Shown piece by piece: positions 1 to 64,000 of a stretch of DNA of 64,000 bases (the stretch's first letter is position 1; the number at the start of each line of letters is the position of its first letter). The stretch comes from Octopus sinensis. Its lineage: Eukaryota. The notes below the pieces were generated by a model. The model saw nothing but the letters and a program-made list of their open reading frames with translations. It made no database searches and had not been told where the DNA came from. A program made the translations under genes and the position numbers. The stretch is from the NCBI RefSeq assembly GCF_006345805.1, contig NC_043002.1, positions 34,844,001-34,908,000 of the forward strand. The letters run 5' to 3'.

Positions 1-429
1 CAGCATCTGGTAGTCTGGTCAATATAATGACATTGTCTATGTTTATATGAGTGTGGATGCTGATATACCACATGCTTGTTATTACCTGCATAAAAAACTG
101 CTATGTTACATTCCATATAAAAAAATACATCCTGTTGCTTGTGTGCTTTCAAAAACCAATGAAATAAAAAATCCTTTACTTGAAAACAGAAGGGTTGGCA
201 ATAGGAAGAATATCTAGCTGTATGGTTATAAAACATGTTTCTGTCTAACCCATGCCAGCATAGAAAAAAAGACAAAGCAAATGATATATAGTAATAACAA
301 TAATAATCCTTAGCAGTAGCTGGCGTGATAATACAGGAGCTTTTATATGCATACTAGCAGAATTGCCCGGCGTTGCTCGGGGCTGAATTGCTTGAAAGTA
401 CTGTTAATGATTGCACTGAATTATGATGA

Positions 430-902
430 TTATTCAGGCAAATATTGATATAAGCTTACGGTGGGAGATAAGGACTTAACGATCAAACGTGTGCCATTGC
501 ATTGTTTTGGGGGAACCAAATTTCTGATGAGCATTATAGGGGCACCAACTTTAAGTTTGAGAAAGTGTGGTGGTAGTCCGGGGTGCTCAAAGGAATTGAG
601 TACCTCTATTGGATAGTTGATGACGTCCTCTGGGTCAGGAGTTGTATCGATAGACTGATATACATAGACTTCCCCAGGAATGAGTTTTAGCATTTCATCA
701 TTAATATGGTGAACAGTTTTATTCCTCGGGGCCAGTATAGCCTTTTTGCCAATCCAATCCATATTCTGATAATTAGCTTGTAGATCTGGGAACACTGCAT
801 CTCTGAGATCAGAAGGCGTCTTAACAATGGTACAAATGGAATCGATGGCAATATTACCATTTTCATCCCCTGGTATTTTGCCTTCGCCATATGAGCACGC
901 AT
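430..902 (-). pseudogene. Helitron RepHel PIF1-like helicase fragment
   Basis: ORF 430-795 reads AILAPRNKTVHHIN...PPHFLKLKVGAPIMLIRNL...CNGTRLIV, typical of the C-terminal part of Helitron/PIF1 helicases. The upstream part is in another frame and both ends are truncated. Confidence 0.9.
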
Positions 903-1151
903 ATTGGTGTGAAGTTTGAGAGTTACTTCCCTTTATTTAAAAAAATATGCATTAAAATGGAAAAAAATGATGGTAAATTATTTGTAAAATCATAGACTCA
1001 TCGTAGACGCGCGCTAATACCCAGAAGGGCTTGATATGAATCACGACTATAAGATACCCGGTTTTGGTTAAACTGCATCGCAAAATGTGGGAGTAGTTAG
1101 GAATCTAAATCGGAGTAGACAGACACACAACCTTTCTTTTATATATAAATA

Positions 1152-1828
1152 TTTTCGTCCTAAAAAACTTTGTATGGATTGAATGGTTACCTCTATGGAA
1201 ATATATACACGCACATTATACATACATGTGTGTATAGATGAATATATAAATACATTTAAATATCTATATACACTTTTGGGCGATCTTTCTGTCTCTTAGA
1301 GATAACTTTAGATCTAATTTTCGTCCTAAAAAACTTTGTATGGAGTGAATGGTTACCTCTATGGAAATATATACACACACGTTATACATACATGTGTGCA
1401 TAGATGAATATATAAATACATTTATATATCTATATACACTTTTGGGCGATCTTTGTGCTACTTAGAGATAACTTTAGATCTTATTTTCGTCCTAAAAAAC
1501 TTTGTGCGGAGTGAATGGTTACGTGTATGGAAATATATACACACACATTATACATACATCTGTGTATAGATGAATATATAAATACATTTAAATATCTATA
1601 TACACTTTTGGGCGATCTTTCTGCTACTTGTATATACTTTAGATCTTATATTCGTCCTAAAAAACTTTGTATGGAGTGAAAGGTTACCTCTATGGAAATA
1701 TATACACACACATTATACATACATCTGTGTATAGATGAATATATAAATACATTTAAATATCTATATACACTTTTGGGCGATTTTTCTGCTACTTGGATAT
1801 AGGTCTTATATTCGTCCTAAAAAACTTT
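1152..1828. repeat. Minisatellite, ~166-bp unit, about 4 copies plus a partial
   Basis: TCGTCCTAAAAAAC recurs at 1155, 1321, 1487, 1652 and 1812 (periods 166, 166, 165, 160). Confidence 0.95.
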
Positions 1829-1834
1829 CCTGTC

Positions 1835-1940
1835 ACGCACTCACGCACACACACACACACACACATGCACCCTCACACACACACACACTCACACACACAC
1901 ACACACACACACACTCTCACACACACGCACACACACACAC
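1835..1940. repeat. Interrupted (CA)n microsatellite
   Basis: Direct inspection. Confidence 0.95.
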
Positions 1941-2452
1941 GTTAGCTTACAATTTTATTTATATATTTGCGTGTCTATGTGTGTAAAGAGGAAGTGGCAG
2001 AGTGAAAGAGTCACTCACTACAAAAAGTGAATTACTTTCACTTTATTCGTTGCACACTGTGTGTGCGTGTGCGTGTGGTGTAGGCCACACTAAGAGAAGC
2101 ATTTGACTTAGACACCACAATGTGAGTTTTCTCTAAATTTTGCTTAATTGGGGTTGAAATTTTAAAAACTGGACCTGGCACGACCCGATGCATTCTACTC
2201 TTAAAAATGCTAGGTAAATTGTAATTGAAGAAATCCTATATTGTAGATTTCTATAAGATACAAAGGGAGGCAGATAAAATCTGCCTTTTATAATAAGAGA
2301 TTCAAAATGTTTCCCATAAACGAACTTAAAGGATATATATATATATATATAACCAGTTACTGGTTCTTAATTTATAGAATCTTCTTCTAATGACTTAGTT
2401 ATAATAATAGGGTTCAGTATATCTTAAATACATTTTTCACTTGTTTCAACAG

Positions 2453-2819
2453 CATCCAGATAACAGACCACCTAACCAGGTACCTCCTCCACCTCCTCAT
2501 ATGGTTCTCCAGCAGCCATTACCTCCTGGCACTGGAGACAACATAGATCAGCAGCAGCAACGGCAACACATGCAGCAGCCACCTCCACCACATATGCCAA
2601 CCTCACTTCATCTTCAACAGCCACACCTTCATCAACAACAGTCACAGCCACACCTTCAACAACAGCCACCACCTCAGCATTACCAGCCAGATCAACAGTC
2701 ACCACAACAGTCTTCTCAACAACAGCAGCAGCAACAACAGCAGTTGTCACCTGGCCACCAGTACCACAATACTGATTATCCTTCAAATATGCCAAGGTTT
2801 CAAATGGCCAAGAATAAAC
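2453..2819 (+). CDS. LENG8: LENG8 exon, Q/P/H-rich low complexity
   Basis: Acceptor TTTCAACAG at 2452, donor GTTAGT at 2820; joins in phase to the next exon ([16 protein letters not shown]). Confidence 0.8.
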
Positions 2820-5800
2820 GTTAGTTGTAACATTTCTTGTTTTTATAAAATGGTATTTGTTTGAATAAATGGCAGAATTTAGAGAGGTTTGTGTTGTGGG
2901 CAAGGGTAAAGTAACAACATTGTCAAAGTATCAGTTGCTATGTGGCAGTGGAGACCTCCAGCATTCTTGGCCCCTGGACCATATCCCTGTTCACTGCTTT
3001 TGGGGTGGAGATGGTTATCCACAAGTGTGAGCCCTGGAAGTCTGGGTGTTCAAGCACATCCTCCAAGGCCACACTTTTTCCATTTAGTCTGCTGGGACCA
3101 TGGGGTGGTCTGAATTACAGGGAATTAAGAGAATGTAAGAATTTCATAGCTTAGTCAAGCCAAGTGAAATTGTAGTTGTGGCCAATGCCAGTGTCACATA
3201 ACTGGCATCTGTGCTAGTGGCACATAAAAAGCACCCATTACACTCTTGGAGTGGTTGGTTTAGGAAGGGCATCCAGTCATAGAAACTATGCCAAATCAGA
3301 TTGGAACTTGGTGCAGCCTTCCAGTTTACTAGTTTCAGTCAAACCATCTAACCCATGCCAGCATGAAAAGCAGATGCTAAATGATGAAGACTACATGAAT
3401 GATAAAATTAAGAAAATACACTCCAATTTAAAGAAGGTGAGTGTATAAAACAACACCACCAGCAACTACCTCTGTTGGTGTAAAGTAAGAAGAAATAGCA
3501 AATGCTTCAGGGATCTATAAAGGGCCTTAACAAATTATTAACCATTTCTTAACTATCATTACATAGCAACTTTCTTTATTGCCTCATTTGTTTTTCCATT
3601 ATCCCATTCAGGTATTGTTAATGGGTTATTTTTGTAGTATTGCCAACAGTTTACACCTTTATCTAATATTAAATTAAAAAGAAACATGTCAATGTCTGCC
3701 TCAAGCCTTCATACCTGTATGATGGGGCTTAGTTAGTTTCTGTATTCAGGTTTTTATTATATAAAACCCAAGACCTCATAGTTGCAAAGCAAACTTTTTT
3801 AGTCCCTCAGCAATGCCTGAGTTCATGACTCTGTGCACCCACAGGCAAAACTCAGTGTAGCAAGAGACTGACTTGGCCACAATAAAAATATTATGTATAT
3901 CTCTATCCATGTATAATTTTATACATGCATAGTTTATAATAATATTCTTATTCAATATTTTGAAAGTTTGAAGGGATCAGACAGTGTTTCTCTGCAAGTT
4001 GGCAGTTGAGACTATCGAATCTTTTAATCTTATCAATAACTACACTTCCGCCATCATAGAGGGGATATATTGAGCAGTGTAGTGGCAAGGACCTGTTACA
4101 CAGTGTGGTAGTAAGGGCCTGTTACATTGTGATAGCGAGGCACTGTTATATAGTGTGGTTGTTTGAACATGTGCCGGATTATTTAGTCATTTCAGCATTG
4201 AGCCATGTGCCACCTCTGACCTTCACATCTGTGTTTATATATTGACCTAGCATATCTAGAAACTTAATTATCCAATGTGTTCTTTTTGTTTTAAGGTGGT
4301 GGGATGTGATTTGAAGGATATTTGGCTGTATTTCTAGCTGGTTGAATGAGTATGAAGAGGCTCCTTCATTGGCTTGGATGTGATGTGTAACTTGTTAATA
4401 AAGGTATGATGTGTCTGTGGAGAGTGGCGTGTAGTGTGGAAGTGAGGATCTGTGGTGGAGTCAGTGTGGAAGAGAGGGTTTGTGAAATGATGTACAGTTG
4501 TAGTGAGGGCTTGTTGTTGGGTGGTAGTTGTAGTGAGGTTGTCTCTGGTGTAATGTAGACATATTTAGTAAGGGTGTTGTGTTGTATTGTAAAAATGTGT
4601 CTGTGATGGTGTGCTTTTTAGTGAGGACATGATGTTACATGTGATTATAGCTATATAGTAAATGATATGATGAAAGCATTTCTCCTGATTACCCCTGTAA
4701 AGGTCATGTAGAGTTGTGACACAGATTGATGTTGTTCTGGACAGGTGGAAAGAGTTGTTTTATAGAATGACACTGGAGATGTGGGTGGATAAGAGGGTAC
4801 CAGTATTAAAATCAATTATTATAAATGTAATGTTTTCCTTTTCTGTTTTTTTCTTGTAGTAAGGAACGCAAATGCTCTGGGCATTCGTTTTCAGATCTCT
4901 AAACGTCACAATGTACAGAATACCAATGCCATTTCAAGTTACCGAACAAAAATGTTCCCTCAACAGCAGCAACAATCACAGCAGAAAATGTGTTCTCCTC
5001 ATCCTGGAAAGCAGCAACAGCAACTGTCTAATTATCAATCAAGTCCTGAGAATAATCAAACAGAAGATAATTCCTCCAATGCTGAGTAAGTAATAGATTG
5101 TATTGTGAAACAGTCATTGGAACTGTGTGTTTCTCACTGATTCATGTGCTTCAATAAGTTATACAGAAGGTTTTAGTAAAATTATGAGATACTGATATAG
5201 TATTATATATAAGAAAATAGGTTCCCTCACATAAAAGATTACTGTTGTCAATAATAAATGGTTTGAAGGCAGTGAGCTGGCAGGATTGTTACCCTGCCAG
5301 GAAAGATGGTTTGTGGCATTTCTTTGGACTTTACATTCTGAGTTTGACTGCCTCTGGGGTTGCCTTTGCCTTTCATACTTTTAGTGTTGGTAAATTAAGT
5401 ATCAGTTGGACATAGGTTGATGGAATCAACTTACCTCCTCCTCCAAAATTGCTGGTCCTGTGCCAAACTTTGAAACCAATAATAGGTGCTTTGGTTCTGG
5501 CTAGCAAGTTTTTTGAGTGAAGCCTGTATATGGTAGAATTGAAATACAAAATGATTATATCAATGTTTAATAATTTAGGCTTTATAGTAAAAGTATGTGA
5601 TGTGAAATATATTAAAGTAATTTATGCTATATTTTTTAATTAGGTAGTCACATGGGTGAATATTTCTGTTCCAAATATTTTGAAATACCTTCAAAGTGGG
5701 GTTTTGAAATGGAAGATTTTTTTTGTTTTGGGATTTATGCTTTATTATTATGCAGGTTGACCTTATTTGCCTAATTTTATCACATTGATTGATCTTATTT

Positions 5801-8800
5801 TTTTTATTATTTTAGACCAAAATCTCCAGGTATCGAGAAGGGAGAATGGCCTCCTTCTTTAAAGTAAGTGATTGTATTTCATATAATGTTTCTATTTATG
5901 AACTTAATACTGATTTTTAACTATATCTATAATAATAATTGCCAAAACGAATTTCTGTGTGTCAGTGTCACACTTTGATCCCCTCTCTCACTATTCAATG
6001 ACACTTCTATTATTCCTCTTGCTGGGGTGAGAGTAATATAGTAGGCATAGAGATGGTGACGACAGTAGTAGATTGACAGTTGTGATGGTAATGGGGTGAT
6101 AGTAATAGTATGAGCTGTAGTTGTGATAGAGGCAGAAGCAACGGTGATGATGATGGTAGTGGTAGCCAAGGTGGTCGGGGATGATGGTGATAGTGAGCAA
6201 TGTGAAAGACAGTGGTGATGGAGGGGAAGGAAGTGAAGTCAAAGGTATTGGTGGTGGCGCCAGAAGTTTGGTGTGTGGATGGCAGTTGTGGTGGTACTGG
6301 TGATAGTGATGGTTGGAAACAATCAAAAGAAAGAGAGAGAGAGAAAGAAAGAGGTTAAACAGAAAAAAAAAAGTGCTGACCCCCGAATGGGAAGACAAAA
6401 AATGTTTATCATGCAGCTTTGCAATAAGTTCCAAGTCAACGAATTATATCATTGTTTTGATGAAAATTGTTCAATGCTTGAAAAATATTGGTCAAGTTTA
6501 ATAAAATTTAATATGTACTCAATGCATGAAGTGTGATTGTTGGGCCAAGGCCCAATGAAGAGCCCTCCACAGGAGCTAGCTTAAAAACTACCCAATGGGT
6601 TGGTTTTTAAGCTAGTATATATGTGCATGTATGTGAGAGAGAGGTGGGGATTACCATATGAAGTGAGTAAAGATGAAATTTGTTAACTTCAAACGTTTCC
6701 TCTTCTTATTTCACATTTAACCCTTTCGTTACCAAACCGCCCAAAGCCGCCCGAAAAAAATTTTGGTTAATGTGACCAAAGCTGCCCGAATTTACCTATT
6801 CATATTTAAATGAGAATATCAGAGCAAATCTCTTTAGTACATTCGTGAAAACACGTATTATACTTCGTAAACAGTTCAACTACAGTTTTGTACAATAATC
6901 GAAGTGTAATTTTAATTCCGTGAATTTTGGGAGATTTTTTTCCGAAATTTGTTCCTATTGTGTTTTCAAAATTTGTAATTCTGACAAAAAAGGGATACGA
7001 ATTTCATTATATCAAGCAGCGAGTCAGAATTCGAAGGATTTTCTACTGAAGACCTTCATAAATCTAACTCTATGACTGAAAAAAAAAAGCACGTGGTATT
7101 TGATAATGAATCTGATGTTTCATTTTCCGAAAGTGAAAACAGTGAATCCGAGATCTCCGACAGCGATAAAGAAAATGAATTGGCACCTGAATGAAGTGAA
7201 AATTTAAAAACTGTTTCTTTCGGTGATTTTTCTGAAGAAACTGGACCAAGTCACAGACTTTCCCAGGAGAGTAAAGCCTTAGACTATTTTTTTTACTTTT
7301 TTGAATGAGCCTATTTGAAATCATTACGGCGGAAACGAACCGTTACGCTAAACGTAAACAAAACGAAAGAAACGATAGTTTGTGGTTTCCCACAACCTTA
7401 AATGAAATTAAGACTATTTTGCTATAAATATTATTATGGGTATCAGAAAGTTACCCAGAATAACAAATTCTATCGTAAAATTTTCTTGTATGCTCAATTG
7501 AATATTAGCTAATAACCCATTTTCTATAGCGATGTTTGAACAAAATTTTAATAATTTTATATTTTGTTGAATTTACCTGTATCTACCTGCAATTAGAGTC
7601 ACTTTGTGACAAAAATTATAGTATAGAATTGGTTGAGAACATTTCATTAAATTATCTTCCAAAAATCAGATTAATATATTGATAAATAAAAAAGTTATAG
7701 TTGTTTAATGAAACCAGACTAAATTTATGATTACGTTAGAAATTAATTGAAACACATAAGGGGTGTATTTTGGTCAGAAATATAGTAACGAAAGGGTTAA
7801 ACAATTTGTCAGATCAGTTTTTATTTATTAATTTAGGTTTTGATGTTTTATGAATATTTAAGGCAGCAAGCTGGCAGAATTGTTAGTACATCAGGCAAAA
7901 TGCTTAGTGGCATTTCTTCTGTCATTATATTCATCTTTTTGGGGTTGATAAAATAAGTACTAGTTAAGCACTGGGATCGATGCAGTTGCCCCCCCCCCAC
8001 CCGTCCCACCAAAATTGCTGACCTTGTGCCAAAACTTGAAACCAATATTTTATGAATATTCCATGAATCCAGTTGAAATGCATGCTAATCTCTACCTAAA
8101 TGGCAAGAATACCATTCTTCATGTCATTTGGATAGAGATTAGTACTCCAATACATTCACACCAATATATATTTTCTAAGTAGCTGGATCTTCAACACTTC
8201 AGTTTTGATAATTTATGCCTTTCTGTCTGAGCTTTGCATCCATATTTTATATATGATCAATTCCTGGAAACTTGCAAACCTCATGGATTTTATAAGGAAA
8301 TGGTTGGTGCTACCATACAGATATAGAAAGGAATATGTATATAAATGGAACTATTGCAGCAAGTGTATACCAGAGTTTCCATAACCTTCAGTTCTGATTT
8401 CCCATAGACTGCCACTTTACCTCTTTGTAGTTATGTAGCCTGCTAGAAATAGCTGCCAAATTTCTTTTGAATTACACTCACAATATGAAATATGGAAAGG
8501 ATACATTAGCTACCCATCAAAGTTGGGATGATAATGACTATAATACCTTTAGTCATAGCTCTGTTCAGTTAGGTTTCACCTGGGGCTCAACTACATGAAC
8601 AATAGCTACTCCATTCAGATTATGGGTATTTCTATTTTCCTTAGACCCCCCCCCCCAAAAAAAAACTGCTTTATTGTGTAACTATGGCAACTTTATTATC
8701 TTCCATTTGCAATGTTTTAGAGATTATGTGCAAAGAGCATTTGCCAGTGTTAATGAAGAAAACCAGAAAGATGAAATGGAAAGATGTCTAAAGATGAAGT

Positions 8801-11800
8801 TAAAGGGCATATTTGATGACCAAACTCCATGGAATATTGACTGGTATAAAGAACCCTTGCCTGAGTAAGTACTATTGTATGTTTTCACGCTTCAGAATGA
8901 AAATATTAAATGACAGTGAAGTTAAAAGGATACTTTGTCTTCTGTAGTATTTCCATAATATTAGATTCAAGAATTAGTTTTTATATCGTAGTTTACTCCT
9001 TTTGACTTTTGCGGTATATTTCATCTTGTATATCACTGATGTATTTTAACCTGAAGCAGTTTACTGCATTAGATTTCACCTTATACTAAAGATATCTATC
9101 TTTGATCTACTTTTACTTCAAAATCAATTTTATGGTAACTTTTACTTTTCAGCCCCAACTATTTAGTGGTATAAAGTACAAGCTCAATGTTGTCTTCGAA
9201 ATGTGACCTAATGTATTATATTGAGAGAAAAAGAAAAAAAAAAACTGGCTGCTTGAGTTCTTTATTAGATACGAAGAAAACAATCATTATTCAGGGAAAT
9301 GGTGACAGATGAGAAAATGTCCACCTAAATTGATGTATCAAGTGCATTAATTTTTTAAGTGTAAACAGGAAATTGTTTTTAGGAACAATTTTTATGATGA
9401 GATCATATTGAATAAAGCTAACACTGATATGTGGCTAGGTTTACATGAAATAAAAGTATTGTTTATAATTGTGTATATTGATTGATTTGAAGTAGCAGAC
9501 AAGCTAAGTGTTTTGAATATTTTCTTCAGTTTAATCTCCTAGAACACTACAAGTTTCAAAGAAAAGATTTTAAAATTCAGTAAAGTCCTTAATATATGAA
9601 AATTTGGCATTTTCTAAGACTTAATTAAAATACAAAACTCCATTTTTTTCTGTCTTTTTAGTATATCTTGTTTAGAGAAGCGCAAACGAAGTCGGTGGGA
9701 AAGAGATGATCCTGAACCATCAAACAATCGATCATCAGTGCGTTGTCCTTACAATGGGGACAGAGTTCCAACCTATAGGACATCTCGTTCACGTTCACGT
9801 AGTAAATCCAGAAGTCGTTCACGTTCCCCAGCTGCTGTAGTAGTTTCTGTCAGAGACAAATATTCACGATCTGTAGCACGAAAGCACAGAAGACACAGCA
9901 GGTATTTTGTTTGAATTGGTTCAGTCTTTTGTTTTCCATTTGTCTTTAGTTGAAACATTTCCAACAGATTTTTAAATGTTAGTGTAAGAATTTTACTACA
10001 TTTTTAAAGTAGTATTGTAATGTTAGGGCTATTTCATTGTTTTGATTATGGCATAAATAATTTTGATAAATGATTTAGGGTTTAAACTACAATGTGAAGC
10101 TTTTCATCATCATTATCGTTTAACATCCGCTTTCCATGCTAGCATGGGTTGGACGGTTCAACTGGGGTCTGGGAAGCCAGAAGGCTGCACCAGGCCCAGT
10201 CTGATCTGGCAGTGTTTCTACAGCTGGATGCCTTTCTATGTTTCTACAGCTGGATGCCTTTCCTAACGCCAACCACTCCGTGAGTGTAGTGGGTGCTTTT
10301 TACATGCCAGACGAGGCTGGCAACGGCCACGATCAGATGGTGCTTTTTACGTGCCACCAGCATGGAGGCCAGATGGGGCTGGCAACAGCCACGATCGGAT
10401 GGTGCTTTTTACGTGCCAAAGTGTTATGTTTTAATACAGAATTATTAACTTGGATTACATTATTCGAATGCAAGCCAGTAATGGAGTCAATGTGTAAGCA
10501 AATACAACGCAATATATACTCAAAAATGCATGCTGATTAATAAAAAAAGGCAGGACATAAAGATCCATGTGCAAAAAGTATCATGCCTCTTACGAAACAA
10601 ACCAGTATGCAAATTAGAAGGTCGTCAAAAGTTCACTTTAAAAGGACATGAGGTGAACGCACGAAATAAAGCAGAGTCACTAAACTTAGTTTGATACTTA
10701 GTCAGAACATAGAATTAAATTAGAGCAATATAACGAAATGATTAAAAGTTAACAGTTCTTTATAATTGTTATCATTACAGTCAGTTCATTTTGCACTTCC
10801 AAAATCATTGTATTTCAAAGAGTGACTGTTAAACTTCATTAACTCTTAAGCATTCAGATTGTTCTGTCAAATGTAATGCTTATTTCACATAGTTTTGAAT
10901 TAAAGAGTGACTGTTTAAACTTCATTAACTCTTAAGCATTCAGATTGTTCTGTCAAATGTAATGCTTATTTCACATAGTTTTGAATTAAAGTTTTATCAT
11001 CACACAGCTTCAAGACTTCAATGATGTGATTGTTCTTTTTTTTTATATGACATTGTTGGATAGACGTCAGTTTGGACATAAAACAGATGGAGTATTTGAA
11101 CTGAATGTGGCCAGTTTAAATGTTAAAGGGTTAAATATCTATTTCATGTGGATACAACAAACTCTCTAGTGTTGGTGCCCTGATGAAATGCACCCAGTAC
11201 ATTCTATAGGGTAGTTGGTAATAGGAAAGTAATTTAGCTGCAGAAATCATGCATAAATGAAAATGTGAGTGAGGCATGGTCCCACTGGGAGCAGTAATAT
11301 CAAAAACAAGAACTGATGCATATCCTGACAGCTTGTCCAACTAATGCCAGCTCTGTGGTTGAGAAGTTTACTTCCCGACCACATGGTCTCAGGTTTAGTC
11401 TCACTGTTATAGTACCTTTTGCAAGGAGAATAATATCTGACTATGGGAAAATATTACCTTGCTTAGGCGGTTGAGGTAGGCAACCATGAAGGGGGCCATC
11501 CAGCCCTAGAAAATCTACCTCAAATAAATTCTAAACTGACCCTCTTAAAATGGGAACTTGGCTTTGTAAAATGATGCTGATAATGGTGAGATTTATATGT
11601 GAATAGGAAACAATAATAATGTTTTTATTTTTCATCCAGTGACAGTTCTAGTGTCTCTGACGACAGTAGCTCATCAGAGAAGTATGTGAGCAAACATAGT
11701 TTTGGCAACAAAAACCGAGGTCGAGGACGTGGTCGTGGTGCTCGAGGTAGAGCTTCACGTGGACGTTTTAGAGAGGATTCTTATGGTGGCAAAAAAGGAA

Positions 11801-14800
11801 AGAAAGACAGAGAGTAAGTATAGTTTCAGGTCTTGATGAATCTTGACTCTTTGGTCTTGTTTGTTATGGTTTACAGGTGAAGCAGAGAAAGTTTACAGAA
11901 GTTCTATGATGAATTATTTCCAGTGTATTTTTGATAAAGTCATGTTGATTCATTATTAAGACATTAATGCACTCGTTTATTAACTGGTTTTTCCTAAATC
12001 ATTTACAAGGGTTCATTGTGTACAAGGACAGTTTGTACACTAAACATCTTTTATGCTATTATTCTCATTGTGCAAACATGGCTGTGTGGTAAGAAGTTTG
12101 CTTCCCAAGCACATGGCTCCGGACTCAGTCCCACTGTTTGGCACCTTGGCAAGTGTCTTCTACTGTAGCCTTGGGCCAACCAAAGCCTTGTGAGTGGATT
12201 TGGTAGATGGATTGGCACCTTGGCAAGTGTCTTTACTGTAGCCTTGGGCCAACCAAAGCCTTGTGAGTGGATTTGGTAGATGGAAACTGAAAGAAGCCTA
12301 TTGTGCGTGTGTATATGTATGTATTTATGTGTGTTGTGTGTTTGTTCCCCCACCATCGCTTGACAACCAATGCTGGTGTGTCTATGTCTCCTGTAACTTA
12401 GCAGTTCAGCAATAACGAATGATAGAATAAGTACTAGGCTTACAAAGAATTAGTCCTGGGGTCAATTTCTTCGACTAAAACCCTTTAAGGCAGTGCTCCA
12501 GCATGGCCACTGTCAGATGACTGAAACAAGTAACAGAATATGTTGTCTTAAATTATAATGAGCCTGTATTTGTTATATCATTAGTGATAAATCCTTTGAT
12601 TATTCAAGAGTATGGTTAGTTACATTTTCTTATTTTCTTCTCATTAAACCACCTTTAGCTTGACTTTTGAGTATGATGGCCCTGATAAAGAAGAAAAGCT
12701 GCAACGAAGAGCTGCACGATTCGTTGAACATTTAAATAATTCTTCAGACTCTAAGAGGTATCGTCAAACACTGACTCTCACTATCAATAACTTTACCGTA
12801 AGTTTCTCACATTTTTTATCTCCATTTTTTAATGCAATCTAACTTCTTTCAAATTTAAACTTACCTATTTTCTCTTGTTTTTTTTTTATATAATTGATAT
12901 TTAGTGTGTTATAGGTTCATCAGACCTGTGACTTACATTGTCTTAACATTCTGGTAATAAGAACCAAAATGTTTTTCCTATAATCTTTTTACTTTTGGCC
13001 TTGACATAATTGTTTGGTTAAAAGGTTTGCTTTCCAATCACATGCTTTGGCGGTTTAGTACCACTGTATGGCACCTTGGGCAAAGCCAGCCAACGTCTTG
13101 TTGATGAATTTGGTACAAAGAAACTGAAAGAAACGTATCGTGTGTGTGTGTGTATCATCATTGTTGTTGTTTAATGTTTGTGTTCCATGCTGGCGTGGGT
13201 TGGACGGTTTGACTGAGGACTGGTAAGCAGGGAGGCTGCACCAGACTCCAATTTGATTTGGCAAGGTTTCTGCTGCTGGCTGCCCTTCCTAATGCCAACC
13301 ACTCTGAGGAGTGTAGTGGGTGCCTTTTTATATGCCACTGGCACTGATATCAGCCATGCTCAAATGGTACTTTTTACATGCCACCGACACAGGTGCCAGT
13401 CAGATAATATATATATATATAAACATGTATGTTTGTGTTTATTCTTGACTTGACATTGTACAAAAGTTATAAACTAGTGTTACTTTTACAAAAGCTGTGT
13501 TGTTTCCAATCTTTTATGGAAACATATCCTGGCCATTGTGAAATATTATCTTGCTAGAAAAAGGTGAAGGTTGGTGACAGGAAGGACATCTGACCATGCA
13601 TAATCTGCCTCATTTGATGACAATAAGTCCTCACTGTTCAATGTGGTCAACCTTTGTTTCCAGCCAATGTGATCAGTAGATAGAAGATAATTAAGGTAGA
13701 TTAAGAGGGAGAAAGGAGCCTTAGTATGAGAGGAAAAACAATGGTTGGAGTAACTGTATGGGAGAGAAAGAGTGAGTGGTGGATAGTTGTGAAAATGGTT
13801 GTAAGACAGTATGCTGGATAAGCAGAGGGAGGAGGTAGCAGCAGCTGGAATATAGAGTGGGTGATGTTTACTGGTGAAGGAAAGTGCAAGTGATAGATAG
13901 TCAAGATGGTAAGAAGGGGATGTCAGTGAAGTAGTGCATTGGATACTAAAAGATCTGGTGCACATACCTAGTTTTCCTTCATTACATGGGGCTGTTGTAT
14001 AATAAAATTACAAATACTAAATTGACCATTTAGTATTCACCCTGTCAGAAATAATGCTTATTTTATATTGTTTTGAATTTATCATACATTGTCTCATAGC
14101 TTCAAGAGTTTGATGATGTGATTGTTTACTTTTAGAATGACATTGTAGGGTAGGTGCAAGAAACCTGATCTGTCTAGTTTGAACATAAAACAGGGAGCAA
14201 AGTGGGCTTGACAGGACTGGTTTGAACATGAAAGGATTAAACACAAAAGCAACTCAATAATGTATTTACATATAAACACTTTTTTGGAACCTGGGAATGC
14301 TATCCTGCAATGTTACTTCAGGGCTGGATTGTAAATTGTTACTGTTTAGCCCTAGGTCAACCCTAACAGATCAAACCTATAATGAAAAATATCCCAAACA
14401 TGACCATCCCATCTTTTTCCTTAGGCACAATACCCTAAGTCCAGCTTATCAGATGATAAAAGAATGTATTGTGTTATTTGATGATTTAGTTATACACTTT
14501 TTACTACTTGTTTACTGAAGTCTTGACTGAGGTTAGAAGTTATAGATCCATCTTAAAAACACATCACTTTGCTCATTATTTAATGTATCTCAGTGTAGTG
14601 TTATAATTAAATATGAGAGTTGACCTTACCTTTGTGGCTATTGATAGTTGATATGTTGAACAACATGTCTATCCCACTCATTTTTGCCTTTCATGAGCAA
14701 TGACTACTACTATATTATTTCTTTATTTCTTCTATTGTCCAGACCACTGGAAGTGATGATGAGCTTGACATGGATGGTTGTGTCATTGTTGGTGAATGTC

Positions 14801-17800
14801 AAGATTTAGAGAAACAATATTTCCGTTTGACCACAGTAAGTATTTATAGCTGTTATCACCACATTCTCTTCCCTCCTCTACTAACTCACATTATCCATAT
14901 AAGCAGTGTTTCTGTTTGACTACAGTATCTATAGTTGTCATCATATATTTCTTACTACTGTTCATTACTAACACATATCCGCATAGACAAGAATGCTATA
15001 GAGATGCAAAGGTCTTCAGCTGGAGTTCAACTTCATGCTGCTTCATTATAAAAGATGACACTCTTCTTTAAAGTATTGGTCACATTGATTATATTTCATT
15101 TTATGTTTTAATGGAAGCATTTACGGAAAGGAAAAAGGTAATTCTTTTCAACAATAATAAATACTTTCAGGCCCCTGATCCTTCAACCATACGCCCTACT
15201 GAAGTTTTGAAACGATCCCTAATTATGGTACAGGATCATTGGAGAGCTAAAGCTGACTATAACTATGCTTGTGAACAGTTGAAATCAATTAGACAAGATT
15301 TGACAGTAAGTATAGACTTGCATTGATGTTTTGTTTTTCTCTTTGTTTCTTGCTTTGATGTCACTTTTTTTCATTCTTAGGATTGTTTTTCCATGTTTTA
15401 ACAATATATCTGGAGTATTATGTGAAATTACATCGCCGTTGTACACAATCACAATGATTGGTGGCATATTTGTCATCCTTGAGCAGACATTTAATAATGG
15501 GTTGAACTTATGCCAATGCAATGTGATTTTATGCTTGGCCCGCATTCGAACATTCTATTGCTGTTGTGCCAATTTATTGAAGATGCTCGCCTTATCTGTC
15601 TTCAGACATGCTGAGTGTTTTATTACTGTTTGTTACTGACATAATATCAGATCATGTTCTAAATTTACACTTCTCAAAAATAGTTATATATATTTTTGGT
15701 GAAAATATCCTTTGAAAAAAAAATTGTACTATAAAAACCATCAAACACAGAAGAAATAGAAATTATTGGAGAATATTTTTCATTATTTGCAGTTGCAAGG
15801 AATAAGAGATACATTTACTGTCAGAGTGTATGAAACTCATGCACGCATTGCTATGGAAAAAGTAAGTTCTTAATAGTTTCTCATCTAATTGAATATGGTT
15901 TAATGTATCTGATAATGTACTTGTAAGAATTTGATTTCTATATTGGTAATTAATCTCTTCAGGGAGATCATGAAGAATTTAACCAGTGTCAGACCCAATT
16001 GAAGCTACTCTACCATGAAGGACACCATGGAAATGTTGCGGAATTTACAGCTTACAGAATACTTTACTACATATTTACATCAAACACATTGGGTATCCTT
16101 CATTGCCTTTCAGTTCATTTTGTAAAACTGAGATTTACTAGAACATTTAACTGCTACCAATCACAGACTCAAATATCTGATTGTATATGTTTAATATGTT
16201 ACATATTATGTAACATGTTTTTTTTTTGTTTTCCTTCTCCATCCCACCCCCCACTCAGTTACTATCTCCCACTCAATAAAGTGCATACTGCAGATACAAT
16301 TGTTTATCCCTGAATCAGTCCTGATCTAACAGACCTCTGGTCAGATGTGTTGCAGCTGTGACCATTCTGTTTCTTATTTAGACACAGTTTATCTTGAACT
16401 ATATTATCTGTTGGGTTCAAGATGGTAAAATGTGATTTTAAGGGATTTTTTAGCAGGTTGAGCAATCACTTAGAAGAGGCTGCTTAGTTAGTTTGAATGG
16501 TTCTGAAGGAACAGTACTAGTGACCCACTGTCTGTTAATAGCAACATTGCTGTCATTCCTTCTTTATGGTTGATGTTTAAATTGGTGATTTAGTTGTGAC
16601 AAACCTCACTTGGTTCCCACTGCACAATAAACTTCAAACAATTTAAGTTTCATTAGATCTTTTACTTGTTTTATGAATTGTAGTTGTGCATGTATGGTTT
16701 AGTGGCTAAGCCTGCTTTGCAACTACAAGGTTTCAGTTTCATGATAAGTGCCTTCTATATGTCTTTCTTAAAATAGCAGGTATGGGTTATCAGCACTAGT
16801 GGTATATAGCCATAAAATACCAAAAATATTTTTAAATATTTAAAAATAATCTGTTAGTGGATGGGATATGTACAACTTTGTCAAAAATATAATAACCTGA
16901 GTTTTGTTTGCTAAACTGAAATATTTTGTTTCTCTCCAAAATGTTTTTTCTTAACCATCTTTTAAAGATTTAACAACTGCATTGGCAACTCTCAAATCAA
17001 ATCATAGAAAAGATGAGTGTGTCTATCATGCATTAAATGTGAGATCTGCTTGGGCACTTAATAATTATCATAGGTTTTTTAAGCTCTACCGGTGTGCACC
17101 GAAAATGTCTGGTTATCTTATGGATTGGTTCGTGGACAGAGTTAGAATATCAGCGTTAAAAACTATTGCGAAATCGTATGTATCCGACAAGCTTTTCATG
17201 CTTTGTCTTTATTTCTTCCTCTCTTGCTGCATACTCAATAAATGTTTTGATTTGTTCTTAATATTTTGGGTATTTTATACAAACCAAAGAGTCTTTAAGG
17301 AATTGTTTGTTTGTATGATTATACATACATTATATATTTATGAAATTTTATAGTTTTAATTAAATGCATTCTTGTATGTAATATAAATTATTACAGTGGA
17401 AAATTTTGCTATTTAAGATTATTATTCATCCTAATATTTAGGACTCATTAATTATTGAAAAACTTAAATCATTTAGTTAAAGTTACCCAATTATGTTTCT
17501 TATTTTATTTAACCTGTAATACTGTGAAACATTCTATCTTTATATCTTATATTGTTTTATATTTCAAGTGGTTTATTATGATGTCTGTGTATTAAATTAT
17601 AATTGTCAACTTAATGATTAACTGTTGTGTTTGGCAGGAAGTTTTAAATGTGTAAAGTTAGTTAGCTGTAGTATATCAAAGATTAGGTAAATTCTGTGAC
17701 ATGTCTATATATTTAACTCCCACTCTTGTGTGTGTATATAAAATGTATTATTTTAGAATACTTTGTTGAATGTCTTCTTGATAGTCTTATATTATTAAAT

Positions 17801-18663
17801 ATATGTAAATATTGTGTATTGTAAATGGAGAGATATTTGGTGAATTATTGTGTTGTGTGTTTGGTACAGAATGTAGATAATATTTTGAGAAAAAGTCGAT
17901 GGATTTCTGGATTTGAAAGAGATTGAGTTTAGATGCCATAGGCAATATTACAATATTGATTATTGATGAGTGAGAGTTGTGTGATGATGAGATTACGCCA
18001 TTATAACAATTAGAAACTTATAGGAGCCAATGAAATAAGTTTTTTTTTTTTTTTTTTAAAGACATTTTCTGTTACAAGTATATCAATATTTTCTTATTAA
18101 GTATTTTATCAAAAACTGATACAGAATCAATTTTGGTGTCAAAATCCAAGTCTTAATAGTTTTAAAACATTTTGTGTCCATTCATTCCAAAAGTAACTTT
18201 TAAACTGTTTTATGGAAACCAAGTAGTGTTGAGGTAAGTTAATGATGCAGGGTGAGTATAATGTGTTCCATGGGGGTCATAGTAATGTTGTCCTGTCTAA
18301 AATCTCATCATCATTGTTATAATTTCTCCATTTCTCTGTCAGGTAAGTAAAACAGTTTCCCTCCCCACTCTTCATATTTTCAACTCTGTAATTGATAATA
18401 ATTGTGTGACTTATTGTGCTAACTTTTTATGTTTTCTTCTTTTTCATCCCTGCTGGCCTGTCCGTTTACCCTACTCTCCAAACCACAATACAAAATGTAA
18501 TAGCTTTCGTCCTATGCTGCTGATAACTTACATCCAGAATGAATTGTCATTTTCTAACCGAGATGACTGTGTACAGTTCCTTACGGACAAGAATGTGGTA
18601 CTAAATGATGACTCTACCAAGGTGGATTGCAAGCAGAGTATGGCAGCTGTGCAGGCATTATAG
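2453..18663 (+). CDS. LENG8: Leukocyte receptor cluster member 8 homolog (SAC3/GANP/THP3 family), 13 coding exons, 5'-partial
   Basis: Exons 2453-2819, 4860-5085, 5816-5863, 8721-8864, 9662-9901, 11640-11813, 12659-12797, 14743-14835, 15171-15305, 15793-15861, 15963-16092, 16968-17175, 18504-18663. All junctions are GT-AG and phase-consistent; 2133 nt = 710 aa plus stop. The translation has LENG8 motifs ([103 protein letters not shown]). Confidence 0.95.
3150..3392 (+). mobile_element. Short RTE-LINE 3'-end-derived repeat
   Basis: GGAGTGGTTGG..TTAGGAAGGGCATCCAG...AACCCATGCCAGCATGGAAA...GATGA tail, the same as the 3' UTR of the RTE at 52666-53975. Confidence 0.75.
4860..5085 (+). CDS. LENG8: LENG8 exon
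   Basis: Acceptor TTCTTGTAG, donor GTAAGT; [15 protein letters not shown]...DNSSNA. Confidence 0.85.
5816..5863 (+). CDS. LENG8: LENG8 small exon
   Basis: 48 nt, [17 protein letters not shown], donor GTAAGT. Confidence 0.9.
5926..6615 (+). mobile_element. Non-autonomous Helitron-like element, copy 1
   Basis: A|TCTATAATAATAA start, terminal stem 6576-6615 ending CTAG|T; a second copy lies at 55264-55925. Confidence 0.7.
6721..7796 (+). mobile_element. Internally deleted piggyBac transposon
   Basis: TTAA target duplication (6717-6720, 7797-7800), perfect 12-bp TIR CCCTTTCGTTAC/GTAACGAAAGGG, and frameshifted N-terminal transposase peptides (acidic stretch; [12 protein letters not shown]...[10 protein letters not shown]...IIMGIRKLP). 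Confidence 0.9.
7860..8050 (+). mobile_element. SINE (AAGGCGGCGAGCTGGCAG family), degenerate
   Basis: Similar to the intact copy at 38371-38603. Confidence 0.7.
8721..8864 (+). CDS. LENG8: LENG8 exon
   Basis: [24 protein letters not shown]...IDWYKEPLP. Confidence 0.92.
9662..9901 (+). CDS. LENG8: LENG8 exon, RS-rich
   Basis: [13 protein letters not shown]...[16 protein letters not shown]. Only the acceptor at 9661 keeps the frame. Confidence 0.88.
10110..10410 (-). mobile_element. RTE 3'-end-derived repeat
   Basis: (CAT)n tail plus CGTTTAACATCCGCTTTCCATGCTAGCATGGGTTGGACGG; reverse complement of the RTE 3' UTR. Confidence 0.85.
10839..11134 (+). mobile_element. TTAA-flanked MITE (piggyBac-type termini) with an 85-bp local tandem duplication at its left end
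   Basis: TTAACTCTTAAGCATTCAGATT...AAATGTTAAAGGGTTAA; 10817-10901 is repeated at 10902-10990. Confidence 0.8.
11640..11813 (+). CDS. LENG8: LENG8 exon, S-rich and RG-rich
   Basis: [13 protein letters not shown]...[19 protein letters not shown]. Confidence 0.88.
12070..12540 (+). mobile_element. tRNA-derived SINE, near full length
   Basis: A-box TGGCTGTGTGG, degenerate B-box, CAGCATGGCCAC...GACTGAAAC tail, internal 74-bp duplication. Confidence 0.85.
12659..12797 (+). CDS. LENG8: LENG8 exon
   Basis: [21 protein letters not shown]. Confidence 0.9.
13160..13400 (-). mobile_element. RTE 3'-end-derived repeat
   Basis: Same motifs as 10110-10410. Confidence 0.75.
14743..14835 (+). CDS. LENG8: LENG8 exon
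   Basis: [17 protein letters not shown]. Confidence 0.92.
15171..15305 (+). CDS. LENG8: LENG8 exon, SAC3/GANP domain
   Basis: [17 protein letters not shown]...[11 protein letters not shown]. Confidence 0.95.
15793..15861 (+). CDS. LENG8: LENG8 exon, SAC3/GANP domain
   Basis: [23 protein letters not shown]. Confidence 0.95.
15963..16092 (+). CDS. LENG8: LENG8 exon, SAC3/GANP domain
   Basis: [17 protein letters not shown]...[17 protein letters not shown]. Confidence 0.95.
16093..16967 (+). other. U12-type (minor spliceosome) GT-AG intron
   Basis: 5' site GTATCCTT (16093-16100), branch site TTTCTTAAC (16947-16955) about 13 nt before the AAG acceptor, no extended pyrimidine tract. Confidence 0.9.
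16968..17175 (+). CDS. LENG8: LENG8 exon
   Basis: DLTTALATL...[28 protein letters not shown]. Confidence 0.95.
18062..18342 (+). other. Candidate poison cassette exon with three alternative donors in the last LENG8 intron
   Basis: T18-AAAG acceptor (18040-18061), in-frame TGA at 18117-18119, donors GAG|GTAAGT (18234), AGG|GTGAGT (18252), CAG|GTAAGT (18343). Confidence 0.55.
18504..18663 (+). CDS. LENG8: LENG8 terminal coding exon
   Basis: [17 protein letters not shown]...[13 protein letters not shown], stop TAG at 18661-18663; parallels the human C-terminus (FRPALPVSYLQAELAF...IDCRLS). Confidence 0.92.
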
Positions 18664-19699
18664 TTGGTAGCAGCAGCTTCACCTTTTAAACCAATTCTCC
18701 ATGTCGACAGATTTCCCTTTCAGTTGCAGGTTTTTACTTAGCAAACTCCTTCATGTTGTTTTAGTTGCCATATGTTGGTCATTAGTCTCTTACTGAGTCA
18801 GCTTTATACAACAGATGTCTGGGGAGGTGGGGAAGTGTTGTTGTTTGTAGTCAACAACTTCACCATTTAATCATACTTTATACATTATATATGTGCATTT
18901 GTCTATGTGTACATGTGTGAGACTGTGTGTATGTGTGTATATATATATACATTTATATCAACATATATATATGTGCATGAATGAGTGTATGCTTGTGTGT
19001 ATGTATGTATATTCATACATATGTATATACATACATATATATACATATATAAGTGTTTATGTATATTTTCATACATTTACTAAACCTCATTGTTGAGCAT
19101 TTCATTGGAAAAGTTCTAAAATGAAAATTTTAATTGTTATGTGTTCAATAATTCCCAAAGATTTCTAATTTTTTTTCAAAGCAGATAAAAACCATATCTC
19201 CAAGTTGGACTTTGAAAAAAAAAAAAAAAAAAAAGCAAAAAACAAAAACATTTCTAACAACCTTTTCTGGGAATTTTCCTTTTGTTCCTGAAATTTGAAG
19301 GAGGAAAGCATCTGTTTATGGTGGAAGATTTTATATCCATTCTTTCACCGGTTGACAGGAAAAGCTGAATATTGGCTGAAATGTCCATGAAATCTCTACA
19401 GATTCCAGCAACTTCTGCAATAATAAGATGAAGAAACAACATCTATGTCTAACTTCTCTCAGCTGTCTTTAAAAGAAACCCAGTAAGATTCAATCTTGTT
19501 TCAGGACTGTATTTTTTTTTTCTTGAAAATATTAAAATTTTGGACATAATTACTCTATAATAATTATAGAGTATGATATAAAAATATTTACTACTCACAT
19601 CGTCATTCTGAGGGTTAGAGTTTCTACCTCGTTACCAAATCTCCCCAGCAAATATAATCACTTTATAACAATCATGATGTCAATTTATCACAGTAACAA

Positions 19700-20180
19700 G
19701 AAGGGAAACTGAGTCCAGGCAACAGGTATGTCAATATATAGTGGCCTATATGGGTAACAACTACAAAACATGAAGCTGACTCCAGATAACAGATATGCCA
19801 CTGTATAGTGGCCTATATATGTAACAACCACAAAACGTGAAGCTGGCTCCAGACAACAGGTATGTCACTATATAGTAACTTATGTAATAACTACGAAACA
19901 TGAAGTTGATTCCAGACAACAGATATGTCACTATATAGTGGAGTGTATATATGAAACAACTACAAAACATGAAGCTGACTCCAGACAACAGGTCCATCAC
20001 TGTATAGTGATCAATGTATGTAACAATTACGAAACATGAAGCTAACTCTAGGCAACAGGTACGTCACTATATATCAACAAGAAACATGAAGGTGACTCCA
20101 GACAACAATCATCAATACAAAGAATGGTCTATATATGTACATATGACAACTGTGAAATGTGAAGTTGGATCCACGCGACA
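19700..20180. repeat. Degenerate minisatellite, ~67-bp unit, about 7 copies
   Basis: GAAGCTGACTCCAGACAACAG-like core with TCCAG/TCTAG at 19714, 19781, 19848, 19911, 19980, 20047, 20097. Confidence 0.9.
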
Positions 20181-21538
20181 GAATCATCTTTACACTGGAC
20201 TTGTCTATGTATTTGACAACTAGACAATGTGAAACAGGTTCACACATCAACACACGTATATATATATATATATATGTGTGGTGTGCGTGACATCTAAGCA
20301 GTATGAAGCAGTCTCAGACAACGGATCGACCAACGCATCAGTGTTATAAACATCTACGTAAAGATATGTGACGGGTAGGTAACTACCAGCTACTCAGGGA
20401 CAGATTTTTTTGTTAGCTAGCCAAGCTGCTAATAGCCCCCTTGAAAACCCACAGCTATTTGGGTGATTCAGTCTTGGAAGGATCATGTTTTCCTCCTTTC
20501 CCTTCCCTTTTTCTTTTCTATTTCTCTGTCTTCTCTCTTTCTTTATTTCTCTTTCTGTTACTCTCTCTTTCTCTCTCTCTCTTTTTCTCTCTTATTTCTA
20601 ATTTATTGTAAATATATTTTTTGTTGAATAAATCTGTACAGGATTAAATTTGTCATTTGAAAAATAATGGTTTTTCTCTATTCTATTTAAGCTATCTATT
20701 CATTCTGTGTCCTGATGTTGTAACTAATCATAGCTTCATTGCTACAGTTTCTAAAATATTGTTCACTAATATTGGTTTTGGTGTTGATAAATTGTCATGA
20801 CATGTCTTTCTACCCTAATGATGGATTAAAACGTTTGCTGATGCCTAGTGTACTTGCACCCTTTCCTGTAAAACTTGATATTGGTTGCCAATGAAACTTC
20901 CTTAATTTGACCAATCAGAAAACAGTTTGCTATTAACTAATTTGGTTGGTCCTCTCTCCCTAACTCAGCCCATTGCTTCTAAAATGGTGCACCATTATAT
21001 GATATACAATAAGTAGTTCCAGGTACAAAATCAGTTTTCTCTCTGGATAGTGAAAATACAGAGTGAAAGTATTTAATTTTTACTGTAGATGACAGAAACA
21101 TTAATATTTTTAATGTGATTAGAAATTACAAAGGAAGAGATTGATTGATACCAGGCTATATAAATATCATTAAGTTTTATGTATATTGAACAAAAATTAG
21201 ATAGAAATAAGCTAGTAATAAAATTTTAAAACCTACTGACCAGATATGGAAAACAGTGTTTAAGACAGTATTGCAAGGTGAGTATTAATGTGAACTACCA
21301 GATAATCTTATGTATAGATTGTTTACAACCATACCACAAGTCTTATTTTCCTGATACTTAAAAGTAAATATGTCTAAAACCAGCTAGATAGATTTATCTA
21401 TAGATTGTTTAGAACCATATCACATATCTAATTTCTGATTAACTAGAAATTTACTTTTTGTCATTAAGATTTTTCTGTTGTATAAACTTTTATATTGTTT
21501 TTTATTGCCATTTTTTTATTGTTTGCATTACATTTTAA

Positions 21539-21862
21539 TAAACAATGTGTGTGTATGTGTATATATATATATATAGTTAATCAAATATATTCAATGAGAA
21601 CACACTGTACTGAATTTCAGATAAGTGCTCTAAAGGTATTTAGAGATTTAATTAGAGCGATTATATATATTAAAAGTAAAAGCAGGAAAAATTACATCAA
21701 ATATAAACAATGTGTGGGTATGTGTATATATATATATAAGTTAATCAAATAATTCACTGAGAACACACTGTACTGAATTTCAGATAAGTGCTCTAAAGGT
21801 ATTTAGAGATTTAATTAGAGCGATTATATATTATAAAGTAAAAGCAGGAAAAATTACATCAA
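21539..21862. repeat. 165-bp tandem duplication
   Basis: TAAACAATGTG...AAATTACATCAAA at 21539 and 21704. Confidence 0.9.
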
Positions 21863-21914
21863 AAATTCACAGAAGGTATACATTCATAATATAAATAATA
21901 TTGTATTAACAGAA

Positions 21915-22130
21915 AGTTGGCAAGCTGGCAGAAACGTTAGCACGCCGGGTGAAATGCTTAGCGGTATTTCATCTGTCATTATGTTCTGAGTTGAAATTCT
22001 ATCGAGATCGACTATGCCTTTCATCCTTTTGGGGGTCGATAAATTAAGTACCAGTTGTGTACTGACGTTGCTCTAATTGACTGGCACCTTACCCCAAAAT
22101 TTCAGGCCGTGTGCCTAGAGTAGAAATGAA
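21915..22130 (+). mobile_element. SINE (AAGGCGGCGAGCTGGCAG family)
   Basis: GCTGGCAGAAACGTTAGCACGCCGGGTGAAATGCTTAGCGG...GTCGATAAATTAAGTACCAG. Confidence 0.85.
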
Positions 22131-22143
22131 TATTGTGTTATTA

Positions 22144-22444
22144 GATAAATATATAATGTATGATTATTTTAAAGGTTTGAGATATCTTATGATCATTTCA
22201 TGAATGTATTACTCTTCGAAATAAAATCCAGTAACTTTTTAAACAACATCTTTATCATACAATTTTAAATAGCATCCCTCTCATTCAATTGACTATGCAA
22301 AAAAATCATCCTTTTCACTGACGAGTGGATGTATTACCTAATAATGATTATCAATTTTGGATTTCATTTCAAAGGCTAATACATTCATGAAACAATCGTA
22401 AGATATCTCAAACCTTTTAAATAAACATACTTTATATATTTATC
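22144..22444. mobile_element. MITE with ~90-bp imperfect TIRs flanked by TA (Tc1/mariner-type)
   Basis: TA|GATAAATATATAATGTATG...GGTTTGAGATATCTT is mirrored by AAGATATCTCAAACC...ATATATTTATC|TA. Confidence 0.8.
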
Positions 22445-22518
22445 TATTTGTACAATATTATTTATATTATGGACGTATATCTTAGGTAATTTTTTCTGCT
22501 TTTACTTTAATATATATT

Positions 22519-22550
<32 letters not shown>

Positions 22551-23438
22551 TACAAAATAAGAAAATTGAGGAATACACCTTAATCAATAATCAACTACCA
22601 GATAATACCCATTCACATAATTTATTAACCAACTACATATGAACATCAAGGTCAAACATAATAGTACAGAACAAAACAGTGCACATCAATGAGTAATATG
22701 ATACAATGAGTACAATATGTATAAATAAATATAAATATAAACTATATCTTACAGCTGTTTCAGCCATGTAGATATGAGTATCTCATTATGCTCATATTAG
22801 CCAGGTGTGATAAGTTATATTTTACTGGCATTATTATTAATAATAATAATAATATTAATGGCATTTTGTAACTTAATATAATGAACTCTTGACTTTGTAT
22901 ATATGTACATTTGTATATGGATATGTGTATGTTCGTATATTATAATATTCTAATATATTGATTTGACTAACTGTAACATATGTATGTATATTATTATGTA
23001 TATATATAGGTGCATGTGTATATACGCTTATATGTATGTGTATATTATATTATGTATATGTACTCATTCTTGTATGGGTGTACCTTCTCTGATATTCATA
23101 TTTAGATTGTACTTTATTCTCTGAAGAGGCCTTGGGATATATTTGTAAGTGTCTCATTTATAACCACATATTAACTTATCACACGTGGCTAATATGAGCA
23201 TAATGAGATACTCATATCTACATGGCTGAAACAGCTGTAAGATATAGTTTATATTTATATTTATTTATACATATTGTACTCATTGTATCATATTACTCAT
23301 TGATGTGCACTGTTTTGTTCTGTACTATTATGTTTGACCTTGATGTTCATATGTAGTTGGTTAATAAATTATGTAAATGGGTATTATCTGGTAGTTGATT
23401 ATTGATTAAGGTGTATTTCTCCATTTTCTTATTTTGTA
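22551..23438. repeat. Long inverted repeat: two 267-bp near-identical arms and a ~354-bp spacer, probably a Penelope-like terminal repeat
   Basis: 22551-22817 is the reverse complement of 23172-23438 with few mismatches. Confidence 0.9.
23115..23245 (+). ncRNA. Type I minimal hammerhead ribozyme motif (Penelope-like element type)
   Basis: CTGAAGA (23121-23127), stem II GGCC...GGCT, GAAA (23228-23231), palindromic CAGCTG stem III, TA cleavage site (23238-23239). Stem I is only 3 bp. Confidence 0.6.
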
Positions 23439-25094
23439 TTATGAATTTGTGCTAAAACATTTTACCTTTGCCCATATAATACAATAAATGAATTAATTGC
23501 ATCGCAATTCTAACATTTATGTATTAACTTTGTTGGGTGCTTTACTGTCAGTATATTGGATATGTTATCCCATGGTGGGTTGCACTCACAACCCCTATCT
23601 CAATTTGTATATATATATATATTGAGGTAAACAAGCTTTTTTCCAGCATTTTACATCATACATGTTATTGAATGTTTTATAGTAAATTTTATAATATTGA
23701 ATCATTAGAAAGTATTTAAGGGTGTGTGTGCTAATATTTTAATTATCTGCTTTGGACATTAGAAGTTGACAGTCCTTTTTTTTTAGTCTGTTTTATGGGG
23801 GTTACAATGCTAAATGTTGGGATCTGCCGTCTCCTCATACTTACATACCCCTTTAACTGCCTGTTACTTTCCTGTCATCTCTATCATTTGTGCTATCTGT
23901 TTTTGCCAGACTCACCTCCTTTGTACTCCCCTAGTACCCTCTTCATTGCCTGACCTCACTTACCCATCTTAAGATCTGTGTTTGACAGACAACATTGGAC
24001 CTGTTGTGCCCACCACACCTTACCTTCACCCTCCACTCTTGTACTGTTAGTCACTACTTCATTCATTGTTATACTCTTGCTCAATTTCAATTATGCTTTG
24101 GCTCTTCCTCTGTCTCCTGGGTTACATTACTTTCAGTCATTGTTTTTAGTCATGTATGTTACTGTAAATGTTTATTCATGCCTCAAAATACTGAGTACTC
24201 CTATCTCTCATCCCTTTTATCACTCACCTCTACTATTTATGTCTTTAGTATTCATGTTACAAAGCAGTTTGTAAGCGAACAGACACGTGATGTTGAAAGG
24301 CCCTCATGTCAGCAATATGGTTACCTCCCTTATGTTGGTACTTTGATGACACACTCTGTACTCTGACTCTTCATCTGTTTAAGAAGATGATGGTTTCTCT
24401 CATGCTGATGTTATGAAAAATGCACTTAAGTACAAACTAAGTGGTCGGTGTTAGGAAGAGCATACAGTTATAGAAACCATGTGAAAAATGAAACACAAGT
24501 GAGATGTCCTCCTCCAATCCATTTAGTGAATAGTACCTCCAAATATTTGCTGACTCTGACTGGTAACACATCCAATTCATGCTTACAGTGAAAGTTGACG
24601 TAAAATGCTATTGATGAAGAAACAAATTTTAATGAAGTCTGTTTTTCTCAAGGTCATTGTCAAATATTGCATAATATTCCCATGAACTGATAAACAAAGT
24701 CCTCTCCCGTGATTATCCATAAATGTCTTCATGTGATATAGTTTGTACCCTTCCTGTATCTTGTAATCTGATATTTAATGCTGACAATGTTTGAGTATTA
24801 AGTCAACTCATTTCAAAGGAAATTATTTAGTTTACCACGAAAAATTAAATTTGTTTGTTAATCTGGCTATCTGGGTTTAAATGGTGAATGAGTTTCCGTT
24901 TAAATGGAATGTTGAGGTATCAGCATTGAGATATAAGCTCACGTGTCATCAGTTTATCTGCTGTCACTTGTACACCTTTTATGTCTTCTATTGCATCTAC
25001 TCCTTACATGTCACATTTATGTGTCTACTGTTATTCATACACTTTGTATCTTTCACACACACATATCTGTATATTTCCATGTATATGTCAACAT

Positions 25095-25360
25095 ATATCC
25101 TCCCGAAGGACCTGAGAGACCTGCATGGGGTGGATGCAGATGTCTTTAAAATAAAACTGGAACTCTTCCTGTCAGGTGTCCCAGATGAACCAACTTCACG
25201 GCAGGAGGTGCAGATGAGGGCAGCTGCATCGAACTCTCTCATGCACCAAATGGCAATTGCTAAAAGGCATTCGTGAAGTAAAATCATGTAGCAACACCAA
25301 ATGGCAGTGCCCCAGCATGGCCACAGCTCATGAGCTGAAACTAGATAAAATAGAAAAAAT
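25095..25360 (+). mobile_element. 3' end of a CR1-like LINE
   Basis: LPKDLRDLHGVDADVFKIKLELFLSGVPDEP resembles CR1-group RT C-termini as I recall them; followed by a CAGCATGGCCACAG...CTGAAAC tail. Confidence 0.7.
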
Positions 25361-27949
25361 AAAAAATGTATTTGTTGTTCAATTAAAGCTTAACCAACAA
25401 TTGATATGAAATAAATAAGTTTGTGTTGATTTCCTCTCATTTAAGGATTTGTGATTATATCTGTGAGGTGGAAATAGATTTATAAAATTTAGTTTCTAAA
25501 CCTGACATGAAGTAAAATACTTGGTTACTGAAAATTTGGACTATTAAGGCTATAGTTAGACATCAGCTCAGTACAGCTACTTTTAAATAAATGTATGTCA
25601 GTTACCTAGTGGGAAAGATTGGTATAACACTTAGTTTAGAAAACAGTTTCCAATTGAACTCCAGTCTGGTACAATGTAAACCTCTCAGGAATAAGATACC
25701 TGTGATTATATTGGAAATAAAAAGGTAATGTAAATGTTAACATTTTTGTCTCTAAGAATGGCATTACTGATTTGAAAAATTATAATTGTATTAAGATCAA
25801 ATCATTTCAGACATTTCTTAACATTAAATATTAAGAAATGTCTGAAATGGATCAGACTGAATTTGTTGAGTCAGATTTTGTAGGGCTGGATACCCTTTCC
25901 ATGTCGAACCTTTACTTATTTCTAACCAAGATAATATTTCCCCTTGGCCAGATATGTTTCTCATGGATAATAAGAAGTGAATGTCACTTGTCTGACAGTG
26001 ATGCTCATTTACAATCACAATTTCAAGACAAACACACATGACAGGCTTCTTTCAGTTTCCATCTTCTAAAACCATTTACTTTTTCAGTGCTTATAGACCA
26101 AGTCTAATTCTGATCTTTAAATTACTGTTGTATTTTAGTGCCAAGTTATTTCTTACTGAACAGACCTGTGACCAAAATTGTTCTAACTGCAATGACAAGA
26201 TGACAGTGCTTTTCAGACATAGTGTATCCAGACAATTCTAATGTTAGACTGAGCTTTGAGGGAGATCTTGGCTATTATATCTAGTATTTGTATGACTGTC
26301 TCTTTTTGTTGGCTTGCAAATTAGGCCTTTTAGTTGCCCTTTTCATTCATCTTGAATCTTAGTCCCCTGATTTATTTTCTGTCGAACTGTCAACAGTATT
26401 GAATGTAAGTTTTATGGAATTGAGTGCTCATGGAGGTTCATGCTTGGATGTAGGAATACGAACATTTCTCTGGTACAGGAACTCATTGACAACCATTTCT
26501 CTATTTTAATTGTTTTTCATATTATTATTTTGCTAACAGTTCTAATTGAAGTCCATCTTCAATTAAAGATATTGACCAATTAAACTGATATTTTATTTTT
26601 TCATTAGCTTGGATTTGTTACTGCAGACTGTTTTTGGGTTCACTTGCTCTACAGTACTGTCCATTTCTTAATTCCAGTATTAATGTTTTCTTAGCTACAA
26701 GTGAAAGATAACTCTCTAATTAGAGGTAAATTCAATGCAACTGTGATCTACTTTAAATGTTTGAAATATTCACATTATTTTGAATTATGTATTATCTCAT
26801 AGCTTCAAGATTTTTATATGATTGTTTAATTTAGAGTTACGTATTGTAGGTTTGAGAGGCTAGATCTGGCTGATTTGAACATAAAAAAGAATATTTGAAC
26901 CTCATATAGCTGGTTTAAATGTTAAAAGATTATCAAAGTATTGAATTTCAAATTCCACCCTCCTCTTCTATGTACATCAGTCCTGATCATTTATTTACTC
27001 TCTCTAAGTAGAGGTTAAAGCACATTAGAGTATTACATCTGTGGTACTGCTGTTGCTACATACAATGACACTTTTTACTAGCTCCTATTCACCAATATGA
27101 GGACCTACTTAGTCGTGGCACTTTGGGTAAATTTAAGAATAAAATGAGGCTTGTTTACTATCAGCTGCTCAGTGTTGATAAACTTTCAAGTTTAAATGTT
27201 AACCATTAAACATTAATGATGAACCTCTACCCTTGATGTTAACGAATATTTAAAAAAAAAATCCTTGTGTATTACCACTTATCACTTCTTCCTCGATGAC
27301 CCACTGCTATTTTCCTTACATTCTTCAAATCTAAGACTCATCATTGCCCTACTACCATCTGTGTTCATTCACTTCTTTTCCCATCTCTGCTAGCTGTCAC
27401 TTTCCTTTCACACTTTTGCAAGCTTACAACCTTCCAAGTTATTCTCGATTCCTATTCTTTCCCTATCCACCTTCTTGTGTCTCAAGAGGATGCTCTCTTA
27501 CTAGAATAGCCATGTATCTCTTCTACAACAAGACACCTGTTCCTGTTTCTTTTTCATACTCTGTGTCTCTCAACATGTGACACAGAGCAATCTCCTTAAA
27601 TATTGCACCCCACCCTGTCAAGGGGTCTTGCAAAATTACTTGATCTCACTAGTGTTGGTGCCATGTAAAAATCACCCAATACACTGGTTGGGATTAGGAA
27701 AGGCATCCAGTTGTGGAAACCTTGCCAAACCAGATATTGGAGACTATTGCAGCCTTTAGGTTAGTCAGATCCTGTTGAATCATTCAACCTACACCGGCAT
27801 GAAATACAGATGTTAAATGAAAATTATGTTGGTAGTTAACTCTAATGTTAACCACTACACATTGACAATAAATGTCCAATAATCAATAATAATCTCATTA
27901 TTTTTTTTTATACAGCCACTGATACTAATATGTCAAGTTTTCTATCAGT

Positions 27950-28110
27950 GGACATTATGTTCTGAGTTCAAATTCCACCGAGGTCAACTTTGCCTTTCAT
28001 CCTTTCGAGGTTGATTAAATAAGTACCAGTTATGCACTGGAGTCGATGTAATCGACAACCTCTTACCTGTCCTTGTTTGTCCCCCTGTAGGCAATAAAGG
28101 CATAAATGTA
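27950..28110 (-). mobile_element. SINE (AAGGCGGCGAGCTGGCAG family), 3' half
   Basis: TTGCCTTTCATCCTTTCGAGGTTGATTAAATAAGTACCAG...AATAAAG matches the copy at 38371-38603 as written on the plus strand; strand call is uncertain. Confidence 0.5.
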
Positions 28111-30229
28111 AGGGAAACAAGTTTGATCATATACAACTGTACTACAGTGAGCAGGGTGTGTCCTACTTTGATAATTTGCCTTCCATAAATTGGATATATT
28201 ATTGCCAAAGTTAAGTTATTTTTCCCAGTTAAGATGAAAAGTGGGCTTCATTTATTGTAAGTCTAGGATTTAGTGTGAATTGGGTTACACATATTATAAA
28301 GGGGAATAAATACGGCAATACTAGCAATTGGCTGAAATATTTTATGGTTGAAGTCATCAGTCTAGTGTTGAATATTTGTGTAATAACCTCTTACAATGGC
28401 CCTCTCAAATATACAAATCCTCTATTTAACTTTTGTCAGTTAAGATAAGACCCCAATCTCGTTTTAGACTTGGCCATGTTAAGTTTGCTTAATGATTGTG
28501 ATTTCAGGTTCAACTCTAGTACATCACATTTTGGACAAGTGTCTCCTATCACAACCTTGGGTTTGACACCACATATTACTCAGATTTTGGTAAACAAACA
28601 TCGTGGAAGATTGGAGGGGCTGTAATTGTACTCTAACCAGGTCTTACCCAGTTTCTTCCTGCTAGTACCATAGGTCTTGTGAAAAAGATCTTCCTTCTTT
28701 GTAAACAAATCTAGCTAGAAGAATGAAACAATCCACTCAGTCAATAGTAGCAGAATTATAGAAGAGTCATACAATAATTTCAATCAATTCCATCTCCATA
28801 AAATAAGGCAAAAGAGAGGGCAAAAAATCCCAACATCAGAAAACGAAAGCTAGTAAATTATCTACTGAAACAACGTTCCAGTATATATTCTGCGAGACTT
28901 ACATTATCTAAAGTAGGACATTCTATCTTTCTTTGAAAGGACTTTAAAGTAATTTTTGTCAGAATTGGAATACCCAAACTTAGGTCTCGTCTTCACTGTT
29001 TGGTGACTGATATTGTAGAGGTGTAGATTATTTTTCTTAAATTACTTTTTGAAATTTCATCTGTAACTAAAGATAAACTGCTTAAAGTATATTTGGGAAT
29101 TGCTCACAAAATTTAATATGGTTTTCTGCAAAATTTTCATAAATTTTAATGTTTGCACTGTGATATACACACAGCCTAAACATTTTACATGGAGGGACAC
29201 TGCATTTACTGGAACTTTGGGTAATTTGGGGGCAGAAATTCTGCTGTATGAAACAATTGTTCCAAACAACTTTGATATCTATAAGAAAATAATAAAATAT
29301 ATATATATTCTGAACAAGTCTAAATTCATGATTAAAAAAAAATTCAATTGAACCATTTACACCATGTACTGTGAGCAGAAATATAATGAATGGGTTAAAA
29401 CCTAAAACTAATTTAATCTTTTGTACAGTATAAAGGCATTATTAAGAATGTCAGAAACGAAATATGTTTTATAAAAGGTTACCGACCAGGTATTATGGAT
29501 GGGAGAGAAGACTATTCCATATGAAAGCAAGATAGGAGTCACTTAGAGCCCAAAAAGTAAGATGTTAGTAAAGCTATTTGTTAAAGGGAAAGGTGAAAGT
29601 TCCAGCATTGCTCAGTATTTATCCAAATTCTTGCAATTAGTTCATGAGTTATTTCCCCTTAGCGCATGTAAAATGTCAAATTATAATCGCGACATATTTC
29701 TCTGAAAATTTCAACTGGTGCAGATTTATAGCATGCTGACAAGAATTAATATGTCCGTATTTGTGACCCTTGCCACAACGATCAGGTTTTCCCTTAACAC
29801 GTTAATTAATTTTGAGAAAGTATCTCCTTGTAGTGTTTGATTTTCCTTTTTCTTCTAATAGAACATTTGAATAAAGAATTCTGCATCAAGCATTGATTAC
29901 ATCACTTCAGGATGATTGATGTCAAGTAGTTTAAGAGGGTGTTATACCAAAAGACTGGTATAAAAACATTATAAGGTATGGGGAGAAAGTATTTAGTCAA
30001 TAAAGTCCAGGTGAAATTAGCAGGTAGTACTAATTATTCATGGTACATGGAATTACAATAGCTATATTTCAAATGAGTTCACTATAATGAAAGGTTCTTA
30101 GCCATGAATTAATTCTAATTTGCATGAAATATTTTTAAAAAATACAGCTTGGAGAAAGGGACTGTATCTATAGCTTTCCCAGACCCACTAAGTTCAGTGA
30201 GGTAAGTGGAGAGTTCTCACACTTTCGTT

Positions 30230-30900
30230 CAAGCAGAGTGCCGTCTATAGTAGATGTAATAAAGACAGAGATAGCAAATTTGATGACCAAAAGGGGAGTG
30301 TGTTGCTAATCAATTGTATGCCACTTTTGGGATACAATCTAAAATATGTGTGTGTAGTAGCAGGCTTAGGTATTTTCTGGCTCTCAATGCAAGGACCAAT
30401 CCTTGTTATGCAGACTTTGCAGTATTGAGAAGGGATTGTCAAGAGACATCCTTAGTTATAGTAAAATCAAGGATTTGTAGTGATTGAGGTGTCTTGTACG
30501 TTTAAGATGGATGAAGTTTGAATTTTCATGATATGAGTAACAATGTCTGACAAGATTGGCAAGGCCCCACTGAAGAATACTTTTGGTGTAAAGTGTCTCA
30601 GTTACACATGGATGATCCTAGGGTGTGGAAAGTAAGAGAAGATTGAAGGGTGATACCATCTACTTAAAAGTGAGTGCTGTTGGTTGGAGGTCAGCAGTAG
30701 GTGGGTAAATAATGTAAGAGAAAAAATAGAACCTTGGGGCACAGCAGCCAGACAGTATGGGTCAAATAGAATTCCACCAATACATGCTCTGATGGTGCAA
30801 TTATGACAGGAACCCTCAGTCCAAGAGACAAGTTTGGGTGGAGCCCACAGCAATTATTCAGTTAGGAATGTCACATAGATATAACTGAATGCTATGGTTG
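30230..30900 (-). mobile_element. Degenerate LINE reverse-transcriptase remnant (CR1/L2 group)
   Basis: AVPQGSIFSLTLF resembles the GVPQGSVLSPTLF RT motif; many stops and frameshifts. Confidence 0.55.
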
Positions 30901-32447
30901 TCACAAGAAACAACACCATTTTCACCAAATTTTCAGAAGATTAGAGCCCACATGTAAATGACAGAAGAGAGCAGATATGTAGATCTGGTTTTACTGAAGC
31001 CATATTGATGGTGTTTAATGGGCAAGAAGCATCCTTTGCATTTTGAATGATAGTCTTGCAAGAACTGCAATGGGTGATGTTCTCTAAGGCTGTGTTCTTA
31101 GCCTTAAACTACTGCAATGTAACTATGAATATAAAAGGGGATTTAAGGTCATTGTTTTGGTTGTGTACATGTGTGTGATGTAGAGGTACATATGAAAGAG
31201 AATGCTTTCAGCCTTTGCTAGGAGTTGATTTGAATGTTTGCCTTAGAGTGAAACCTGTTCAAGGCAGCCATATAGGCTAGAAAGCAGTGTTAACCTGGGA
31301 GACATAACATAGCTACAAAGAAACAGCAGCCTCAATGCGACCACTTGACTCAACAGAGAAAGCAGAACTATTATGAACAATATATCACAAGGCACATGAT
31401 AAAGCAGGGTCAAACAGTAATGCATCAGCAGTGTAAAAATTAGTTTGAAGGAAGTGGAATGAGAGAGAGAGCCTTTGTCAACAGCTGTGTCAAACCAAGA
31501 CAAGTGGAGAGAGAGAAAAAGAGAAAAATAACGAGAGAAGGAAGTGTGAATGTATCAGAGGAATAGAAAGAGTGAGACAAGCAGGTAGATTATTGACTCC
31601 CTCATATTTACCGTTAATAACAGGAAATTATTTAAGCAATCTGTAAATAAATTCAATAATTATAACCAACTAAAATTTCAAGTGTATCATTGTCTTTTCC
31701 TCTTAGAATTAAAATTGTTGTCAATAAAACAGGTTGAAGAGACATGGAGAGGTATTCATTTTAGGTAGTTCTGCCTACACCTTGCCTTTGTGCATCCTTG
31801 CAAGATGGACAGATCTACTTCTCACAGTAAAATAAAGAAACACAAAAGTCCCTAGAAGGAGGAGAAATAAATGCAAATTAATGGTAAATCAGTTTAATAA
31901 TGATATCGAAGGATGCAATGAGGAGATATTTACACACAAAGAAACCTTAACTAGCACAAGAGGTAACAGAATCGGAGAAAATATGAAATGACAGTGAATT
32001 CTGGAGGGGTTTCAAATGAATTTGTGCATTTTATATCAAACCATTCTTTTCAAATAGGAGTCTCTAATGCTCAAAAAGTATGCAGGCATATGTATATATA
32101 TATACATACATGTATGTATATATATATATTTATGCTTACATGCATGGATATCTATACATACACACAGAAGATGCACAATTCAAACAGATTCTAAAATTGA
32201 AATGTATATAGATAGGGAAGAAGTAGAAGTAAAAAGCTGAGGTGGAAATTTTCAGTGGATACGAGAGTTGTTTTGATTGCTTCAGTTGTGCTTTTTTTTT
32301 TATTGTATTTCAAACAAGAACTTTTTTTTGAAGTGTTTCTTCCTTTCATGTTATGAATCCTTTGAGCTAATTAAAACCAAATTAAACCAGCAAAGTGGTG
32401 TTTGGTTTGTTAAAAATGGATGAAGCAGAATTTGTAATAAAACTGGT

Positions 32448-32947
32448 TCATGTGAGTGGCAGAGTGTTTGGTGCATTGAGTGTAGCTTGAGCAAGAATGT
32501 TGATAGCAGTGAGATCTGCTTCAGTCAGTTCAGTGCCACCACTTGAGGTACACTCAACCTCATATTCAACTTGGTTAGGAGCAATAAAAAACAAAGGTGC
32601 TTCAACACTCTGCTCAACACTTTCAGTGGCTCGTGCTGTCTCGGTTGGGTCCTGTATCTGTTCTTCATTTTGGACAAGTTCAGCAGCAACCCAAGTTTCT
32701 TGTTGATCTGGAGTGACAGCAGCAGTGGCATCAGAAGTAAATACAGAATAGGTATTCGAACCAACAGTTATCTTAAGCTGAGGACATGGCAAGTCAGGCT
32801 TCTTTCGTTTAGGTGCAGGGTATATTTCTCCTGTGTGCTGAGCTGCATGGCTACGTAGATATTCTTTCCGTAAAAAGCGTCGACCACAATGCTGGCACTC
32901 ATAGCGTTTCAAACCCATGTGGGCCTCAATATGGCGCTTCAGACTCC
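32448..32947 (-). CDS. Terminal exon: end of finger 5, finger 6 and acidic tail
   Basis: [40 protein letters not shown]..., stop at 32448-32450. Confidence 0.93.
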
Positions 32948-33926
32948 CTAAAAAGATAAAGAAAAAAATGGCATTTAATGAATAAAATTATTATATCATT
33001 TTAGGTAATTAATTTAAGTAAGCTGATTACAAAACACTTGTGTACACATCATAAAGAGAACAGCGTCCTGGTTACTGTTCACCACTAAATCCTAAAGTTG
33101 ATGGCATCAACTAAACAGACAGAGGCATGCAGAGCACTCTGCCTCTCATGCCAAAAGACAATAACAAATAACTATTTTCTAACTTTTTACTCTATGGCTG
33201 GTATCTAAACATCACAGCTCTTGTTTAACATAAAAATAAATTTAGCAAACTAAACACCTTCCTCTAATTAACTCAATACTTTTAACATATTCTTCATACA
33301 GAAAAAAGGCAGCAGTAGAGAAGATCAAGTATGCTATTACTTACTCATTGCAGTGAACACACGGCTGCATTCTGCACATTTGTAAACTTTAGGAACTGCA
33401 GGATGCTTGGCTTCCATATGTGCATTCAAACGACTATCAGAAGCAAATGGTCGATTGCATATTTCACACTTCCGCATCTGATCCTTGTCTTTTTCATGAA
33501 CTGACATATGAGCTAAAAGAGACTGGGTCCTCGGGAAACCTTTACCACAAACACTGCACCTGCAAATTGGAGGTCAAAGATATTTTCACTATACACAAAT
33601 AGAAAAAAATTGGAAACACTTTAAATGAACTTTTATTGGAAACTCTCAGCAAATATATGGGAGTCAATATTCTATTAGACAAAGTAGCATGCCATGTGTG
33701 AGTGCACATACTATTTTGTATATATACACCAAAATACATGTGATTATACATAAACCACTACAACATCTGAGCAACAGTATATATGTATTAAAATACACCA
33801 CAAGCACTCAGTCCCCTCTGTGGGATGGTTGGTGTTAGGAAAGGCATCCAGCTGTAAAAACCATGCCAAAAACAGACACAGTAGCCTGGAGTAGTCTTCT
33901 ACCTGGCCAGCAGATGTTAAACAAAG

Positions 33927-33958
<32 letters not shown>

Positions 33959-36900
33959 TATATGTGGAAGATTATTACCTCACTTATAAACAGGTGGGGT
34001 TAATGACAGGAAGAGCAACCTGATTTAGAAAACTCTACCTCCGACACACACTCACCTAACCCATGCAAGCATGGAAAAGTAGATGTTAAAATGATGATTA
34101 TATGCACAGTCTACTGAACTGAAAATTACTACCATCCAAGTGCTTCCTTCCTCTATCCTTCACCTGTCACATCCTGCATGTCATATTATACAGGGTCAAG
34201 GAAGGGATGGTTGAAAGGATGTTTATGTTTGCTTACAACTACATAAGCTTCCAAAACAATTAGTCCAAGTGTGGTACATGCTGCCAAGTTATACTTGGTT
34301 GCAAGTGATGGCTCATCATCATCATAATCTAACATTTGTTTTCCATGCTGGCAAACCAGAGAGCCACACTAAGCTCTATTGGTATAGATTTTACTTTGCT
34401 AGGTGGGTCTTCTCAAACACAACATCACCAGTTGTTTCAGTCATTCATCATCATCTCTGTGAAGCTCAGCATCCTAAGGTCATTTCTCACTTTGTCTCAT
34501 GCCTTCCTGGGTCTTCTCTTTCCACAGGTTCCCTCCACATTTAGAGATCAGCATTATTTTTTGTAGCTGCCCTCATCCATACTCATAACATGGCCAATAC
34601 CAGTGCAGTCTTCTCTCTTGCATACTGCAGTTGAGGTCTTTTATACCTAATTTATTTCTCAATACATTTACACTTTGTCATACATGCACATTGACATTGT
34701 TTATCCAGTGGAGCATGCTGACTTCATTTCATTCAAGCTTTCACATGTCCTCTGCAGTCAAAGCCCATGGGGGAAGGAAATGATACAATGGATAGCATAA
34801 CCTTCAAAACAGTATGCTGGCAGAAGAGAAAAGGAAGGGCAGACAGAGAGGGATGGAATGCCTTTTATCAAGCTTGACTGGAAGTTAAACAGCAACAACA
34901 GTTACAACATGCAACAGTCCTGATACAAATTCTACTTACAGATATGGTTTCTCTCCTGTGTGACGTCTCATGTGGATACGAACATATTTCCGTTCAGTAA
35001 ATCGCTTGCCACAGACATCACAACCAAAAGGTTTTTGACCAGAGTGTGTACTCATATGAACTGGCAAAAGAAAAATGAGATCATATCAACACTAAACACT
35101 ACACCACAGCACAATAACATTGTCCTACTGTCATCAAAGTACAATAACACAATTCCATTGTCCTCATAATACAATAATTTTGTACTATTGTCACCATAGT
35201 TCAGTAACATAGTCTCACTGTCACAACTCTGTCAGGATGGTCATGCTTGGAACCTCTTTTATCACAAGAACAACATGCAGCTAAACAATAAATCCACAAA
35301 GGGAGGGATACACATGTCACAAAAATGTATACAGATACACACATTAAAATAAGTGGTATACAACCTACATTATTAGTATACACACACCTTGGAGTTTTAC
35401 AATGAAAAAATTATAGCAATACATATGCATATAGCACTCACCCACCCTGTACAAATCATCATCATCATCATTTAATATCTGTTGTCCATGGGTTGGACAG
35501 TTTGACCAGGGCTAGCAAGCTAGAAGGCTGCACCAGATTCCAGTCTGATTTGGCATGGCCTTTTATTATAGTCCTGGTGTATAGGTGCAGGTGTGGCAAG
35601 TAGTTAATAAGTTTGCTTCTCAACCACATGGTTTCAGGTTCAGCCCCACTGTGTGGCATCTTAAGTTAAGTGTCTTCTACTATAGCTCCAAGCTGATCAA
35701 AGCATTGTGAGTGGATGGAAAGTGAAAGAAATTCATTGTATATGTGTGTGTGTGTGTTTGTGGGGGGCTTGTCTCAACATCATGAGATAGCTGTAAATGA
35801 GTGTTACCATCATATAAGCAAAATCAGTCATTTCTCATATTCTGTGAAAAAATGCCTGGTCATGAATAAATATTATCTGCTTGGAAACAGGTGATGGATG
35901 GTATCAGAAAGGGCATCTGATAGTAGAAGCTTCAATAAACTCCATCCATGCAAGCATTGGAAAAGTGGATGTTAAAATGATGATGATGATAATGAAAGTG
36001 AAAGAAACCCATCATAAGTGTGCATGTGTGTGTGTCCTTATCTTGAAGTATAATAGTTGTAAATAAGTGACATCATTAGACAACTGATATTATTTATTTC
36101 CGATTTTCTATGAAAACATATCTATAATATTACCTTGCTCAGAAATAGGTTAGGGTTAGCAACAGAAAAGGCATCTGACCATAGAAATCTGGTCCAATGA
36201 ATGCTGTTTGACCAATGTAAGCAAGGAAAAATGGACATTAAAATGAAAAGAAAAAAAATTATGTATATACATGTATGTATGTATGTGTGCATGTATATTT
36301 ATTTACATTTGAGTGGCTGGCATTAGGAAGGGCATCCAGCTGTAGAAACTCTGCCAGATCAAGACTGGAACCTGATGCAGCCATCTGGTTTGCCAGTCCT
36401 CAGTCAAATCATCCAACCCATGCTAGCATGGAAAGTGGACGTTAAACGATGATGATTTGCATGTTTCCAAAAATTACTCAGTTACAGGCCATCTGTGGGC
36501 TTGCAACTTAGAAGATGTGTGGAATAAGACATCCATATGCCTTGCTTGAAAAACAAGAAAGAATTATTGAAAAGAAAGGCATCTGGCTGTAAAACAATGC
36601 CTCAATAATAGGTAATAATCGAGCAGAGAAAAAAAAACTAAAGACCAAATGAACATACACACACACTTTACAATATGGGACTGTAGAAAGTCAAACACAA
36701 CTCACAATAAGAGATTTTACACACACACACAAATACACATATGTATGCATATACTTTTTATAACAAGATAAAGAGATATACTCACCTTGCAATGTTACAG
36801 GGCCTCCAAACATTAAGCCACAAATATTACAAGCAAGCTGCTTCTTCCGTTTCATACGCTTCCCTTTAGTTTTCTTTGTTAAAAATGTCTTACTGTCTAC

Positions 36901-39900
36901 CATGGTGGTATTTTCAGTCTGGGTGCCTTCCACTGTTTCTTCAAATTCTTCAGCTTCAGCCAGTTCAATTTCCTTGACAATCTCTTCAGCTTTTGTCATC
37001 TCCACATCACCTTCAACTGTTGACACAATAGTTTCTTGTATCTTGCTCTCTGCTGCATTCTGTCTCCTCTGAATCATTGAAGTTAATGCAGACACATCAT
37101 CAGCTATATGGATGTCATTAACATCAGGTTTTATATTGTCGACAGCATTCTGCACCTCTTCACTCAAGTGATCTTCGACAGTCTTTTCCGGTACATGTAC
37201 AGTAACACTCTTTTGTTGGCGCCGTGAAGTTTGATTTTTAATTGTTTCAATGTTCACCTTCTTTACAATTGTCTTTGGTTGATCCAGTTCCACATCATCG
37301 ACCTCATCAAGATTGTCGCTGTCCTCTGTGTTACAAGCAACCTCATTGTAAGTCTTAACACAAGGTGACAAAACCTCAATTGTTTTACTGGAATCGGTGA
37401 TCTCCTGTGGCAGAATAGCATTGCTCTCTGCTAGAGTTGTTTCTTCTGGTTGTGCTGTTATATTGTCCGGTTCCACAACCTGTACTGCATTTAAGAAGAC
37501 ATCTTCTATATTACTTTCTTCCTGACTGGTCAGTGTCTTTGTTTCAAGCTCCCCTGTTGGAGGTGGGGAAGGACTCTTCACTTTAAGACCAACAGATGTC
37601 AGCACTGTTGCATCTGCCTCTTTTTCACCTTTTAGCTCAACTGTCTGCTCTAAACTCTGAAATAAACAACAATAATTATTAGAGAATCAGAAATAACATT
37701 ACTTGATCTTCCTGATTTATTACAAGAGTCAAAACATAACTGAACTAAATGCTTTAGCTGGTTAGCTAAATAATTCCATGTATTGGTCAATGTCACTATG
37801 AGAACCACAACAGCAAAACACAAAGTAATGTACATGGTTGGTTACATAGATTTTTTACTGCAATTCTTTCTGAAAAGTTTGGAGAAATCATGTTATACTA
37901 TCTTTCAAAGTTATAGTATTGTAGTTTTATGATTTCTGTATGTGATTTTTGCATTATTGTATAACCAAGACATGGTTTTCCAGTTCACCCAAGAGGTCGG
38001 TAAATAGGAATAAAGAACTGATTCAACTCAAAGTATGATAAACAGCATGAAAAACAGACTTAAATGATGATATGTTGTCCGTAATTGTATGCCATAAGGC
38101 TGCTATGTGCATGTGCTTGTGTCTGCAGACATGTATTACATTAACTGGTTGTCTCTGTGAGTGTCTAATAATAAACTACCCAATAACTGTTTATAGAATT
38201 TATTTATCTATTTATAATATTTATGTGTGTATGTGTATATGAATGAATGAATGCATGTATGTTTTGTATGCTTGAATGAATCATTTAGCACATAAAAATG
38301 ATTAGATTTTCATGGGGTAGATAAAAAATTTTGAAGTGAATGTCTGTCTAAATGTAAAGGGTATAACACAAAGGCGGCGAGCTGGCAGAAACGTTAGCGC
38401 GCCGGGCGAAATGCTTAGCAGTATTTCGTCTGCAGTTATGTTGTGAGTTCAAATTCCGCCGAGGTCGACTTTGCCTTTCATCCTTTCAGGGTCAATTAGA
38501 TAAGTACCAGTTATGCACTGGGGTCGAAGTAATCGACTTAATACCTATGTCTGTCCTTGTTTGTCCCCTCTATGTTTAGCCCCCTGTGGGTAATAAAGAA
38601 ATAGGTATAACACATGTGAATTGTGAATACATTATGAAATGGTTGAGGCCATCTACTTACAATGAAAGGACTGATATCCATTTGGAAGAACTCGGCAAAC
38701 TTAGAGAGTTTCTCTTCTTGAGATTTAAGTTTCTTATCTTCAGGGAAGACTCGCGTTAAACAACATTTATCAAGGAATTCTTTCAGATCACGATTCATTC
38801 CAATCCAATAGTAGCTACCATGCAGGAGTTCTTTGGTCCGTTCCACACCACGATGGATACCTGGAGTAAGGAAATGGTTAATTACTGGTTTAACTCTACA
38901 CATTGGATAAGTGGGTATGGTATGTACTCAGTTCACTCTATTCAGTGGATACAAGGTTAAATTATTACATATTAGCAATATGATAATTTTATACTTCACT
39001 CTCTCCAGTTTTGGACAACACACAAAACTGTCAAAGTCACAACATATGCTAGGCCCCACAACCTCTGATTATCATTCCTAGTGACTCTAAATACATAACA
39101 TAGACAATTCTGACTGAAAGAACAATTGTCTGCTTCAGGACCAGAAAATATTTCAGCTCTGATCAAATGCTTCTTATACACAAGCCCAAGTGACCACCTT
39201 TAAAAGAAAACCAACAACTGGCAAAGAGTTCTAGCCCATGGATACATGGTTTCCTCTTCACCTTGTCTAACACTACTACAACCTGGCCATAATAATAAGA
39301 GCCTATGATCCTCTCAACTAATTGATTACATCCCATCTACACTAAAATCTAACCAAACTTCCAACATATTGGCAGCATGTAGCAAAGAAACCAGGACTAC
39401 GTTTTATAGAATTATTTCTCATCAGCTACATTTATTTTAGTTTCAGAGTACACAGCAACAAGGTACATTCACTAGGTACAGTTTGGAAGTACCTGTTTTA
39501 TAGTTTCGTGTAGCTTATTATAGATTACAAAGAGGAGAAATGTACGGCAGGGAATTTCACTCGAAGGTGTATCACTGACAGTTTTATTAGCATTATGATA
39601 AAGGAGAATCAAGTGCACTATTGTTCTTAAATATGATTGTGAAAGGTGGTAGTATAGAAGGGAGAGAACGATGTGTGTGTGTGCGTGCAAGTAATAAAGA
39701 GTCCTCAGGTGAAACGATAGAAGGTCCTAGGGAAGGAGGGGAGTAAAATCTGTAGCAGTAAATGAATGAATGGAATAATGTTTAGATTGAAGAGAGTAGG
39801 GGAGTCAATTTGAGTATTGTTCATACCTAAGACTAATGCAGGATAATTACTACCCAAGTAGCAACCTAAGAACAAGTGAACAAGTTTGGCTCAGTTAAAA

Positions 39901-42900
39901 GGAGATATTTGAGTAGGATCTCATCACATGGATATAAAGTGCAAGTTAGGGAGCTAGTATAATAATCAATTACTAAATCACTGAGTCAACATAGGGAACC
40001 TCTACACATCATTTGATAAGCAAGAAATAGCAGCTACTCCCTCTTAAAATACACCTTACCATTTTAAAAAGAAAGCATATACTGGTTAATGTAGTCCTGT
40101 GTTTTTGCATTATACTTTTAAATAATAAGATCCTTATTGGATCAGAGCTTACCTAGAAATATTATTATCAAACAAGTACCAAATTAAGATTCATGTAAGA
40201 TTTTGGTACTTTATTTCAGTTTTGACTTCAAAGAAGAGCAGGGATTTTTGTCTAAATGAGGAGGTAAGGATAATGCCTGTAATGACATTTGAAAGGACTC
40301 TGACATGGTTTATTTTCAACATGTAAATCAATGTCTGCAGGAATTTCAGAGAATTAACATCCAAGGAAAGGTAAAACAGTAAAGGTGGGAGTAGGGGTGA
40401 CATAAGGATAAAAGTGGTCTTGAGTGGTGAAGGCATTTTTTGAGCATTTGAGAGGGACAACTGCTGTTGTAGTAAAGACAGAAAAGGTAGAGTGAAGAGA
40501 ATTACTTAAATGACCTTCCTTTCAAAGTGGTTTCAGGTGTTTGCACAACAGTAGCAACAGCACTGCCCAGATGCGAGTGCTGCATTCAAATCTCTGGAGG
40601 CTTTTAATTGATTAGCAACAGGTCTGTCATGTGTATAGGAGCAAGTATTATTAGGAAGTGACAACAACTGGTTGTTAATGTACAGGAAGAAAAGTGTGAG
40701 AAAACAACTGAACTTAAGGGGCATATTAGAGTAGATACAGTGTGGGTCAGAGAAAGCTCCCAATCCCAAAAGTGAGAAATGGATAAAGTACATAGATAGG
40801 CAGTTTAGCAAGGCCTACTTTTCTTTAGAAACTCTTCTAATTTGGTTTAATTTAAATTTGTCGATATTTACTTTAAAGAGATACAAGTAAGAGGATAGCT
40901 TTTTTCAGGAAATTGTGGGTGTATGGAAGACCTGGTAGTGTTTCATATGGAATCTGCAAAGAAACAGTAACAGAGAGGAGACGTAGGGAACACAGCAAGA
41001 GACATCACCACCTCCCTCATTTTTTTTTTGTTATTGATCAACAGGTTCTGACTACTCTGGTATTTGAGTTTGGTAAAATCAACATGCTGTTTCAACAGAC
41101 AACTAACCCGTTGGTGCACACCTTCTTTACAGGTATGATTGGATCATGGCTTCTCTATAATGGCTTTGTTGCCCTTTTTCGAGTTTGACATTTAATAATT
41201 TTGGGACCCACACACTCTGACTCCCGACACAGTACACAACACTAACATATTACCTGTTCTAAGAATGTGTGATTCTGTAACAGCATTTTGTTTCTCAGCT
41301 GCTGTCATCAGAACTTTGCGTAAACGACCAATAGTTTGGTTTTCTGTGTAATATAACTGGCCACCATTAACACGATACTTTGGAGATTCTCTGTCAGCAT
41401 AGTCATTTTCCTCAGTGGTTATGTCTGCTGGTTTAGCACCGGTCAAGTGGAACTGTTTGATAATCTCATACAACCTGATTTGGACTTCTTCATTCAATGG
41501 TTCTGGTTCTGCATCAGCCTGACAACAAAGCAGAGCAACAATATTAGACCATGTCTAATGGTACAAGTACAGTAAATGTCAACAGTTACTTTAGACAATC
41601 TAGTTAGAAAAGAATTAATGGTTGATAAGGGTGGAGTGCTACCTACATTCAGAAAAGGATATAAGGTGAATATCAGAAATATTCTACAACTTAGAGAAAT
41701 GCCACACCGCTAGTGTTCAGGACTAATCCCCACTGCTAGTGTGCAGGGTCACTCCACATTACCAGTGTCAAGAGTCACTCTACATGCTAGTGATTATTCA
41801 CTATCAGGTGCCAGTAAGCTTTTGATAAATGCTTATGTTGACTACAGTAAATTGATTGTATAGATGCAGCACATTCAAATGATTATGAAGTACACAGTCA
41901 TGAGGTTCCAAGTTCAATCCCACAATGTGACATCTTGGATAAGTGAATTTAACAAGGCACCAGGTCAACCAAAGCCTTGGAAGTGAAATTGGGTAAAAAG
42001 AGACTGTGTGATAGTCTATAGGATGGATTTCACCAGTAATTTGAAAGGCCTGGCAACCATAACCCATGGCCTCTACATGGGATGTAGCCAGTCCACTTAT
42101 GCATACCTTTCCTTCTTGGGACACAAAACTCTACTTGTGAAGACATGTTGGAGACAAGTGAAAATCGAAATTGATCAACATCAATGGAAATTGCAGCTGT
42201 GATACCAGTGCTGGTGGCACGTAAAAAGCACCATCCGATCGTGGCCGTTTGCCAGCCTCGTCTGGCACCTGTGCCGGTGGCACGTAAAAAGCACCCACTA
42301 CACTCACGGAGTGGTTGGCATTAGGAAGGGCATCCAGCTGTAGAAACATTGCCAGATCAGACTGGGCCTGGTGCAGCCTTCTGGCTTCCCAGACCCCAGT
42401 TGAACCGTCCAACCCACGCTAGCATGGAAAGCGGACGCTAAATGATGATGATGATGATGATGTGTCAAACTAAGTCCACCTGAAAACTACATTAAGGGTA
42501 CACACGTCTGTGGAATACTCAGCCACTTACACACTAACTTAATGATGAATAAATAAGTTAATTGAAGAACTAAATACTTATTGTCAAAACCAATAAAAAT
42601 TAACTAACTCTATTGATGGAGAGAAAGTGAGTGAGAGAGAAAGACTGCTGGAACAAATACATTACCAAAACAGCAAGATGCGGAGAAGAAATACTTACAG
42701 CCTTGACTAAATTCAAGAAACTTTCTTGAGCAGGGTTAGTGTCAGCTTCCGACTTCCTTCGCTCACTGCCATGTTCACAAACAGGACATGTCTTCACTAA
42801 GGCAGCACCATCCATTGTCATACCTTTCCAATAATAATCATTCAAGCGATCTAAAGTCCTTAATCGCCCCAAGTGAGTCCCTAGGAAGAAAAGAAATAAC

Positions 42901-45900
42901 AAGAATATATATTCAAATACAGAAAGAACTATAAAGACCACTACCACCACACAATTGCAATATACTTGGCTCACTACCCACACAAGACAGTTGTACTCTG
43001 CACTCCAGAATACAAAATATATTCCTTGACCACACTGAAGCTCAAACCATAGCTTCACCTGAACTAACTGTAACAACAATAAAAATAACAAGTGATATAT
43101 TATACAATCAACCTATGAAACATACTGATTACTACTCCACTGTTTCAACAGGCTTCTTCTTTACTAAAAGGGATTAGATGAATCTTTTGTTGTACAAAAT
43201 GTCATTACTCACATCAATTTTGTGAATCACAATACCTTGAGATCCAATCCCAGAATTTCCTCCCAGGTCTTCTTTGCCCTATTGTGGTAACTAATACTAC
43301 CAGCACAGTTTATTCTAACCTAGATGCGGTGCATTCACATCACATGTGTATACCAGCAGAGTCATTTCTTGCCAAGTCTCTCTCTCTCTTCCATTCACAC
43401 TGATATCATATAACCAATAAATCACATTTCACTTATTTCTAACTTTCACTTTCAATATCTAACTCGCTACCACATTGTACTACACTCTTACACACTATTA
43501 AGTAATACCGCATTCTTCTACATTCATACACATGTACCACTATCATGTAGTACATTATTCTTGTACATGTATTACCACATTTTTACATGTCTCATTACCA
43601 TGCAGTATCATATTCTTACACATGTTTCATCACTATGTTGTACCACATTCTTACACATAATTCATATAGTTTGCTCTTTCCACTATTAACCCCATCAAGG
43701 TAGAAAGATTTATACATTAATCCTTTTGACATCAACCTGCCTGAAACCGCTTCTGGTTCAGTAATACAAATGTCTTGTTTTCAAAAGTTCTTAATTAAAA
43801 TCTTCTACCAAACCTTAGTCAAAATTTATGTCCCTAACACTAGCTTAAAGACAACTAAGTTATTTTACTAAATTCTTTGTTATATTTAAAATTGATTGAA
43901 AGAAATACAGAGCATCTCAACAGAAATATGGTAACAAAAGGGTTAAAGTCATCTTACCATTTTCCAGCACATGAGCTGCCTTTAAAAGCTTGAAGCGTTC
44001 CAGTTCATCCATCACAATTTTCTTTAGCTTGGAGCCTGATTTATAATACATTTCATCGTCTTGAATGACATAATTCTGAGCCATTTTCCGGATCACTCGT
44101 TTATAGTCATCTTTTATACCAGGAGGGTAACGTTTCTGTTCAATATATAGCTTTAGAGCGAGGTAATAATCATCTAATGGTACCTGCATGAATCACAAGA
44201 AGATGTCTTAGAATATGGAGAGAGAGAGAGAGAGGACCATAATTTGTAAAAGACAAATGCATATGTCTAAATTATTAGAAATTTCTAAAGTTTCTGTTGT
44301 GCTTCAGGTCTGGGCAAGGCTTTCTATATAAGAACAACAGTTACCCATGAAAACTTCTCCCTCTTCATGCCACCAATGTTGTTCAAGCAAGAGCAAGCAT
44401 CAAAACATTTTAACACCAAAGTAGTCATAATGGAACTCAGAACATAAAGAGCCAGGGCAAATACTGCAAAGCACTTGATCTGGTGTTCTACAAAATATGC
44501 CATTCCACTGTCTTTATCAGATATAAGTTCTTCAGACACAATTTTTTCCAGGCTATTGAACAAAAGTATATATTTACAATTTCTATATCTTATACTATGT
44601 TTTGGTTTCTGAATGTTATCAGATGTCTCATTATACATAGTTTCATGCTGGATTCAAACAAGAAACCTTTATTTGTAAACTAGGGGTTATCCTCAAGGCC
44701 ACTGGCTCACATCAGTAATGAGTTACTAATTGGCTGATGAGGAAAGAATGTAACACTGAGTTTGTGTGAAACCACATAAGATGAGAAACAGCAAAGGATG
44801 TAACTGTTACTAGGTCTTCTGAAACAGATATGAGGAAGAAAGAATGATATCCTCAAACTGAAGGCCAAGTCCAAATGTTTCCTATAAAAGAGGATTTCTT
44901 AATTACAGGTAGCCAAAAGTTAGGTTGTGGTGGTAAACCTGGCCATAGCAGCTACAGCTGATTCTAACTCAGAACACAGACAGTAAAAATTCCGCAAGGT
45001 ACCTGGTCAGATACTCTAACAAGTCCACCTGTCTAGACCAGTACTTTATTGATCCAACAAAAATAAGAGAAAACTTCATCTAGATTTAGTGAAAATTTGT
45101 TTCTACTGAATTTTTTGATAATAGATAAATATTTATTATATCAACAAAGTAAACCTAAAAGATAAAGTTTAATTTTAACTAATGTTTCTTTGAAGTTGTG
45201 CATTTGTGTGCGTGCATGCATGTTTGATACCCAATGCACAAAGGAAAAGAAAAGTGTAAATAAGGTTTTCATAATGAAATAAAATTTTTCTAATTGAAAA
45301 AAGTAATCATAAAATTTCAAAATAAAATCTTAATATACACTGAAAATGGTGTGCATTTGCTCAGGTGGTCGAAATGGGATTTGAGTGATGGTCAGTCATA
45401 TGGATACAGACATACTTAGCAAAGGAAAATACAATTCGCACACAAACAAATTCCTGTGCATACCTGCAACTAAAAATTCGATGGAACATTGTCCCAGACA
45501 CTAGGATTTATAATCAAAACAATCTGACCTCTGTGTAAAGTCCTACAAGATGTAAAATCAAAAGGAATATTACTCACATCACGATTTTCTCGTTTCTTTC
45601 GTTTATTGCCTTTCTTGGGTGAATAACGGTTGACAACGTCTAGATAATTCTTCTTGCGTCCACGACGACCAGGTGACATTTCTGAACCTGATAAACACTC
45701 ATCCTCATCAGCAGGGACATTACTAGTGTCGTCTTCTATTGAGGTTTGGGTGGACTGAGAAGATGGTGGTCGCCCACGCTGAGGTTTGACAGGTTTGTCA
45801 TTGGTTGAATACAAAAGTTTCTTTAACTTAACAGAGACAGGTGTGGAGGAAGCTGGAGTGGATGAGGTTTTGTTAGTGACATTATTATTATTATTAGTAG

Positions 45901-48900
45901 TAGTTGTTGTAGTAGTAGTAGTAGTAGTGGTAGTAGCAGTAGTAGTAGTAGTTGTTGTACTGCTTTCTGTTGGAGTATCCAAAATATTTTCAGAATGAAG
46001 CTCATCAGGGTTGACTTCCCCATTTACTTCTGTAGCAGCAACAGGTGCTTGCGATACATTCTCTTCGGCTACTTCTCCTTCTCCAGGGTAATAATACACT
46101 ACAGGTAAATTTTTTTCAGAACTGCTCGGCTGTTCTGATGGGTTTGCCAGCAAACTCTCTGTCAGACCTTTACTTACTTTCATCATCTTTGTTTGAATAG
46201 ATTGAATCTGAGATTCAGACAGATTTGGATCCAAGTCGGATCCAGGCTGACGGAAAGATATACTCAATGGTAGACATGGTTCCCTACAACAGACAGAACA
46301 TCATAAGTGACAGTTATTGATAAAGACAGACAAACACAATGAGGCATACAGACAAGTACACTGAAGATTACAATAACAGACTCTCACCTATGATGTACGA
46401 GGTATACTGGAGTATATTCAGCAATCTGTGGTCGGTTTATTCGATGTGGCATCAACCAAAGATCAAGACTTTCATGCCAGTTGCGAGGATAGGATTTAGC
46501 AAACTTTCTCAGGTCTGCCTCCAGGTCTTTCCACATGCCATCTAAATTTTAATCAATAATACAGCCACAATGAATCACTGTCAAATACATTAGACTAATC
46601 ACTTCAATAAATAGCGAAGAAAAAAAAAAGGGTGATTTTTTTTTTGTATTTTACTTCTTGGGTCCACAGGAAGAGGCAGTATATATGGTATTCACAGGCC
46701 TTCTTAGACCAGTATGACTGAGGCTTTAAACGTTCCTCTTGAACCTTTATAGGTCAACACCTGCAGGAAAAGCATGAGTAGAGGTGACAGTCTAAGAGGG
46801 CTGATGTCCTGAGGAAAATGGACTGAGTATAGTGATTGGTGCCAAGATTTGGACAAAAAAGTGATGACAAGAGAAGATAAGTGGGACAGGAATGCTGGGG
46901 TAGAGACAGCATGAACCCATCAAGCTCCAAGAAGCAGAAGTCATTGCAGTAGTAGTAGTAGTAGAAAAGGTAGAGATAGGAGACAGTGCACCTGTTGGCC
47001 AGGGCATGTCTGTGAGTGATTTTTAACCTAATGAAGAAAATAAATATAAATATTAAAATTAACATACTTGTATCTTGGCAACATCCAAACTTCAAGTCAA
47101 TGGCATGTTCTTTATCAGTGAGTAAATCAAAGCGACCAGCAATCTTTCTACAACTGAATGACTCTTTACGGAATCTCAAGGTTTTCATGACACCATATCT
47201 AAAAAAAAAAAAAAAAAAAAAAATTAAAAACAACCTTCTAAACCAGTGGTTCTGAATTGGACCCACATGACCCTTTCAGATCCATATAAGATTTTGTTAA
47301 AATCTATGAGCAATAAATTGACTATTTTTACAATACACAAAATATTCTAATTTTTTTATACAATTTCTAATATTTAATTATAAAAATATAATTAAGATTT
47401 TTTTTAAAACAATGAATGGATATGTGGGTCTAGTTGAGTAAAATAGGAATCAAAGGGGTCCATAGGCAAAAAAAAGGGTTAAGGACCACCGTTCTAAATG
47501 GTCATCAATAAAAACACTGCATAATCAAAAGCATGTTGTATAACGGGACTGTATAAATAACTGTATGTTGTGTCAGTCATCTTGTCAACCACTAAAAGTA
47601 TTGTCTTTGACAGTCACAGTAATGTGGCCCTTAGATTGAAACTAGGTTTGATACAACTCAAATTTGGTTTCAAAAGATTAAATATATGTGTGTGTGTGTG
47701 TGTGTGCATGTGAGGGCATGCATGCACACACACAGAGAAATTATGAATGTAAATAATAAAACATAGAATAATGTGTTGCCAAAACCTAAGAGTATATTCC
47801 TCAAGTTACATGCCACCAAAAGGATACATATTTCAGGCACACACATGTATATACACTGAATATATATGATTTCTATACCTACTCAAAACACACACCCAGT
47901 ATTCAATACTCAATAAGAAGATCATGTAAACCTCTCACCTTGCAATAAGACTGAGAATAAACTGCAACACCTCCGTTATAGGTACAATTCCATCTTTGTA
48001 CTCAACAAACCGTGCTTCTGGCCACAAAGAATAAACATCTAAACAGAGGATAACTTGCACAGCTGAGCCTCCAGTCACCTTGATAGGACCAATAATATCA
48101 ACCTCCGCCTGGAAGTACATAATCAACGCTTTAACTCTTTATCATTTAAACTGGCCATATTTGGCCCAAATATGCTATATGTTTTATGTTCAGATTAGCC
48201 AGATCTGGCCTCTTATATCTTAATCTTACCATGTCATTCTAAGAATACACAATCACATCATCAAAATCTTAAAACTACAAAGTAATGAATGATTAATTCA
48301 AGACAATGTGACTAAATAAAAATTACATTTCACAGAGTAATCTGAATGCTAAAGGTTAAATAATGTGAAAATTTTCTATTACTGGGAGACAAATCAGCAA
48401 TAACACTAAACTACCAAACTATTTATCCATTTGGACTTAGTTCTGTGCTCTACTAAATCCCATCCTCTACTTTACTTTCCAGTAAAAAGACAGGAAATAA
48501 CAGTATCATGTGGATAGGGCACACACAAGTATGCCTACAAGCTAAAATATCATGCAGGGTATTAGTAATTCAGATTTCACATCCTAAATCATAGTTTAAG
48601 CAACTTTGTATTGAAACAGATGTGACTTTTGGAAATCTAAAGTTACACAAAGTCCACCTAGGTTACTTGTGAAAGTCATCAGTAATCGTTGACCAATTCT
48701 TCCTGTGCCCTTTCTATCATCAAAGCGCAGGCATGGCTGAGTAGTTAAGAAGTTACCTTTGATTCCCTTGAGTGGTATCTTGGGTAAATGTCTTCTACTA
48801 CAGCCTTGTGACTAAAATTTCATAGACAGAAACTGTACAAAAAGTTGTCTTGTGTGTATATATATATATCATCATCATCATCATACCCATTCTCTATGCT

Positions 48901-49872
48901 GGCATGGGCTGGACAGTTTGACCGGAGCTGATAAGGCGAGGGGCCAGACTTGGTTCCATTGTCTGTTCTAGCATGATTTCAATAGCTGGATGCTCTTCCT
49001 AATGCCAACCACTCCATAGAATGAAGGGGATGTTTTTATGTGACAACAGCACCAGTGGCATGGTTTCTACAGCTGGATGCCCTTTCTAACATCAACTACT
49101 CCACAGAGTCTAATGGGTGCTTTTCATGTGGCACAAGTGCTACATATGTGTATGTGTGTGTTTGCTTACATGTCTTTTCACACAATTTTCACTTCGGTAG
49201 CAATATTATTTGTTTATGTCTAATATAAACAATATGTTTGATAGCTAGGTAAATCTGACATGCTGGCGTCATGAAAAGCATTTGGTCAAGATGCATTCAA
49301 CCCATACCTGCACAGAAAAAGCAGACGTAAAAATGATAATGTTGATAAAACGTAACCATTTTAGACAACAATTAGACTGGATATCACTTCTGTCAACCTC
49401 CTCTAACTTTGTGATAGTTGATAAGGGACAATTGTTATCTTGCAAAGAGAGACATGGCCTAACTTTACTGCAGGTACCATTAACTTTTACAGCCAGGCTG
49501 GACAATAAACTGAATTGATCATATATTGTTTAGATCAAGCCCGCCACACCTTTAAAGTCGCTACTATCTGCTCAATTAGGAGTTATTTAAGGCTATTTAA
49601 TGTAAAGATCAATGAGATTACCTTTTGCCAAAAGTGATTGATCACTTCCCCCAAGGTCTCTGGAAATGGTAAAGCTGCCATTAGTTCGGCAACATGTTCT
49701 TCCCTTTCTGATGGTGTTTTGCTGGCAGGAGTGGCAGTAGCTGAGTAGCCACTGCGGTAAGCTTGGCAAACTGGACATTCTTTTATGTAATTGCGGACAG
49801 TTTCAATGGTTTTAGCCAAATAATAATGGTCGCTAAATTCCTTCAATGTCTTGTCATATGTTCTGTGGTTTC
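32448..49872 (-). CDS. GIN1/Ginger-type integrase-derived protein with 3 H2C2 modules, AT-hook-like motifs and 6 C2H2 zinc fingers; 13 exons, 5'-partial
   Basis: Exons (minus) 49872-49622, 48108-47939, 47198-47068, 46541-46388, 46283-45578, 44183-43958, 42880-42699, 41518-41254, 38860-38661, 37656-36786, 35060-34940, 33559-33345, 32947-32448. All GT-AG and phase-consistent; 3992 nt with no internal stop, at least 1330 aa. Confidence 0.9.
33345..33559 (-). CDS. Exon: fingers 3, 4 and start of 5
   Basis: CSVCGKGF...[13 protein letters not shown]...[14 protein letters not shown]. Confidence 0.93.
34310..34790 (-). mobile_element. Degenerate RTE LINE 3' fragment
   Basis: Similar to the RT C-terminus and 3' end of the RTE at 52666-53975. 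Confidence 0.6.
34940..35060 (-). CDS. Exon: end of finger 1 and finger 2
   Basis: [40 protein letters not shown]. Confidence 0.93.
36310..36456 (+). mobile_element. RTE 3'-end-derived repeat
   Basis: TTAGGAAGGGCATCCAGCTGTAGAAAC...GGACGTTAAACGATGATGAT. Confidence 0.85.
36786..37656 (-). CDS. Exon: long acidic linker and start of C2H2 finger 1
   Basis: Open 871 nt ending [25 protein letters not shown]. Confidence 0.9.
38371..38603 (+). mobile_element. Intact tRNA-related SINE with 11-bp target-site duplication
   Basis: TSD GGTATAACACA at 38360-38370 and 38604-38614; B-box-like GAGTTCAAATTCC; A-rich tail. Confidence 0.9.
38661..38860 (-). CDS. Exon: H2C2 module 3, second half
   Basis: [34 protein letters not shown]. 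Confidence 0.88.
41254..41518 (-). CDS. Exon: H2C2 module 3, first half
   Basis: [10 protein letters not shown]...[18 protein letters not shown]. Confidence 0.88.
42160..42461 (+). mobile_element. RTE 3'-end-derived repeat
   Basis: Two GTGGCACGTAAAAAGCACC repeats and a (GAT)n tail. Confidence 0.88.
42699..42880 (-). CDS. Exon: H2C2 module 2, second half
   Basis: [35 protein letters not shown]. Confidence 0.9.
43721..43942 (+). mobile_element. piggyBac-derived MITE with the same termini as the 6721-7796 element
   Basis: TTAA at 43717-43720 and 43943-43946; right end GAAATATGGTAACAAAAGGG versus GAAATATAGTAACGAAAGGG. Confidence 0.8.
43958..44183 (-). CDS. Exon: H2C2 module 2, first half
   Basis: YIEQKRYP...[20 protein letters not shown]...[17 protein letters not shown]. 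Confidence 0.9.
45578..46283 (-). CDS. Exon: disordered region with poly-Thr/Asn, AT-hook-like motifs and a basic NLS-like stretch
   Basis: EPCLP...TTTTTTATTTTTTTTTTTTNNNNN...PQRGRPP...RRGRKK...KKGNKRKKR. Confidence 0.88.
46388..46541 (-). CDS. Exon: integrase core C-terminal helices (not in the supplied ORF track)
   Basis: [34 protein letters not shown]...[10 protein letters not shown]; needed to restore phase between its neighbours. Confidence 0.85.
47068..47198 (-). CDS. Exon: integrase core, degenerate second Asp region
   Basis: [15 protein letters not shown]; poly-T acceptor, GTATGT donor. Confidence 0.85.
47939..48108 (-). CDS. Exon: integrase core, first Asp region
   Basis: AEVDIIGP...[14 protein letters not shown]. 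Confidence 0.9.
48131..48359 (-). mobile_element. TTAA MITE, same family as 10839-11134
   Basis: TTAACTCTTTATCATTTAAA...CTGAATGCTAAAGGTTAA. Confidence 0.8.
49622..49872 (-). CDS. Exon: integrase H2C2 module 1, second half
   Basis: [37 protein letters not shown]...HFWQK. Confidence 0.88.
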
Positions 49873-50426
49873 CTGTCAAAGAAAGTACAAAAAATTCCAT
49901 TAATAATGAATTAGCGAATGATGATTATGATGAAAATAATGACAAAGAGGTGGAGGAGAGCAATAAAAAGCAAATGCCATAAGTCAGACTTCCCATCAAG
50001 CAATGGGAATAACATCAACTGTTGTTAGATTGCAGAGGGCTTACAACTTCAGTAAACCTATCACTGTTAATAGATAATACTTTTACCGAGTTGAAGCTAT
50101 TGAAAGGATACCTGGAGAACATTGTTATAATTTCAGTTCCCATCAGAACTGACTTAGTCATTTATCCTCTTTAAGTAACTAAAGCAATTTACAGAAATGC
50201 ACTGGGGGTTATTTAAGAAATACTCTAAGTCTCTATGCTGCTCAACAAAGACAACACACACAGCATCACATTTATTTTCTCACACTATCATATCAATACA
50301 CAAATTTATAGGTGGGTTTTTCCTCGAGCAGGTAGATAAAGATTAAAGTTAAAATGAAAAGGCAAACCATTTGGCATCACTTGAAAAGACATTTAATTTA
50401 GATCAAGAATATAGATATACAATCTT

Positions 50427-50666
50427 TTACAGCTGTTTCAAGAAGAGTCGAACGTGTAGATCATATTGAGTAAGGATTCCATAGGTTGAGTACTCTGTCT
50501 TCAGAGAGGGAGAAGTCAGAGAGATGTTAAGTCCCCAATCGAGGATATTAGTGTATTCCAGTTTGTCAAGAATGAAGGAAGGGTCAGAGTAAAATAGGAA
50601 TGCATTAGATAGATCCATGATCAAATGAAAATTACGGTTATAAGTAACATCCAATAGTGGCTTCAA
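50427..50666 (-). mobile_element. Possible LINE RT remnant
   Basis: IMDLSNAF...FILDKLE resembles the LDLSKAFD...LLxKL RT motif. Confidence 0.4.
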
Positions 50667-50937
50667 GTGAGAATGTTCAATGATAATTCATGGCGAGGAT
50701 TAGTGAAAGTTACCAGTTCCAGTTTTGAATGGAACTGTTAGTGTATTATTTCACCTATTGTTAAAGCTCCACAGTCAGGCAGGGATTTTGGATCCTACTG
50801 TGCCACACCAGTACATGCTGTCACATACTAGCAGTCAAATCATTACCAGGAAGAATAAAAGGCGAAATTGACTTACACAAGATTTGAACTCAATGTGAAG
50901 ATCTAGACAAAAGACAGGAAAGAAAGCTAAACATAAT

Positions 50938-51310
50938 AGGCACAGGAGTGGCTGTGTGGTAAGTAGCTTCCTTACCAACCACATGGTTCCAGGTTCAGTC
51001 TCACTGCATGACACCTTGGGCAAGTGTCTTTTACTATAGCCTCAGGCTGACCAAAGCCTTCTGAGTGGATTTGGTAGACGGAAACTGAAAGAAGCCCTTA
51101 GGGTGTGTGTTTGTCTCCCCCCCCACCCACCCACACACCATTTCTTGACAACCGATGTTGGTGCATTTATGTCCCCGTAACTTAGCAGTTCAGCAAAAGA
51201 GACCGATAGAATAAGAACTAGGCTTACAAAGAATAAGTCCTGGGACTGATTTGTTCGACTAAAGGCGGTGCTCCAGCATGGTCGCAGTCAAATGACTGAA
51301 AAGAATATAA
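50938..51310 (+). mobile_element. tRNA-derived SINE
   Basis: A-box TGGCTGTGTGG, B-box GGTTCAGTC, conserved tail. Confidence 0.88.
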
Positions 51311-51738
51311 GTATAGCTAGAGTTACTATAAGTAGTCCATTTAGATGACAGAAAGCCAGTATTAGTGCACAAAGACATCAGCTGCATTACAGATGATGCC
51401 AATCTCTCCACAACAAACATCCTAAATGATTGGACAGTGGAGGGAGTGCAACATGTCCAGATACCACTACACCTCAAATGATCACTGCATGTCGGAGTGA
51501 ATAGATGGAGTAAGCCTAGAAAAATAGATCTAATATATATATATATATATATATGAAGCCTCCTAACATACACACACATGGCCAGTCAGAGAGTGACCAG
51601 TGGTTTCACAAGCAACTTTAAATAATTACATTATTGCTCTAATGTTTTAGAGTGTGCTTTTTTTTCAGATTTTAGGTTTTTGAACAACTGCTTTTTTATT
51701 TATTTATATTTATATTATATATATATATATATATATAT

Positions 51739-51896
51739 AGGAGTGGCTGTGTGGTAAGTAGCTTGCTTACGAACCACATGGTTCCTGGTTCAGTCCCACT
51801 GTGTGGCACCTTAGGCAAGTGTCTTCTACTATAGCCTCGGGCTGACCAAAGCTTTATGAGTGGATTTGGTAGACGGAAACTGAAAGAAGCCTGTTG

Positions 51897-51927
<31 letters not shown>

Positions 51928-52147
51928 ATATGTTTGTGTGTCTGTATTTGTCCCGCCAACATTGCTTGACAACCAATGCTGGTGTGTTTACGTCACTGTA
52001 AACTTAGCGGTTCAGCAAAAAGAGACCAATAGAATAAGTACTAGGCTTACAAAGAATAAGTCCTGGGGTCGATTTGCTTGACTAAAGGCGGTGCTCCAGC
52101 ATGGCCACAGTCAAATGACTGAAACAAATAAAAGAGTAAAAAGAGTA
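51739..52147 (+). mobile_element. tRNA-derived SINE
   Basis: A-box, B-box GGTTCAGTCCC, internal (TA)n, tail GGCGGTGCTCCAGCATGGCCACAGTCAAATGACTGAAAC. Confidence 0.9.
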
Positions 52148-52665
52148 TATATATGCACACACAATCATCATTAAGTGTGACTAAGGTGCTAATGCACCTA
52201 CATTGCCTGTTAGCATGTGTGTATGCATATCCGTGCTCTTCCTACAGCATTAAGAATATTTTAATCCTTATTTCTAGCAATGTGTCAGCATCCTTAGTCA
52301 CATTTAGTGATGATTGAATTTTTCCTTTATGGTACCACATTGCACCTAGCTGTTTATATTAAATTTATATATATCATCATCAACATCACTGCTCCATATA
52401 TATATATGGCTGATCATCTATATACCATGGGTTTGCAAAATCAAAACTGACCCAGTGCTGCACAACTATACTAATAATTGTACTTTTACTATATGTGGCT
52501 CACAAACAAGTCAATGAGAGAGCTTCTATGTCAGCATAACATGGACAGAGCTAATGTCCTATTTTCTTATTTTCAGTACCAGCTGTTCAATTTTCTCATT
52601 AGTGTTTCCATAATATCACAGAAAGAGACATTTTAAATATATATATATATATATACATGTATATA

Positions 52666-53975
52666 TCATCATCATCGTTTAATGTCTGTTTTCCATGCTA
52701 GCATGGGTTGGACGGTTTGACCGGGGTCTGGGAAGCCAGGAGGCTGCACCAGGCTCCAGTCTGATCTGGATGCCCTTCCTAACGCCAACGACTCCGTGAG
52801 TGTAGTGGGTGCTTTTTACATGCCACTGGCACAGGTGCCGGGGGAGGCTGGCAACGGCCACAATCAGTTGGTGCTTTTTACGTGCCACCAGCACGGAAGC
52901 CAGTCAAGGCAGTGCTGGTACTGGCCACGTTCGGATGGTGCTTTTTACGTGCCACCAGCACAGGTATCACAACTACAATTTCCATTTGATTTTTATTTGA
53001 TGTTGATGTACTTGACTCAATAGGTCTCCTCAAGCACAGCAGGTTGCCCTACAATCCAAGGTAAGCACAGCAGGTCGTTCTGCGATCCAAGGTACTTTGG
53101 ATGGGCTGGTGCTGCTATGTGAAGCTGGTGCAGGAAACAGCCATGAACTCACGTTGTTGGGTCTTCGCAGTCACAGCATATCTCCAGAGGTCTTGGTCTT
53201 TCGCCATTGCCTCTGTGAGGCCCAACGTTCGAAGGTCATGCTTGACCACCTCATCCCATGTCTTCCTGGGTCTACCTCTATCCCGGATTCCTTCAACTGT
53301 TTGGGAGTGGCACTTCTTCACACATCTCTCCTCATCCATCCGTAGTACATGACCATACTAGCGCAAACGTCTCTCTTGCATGCCACATCCAGTGCTTCTT
53401 ACGTCCAGCATTTCTCTCAGGGTGCTTACACTCTGTTGTGAGTGCACACTGACATTACACATCCAGTGGATCATGCTAGCTTCATTTCTTTCAATCCTAT
53501 GCATGTCCCCTGCAGTCACAGACCATGTTTCAGCGCAAGTCCTCTCTTGCATGCCACCATCCAGTGCTTCTTACGTCCAGCACTTTCTCTCAGGGTGCTA
53601 TCACTTCTGTTGTGAGTGCACACTGACATTACACATCCGTGGGCATGCTTAGCTTCAACATTTCTCTGTTCAATCCTAATGCATGTCCCCTGCAGTCACA
53701 GACCTATGTTTCACTACCGTGACTCGTTGCAGTTCGCACATGTGCGTCGTACAATCTACCTTTCACTCTGAGCGAGAGACCCTTTGTCAGCAGTAGGGGT
53801 AGAAGCTTTCTAAACTTTGCCTAGGCTATTTGTATTCTGGTGGTGACACTGAGCATACACCTCCACTACTAACTTGGTCACCTAGGTAGCGAAAACTATC
53901 AACTACTTCTAGTTTCCACCACTAGAGTGTGATGGAATCTGTTTTCTGAGTATCTGTGGTGTCTATTGCCCCCCT
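52666..53975 (-). mobile_element. 5'-truncated RTE-clade LINE: RT C-terminus, 3' UTR and (GAT)n tail
   Basis: KLEVVDSFRYLGDQVSSG, MHRIERNEASMIHWMCNV, VEGIRDRGRPRKTWDEVVKHDL..LWRYAV; 172-bp internal duplication. Confidence 0.9.
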
Positions 53976-54421
53976 ATATATATACACACACACACAGTAT
54001 AGTTGCTGGATATGGCCAGTCATTAGTTTCACACCTATAATGATGTTCAGAATGGTAAAGGTGACTCGTCAGACTCATTGGCCAGAGGCACGCAACCTCT
54101 CTATAATATGAGGTAGGAATAGTCTCAGTCAGCTAGGGTTGTAAAAAACCCCACAAAACAAAATTCTAGTGAATGACAGCTCTTCTGGACAGGAATTAAC
54201 TCCCTTTGACTGGTTACAGTGCATAGGGGAATTCCGTGTTTGCAACACAATTTTCTTCTGACGAGGGCACTACTTACACAGCTCACATTTGGAGTTTAAG
54301 AAGGCCATTGGGTCAAGCAAATTCTTTAGGAACCTTGCCCTGTCAGCCAAGCAAAGTTTACATCATCCACTCCCATTAAAATAGAGCCCAGGTTGTTCTG
54401 AGAGCTTGCATTTAATTTTCT

Positions 54422-54570
54422 CATGGAGTGGTTGGCGTTAGGAAGGGCATCCAGCTGTAGAAACACTGCCAGATCAGACTGGGCCTGGTGCAGCCTACTG
54501 GCTTCCCAGACCCCAGTTGAACCGTCCAACCCATGCTAGCATGGAAAGCGGACGTTAAACGATGATGATA
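54422..54570 (+). mobile_element. RTE 3'-end-derived repeat
   Basis: Nearly identical to 42308-42461. Confidence 0.88.
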
Positions 54571-55263
54571 CTCTCCTTTTGTAAATGCTATACAACGCTG
54601 GTCAAGGACATAACATTGTGCCTCAATGGGATCCTAAAAGAGGACCTGTGATTGTTTAGACATCACTTGAATTACACAGAATGGCCGAATGGTTAAGAAG
54701 TTTGCTTTGAAACTACAAGGTACCAGGGTCCAACACCACATACATGAGCAATTGTCTCCTTCTATAACTTTGACTTCCCCATCCCTTGTGAGTGAAACTC
54801 AATAGACAGAAACAGTACAGAAGTCTTTCAGATAGATTGTAACTGTACACTTTTGTCACACATTCTATGTCACATTGATTCTGTCTGAAAAGCACATTAA
54901 GGATATGCATATCTGTGGAATACTCAGCCACTTATATGTTAATTCAAAGAGTAGATAATCTAGTTGATCAAGTAACAGAACACTCATTGCTAAAGCTGTG
55001 AGGGAACAAACCATCCATCCATTCACATATTTATACTAGTCTCCATCTACTAAATTCTATCCACAGGGCATTGGAGGTTTAGTGCTGCAAAGTAGGACTG
55101 AACCCAAAGCTATGTTGTTGTAATACAAACTTCTTAACCACATAACTATGCTACTTATTACACAGTGGTACCTTGCACCCCAAACTGTCATCTACTATAA
55201 TTTAACTTGTCATTAGTTAAACAAATTATTAAACCTTGAGAAATTTCTGCGAAATATTTTAAA

Positions 55264-55925
55264 TCTTTAATAAATGCCAAAATGAATTTCTGTGTGTCAC
55301 ACTGACTCCCTCTCTCACTATTCAATGACACTTCCACCCCTCTTGCTGGGGTGAGAGTAATAGTAGGTATAGAGATGGTGATGGCAGTAGCAGACTGACA
55401 GTTGAGATGGTAATGGTGTAATAGTAATAGTAGGAGCTGTATAGTATGATAGAGGTGGAGGCGACACTGATGATGGTGGTGGTGGTAGCTGAGGCGGTCA
55501 AGCATGACGGTGATAGTAAGGGATGTGAAAGACAGAGGTGGTAGAGGGGAAGGCAGCGAAGTCAAAGGTGTTGATGGTAGTGGCGTCAAAAGTCTGAATG
55601 GTGTGTGTATGGCAGTTGTGGTGGTGATGGTAAGGGTACTGGTGAGGGTGATGGTTGAAAACAATTAACAGAAAGAGAGAGAGAAAAAGAAAGAAAGAGG
55701 TTAGAAAGAAAAAAAAAATTGTACTGACCCCTGAATGGAAAGACAAAAAATGTTGCTCATCATGAAGCTTAGCAATAAGTTCCAAGTCGACATATATCAT
55801 TGTTTTGATGAAAATTGTTCATTGCTTGAAAAATATTTGTGAAGTTTAGTAAAATTGAATATGCATGAAATGTCATTATTGGGCTCTAGGCCCAATGAAG
55901 AGCCCTCCACAGGAGCTAGCTTGAA
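55264..55925 (+). mobile_element. Non-autonomous Helitron-like element, copy 2 (terminal stem incomplete)
   Basis: Colinear with 5926-6590; starts A|TC. Confidence 0.75.
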
Positions 55926-56449
55926 ATTACTTTACCTTAACTAAAAAGGCAGTGAAAATATTATGCAGTTTCTCTGTGTAGCTAGTTTCAACCATGCTAT
56001 TATACAAAGACAGCAACAGTTGACATTATCCCAGAATTTACATATTCTCCTCATATATTTTGATTGTTTAATTAAAACTGACTGATGGATGATGAACTAT
56101 ACAGTTTCTGAGCTGTCATAGCTTAAATATACACCATGGTGACTGTCTTTCAAATAGACAGACCTGACAGGTGTTGTGTAAGTAGGGTAGGTTTGGTTGG
56201 CATTTATAATATAGATATGAATTAATGTTAACATATATGTATGTGTAGAGAGCAATAATACTTGGTAGTATATCTGGTGATGGATGTGGAACACAAAGTC
56301 ATGGGTGGTAAGACATATTGATGTCTAAATAAGCCATTCACAATATGAAACCAGATTAATGTCCTGTTTGTAAATGTGTAACTACGTTTATAGCAATACT
56401 AAAACATCAATGGTATTGAAGTTCACAAGCTATTAACACTGCTTTGGTG

Positions 56450-56990
56450 AGCTGACAGAATCATTAGCACACAGGGAAAAATGCTTAGCAGCATTTTGTC
56501 CATCTTTATGTTCTGAGTTCTAATGCTGCCGAGTTCGACTTTGCCTTTCATTCTTTCAGGGGCGATAAGATAAGTACCAGTTGAGCACTGGGGTCAATCT
56601 GATCAATATACCCCTCCCTGAAATTGCTGATCTTGTGCCAAAATTTGAAACTTTTATTATTATGATTCTGATTAATATTGCTGTTGTTATTGTTTTGGAG
56701 GTTTGGCAGAACCACTACATCATCAAGCAAAATACTTTGAGATATTTATTCTATGTCTTTAGAAAAGGCAGCAAAGTGGACAAAATGCTTAACAGTATTT
56801 CATCTGTCTTTATGTTCTAAGCTCAAATTCTGCTGAAGCTGACTTTGCCTTTCATCCTTTTAGTGTTGATAAAAAATTAAAAAAAAAAAAAAAAAAAAAA
56901 AAGCCAGTTGAGTACTGGGGTTGATGTAATCAATTGCCCAACCCCTCAAATTTGCTAGCATTGAGCTATAAGAAAAGATTATTGTTGTTA
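56450..56990 (+). mobile_element. Two adjacent degenerate SINEs (AAGGCGGCGAGCTGGCAG family)
   Basis: TTTGCCTTTCAT(T/C)CTTT...GATAA...ACCAGTTGAG motif occurs twice. Confidence 0.75.
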
Positions 56991-57109
56991 TTGTTACAGA
57001 AGATGGTAGAAAATGGCTGACTGCTGTACAATTCTGTTGTGACCCTTATGTTTTCAGTCCAAATCATTAAAATAAGAAAATCAATAATACCATACTGCAA
57101 AGCTGTTCC

Positions 57110-57420
57110 AATGGCTCTATAGCAGTGTCAAGAGCTACATGTGGATGAATGGGAAGGACTCTAACAGGTTCCCCCCATCAACAGAAGGGTTAGACAGGGT
57201 TATGTGCCTGTCCCTGACTTCTTCAGCTGTGTTATCAATTATCTGATGACCAAGATCTGTAAGCAAGTCTCCAGATGATTCAGCAATTTGATCTACCAGC
57301 CTAGGTATGCACTGACCAGATATTGAGAGGAATTAGCAAAGCTTGGCTTTCAGGTGAGTTGGCCAAAGACCAAACCGATGCATGTTGGTGATAGCCCAGA
57401 CCCTCCTCATCTCTAGAGTT
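57110..57420 (+). mobile_element. RTE-like RT fragment
   Basis: RQGYVPVPDFFSCVINYLM and ELAKLGFQVSWPKTK resemble RTE RT motifs. Confidence 0.65.
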
Positions 57421-57732
57421 CATCATTCACTCATCTCTTTTACTGGATGTTTCCTGTCAAACCAATCCATCAAAGCATGTTAATGGGGCCTTACCAACCC
57501 AACAAATTTTGGTGTACCTTAGTGATCAGTCATGTATTCCACACTCTTTCTTGTATACATTAGTAACCTACTTTCACTTGCTTGACTGCCTTTTTGTATG
57601 ATTCTCTGTTTTGTGTCATGTGTTTACATTCAGTACCTTGCCATCCTTTTCTGCAGTCTCCCAAATCACACTTTTATGGTTTCTAAGATGTATTTACTTG
57701 GTACTGGTGCTTTGCATGTAACTCAGATTCAA

Positions 57733-58130
57733 TTAAGAATGTATTGAATGATAAATAGTAATATCATTGGAATCAGAAAATTCAAGACAGTTTGGGTGTT
57801 GTAACTCAATACAAGAGTTCCAGCTCACTTTGTTCTCATCAAAGTGAGCAGTTTGGTAGTGATGGCAGGTCTTCTTTCTGGCCATAAGAGACAAATCGGT
57901 AATGATCATAGCATGATCAAAGTCACCTGACAGTTCCACAGTAGTGATGCTGATACCAGTTTCAGAAGTAGTGGTAAATAGCAGATCCAAAGTGTTGTTA
58001 CCTGTTGTGGGAGAGGTAACTACTTGGTATCAGTCTGAATCCAGCACTAAATCAAAGAAATCATTTGTATTTTACAGCTAGTGACAGGTTTCCCAATCAA
58101 TTATCTGGGTAACTGAAATCACTAATAATG
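57733..58130 (-). mobile_element. LINE apurinic endonuclease remnant (CR1-like)
   Basis: DFSYPD...YQVVTSPTTGNNTLDLLFT...DHAMI. Confidence 0.7.
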
Positions 58131-58751
58131 AAAATATAGGTGGCTATTTTCCTAGATACAGCTCTGAGAATGTTAAAAAGCTGTGCTGACAGTAGTTCGG
58201 GGAGTGGTGAAGAATACCAAATTGTGCTTGTATGAATGCTGTAGAAAAATACCTTTTGCTGTAACTGGTTCAAATCATCACAAGAAATAGCTGAAAAGTT
58301 TGAGTGAAGCTAGACCATCACCTCCTCCCTACCAAATTATTAAAGAAGCATTTATGAAACAAGTTATGGCCAGTTGCAGAGTAAAAGATTTGCCCATGCT
58401 TCCATAAGTAATGAAATCAGGCTTAATACTTTTACCATAAGAGTCAAAAGGGTGGACTTTGCTGCATAAACTGCAGGTATTTAAAAACAGTAATTTGTAC
58501 TTGGATTTAAGCTTATGATTCATAGGGGATGGTATAGAGTTTTTGTTTAGTTTACCAGGGCTTTTGCATTGCTATCCACTGTTGGCCAGCTCGCATCTCT
58601 TTTTCACATGTCACCTGATTTGGCTAGTTTTCAGATTTGTACATCACCACATAAGCTGAAACATGTAGCACTGAGTCAAGATTCAAAGAGGCTACAATAT
58701 GTAGCTTCAGGTATATACTGGGTGACAAATCAGAACAAGTTTAATACACAA

Positions 58752-59818
58752 TTCAGTTTTCATGCTTAACTTTATCCCTGGCTAATCATATGTGAGTGCC
58801 TTGGTAGAACTCAAAAAGGTCAATCTAACAGGTTTAGATTTGGATCCAGCTCAATCAAAATGAAAAACATTTTTTTTAGAAGAACACAGATGAAGTTGGA
58901 TGAGATGTTGGCATGTGCCCATAGGTCAATCATTTCTTGGACACATAAATAGCCATTACATTATGCTTGGCAGATGCATGGTTTTCTCAATATGCCTGAA
59001 TGAGGCTATAACTGCAGGCAGGTATGTAAACGAGGCATTCCAATGTAATCCCTAATTATGCAATTCTTTCTGGATTTTGCTCTAATATATGTGTTAGTTT
59101 GATATTCAAGTCAGAGAATGATCAGTTGTTGAATTTCCTCAACTCTGTGGATGACCAGTTTTTGCTAAATGGTAGTGGTGGAGAAAGACACACTGCATGA
59201 AGCAATTTGGTAGTTAGATCATTTCCTAGAGCACAACCTAACATTCATTACTAGCCACCACACTCACATAGTACTCTTTCATAGATGACTCAAGTATTCA
59301 GTTTTCATGCCTAAATTCATATGGTGAGTGCTTGGTAGAAATCAAAAAGGTCAAATATACAGGTTTAGATTTGGATCCAGCTCAATCAAAATGAAGAAAA
59401 AACATTTTTTAGAAGAACACAGATGAAGTTGGATGAGATGTTGGCATGTGCCATAGGTCAATCATTTCTTGGACACATAAATAGCCATTACATTATGCTT
59501 GGCAGATGCATGGTTTTCTCAATATGCCTGAATGAGGCTATAACTGCAGGCAGGTATGTAAACGAGGCATTCCAATGTAATCCCTAATTATGCAATTCTT
59601 TCTGGATTTGCTCTAATATATGTGTTAGTTTGATATTCAAGTCAGAGAATGATCAGTTGTTGAATTTCCTCAACTCTGTGGATGACCAGTTTTTGCTAAA
59701 TGGTAGTGGTGGAGAAAGACACACTGCATGAAGCAATTTGGTAGTTAGATCATTTCCTAGAGCACAACCTAACATTCATTACTAGCCACCACACTCACAT
59801 AGTACTCTTTCATAGATG
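58752..59818. repeat. ~545-bp tandem duplication
   Basis: 58752-59288 is repeated at 59297-59818; the differences are mostly small indels. Confidence 0.92.
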
Positions 59819-61816
59819 AAATCCACCACTCTTTCTCACTTCTGTTCCTCCTCCTTCTCTTGTCATATCTTTCAGTTAATTTGCACACCAATAATATATA
59901 TGTAGCTGTTTCTCATTGATCATCCCACCACCCCATCTGTCACTATCTCCCATCAAAATCTCTCTTCTATCACTTTATTGTTCAGTTCTTTATAAATCAT
60001 CTCAGTCACATCTTGAACAAATGGAGAAAACAGGCAAATGAGGACTCTTTAGCTTTGCAAAAGAGACAACAACTTCTCTTAGCATTGGTGTCACAATAAG
60101 ATGCAACAAGCAATTAATGACTCCGCTGAGTCATTAGTGTCAGGGAGCATTCAGCTGTAGAAACCAGACCAAAAATGGAATGTAGAAGGAAGATAAGTCC
60201 CTATGATGATGAATAGAAGCAATCCTCAGGAATTTACTTCCAGCCATGTTTTTCTTTCATATGTCAACCTACAAAAGATTCACTTCTAATAATAGATTGC
60301 TGTCAGTAGAGAGCAGAGCTGGTCGATAGATTTATCTTGCAGTATTTAGCCAAATTTCTTTTAGAATTCCATCTCAAATCTTTGATTTCAGCTGTGGTTG
60401 ATAAAACAAACATCTATCAAGTACTGCAATCAACTTACAATTCATATTCTGCTTGTAATCTACAATTTCAAGAAATCAATATTCAACCATAGAAGTATTT
60501 CATACTTTGGAAGTTACAGGCTGACACTTTTTATAGAATGCATATCATATGACTCGTGTGATTTTATATAATTCTCCTGTTAGTAATTAACAATAGAAGA
60601 CAATTATAGAATATCCAGTATTACATTATTTGCACAACTAGAGAAAGAACATTTAGAAAAAGTGGCAAAATGTAATAATTTGCCAATAAAAGTGGACATT
60701 GAAATACTGCTGCTGTATTAATTAACAACAAAGATAGAAGAAAAAAAAAAGGCACCATAGTTTATTGTTAGTACATTAGTTTGATCATACAAAGAAGTAA
60801 ACTTTTTTTTATCTGTTAGATCTGTATCATCATTTTAATGTCTACTTTTCCATGCCTGCATAAGTCAGACAGAGTACATTAAGGTAGATTTTCTGTGACC
60901 TGATACCCTTCTTTCACTATCCTCACCTGTTTCCAAGATCATATTTCCCCATAGACAGACATGATTTCACAGAATACTGGAAATGAATGACACTTGCTTG
61001 TATGACAATGACACACATTTACACCAATCATACAATACCAAGACAAAGAGACACAAACATGTGTTGTCATCATCATCATTTAACGTTTATTTTCCATGCT
61101 GGCATGGGTTAGACAGGTTGACAGGAGTTGGTTGGCCAAGCAGAAGATTGAAGCAGGCTTCACTGTCTGTTTTGACAAGGTTTTTATGGCTGGATGCCCT
61201 TCCTAACACCAACCACCTTACAGAGTGGACGGAGTGCTTTTTATGTGTATTTATGTATGTATGTGTACACACATACATATATATATATGATAAGCTTCTT
61301 TCTGTTTTCATCTACTAAATCTACAGACAGGGCTCTGGCTGACATGGAGTTATATTAGAAGACATTTGCTCATGGTACCATGCAGTGGGACGGGTCCCAA
61401 AACTATGTGAGTGGAAAGTAAGCTTCTTAACCACACAGCCATGCCTGTGCCAATTGGTTGTTGTAATTATATTATGATAATGAATTGCAAATATTCTACA
61501 AATCAGAATCTTATTAAGACAGCATGACATCTAAATAATCCCTTAGATTACATTGATTGGTAGAGACCAACTGATCTCTGCATCCAGCCTCACAAGACTC
61601 AGGAATACTAAAGAAGATAATTTAATATCAAGGTTTTTCATAATAGTATCACAAATCCCTACCAGATAAATAACTCAACACTGAACATGACCATTTACAG
61701 AAGCAAAAACAAATTTTTGCAATGGAATAACATAGCTGAAGAATTTCCTACATATACATGCATATACTGGGTTCTTTTAATGTGGCAATGACGTGGATAC
61801 TTTTATGTGACACTAG

Positions 61817-61850
<34 letters not shown>

Positions 61851-61893
61851 TCTGTTGATGCAAACAGGAAAAATAGAACTCAAAGTATGAGTA

Positions 61894-62292
61894 TACTCTT
61901 TACTCTTTTACTTGTTCCAGTCATTTGACTGTGGCCATGCTGGAGCACCGCCTTTAATCGAGCAACTTGACCCCAGAACTTATTCTTTTGTAAGCCCAGT
62001 ACTTATTCTATTGGTCGCTTTTACCAAACCGCTAAGTAACGGGGACATAAACACACCAGCATCGGTTGTCAAGTAATGCTAGGGAGACACACACAAACAC
62101 ACACACGCATATACATATATACGACGGGCTTCTTTCAGTTTCCGCCTACCAAATCCACTCACAAGGCTTTGGTTGGCCCGAGGCTATGGTAGAAGACACT
62201 TGCCTAAGGTGCCACGCAGTGACGCAGTGGGACTGAACCCGGAACCATGTGGTTGGTAAACAAGCTACTTACCACACAGCCACTCCTGCGCC
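61894..62292 (-). mobile_element. tRNA-derived SINE, best-preserved copy
   Basis: Minus strand GGCGCAGGAGTGGCTGTGTGG...CCGGGTTCAGTCCC...CAGCATGGCCACAGTCAAATGACTGGAAC. Confidence 0.92.
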
Positions 62293-62637
62293 TATGTATA
62301 TGTATATTTTTATTAATATTTAGCACCTCAAGTTCCAAGTGTTTCTTGCCTTGGCACTTATCAAACAACACATGAAACTCTTGGACCTTGAATCATTTTG
62401 TTACTTCTGCTAAATATTAATGTGGCTTCCCTTAACTTACAACCATCCACACTTATGACCACAAAAAAATAAAATAAAAAATCAATTTTTGGACATTGGG
62501 GAGCTGTGCATATGATAGCTATGGTAGCATCTGGCAGTGCAAGCCTCTCTTAGACCCAGGCATCCACTGTCTCTCATGCTCAATATCCTGAGATCAGTCT
62601 TCACTACTTCATCTCGCATCTTCCCAGGTATTCCTCT

Positions 62638-62866
62638 TTAACCCTTTGGTGTTTAAGCCAGCTATATCCAGCCCAAATATCCTACATGTTTTACATTCAA
62701 ACTGGCCATATCTAGTCCCTCACACCTAACCTACATTGACATTCTAAGAAAAAATTATCACACCATTGAAACTTCATAGCTGTAAGATAATGTATGATTA
62801 ATTGAAAATAATTTGAGTGAAAAAAGTATTACATTTAACAAATTAATCTGAACACTAAAGGGTTAA
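62638..62866 (-). mobile_element. TTAA MITE nested in the RTE
   Basis: TTAACCCTTT...AAAGGGTTAA. Confidence 0.85.
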
Positions 62867-63574
62867 CAAGTTTCACCCTGATTTAATGATCAGTATTTCT
62901 TTATGCAGCTGTCCTCATCCATACAATCTACAGTCCATATCACCATACTGGCACAGTTTTTGCACATATCTGATGCCTATTAAGTCTAATTTTTTTCTCA
63001 ACACACTTTCACCTTGTCATACATGTACACTGACATTGCATATCCATCAGGGAATGGTAGCACCATTTGTTCTTAGTTTTCACATCCTCTACATTTATAG
63101 TCCACATTTCACAACCATGTAGCATTACTGTTCATACACAAATGTCATACATTTTTCATTGAGAGAGAGAAGCCTTTTGCAACCAACAGAGTGCTCTCTG
63201 AACTTTTACCAGTCAGCTCTTTTTCTAGTAGCTACACCTTCAGAACATCCTCCCCTTCTCTACCACTTATGTTCCTTGGCTTGCACTGGGTATACTATAA
63301 GGAATTTCTGCCTACATCTATTTTACATATCAAATAAGGCCATTTACATGAAGTGATTTAGTGTTATGTCTGTTTTCCTTCTTACTAGAACTTTGAGTTA
63401 TGCTAAGTTAACTTCAAGGCCTTTTGACTCCATTTTGCCTCCACACATTGAATTTTTTTCTAACTGTATTATAGAATCAGCTTAGAACAAGGTCAACAGC
63501 ATAGAGGAATTCCCGAGGGTAATTGGTCATGAACTCTTTTGTAATGGCCTGGAGGACAATGATGAATAGGAAGG

Positions 63575-63792
63575 AAGGCGGTGAGCTGGCAGAAACGTTT
63601 GCATGCCAGGCGAAATGCTTTGTGTTATTTCGTCCGTTGCTGCATTCTGAGTTCAAATTCCACCGAGGTCGACTTTGCCTTTCATCCTTTAGGGGTCGAT
63701 AAATTAAGTACCAGTTGCGCACTGGGGTTGATGTAATCGACTTAATCTGTTTGTCCCCTCTATGTTCAGCCCCTTGTGAGCAATAAAAAAAA
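63575..63792 (+). mobile_element. SINE nested in the RTE with a 17-bp TSD
   Basis: TSD AATGATGAATAGGAAGG at 63558-63574 and 63793-63809. Confidence 0.92.
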
Positions 63793-64000
63793 AATGATGA
63801 ATAGGAAGGGACTGAGAACCAAACCCTAGTGAACTTGTATCAACACACTAAATTCACTGCAAACTCTCACTTTACTGACAGCACTCCTGTACATGGCTAG
63901 AACAACTCTCACCAGTCCTTTAGCTGCCCCTAGCTTTTGCAGTAACCACCAGATCTGGGATCCAGGGACCCTGTTAAAGTCTATACACCAGGTCAATGAA

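Follow-up and report, generated by a model that had tools for sequence, protein, structure and literature searches.

GIN1 and GIN2, the vertebrate 'gypsy retrotransposon integrase-like' genes, have their origin in Ginger1 transposons (Bao et al. 2010, PMC2836005). A second host gene with an integrase part, the malacostracan Imagin, is single-copy, multi-exon and hundreds of millions of years old, and has evolved under purifying selection with a dead DDE triad (PMC12863088, 2026). The mammalian genes KRBA2 and SCAND3/ZBED9 have fused a captured integrase to KRAB/SCAN modules (PMC3575427). We analysed a 64,000-nucleotide stretch of Octopus sinensis DNA, hereafter the window, that contains most of a gene of the kind already represented by GIN1, Imagin, KRBA2 and POGZ-like genes; its architecture is new. 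From the N- to the C-terminus, the protein comprises a YPYY+H2C2 module, an integrase core fold, a disordered linker, two further YPYY+H2C2 modules, an acidic linker, six C2H2 fingers and a C-terminal motif.

Like GIN1, which is among its best non-orthologous matches, the octopus gene is a host gene encoding YPYY and H2C2 motifs together with an RNase-H-fold core. In contrast to GIN1, the octopus family has a triplicated zinc module, a C2H2 array and the C-terminal motif, lacks GPY/F, and, among the best 150 of 1,904 profile hits, occurs in lophotrochozoans rather than vertebrates. Imagin likewise combines YPYY, H2C2 and an integrase core that has lost the DDE triad, but it has one module, no C2H2 array, a location within an MMUT intron and a product reported to be cytoplasmic; the paper describing it mentions neither molluscs nor C2H2 fingers (PMC12863088). 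The octopus gene does not lie in an MMUT intron, its neighbours in the window being a SAC3_GANP gene (LENG8) and repeats. KRBA2 and SCAND3/ZBED9 differ in having a Ginger2-clade integrase, and no C2H2 array is described next to it (PMC3575427). Both are, moreover, vertebrate-specific and much younger.

With the PFV and Ty3 integrases (3L2Q, 4E7K, 7Q5B), the octopus protein shares the succession of N-terminal extension, HHCC domain and core, whereas the DDE triad and the C-terminal SH3-like domain are absent from it and its N-terminal unit occurs three times. The best functional analogy is offered by vertebrate POGZ, a chromatin protein that unites a C2H2 array and an inactive DDE/RNase-H-fold transposase domain in one polypeptide, although its transposase is of the pogo/Tc1 type, the domains follow in the opposite order and HHCC modules are absent. 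Yeast Spt10, presumably unrelated otherwise, illustrates how a host has turned an integrase-type H2C2 finger (PF09337) to DNA binding. Taking the evidence presented below together, we consider it very probable that the octopus locus is an ancient host gene in which a domesticated, catalytically dead integrase is combined with C2H2 fingers.

Integrase modules and the C2H2 array

The initial annotation of the window had listed an H2C2 motif, an integrase core, AT-hook-like motifs, two more H2C2 modules, an acidic linker and six C2H2 fingers. Three H2C2 modules, the core fold, the acidic linker and the six fingers were all recovered in this order, whereas details of modules 1 and 3 and of the AT-hooks had to be corrected. 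The exon that was numbered first is actually exon 2, with only the second half of module 1. RGRP and GRRGRKK motifs are indeed present but are not retained among the orthologues, and therefore cannot be central to function. Pfam Integrase_H2C2 (PF17921) matched in three stretches (90.5 bits), accompanied by a weak match to PF09337. Modules 1 and 2 carry the YPYY motif, Y..YP..KR.(I/V)RK..F/Y...LY(F/Y), which is degenerate in module 3; the latter has both His and 'CC' replacing CxxC. The H2C2 ligands of modules 1 and 2 are invariant across 12 orthologues. Within every YPYY+HHCC copy, a Gly codon lying between the two His is interrupted by a phase-1 intron (in octopus and Pecten, and in at least two modules in Lingula), which for module 1 places the phase-1 acceptor of exon 2 inside this codon. 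Such a split is unlike GIN1 or the Ginger1-like crustacean gene. The predicted YPYY+HHCC unit is triplicated as an exon pair.

The integrase core was invisible to Pfam rve, yet its assignment was borne out by profile comparisons with GIN1 and PFV and by structure prediction. Using hhalign, family residues 1-352 aligned colinearly onto GIN1 2-304 over 296 columns (probability 99.7 %, E 4.6e-26), and a profile search against the PDB retrieved the PFV integrase core (E 4e-13) as well as a Ty3 H2C2 match. The AlphaFold model of the core (pLDDT 80-93) adopts the integrase core topology, and its best Foldseek matches were PFV 4e7k_A (E 7.6e-9, 334 columns) and Ty3 7q5b_A (E 9.1e-9, 343 columns), with the HIV core at TM 0.65. 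For modules 2 and 3, the sole confident fold matches were the N-terminal 100-120 residues of the PFV and Ty3 integrases. At the position of PFV D128, Asp occurs in cephalopods and Lingula only, with Q, M, K or S elsewhere; at the positions of D185 and E221, the acidic residue is replaced in all orthologues, by Arg/Lys and other residues in the former and by Met/Trp and other residues in the latter case. With the DDE triad lost, the core is predicted to be catalytically dead, and it may retain some metal binding in cephalopods and Lingula, where the first Asp is kept. No GP[YF] motif follows the core in any orthologue. Judged by sequence and structural model, the N-terminal third is a complete integrase of the retroviral/Ty3/Ginger kind, with an N-terminal extension bearing the YPYY motif, an HHCC domain and a full-length RNase-H-fold core, but without DDE triad and without C-terminal GPY/F domain.

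The six C2H2 fingers detected by Pfam are classical tandem fingers, some of them linked by TGEKPY, and three KRKK-type basic clusters are present in the protein. Alternatively, the product might be a non-chromatin scaffold or RNA-binding protein, cytoplasmic and maternal like Imagin for example, with fingers contacting RNA or protein. Imagin, an independent dead Ginger1 integrase, is reported to accumulate in the oocyte cytoplasm (PMC12863088), and thus a dead integrase need not act on chromatin; in addition, Pfam gives weak matches to two kinds of dsRNA-binding finger, zf-C2H2_jaz and zf-met. However, these scores sit beneath stronger zf-C2H2 ones, the tandem arrangement with TGEKPY linkers is typical of DNA readers, and the basic clusters resemble nuclear localisation signals. 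We regard a role of this kind as unlikely.

A further possibility is an arms-race, transposon-silencing zinc-finger protein, KRAB/SCAN-like, in which the integrase part is a relic or decoy. Vertebrate KRBA2 and SCAND3 are zinc-finger/KRAB/SCAN genes with a captured integrase (PMC3575427), and octopus genomes were described in the initial annotation, which had itself proposed transposon control and a link to the octopus C2H2 expansion, as rich in C2H2 genes and transposons. Against this stand several observations. No KRAB, SCAN or BTB domain was found by Pfam. Across molluscs, the number of fingers, their zinc ligands and their recognition residues have hardly changed, the ligands being invariant among orthologues and the recognition residues of fingers 5-6 nearly invariant, unlike those of arms-race repressors. 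The integrase part is strongly constrained, with dN 0 in modules 2-3. Finally, the gene is single-copy, lies outside any cluster and belongs to a family far older than any present transposon family, predating the mollusc-brachiopod split, which also separates it from the octopus C2H2 expansion. A silencing role is therefore a poor fit and appears quite improbable.

Gene structure and transcripts

The 13 exons between window positions 49872 and 32448 of the minus strand (Table 1) correspond to exons 2-14 of a 14-exon gene. All introns are GT-AG with consistent phases, and the spliced frame is unbroken over 1,330 codons including the stop, as originally annotated. Searching the window with the O. 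bimaculoides protein (LOC106874323, about 1,424 aa) by tblastn yielded 94-100 % identity per exon with E values down to 1e-156; all splice sites are conserved in this species, the introns are 82-94 % identical and the locus is collinear. Exon 1 is missing from the window because the collinear O. bimaculoides locus places it beyond the window end, at a distance of ~2.2 kb (window base 64000 corresponds to L001 12488, exon 1 to L001 10001-10298). Consistently, a sensitive tblastn of 49873-64000 with aa 1-99 gave no match, and intron 1 measures 18,382 nt in O. bimaculoides. No mention of LOC106874323 was found in the literature.

Table 1. Positions of gene features within the window.
Feature	Position	Strand	Remark
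Intron 1, 3' part	49873..64000	-	exon 1 (aa 1-99: YPYY motif + first His, module 1) beyond window end
Exon 2: H2C2 module 1 second half (second His, CxxC) + linker ending FWQK	49622..49872	-	
Exon 3: integrase catalytic-core fold start; only retained catalytic-position Asp	47939..48108	-	
Exon 4: core middle; second catalytic Asp replaced	47068..47198	-	found via O. bimaculoides protein
Exon 5: core last helices (GMWKDLE..W..L.P.R..AEYTP.YL); catalytic Glu position replaced	46388..46541	-	
Exon 6: disordered Ser/Thr/Asn/Pro-rich linker, poly-Thr/poly-Asn tract, RGRP, GRRGRKK, basic cluster KRKKR	45578..46283	-	
Exon 7: module 2 YPYY part + first His (VPLDDYY..RYPPG..YKR.IRK..MYY..AAHVLEN/G, slash marking the intron)	43958..44183	-	
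Exon 8: module 2 second His + CxxC	42699..42880	-	dN 0 vs O. bimaculoides
Exon 9: module 3 degenerate YPYY part + first His (..LYY..ESHILRT/G)	41254..41518	-	
Exon 10: module 3 second His, YYW, 'KCC' for CxxC, then conserved helix (..KLSKFAEFF)	38661..38860	-	
Exon 11: acidic linker, basic cluster, first half of C2H2 finger 1 (LACNICG..)	36786..37656	-	
Exon 12: finger 1 end + finger 2	34940..35060	-	
Exon 13: fingers 3 and 4, finger 5 start	33345..33559	-	
Exon 14: finger 5 end, finger 6, KRKK cluster, C-terminal tail	32448..32947	-	tail dN 0
Conserved C-terminal motif VQYEVEC..LTEADLxAIxLLAQAS	about 32478-32570	-	within exon 14
Stop codon	32448-32450	-	exon 14

Were the locus made up of two adjacent genes, one integrase-derived and one encoding C2H2 fingers, fused only by prediction, the error would lie at a single junction, that of exon 10 to exon 11, and the RNA evidence comes from other species. 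Yet the transcripts, from cuttlefish and not from Octopus sinensis itself, join the two parts: a Sepia pharaonis RNA-seq contig (SRR3011300) carries an uninterrupted frame of 4,548 nt / 1,515 aa, from Met to stop, with both the integrase and the C2H2 parts, and ~5 kb contigs holding the whole frame were obtained from eight runs, this one and seven more. A second coleoid shows the same single frame. In addition, phases agree at every junction, exon 11 alone connects the acidic linker (57 Asp/Glu in 273 residues) with finger 1, and the identical domain order is predicted in at least 12 species of two phyla. We consider two separate genes highly improbable, and the earlier proposal of one transcription unit was upheld.

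Other statements about the surroundings of the domesticated gene held in part. The introns, described as full of decayed transposons, do contain dispersed repeats, but these cover only 16 % of intron bases within the window, so that the description was somewhat overstated; they cover 0 exon bases. LENG8 is a neighbour in the octopus window but was not found within 10 kb of the Pecten or Lingula orthologue.

Age and origin

Comparison with O. bimaculoides gave an overall dN/dS of 0.20 (dS 0.062), with no nonsynonymous change (dN = 0) in modules 2 and 3 or the tail, and a dN/dS of 0.30 for the exon 6 linker. Among the best 150 of 1,904 profile hits, orthologues with the full architecture were present in Haliotis, Patella, Lymnaea, Bulinus, Babylonia, Littorina, Sinanodonta, Pecten and Lingula as well as cephalopods, one per species and all labelled "uncharacterized"; as anticipated, the architecture has no gene name. 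Bivalve 'ZN653-like' multi-module genes were also considered as family members; they do not share the module intron and were kept apart. Profile searches with the C-terminal tail (short unnamed fragments only) and with modules 2-3 (one fragment) did not widen the phyletic range. In Pecten, 13/13 octopus introns keep position and phase, and in Lingula, exact position and phase are kept by 9, a further 3 lie at nearly the same position, and one interval is left unsolved. By these comparisons, the gene is older than the mollusc-brachiopod split, i.e. more than half a billion years, and has since retained the same succession of domains and almost every intron position while evolving under purifying selection. 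The selection, collinearity and intron data bear out the view that the locus is a host gene in which a captured integrase was joined to C2H2 fingers.

Ginger1 transposases and some Gypsy integrases have the same YPYY+H2C2+core layout (PMC2836005). Even so, it is extremely improbable that the locus is a Ginger element, active or recently decayed, or an LTR-element integrase lying beside zinc-finger exons, given the twelve spliceosomal introns in the 17.4-kb in-window gene part, the collinear locus and dN/dS of 0.20 in O. bimaculoides, where gene matches fall in one cluster on one contig, the lack of any exon repeated in the window, the lost DDE triad, and the same gene with the same introns in scallop and brachiopod.

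The label Ginger/GIN-type was not substantiated. YPYY and H2C2 are present, but GPY/F is absent, and none of the six tenrec GIN1 introns compared (aa 48, phase 1; 118, 220, 284 and 343, phase 0; 438, phase 1) coincides with an intron of the family. As a control, a Ginger1-like Oratosquilla gene shares with GIN1 the intron before CxxC. GIN1 carries WVGPCVI at 395, and the homology to the family ends at GIN1 residue 304. When 105 H2C2+core sequences were placed in a neighbour-joining tree, built without Repbase Ginger1 references, the family was monophyletic (80 % bootstrap), not nested with GIN1, and equidistant (1.54) from short Ginger-like proteins and LTR polyproteins. Sequence comparison thus identifies the integrase-C2H2 gene as a probable independent domestication and not a GIN1 orthologue.

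A more distant relative may exist in sea urchins. A Lytechinus protein (XP_041475074 / XP_054765160) has four YPYY+HHCC modules and a C2H2 array, each module being interrupted by a phase-1 intron within a Gly codon that lies between its two His, the same kind of split as in the octopus gene, and it ends in VQHEVEIQ as compared to VQYEVEC in the family. Because hhalign of the family against this protein gave a generic finger match only, the link rests on the module intron position and the terminal motif. Conceivably, the Lytechinus protein corresponds to MBF-1, a histone-enhancer factor. It is possible, though rather doubtful, that the octopus gene represents the lophotrochozoan branch of a bilaterian-wide, undescribed class of DNA-binding proteins with tandem YPYY+HHCC modules and C2H2 fingers that would go back to a single domestication before the protostome/deuterostome split. 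If so, dead intasome parts would bridge DNA sites, as an architectural or insulator-like factor.

Proposed function and significance

The product is most likely a nuclear, sequence-specific DNA-binding factor. Its C2H2 array, with conserved recognition residues, would read a conserved DNA motif, while the dead integrase part would neither cut nor join DNA but would keep its intasome roles, namely self-association and non-catalytic DNA contact. The protein could in this manner form a multimer and hold or bridge bound sites, serving an architectural or scaffold role, and the acidic linker and C-terminal motif probably recruit partners. We propose the scaffold or bridging mechanism itself, which draws on what is known of the domains, only tentatively.

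Domesticated integrase genes have been known mostly in vertebrates (GIN1/2, KRBA2, SCAND3, NYNRIN) and, since 2026, in crustaceans (Imagin), and a 2023 survey states that almost nothing is known of transposon-derived factors in Lophotrochozoa (PMC10027918). As Pfam rve misses cores such as the one described here, the number of comparable genes is probably underestimated, or such genes are hidden by repeat masking. The octopus gene provides a clean lophotrochozoan case, with one gene per genome among the best 150 of 1,904 profile hits and a 14-exon plan in cephalopod, bivalve and, largely, brachiopod. Its integrase is dead yet under strong constraint, its HHCC unit is present three times and its C2H2 reader is conserved. 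The gene constitutes a natural experiment in the re-use of the non-catalytic parts of an integrase, the N-terminal extension, HHCC domain and core dimer, and offers molluscan model systems a candidate conserved transcription or architectural factor.

Gene structure and host-gene status

The integrase-C2H2 gene was modelled from stop-to-stop frames and splice-site scans, which yielded twelve phase-consistent blocks, and a thirteenth exon was recovered when the O. bimaculoides protein was used as a tblastn query. The final model has GT-AG at every intron and a spliced frame of 3,992 nt, that is 1,330 codons including the stop, in agreement with the exon count and end points of the initial annotation. 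All 13 exons have counterparts, 94-100% identical, on chromosome CM046606.1 of O. bimaculoides (locus L001), with AG and GT present at each exon boundary, and the spliced L001 sequence corresponds to residues 101-1424 of the annotated orthologue LOC106874323. Residues 1-99 of this protein (MKIKKKHVDL...HVDNQ) had no tblastn match anywhere in the window. Because window base 64000 corresponds to L001 position 12488 and exon 1 to L001 10001-10298, the first coding exon lies about 2.2 kb past the window end. The exon originally taken as the start of the gene is thus exon 2, exon 1 being outside the window. The poly-Thr and poly-Asn tract encoded in exon 6 differs in length from that of O. bimaculoides, indicating a microsatellite inside the reading frame.

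The integrase-C2H2 gene is a host gene and not a transposon. Compared to O. bimaculoides, it shows a dS of 0.062 and a dN of 0.013 (dN/dS 0.20). The non-catalytic parts of the integrase are strongly constrained, and no amino acid is changed in the tail or in the second and third of the three modules, each consisting of a YPYY motif and an H2C2 (HHCC) zinc finger. The locus is collinear between the two species, with introns 82-94% identical. Dispersed repeats, as detected by comparison within the window, occupy 16% of the gene's intron bases and none of its exon bases. At the transcript level, the coleoid protein P0002 (1,515 aa) is uninterrupted on ~5 kb contigs from eight sequencing runs. Since the frame is intact in run SRR3011300, a Sepia pharaonis whole-animal RNA-seq sample (PMC5541922), a single cuttlefish mRNA carries both the integrase part and the fingers, bearing out the fusion proposed from the genomic sequence. 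A second coleoid transcript, encoding P0003, likewise joins the two parts in one frame.

Features of the window, with accessions of two comparison genes
Feature	Position or accession	Strand	Remark
Integrase-C2H2 gene	49872 -> 32448	-	13 exons
Thirteenth exon recovered	47198-47068	-	
Poly-Thr/poly-Asn tract	~45880-45960	-	exon 6
LENG8/Thp3-like gene	2441-18663	+	convergent with integrase-C2H2 gene
LENG8/Thp3-like gene, Gln/Pro-rich ORF	2441-2824	+	
LENG8/Thp3-like gene, SAC3_GANP pieces	15999-16313, 16982-17353, 18406-18663	+	Pfam PF03399, E 8e-16
ORF with Pif1 helicase 2B domain	430-795	-	PF21530, E 1.6e-15; probably a Helitron-type helicase fragment
Dispersed repeat, ~150-300 bp, SINE-like	36308-36456, 42134-42458, 54425-54569, 10238-10540 and others		up to 9 copies in window; also matches several O. 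bimaculoides locus sites at 81-91% identity
ORF fragment containing ..GRPRKTWDEVVKHDLRTLGL..	53118-53357	-	within intron 1; looks like a non-LTR retrotransposon ORF2 tail; no match in Pfam
Sea-urchin gene (L015)	Lytechinus variegatus CM031025.1; XP_041475074		
Control gene (L017)	Oratosquilla oratoria; XP_076065010		multi-exon, Ginger1-like; core recognised by Pfam rve, plus GPF motif; second YPYY+H2C2 module at C-terminus

The integrase-derived part and its source

Of the domains named in the initial annotation, Pfam recovered the H2C2 unit, in three stretches (Integrase_H2C2, 90.5 bits), and the six C2H2 fingers but not the integrase core, rve giving no match in the octopus protein even at E = 1. 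Profile and fold comparisons show that a catalytic core is present although Pfam rve misses it. A profile of 12 orthologues matched tenrec GIN1 (probability 99.7%, E 4.6e-26) over 296 colinear columns (family 1-352, GIN1 2-304), an alignment that runs from YPYY through the H2C2 finger and across the entire catalytic core. By sequence profile, positions 186-342 matched residues 125-280 in the core of PFV integrase (E 4e-13), and the Ty3 zinc domain was matched too. In the AlphaFold model of residues 1-348, pLDDT is 80-93 across residues 181-320, with strands and helices in the order of an integrase core; the best Foldseek match of this model was PFV integrase (E 7.6e-9, 334 columns), with Ty3 integrase (343 columns) also among the best and HIV cores at TM 0.65 and rmsd 3.8 Å. 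When the three catalytic positions were located via PFV D128, D185 and E221, the first proved to be Asp in cephalopods and Lingula only, with Q, M, K or S at that site among gastropods and bivalves, and the second and third were substituted in every family member (Lingula reads TSEGQTF). Judging from these residues, catalysis has been lost in the family.

Modules 2 and 3 were predicted at pLDDT 78.7, and their confident fold matches were confined to the N-terminal 100-120 residues of the PFV and Ty3 integrases, a region that comprises the N-terminal extension and HHCC domain. The three modules share 20-31% pairwise identity. In the 12-sequence alignment, the zinc ligands of modules 1 and 2 are invariant; module 3 has H, H and 'CC' in molluscs and CAVC in Lingula, its ligands being lost in Pecten. 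The linker upstream of the fingers is acidic (57 of 273 residues), and the octopus protein carries three KRKK-type clusters. The AT-hook-like motifs described earlier do occur in octopus, as RGRP and GRRGRKK, but are missing from most orthologues. The C2H2 scaffold is invariant across the family alignment, and fingers 5 and 6 have recognition residues that are nearly fixed among molluscs (A/x-R-S-R; R-E-Y-S/x).

Bao et al. (PMC2836005) define Ginger1 transposases, along with the host genes Gin-1 and Gin-2 derived from them, by YPYY, an H2C2 finger, a DDE core and GPY/F, and report three intron positions held in common with Ginger1-5_HM. The earlier label "Ginger/GIN-type" fits the family in its YPYY motif, H2C2 finger and core fold, but not in the absence of a GPY/F domain downstream of the core, nor in its introns, which share no position with the six of GIN1. 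As a control, the Ginger1-like mantis shrimp gene (L017) has, like GIN1, a phase-0 intron just before CxxC and lacks the phase-1 intron of the family. The family is not orthologous to GIN1. Among the best non-family matches were GIN1, many short proteins beginning at YPYY, and LTR polyproteins. A neighbour-joining tree built from 105 sequences recovered the family as monophyletic (80%) and put it at an equal mean distance (1.54) from each of the three classes. Given the YPYY motif, H2C2 finger and core, the lack of GPY/F and of GIN1 introns, and the equidistance in the tree, the source is a YPYY-bearing Gypsy/Ginger1-type integrase, and the tree puts the family no nearer to Ginger than to LTR elements.

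Distribution, age and possible relatives

When 1.84 billion representative proteins were searched with a profile built on the N-terminal 855 residues, 1,904 matches were returned, 13 of them below 1e-30. The top matches are proteins of 1,026-1,559 aa with an identical order of parts, all of which are labelled uncharacterized or hypothetical or carry a generic finger name; every family match listed lacks a specific name, in keeping with the earlier remark that the architecture is not recognised as that of a named gene. Among the best 150 of the 1,904 matches, members came from gastropods (Haliotis, Patella, Lymnaea, Bulinus, Babylonia, Littorina, Nucella, Batillaria, Plakobranchus), bivalves (Sinanodonta, Pecten) and the brachiopod Lingula. 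Conserved across the 12-sequence alignment are the zinc ligands, a series of landmarks in the core (GP, D..S.W.E, RYG.M, W, P.R and AEY.P..L..GRE) and the C-terminal motif VQYEVEC..L(T/S)EADLxAIxLLAQAS.

Exon structures were worked out for octopus, Pecten and Lingula. Pecten has a counterpart, alike in place and phase, for 13 of 13 octopus coding introns, and Lingula for 12 of 13 (nine at identical residue and phase, three phase-0 at corresponding linker boundaries), the interval expected to hold its module-2 intron not being solved. The intron between the two His residues is phase 1 in every solved module and falls in a Gly codon in all but Lingula module 3 (Asp). This common intron indicates that duplication of the module, as a pair of exons, preceded the split between molluscs and brachiopods. 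Neighbouring genes are unlike between phyla: the SAC3_GANP gene, initially noted as LENG8, does adjoin the octopus gene but is not a conserved neighbour, being absent within 10 kb of the orthologues in Pecten and Lingula. In Lingula anatina (L013), two cofilin/ADF genes lie in the orthologue's introns on the opposite strand and two more directly downstream.

Other host-like multi-module proteins surfaced in sea urchins (four YPYY+H2C2 modules combined with a C2H2 array), the bivalves Mya (WAR21828) and Dreissena (L016; three modules and fingers in both), two fishes (XP_063039816, Engraulis; CAL9686655, Knipowitschia; three modules and THAP domains) and a cricket (XP_067007179, Anabrus; one module and a core remnant). 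The fish models also contain a D-Tyr-tRNA deacylase domain and may be read-through gene models. Among these other multi-module genes, the module-intron signature of the family occurs only in the sea-urchin gene, where a phase-1 intron interrupts each of the four Lytechinus modules, in a Gly codon that lies between the two His. The Lytechinus protein ends in VQHEVEIQ, and this terminal string (VQYEVEC in the family) was confined to the family and Lytechinus among 202 proteins. Because the urchin protein lacks a core and carries its fingers in a single exon, common descent with the family is only a possibility. The Dreissena gene lacks the module intron and is therefore probably an independent capture.

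Nearest known genes and proposed mode of action

No description of the family was found among the papers searched. The nearest known genes are GIN1/GIN2, Imagin and KRBA2/SCAND3 (PMC3575427), and POGZ provides a functional analogy. Unlike the family, neither these genes nor POGZ are known to have tandem integrase N-terminal modules or to combine such modules with a C2H2 array.

That the family protein acts in the cytoplasm or on RNA, a role suggested for Imagin (PMC12863088), is a minor alternative. The initial suggestion of transposon control is unlikely in the form of an arms race because the family is conserved. We infer that the family protein is a nuclear, sequence-specific DNA-binding factor. 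Within the intasomes of retroviruses and Ty3, the N-terminal extension and HHCC domain touch DNA and partner-subunit cores, and the cores dimerise. In the proposed DNA-binding factor, the integrase-derived part may supply self-assembly and additional DNA contacts, while the acidic linker and C-terminal peptide would recruit partners.

Follow-up and report, generated by a model that had tools for sequence, protein, structure and literature searches.

A single intact minus-strand gene of at least 14 exons, 13 of them within the window (the whole 64,000-nucleotide stretch of Octopus sinensis contig NC_043002.1 that was analyzed), encloses the interval carrying three copies of an H2C2 zinc module. 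Judged from its sequence, the gene encodes a domesticated, catalytically dead Ginger1-type integrase in which the N-terminal zinc module is triplicated and fused to a C2H2 array. The explanation that we think probable as a whole combines an intact gene, a dead core, extra modules derived by duplication of an intron-bearing exon pair, and a role in assembly and DNA binding.

The 13 GT-AG exons run from 49872 to 32448 and join into a stop-free frame with compatible phases (Table 1). The predicted protein begins with module 1 and a dead Ginger1/GIN-type core; a disordered segment separates these from modules 2 and 3, which are followed by another disordered segment, about six C2H2 fingers, and a C-terminal motif. 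The exon beginning at 49872 is preceded by a pyrimidine tract and AG and its first two bases complete a split codon (/GA AAC CAC; slashes mark exon boundaries throughout). Outside the window lie the start codon and, from module 1, the YPYY part, the initial His, and the 5' base of the split codon; the upstream exon of module 1 was absent from positions 49873 to 64000, which were searched with, among others, an HMM built from the first halves of orthologue module 1. Six C2H2 fingers are visible by eye in the exons from 36786 to 32448, and the array in the assembled protein scored above cut-off with both zf-C2H2 (68.2 bits, five stretches) and zf-C2H2_4 (68.6 bits). The last exon also carries a conserved C-terminal motif, VEYEVEC...INILAQAT, at positions 32481 to 32570. 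A predicted structure model had a pLDDT of 39, too poor for use. The window is repeat rich, containing a SINE-like family and helicase remnants among others.

Table 1. Exons of the integrase-derived gene within the window, listed in the direction of transcription
Feature	Coordinates	Strand	Phase (start to end)	Content
Module 1, second exon	49622..49872	-	1 to 0	second His, CPVCQ, linker to ...HFWQK; Integrase_H2C2 31.9 bits
Integrase core exon A (AEVDIIGP...)	47939..48108	-	0 to 2	alignable with Ginger1/GIN cores
Integrase core exon B ([15 protein letters not shown]...)	47068..47198	-	2 to 1	second catalytic Asp replaced
Integrase core exon C ([11 protein letters not shown]...YLVHHR)	46388..46541	-	1 to 2	catalytic Glu lost
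Disordered exon	45578..46283	-	phase 0 at 45578 end	poly-Thr/Asn tract, basic NLS-like runs
Module 2, first exon	43958..44183	-	0 to 1	YPYY region, first His, ...AAHVLEN G/
Module 2, second exon	42699..42880	-	1 to 0	/G THLGR...CPVCEH...; Integrase_H2C2 48.6 bits
Module 3, first exon	41254..41518	-	0 to 1	YPYY-like region, first His, ...SHILRT G/
Module 3, second exon	38661..38860	-	1 to 0	/G IHRG...KCCLTR...; Integrase_H2C2 39.1 bits
Long acidic disordered exon	36786..37656	-	0 to 1	3' end is first half of C2H2 finger 1
C2H2 exon, 121 nt	34940..35060	-	1 to 2	length equal in scallop
C2H2 exon, 215 nt	33345..33559	-	2 to 1	length equal in scallop
Last exon	32448..32947	-		final C2H2 finger, tail, C-terminal motif, TGA stop

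All three modules scored above the curated cut-off of 25.5 bits for Integrase_H2C2 (Pfam PF17921), including module 1 from its second half, and the profile matched the assembled protein in three stretches with 91.8 bits. They also align over their full length with the YPYY+H2C2 alignment of Ginger1/GIN sequences by Bao et al., in which module 2 reads RYPPG...EMYY. The set of zinc ligands is complete in module 2 (His, His, Cys-x2-Cys), and in module 1 the window holds the second His and CPVC, with the first His present in all orthologues. Over nine species, the H..H..CxxC pattern is invariant in modules 1 and 2 (the first His of module 1 lying outside the window). Module 3 has two His residues and an adjacent CC (KCCLTR) instead of CxxC and is thus a noncanonical H2C2; among the nine species compared, this arrangement is kept except in scallops, with the CC conserved in gastropods and one unionid.

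A phase-1 intron interrupts each module in a Gly codon, with one residue between that Gly and the second His. In module 2 the junction is GAA AAT G/gtaaga...cctag/GG ACT CAC (ENG/TH), and in module 3 it is AGA ACA G/gtaata...ccag/GT ATC CAT (RTG/IH). For module 1 the window contains the acceptor half, and the split codon is presumably Gly, the residue found there in all eight orthologues. Modules 2 and 3 are exon pairs of 226 plus 182 nt (408 nt) and 265 plus 200 nt (465 nt), respectively, with phase 0 at both outer ends, and the flanking exon ends at 45578 and 37656 are also phase 0. The coordinates given in an initial annotation of this DNA were all correct, including both module spans, as were its descriptions of the shared split codon, of the symmetric pairs, and of skipped junctions that would stay in frame.

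The integrase core groups with Ginger1/GIN sequences and has lost its catalytic residues. In a neighbor-joining tree of 156 columns, a distance method applied here with only three Gypsy outgroup sequences, Gypsy was split from all other sequences with 100% support, and the mollusc cores were monophyletic (100%) on the Ginger1/GIN side of that split, grouping with GIN2 in 54% of bootstraps. The core did not reach the cut-off of the Pfam rve profile, scoring 20.9 bits in Haliotis. Of the catalytic triad, all nine mollusc sequences have replaced the second Asp and the Glu, and the first Asp is kept in the window sequence only. A pattern search for the GPY/F motif found no GP[YFLW] downstream of the core in the window protein or its orthologues apart from a single GPL at residue 1215 of Argopecten, in the C-terminal tail; the remaining matches are the D-x-x-GP site inside the core. 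Given what is established about integrases, the encoded protein probably no longer cuts or joins DNA.

Searching 1.84 billion representative proteins with the first exon of module 2 retrieved mollusc proteins of 1,360 to 1,559 amino acids; the Pecten protein was matched in two stretches and each of the remaining five in three. These full-length orthologues, from Sinanodonta, Haliotis, Patella, Pecten, Lymnaea, and Babylonia, are all named "uncharacterized" or "hypothetical," and all carry the three modules, with module 1 directly upstream of the core. Orthologues from eight other mollusc species are colinear end to end with the window protein. When the Pecten protein was mapped exactly onto its locus, the phase-1 introns fell at K/G-VH, E/G-NH, and T/G-AV, modules 2 and 3 were phase-0/0 pairs of 229 plus 173 nt (402 nt) and 235 plus 182 nt (417 nt), and every other shared junction had the same phase as in the window, with two C2H2 exons of equal length. 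The initial annotation had named different intron positions in orthologues as a finding that would count against it, and the scallop positions proved to be the same. Less complete sequences mark the same boundaries: the Bulinus model breaks at the module 3 intron, the Nucella model begins right after the module 1 intron, an 85%-identical exon-sized open reading frame (ORF P0001) stops at the same point as the first exon of module 2, and similarity to exon-sized ORFs of other genomes ends 4 to 6 residues past the first His. In transposon-like ORFs, similarity continues straight past the module intron point.

Sequence comparison thus identifies an undescribed gene that is conserved across molluscs, present in bivalves and gastropods, and not lineage specific. 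Its colinear orthologues and the Pecten exon phases are those of a nonmobile host gene with a conserved structure in distant species. Because the scallop gene matches the gene in the window in the position and phase of every module intron, the triplication is older than the split between cephalopods and bivalves, and because scallop, gastropod, and unionid orthologues have a common architecture, that architecture was fixed in an early mollusc ancestor, ahead of the divergence of cephalopods, gastropods, and bivalves, and is not peculiar to the Octopus sinensis genome.

How the extra modules arose is a separate matter. The homology of the three modules, with an intron at one shared position and phase, is supported by these sequences, and we estimate that three introns are unlikely to share a homologous nucleotide and phase by chance. 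Within the window, the module 1 HMM picked out the first half of module 2 (E = 1.5e-11) and that of module 3 (E = 3.7e-7), and profile-profile comparison with hhalign made the three modules reciprocal best partners (modules 1 and 3, 172; 1 and 2, 153.5; 2 and 3, 145.7; best outside partners, 146, 127, and 141), although by narrow margins that profile depth might influence. The profile comparison favors duplication within the locus. Probably the exon pair was duplicated at the DNA level, or tandem gene copies were later fused and lost their cores, with the intron already present. The duplicated unit would have started shortly ahead of the YPYY helix and ended near the phase-0 intron preceding the core. 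Simple tandem exon duplication does not fit, since module 1 is separated from modules 2 and 3.

The initial annotation had claimed that the module was duplicated inside the gene after intron gain. Homology, the shared intron, and the profile matches are in line with the duplication, but the shared intron does not prove the order of events. Ginger1 transposons and the GIN1/GIN2 genes themselves carry conserved introns, with three conserved positions common to Ginger1-5_HM, Gin-1, Gin-2, and Ciona genes, the first of which also occurs in Ginger1-6, -7, and -8_HM (Bao et al., PMC2836005). Should the module intron be one of these, the transposon would be its source, and its presence in all modules could not separate internal duplication from repeated capture. 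In an early ancestor of the molluscs, three intron-bearing Ginger1-5-like copies could have landed in or beside the locus, each having its exon pair exonized separately and the first alone keeping its core, an alternative that is unlikely. In single-sequence neighbor-joining trees, the three modules formed one clade in 1.5% of bootstraps, and a Ciona gene or Hydra Ginger1-12 lay closer than module 3 to module 2 of the window; module 2 also scored higher with Ciona_2 and Ginger1-12 than with module 1 or 3. The modules lay on one side with Ginger1-5 to -8, GIN1, GIN2, and the Ciona genes, opposite Ginger1-1 to -4 and -9 to -12, in one topology for which clade support is unmeasured. However, the same trees placed no module robustly with a different transposon lineage, the outcome that the initial annotation had named as a sign of independent capture, and the profile-profile scores pair the modules with one another. 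The 3' ends of the modules are also comparable, 24 to 35 residues past the Cys pair and all in phase 0, and three separate exonizations would be less parsimonious than copying one unit.

The initial annotation had suggested isoforms with one to three modules, and the phase-0/phase-0 symmetry might have been kept by alternative skipping, giving products that differ in assembly. Omitting either or both pairs (408 and 465 nt, with phase-0 flanks) does preserve the frame, and the scallop pairs (402 and 417 nt) are likewise symmetric; yet any exon pair inserted in frame must be symmetric, so the symmetry needs no further explanation. Furthermore, the splice sites of the module exons are ordinary (donors GTAAGA, GTAAGT, and GTAATA with pyrimidine-rich acceptors), the RefSeq isoforms listed for Haliotis and Patella differ by 1 to 2 residues and not by a module, and every full-length orthologue retrieved has three modules. 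Regulated skipping is therefore very unlikely. It is exceedingly improbable that the modules are intronic transposon remnants, or separate genes or pseudogenes that merely seem to join. The repeat-rich surroundings and the dead core might invite such a view, but a run of thirteen canonical splice junctions in matching phase, uninterrupted by any stop codon, colinear full-length proteins in eight other mollusc species, an identical exon structure in scallop, and invariant zinc ligands in modules 1 and 2 all speak against it.

The N-terminal domains of prototype foamy virus (PFV) and Ty3 integrases bind zinc, and within the intasome they make contacts both with DNA and with another subunit's catalytic core. 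The parallel with the retroviral domain makes a role of the mollusc modules in oligomerization plausible. From established integrase biology, the HHCC modules and the dead core may act as zinc-dependent assembly or nucleic-acid-contact units, like integrase N-terminal domains in intasomes, and the C2H2 array would provide sequence-specific DNA binding. A broader view, which we regard as quite unlikely, is that the YPYY+HHCC exon pair is a reusable cassette from an intron-bearing Ginger1 that was shuffled into unrelated animal host genes, with the mollusc protein forming an intasome-like assembly. Were this true, the host genes would include the mollusc integrase/C2H2 gene, teleost THAP/D-Tyr-tRNA-deacylase genes, and genes for sea urchin C2H2 proteins, and three cassettes with a dead core would form a noncatalytic assembly bridging or pairing DNA sites read by the C2H2 array.

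Among the closest known systems are GIN1 and GIN2, vertebrate "gypsy integrase" genes domesticated from Ginger1 transposases (PMC2836005, PMC3424704). Like the mollusc gene, they are multiexon host genes, nonmobile and conserved for hundreds of millions of years, that encode a YPYY and HHCC finger followed by a Ginger1-type core, and GIN2 likewise lacks the DDE triad. As described in those studies, however, GIN1 and GIN2 have one N-terminal module, no C2H2 array, and a retained GPY/F motif, whereas the mollusc protein has three modules, about six C2H2 fingers, no GPY/F motif, long disordered segments, and its own C-terminal motif, and it is found in molluscs and not in vertebrates. Imagin of malacostracan crustaceans (Hao et al. 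2026, PMC12863088) is also an invertebrate, multiexon, Ginger1-derived gene that kept YPYY and H2C2, lost the DDE triad, and contains a disordered region, with an ancient domestication in the Cambrian-Ordovician. Unlike the mollusc gene, it has a single module, three exons, and no zinc finger array; it is reported as a cytosolic oocyte protein, and its authors' tree indicates a domestication independent of GIN1 (PMC12863088). KRBA2, SCAND3/ZBED9 (Ginger2 derived, PMC3575427), and NYNRIN similarly join an integrase-derived domain to host regulatory or DNA-binding domains, but they come from Ginger2 or endogenous retrovirus lineages, have KRAB, SCAN, or NYN partners, and do not repeat the N-terminal module.

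Free-standing repeats of the module, which the initial annotation called unusual, are less exceptional than that wording implied. Several YPYY+H2C2 copies occur in uncharacterized proteins of the teleost Engraulis (XP_063039816.1; two THAP, three H2C2, and D-Tyr-tRNA-deacylase, with similar proteins in Kryptolebias and Salminus), the sea urchin Lytechinus (XP_054765160.2; four H2C2 and a C2H2 array), and a mantis shrimp (XP_076065010.1; H2C2-rve-H2C2), which have other partner domains and are not colinear with the mollusc gene. At a greater distance, the module profile matches the N-terminal domain of PFV integrase (E = 2e-8; e.g., 3OYI and 3L2Q) and Ty3 integrase (7Q5B; E = 4e-8), and the counterpart of each module in spumaretroviral and Ty3 integrases is, by sequence, the N-terminal extension together with the N-terminal HHCC domain. 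Those active enzymes have one copy of the module each, whereas in the mollusc gene a dead core is accompanied by three, of which two are free-standing and one has an altered Cys pair.

The gene that carries the three integrase modules is an intact, ancient, and previously undescribed mollusc gene. The surrounding window is AT-rich (approximately 36% G+C) and dense with interspersed repeats and microsatellites, and its minus strand presents short open segments between canonical splice signals. Assembling a gene model exon by exon from splice sites and phases yielded 13 exons joined by GT-AG introns, with all phases compatible and no internal stops, encoding 1,330 residues of a protein whose N terminus is absent from the window. 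The module pieces each match the Pfam family Integrase_H2C2, with 48.6 bits for module 2, 39.1 bits for module 3, and 31.9 bits for the second half of module 1 (cutoff, 25.5 bits), and the assembled protein likewise shows three matching stretches. Modules 2 and 3 are each encoded by an exon pair, and in both a phase-1 intron cuts a Gly codon two residues 5' of the second His (ENG/TH and RTG/IH, the slash marking the intron). The initial annotation had derived these boundaries from the sequence alone, and rebuilding the exons showed its coordinates to be exact to the base for both modules and for the flanking exon ends. The three H2C2 copies with an equivalent phase-1 intron that it described are real, as judged by splice sites and Pfam matches, with the glycine of module 1 supplied by comparison.

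Of module 1, the window contains the second half alone. Its exon is preceded by a pyrimidine tract and AG; the first two bases of the exon complete a codon, after which Asn-His is read. The split codon would probably encode Gly, as it does in 8 of 8 orthologues. The first exon of module 1 was not found in positions 49873 to 64000 among open segments, by a scan for phase-1 donors after a His, or by searching the six-frame translation with a hidden Markov model of orthologue module 1 first halves, whose only matches were the module 2 first exon (E = 1.5e-11) and the module 3 first exon (E = 3.7e-7). Because this stretch, which is largely repeats, contains no upstream exon, the first intron must exceed 14 kb, and the start codon, the promoter, and the first half of module 1 are located past the window end.

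Other features were noted elsewhere in the window. A minus-strand open reading frame (ORF) matching the Pif1 helicase 2B domain (57 bits) is most likely a Helitron-type helicase remnant. The plus strand carries an exon with a match to the SAC3/GANP family (34.5 bits) and, upstream of that exon, a Gln/Pro-rich ORF; the exon and the ORF, if the latter is coding, perhaps belong to a neighboring gene convergent with the integrase/zinc finger gene. Copies of a SINE-like interspersed repeat lie on both strands, several of them within introns of the integrase/zinc finger gene, and translation of the repeat produces ORF fragments with a recurring 13-residue string.

Coordinates of the integrase/zinc finger gene and of other features in the window, with one annotated feature of the Pecten maximus locus
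Feature	Position	Strand	Remarks
Gene model	49872 to TGA at 32450-32448	minus	13 exons
Exon end adjoining module 2	45578	minus	phase 0
Module 2 exon pair	44183-43958 + 42880-42699	minus	226 + 182 = 408 nt; phase 0 at both ends
Module 3 exon pair	41518-41254 + 38860-38661	minus	265 + 200 = 465 nt; phase 0 at both ends
Exon end adjoining module 3	37656	minus	phase 0
Poly-Thr/Asn tract	45881-45964	minus	26 residues
C-terminal motif	32481-32570	minus	VEYEVEC, ending in a 16-residue stretch
Pif1 helicase 2B ORF	430-795	minus	57 bits
Gln/Pro-rich ORF	2441-2824	plus	
SAC3/GANP exon	16982-17353	plus	34.5 bits
SINE-like repeat	42131-42412 and at least ten other sites, for example 10149-10362, 52708-52894, 54420-54529, 36311-36416, 48961-49134	both	
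Pecten maximus model "intron"	L001 19055-19106		52 nt

A word-indexed protein search with a 591-amino-acid exon composite returned no match, because orthologues are only approximately 30 to 35% identical and have too few exact words in common with it. An exhaustive HMMER protein search using the 75 residues of the module 2 first exon recovered 37 proteins. The best match is an exon-sized ORF, 85% identical, in which similarity ends at ...HVLENG and is followed by KRK, which is a GTAAG donor read through. The next matches are full-length proteins of 1,360 to 1,559 residues from six molluscs (Sinanodonta woodiana, Haliotis asinina, Patella vulgata, Pecten maximus, Lymnaea stagnalis, and Babylonia areolata), with two matching stretches in Pecten and three in the other five. 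All six are labeled "uncharacterized" or "hypothetical." Gene models from Bulinus and Nucella and three additional scallop proteins were recovered as well, one scallop fragment being labeled "Gypsy retrotransposon integrase-like protein 1." Orthologues are colinear in multiple alignment from module 1 through the C-terminal motif; the window gene therefore represents a gene common to cephalopod, gastropod, and bivalve genomes. We found no published description of such a mollusc integrase/C2H2 family in the literature.

The intron positions are conserved together with the protein. The Pecten protein mapped exactly onto its genomic locus, where the phase-1 end of exon 1 (280 nt) falls within the Gly codon of module 1 (...AHVDSK/G-VH), exons 7 and 8 (229 and 173 nt) encode module 2 with phases 0, 1, and 0 (E/G-NH), and exons 9 and 10 (235 and 182 nt) encode module 3 with the same succession of phases (T/G-AV). 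Phases at the remaining junctions shared with the window gene are all equal, and two C2H2 exons are even identical in length, at 121 and 215 nt. Orthologues with different intron positions, which would have spoken against the initial annotation, were thus not encountered in this mapping. Indirect observations are in line with this mapping. The Bulinus model is interrupted at the module 3 intron and the Nucella model starts directly after the module 1 intron. In nine exon-sized ORFs from other assemblies, similarity disappears 4 to 6 residues past the first His, and nine transposon-like ORFs continue across the finger without interruption. The layout of three modules and three introns is older than the divergence of cephalopods, gastropods, and bivalves. 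As a separate observation, the Pecten maximus model contains a 52-nt "intron" where the window has one long exon, which is probably an annotation patch covering a frame problem.

Every module consists of a HHCC finger preceded by a YPYY-motif region, which is known from Ginger1 and Gypsy integrases (Bao et al., PMC2836005). Matches of the module profile to the N-terminal domain of prototype foamy virus integrase (E = 2e-8) and to Ty3 integrase (7Q5B; E = 4e-8) identify the module as the integrase N-terminal HHCC domain plus its upstream region. In modules 1 and 2, neither the histidines nor the CxxC vary among nine species, the first His of module 1 lying outside the window in the octopus sequence. 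Module 3 is a non-canonical H2C2 that reads ...SH-x5-G-I-H...KCCLTR, an adjacent Cys pair replacing Cys-x2-Cys. This CC is kept in the window sequence, four gastropods, and one unionid; scallops have lost both the CC and the second His, so that the first His alone remains, and retain the YPYY half.

Modules 1 and 2 are separated by three exons that align from end to end with the catalytic cores of Ginger1 transposases and GIN proteins. Other residues stand in place of the second Asp and the Glu of the DDE triad, and the triad is lost in all nine mollusc species, with the first Asp retained in the window sequence only (EVDIIGP). The core is followed by a disordered exon with basic runs and a poly-Thr/Asn tract; this tract is missing from orthologues and looks like a coding microsatellite. 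Downstream of module 3 are a long acidic exon and three exons with approximately six C2H2 fingers, and the C-terminal tail carries a motif kept in all mollusc orthologues (consensus VQYEVEC...DL.AI.LLAQAS) that matched no Pfam family. An AlphaFold2 prediction for the Mizuhopecten protein, based on a four-sequence alignment, had a mean pLDDT of 39, too low to inform the functional reading.

How one gene acquired three modules can be approached by comparing the modules with each other and with transposon integrases. At the DNA level, the module regions have no similarity to one another other than one shared interspersed repeat. Comparisons of single sequences carried little information. Their scores placed module 2 of the window nearer to a Ciona gene and Hydra Ginger1-12 than to module 3, which is fast-evolving. 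Neighbor-joining trees of single sequences grouped the module 1 sequences (44%) and the module 2 sequences (31%) weakly and scattered module 3, and the three modules came together in only 1.5% of replicates. Profile-profile comparison with hhalign, using module profiles from nine species, was more informative and scored modules 1 and 3 at 172, modules 1 and 2 at 153.5, and modules 2 and 3 at 145.7. The best outside partners of modules 1, 2, and 3 scored 146, 127, and 141, and Gypsy scored 61, 45, and 53, respectively; by these scores the modules are reciprocal best partners, with small margins. All modules end in phase 0, 24 to 35 residues past the Cys pair, approximately the distance from Cys pair to phase-0 intron before the core in a linker of Ginger1 length. 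A comparison of these post-Cys tails identified a weak aromatic motif after module 3 only.

We consider it fairly probable that the modules arose by copying of a single exon-pair unit, the duplication being either intragenic or a matter of tandem copies that fused later. This reading is favored because all three modules have the identical intron and phase-0 ends and no robust tie to any other transposon family. The intragenic duplication proposed by the initial annotation is reasonable but not proven: the profile comparison speaks for it, the poorly resolved neighbor-joining trees do not recover it, and the grouping of modules with different transposon lineages that would have contradicted it did not appear robustly for any module. 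The main rival is repeated capture of a module from an intron-bearing element resembling Ginger1-5, a less probable scenario that draws on the conserved introns common to Ginger1-5_HM, Gin-1, Gin-2, and Ciona genes (PMC2836005). Against it, no module associates robustly with a distinct transposon family and hhalign pairs the modules with each other. A metagenome scan for GIN1 genomic DNA returned one unrelated core match (32%).

Cutting and joining of DNA are not expected of the protein because none of the nine species keeps the triad. Judging by its domain composition, it would most likely be a nuclear, sequence-specific DNA-binding protein, a reading that the C2H2 array and basic runs fit. 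Work on the intasomes of retroviruses and Ty3 has established that the N-terminal extension and HHCC domain bind zinc and touch DNA as well as a partner subunit's core; by analogy, the integrase-derived parts of the mollusc protein would serve assembly or nucleic acid contact. That isoforms differing in module number are made by skipping exon pairs is only an idea. Skipping either pair would keep the frame in both the octopus and the scallop gene, but two exons added together without disturbing the reading frame must have such symmetry in any case. The splice sites also have a constitutive look, the isoforms listed for two gastropods are one or two residues apart, and all full-length orthologues have three modules.

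Free-standing repeats of this domain, considered unusual by the initial annotation, proved less exceptional. Several free-standing YPYY+H2C2 modules are also present in uncharacterized proteins of teleosts (P0012, P0016, and P0024), a sea urchin (P0015), and a mantis shrimp (P0013), for which we found no published description in the literature. A Pfam scan of the Engraulis teleost protein identified two THAP domains, three H2C2 domains, and a D-Tyr-tRNA deacylase domain, and similar proteins were retrieved from Kryptolebias and Salminus. The sea urchin protein combines four H2C2 domains with a C2H2 array, and in the mantis shrimp protein H2C2 domains flank an integrase core (H2C2-rve-H2C2).

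A neighbor-joining tree of 156 core columns recovered the mollusc cores as monophyletic (100%) and placed them with Ginger1/GIN, separated from Gypsy by a split with 100% support. They grouped with vertebrate GIN2 in 54% of replicates, which may reflect either true common origin or attraction of two degenerate, fast-evolving cores. A pattern search detected no GPY/F motif after the core in the window protein or its orthologues. On sequence grounds, the mollusc gene is most probably a Ginger1-type integrase gene that has been domesticated. Vertebrates have well-documented domesticated integrase genes, among them GIN1, GIN2, KRBA2, and NYNRIN. Imagin of crustaceans (PMC12863088) is the single documented invertebrate example that we found in the literature, and the present locus adds one that is conserved in three sampled mollusc classes (Cephalopoda, Gastropoda, and Bivalvia). 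It offers a natural test of whether integrase N-terminal domains serve assembly or nucleic acid contact after the loss of catalysis, as well as a clean, datable instance of exon-pair multiplication. We found no published description of its combination of a dead Ginger1/GIN-type core, three N-terminal modules, and a C2H2 array; the mollusc gene is set apart from GIN1, GIN2, and Imagin by its extra modules, its C2H2 array, and its loss of GPY/F.
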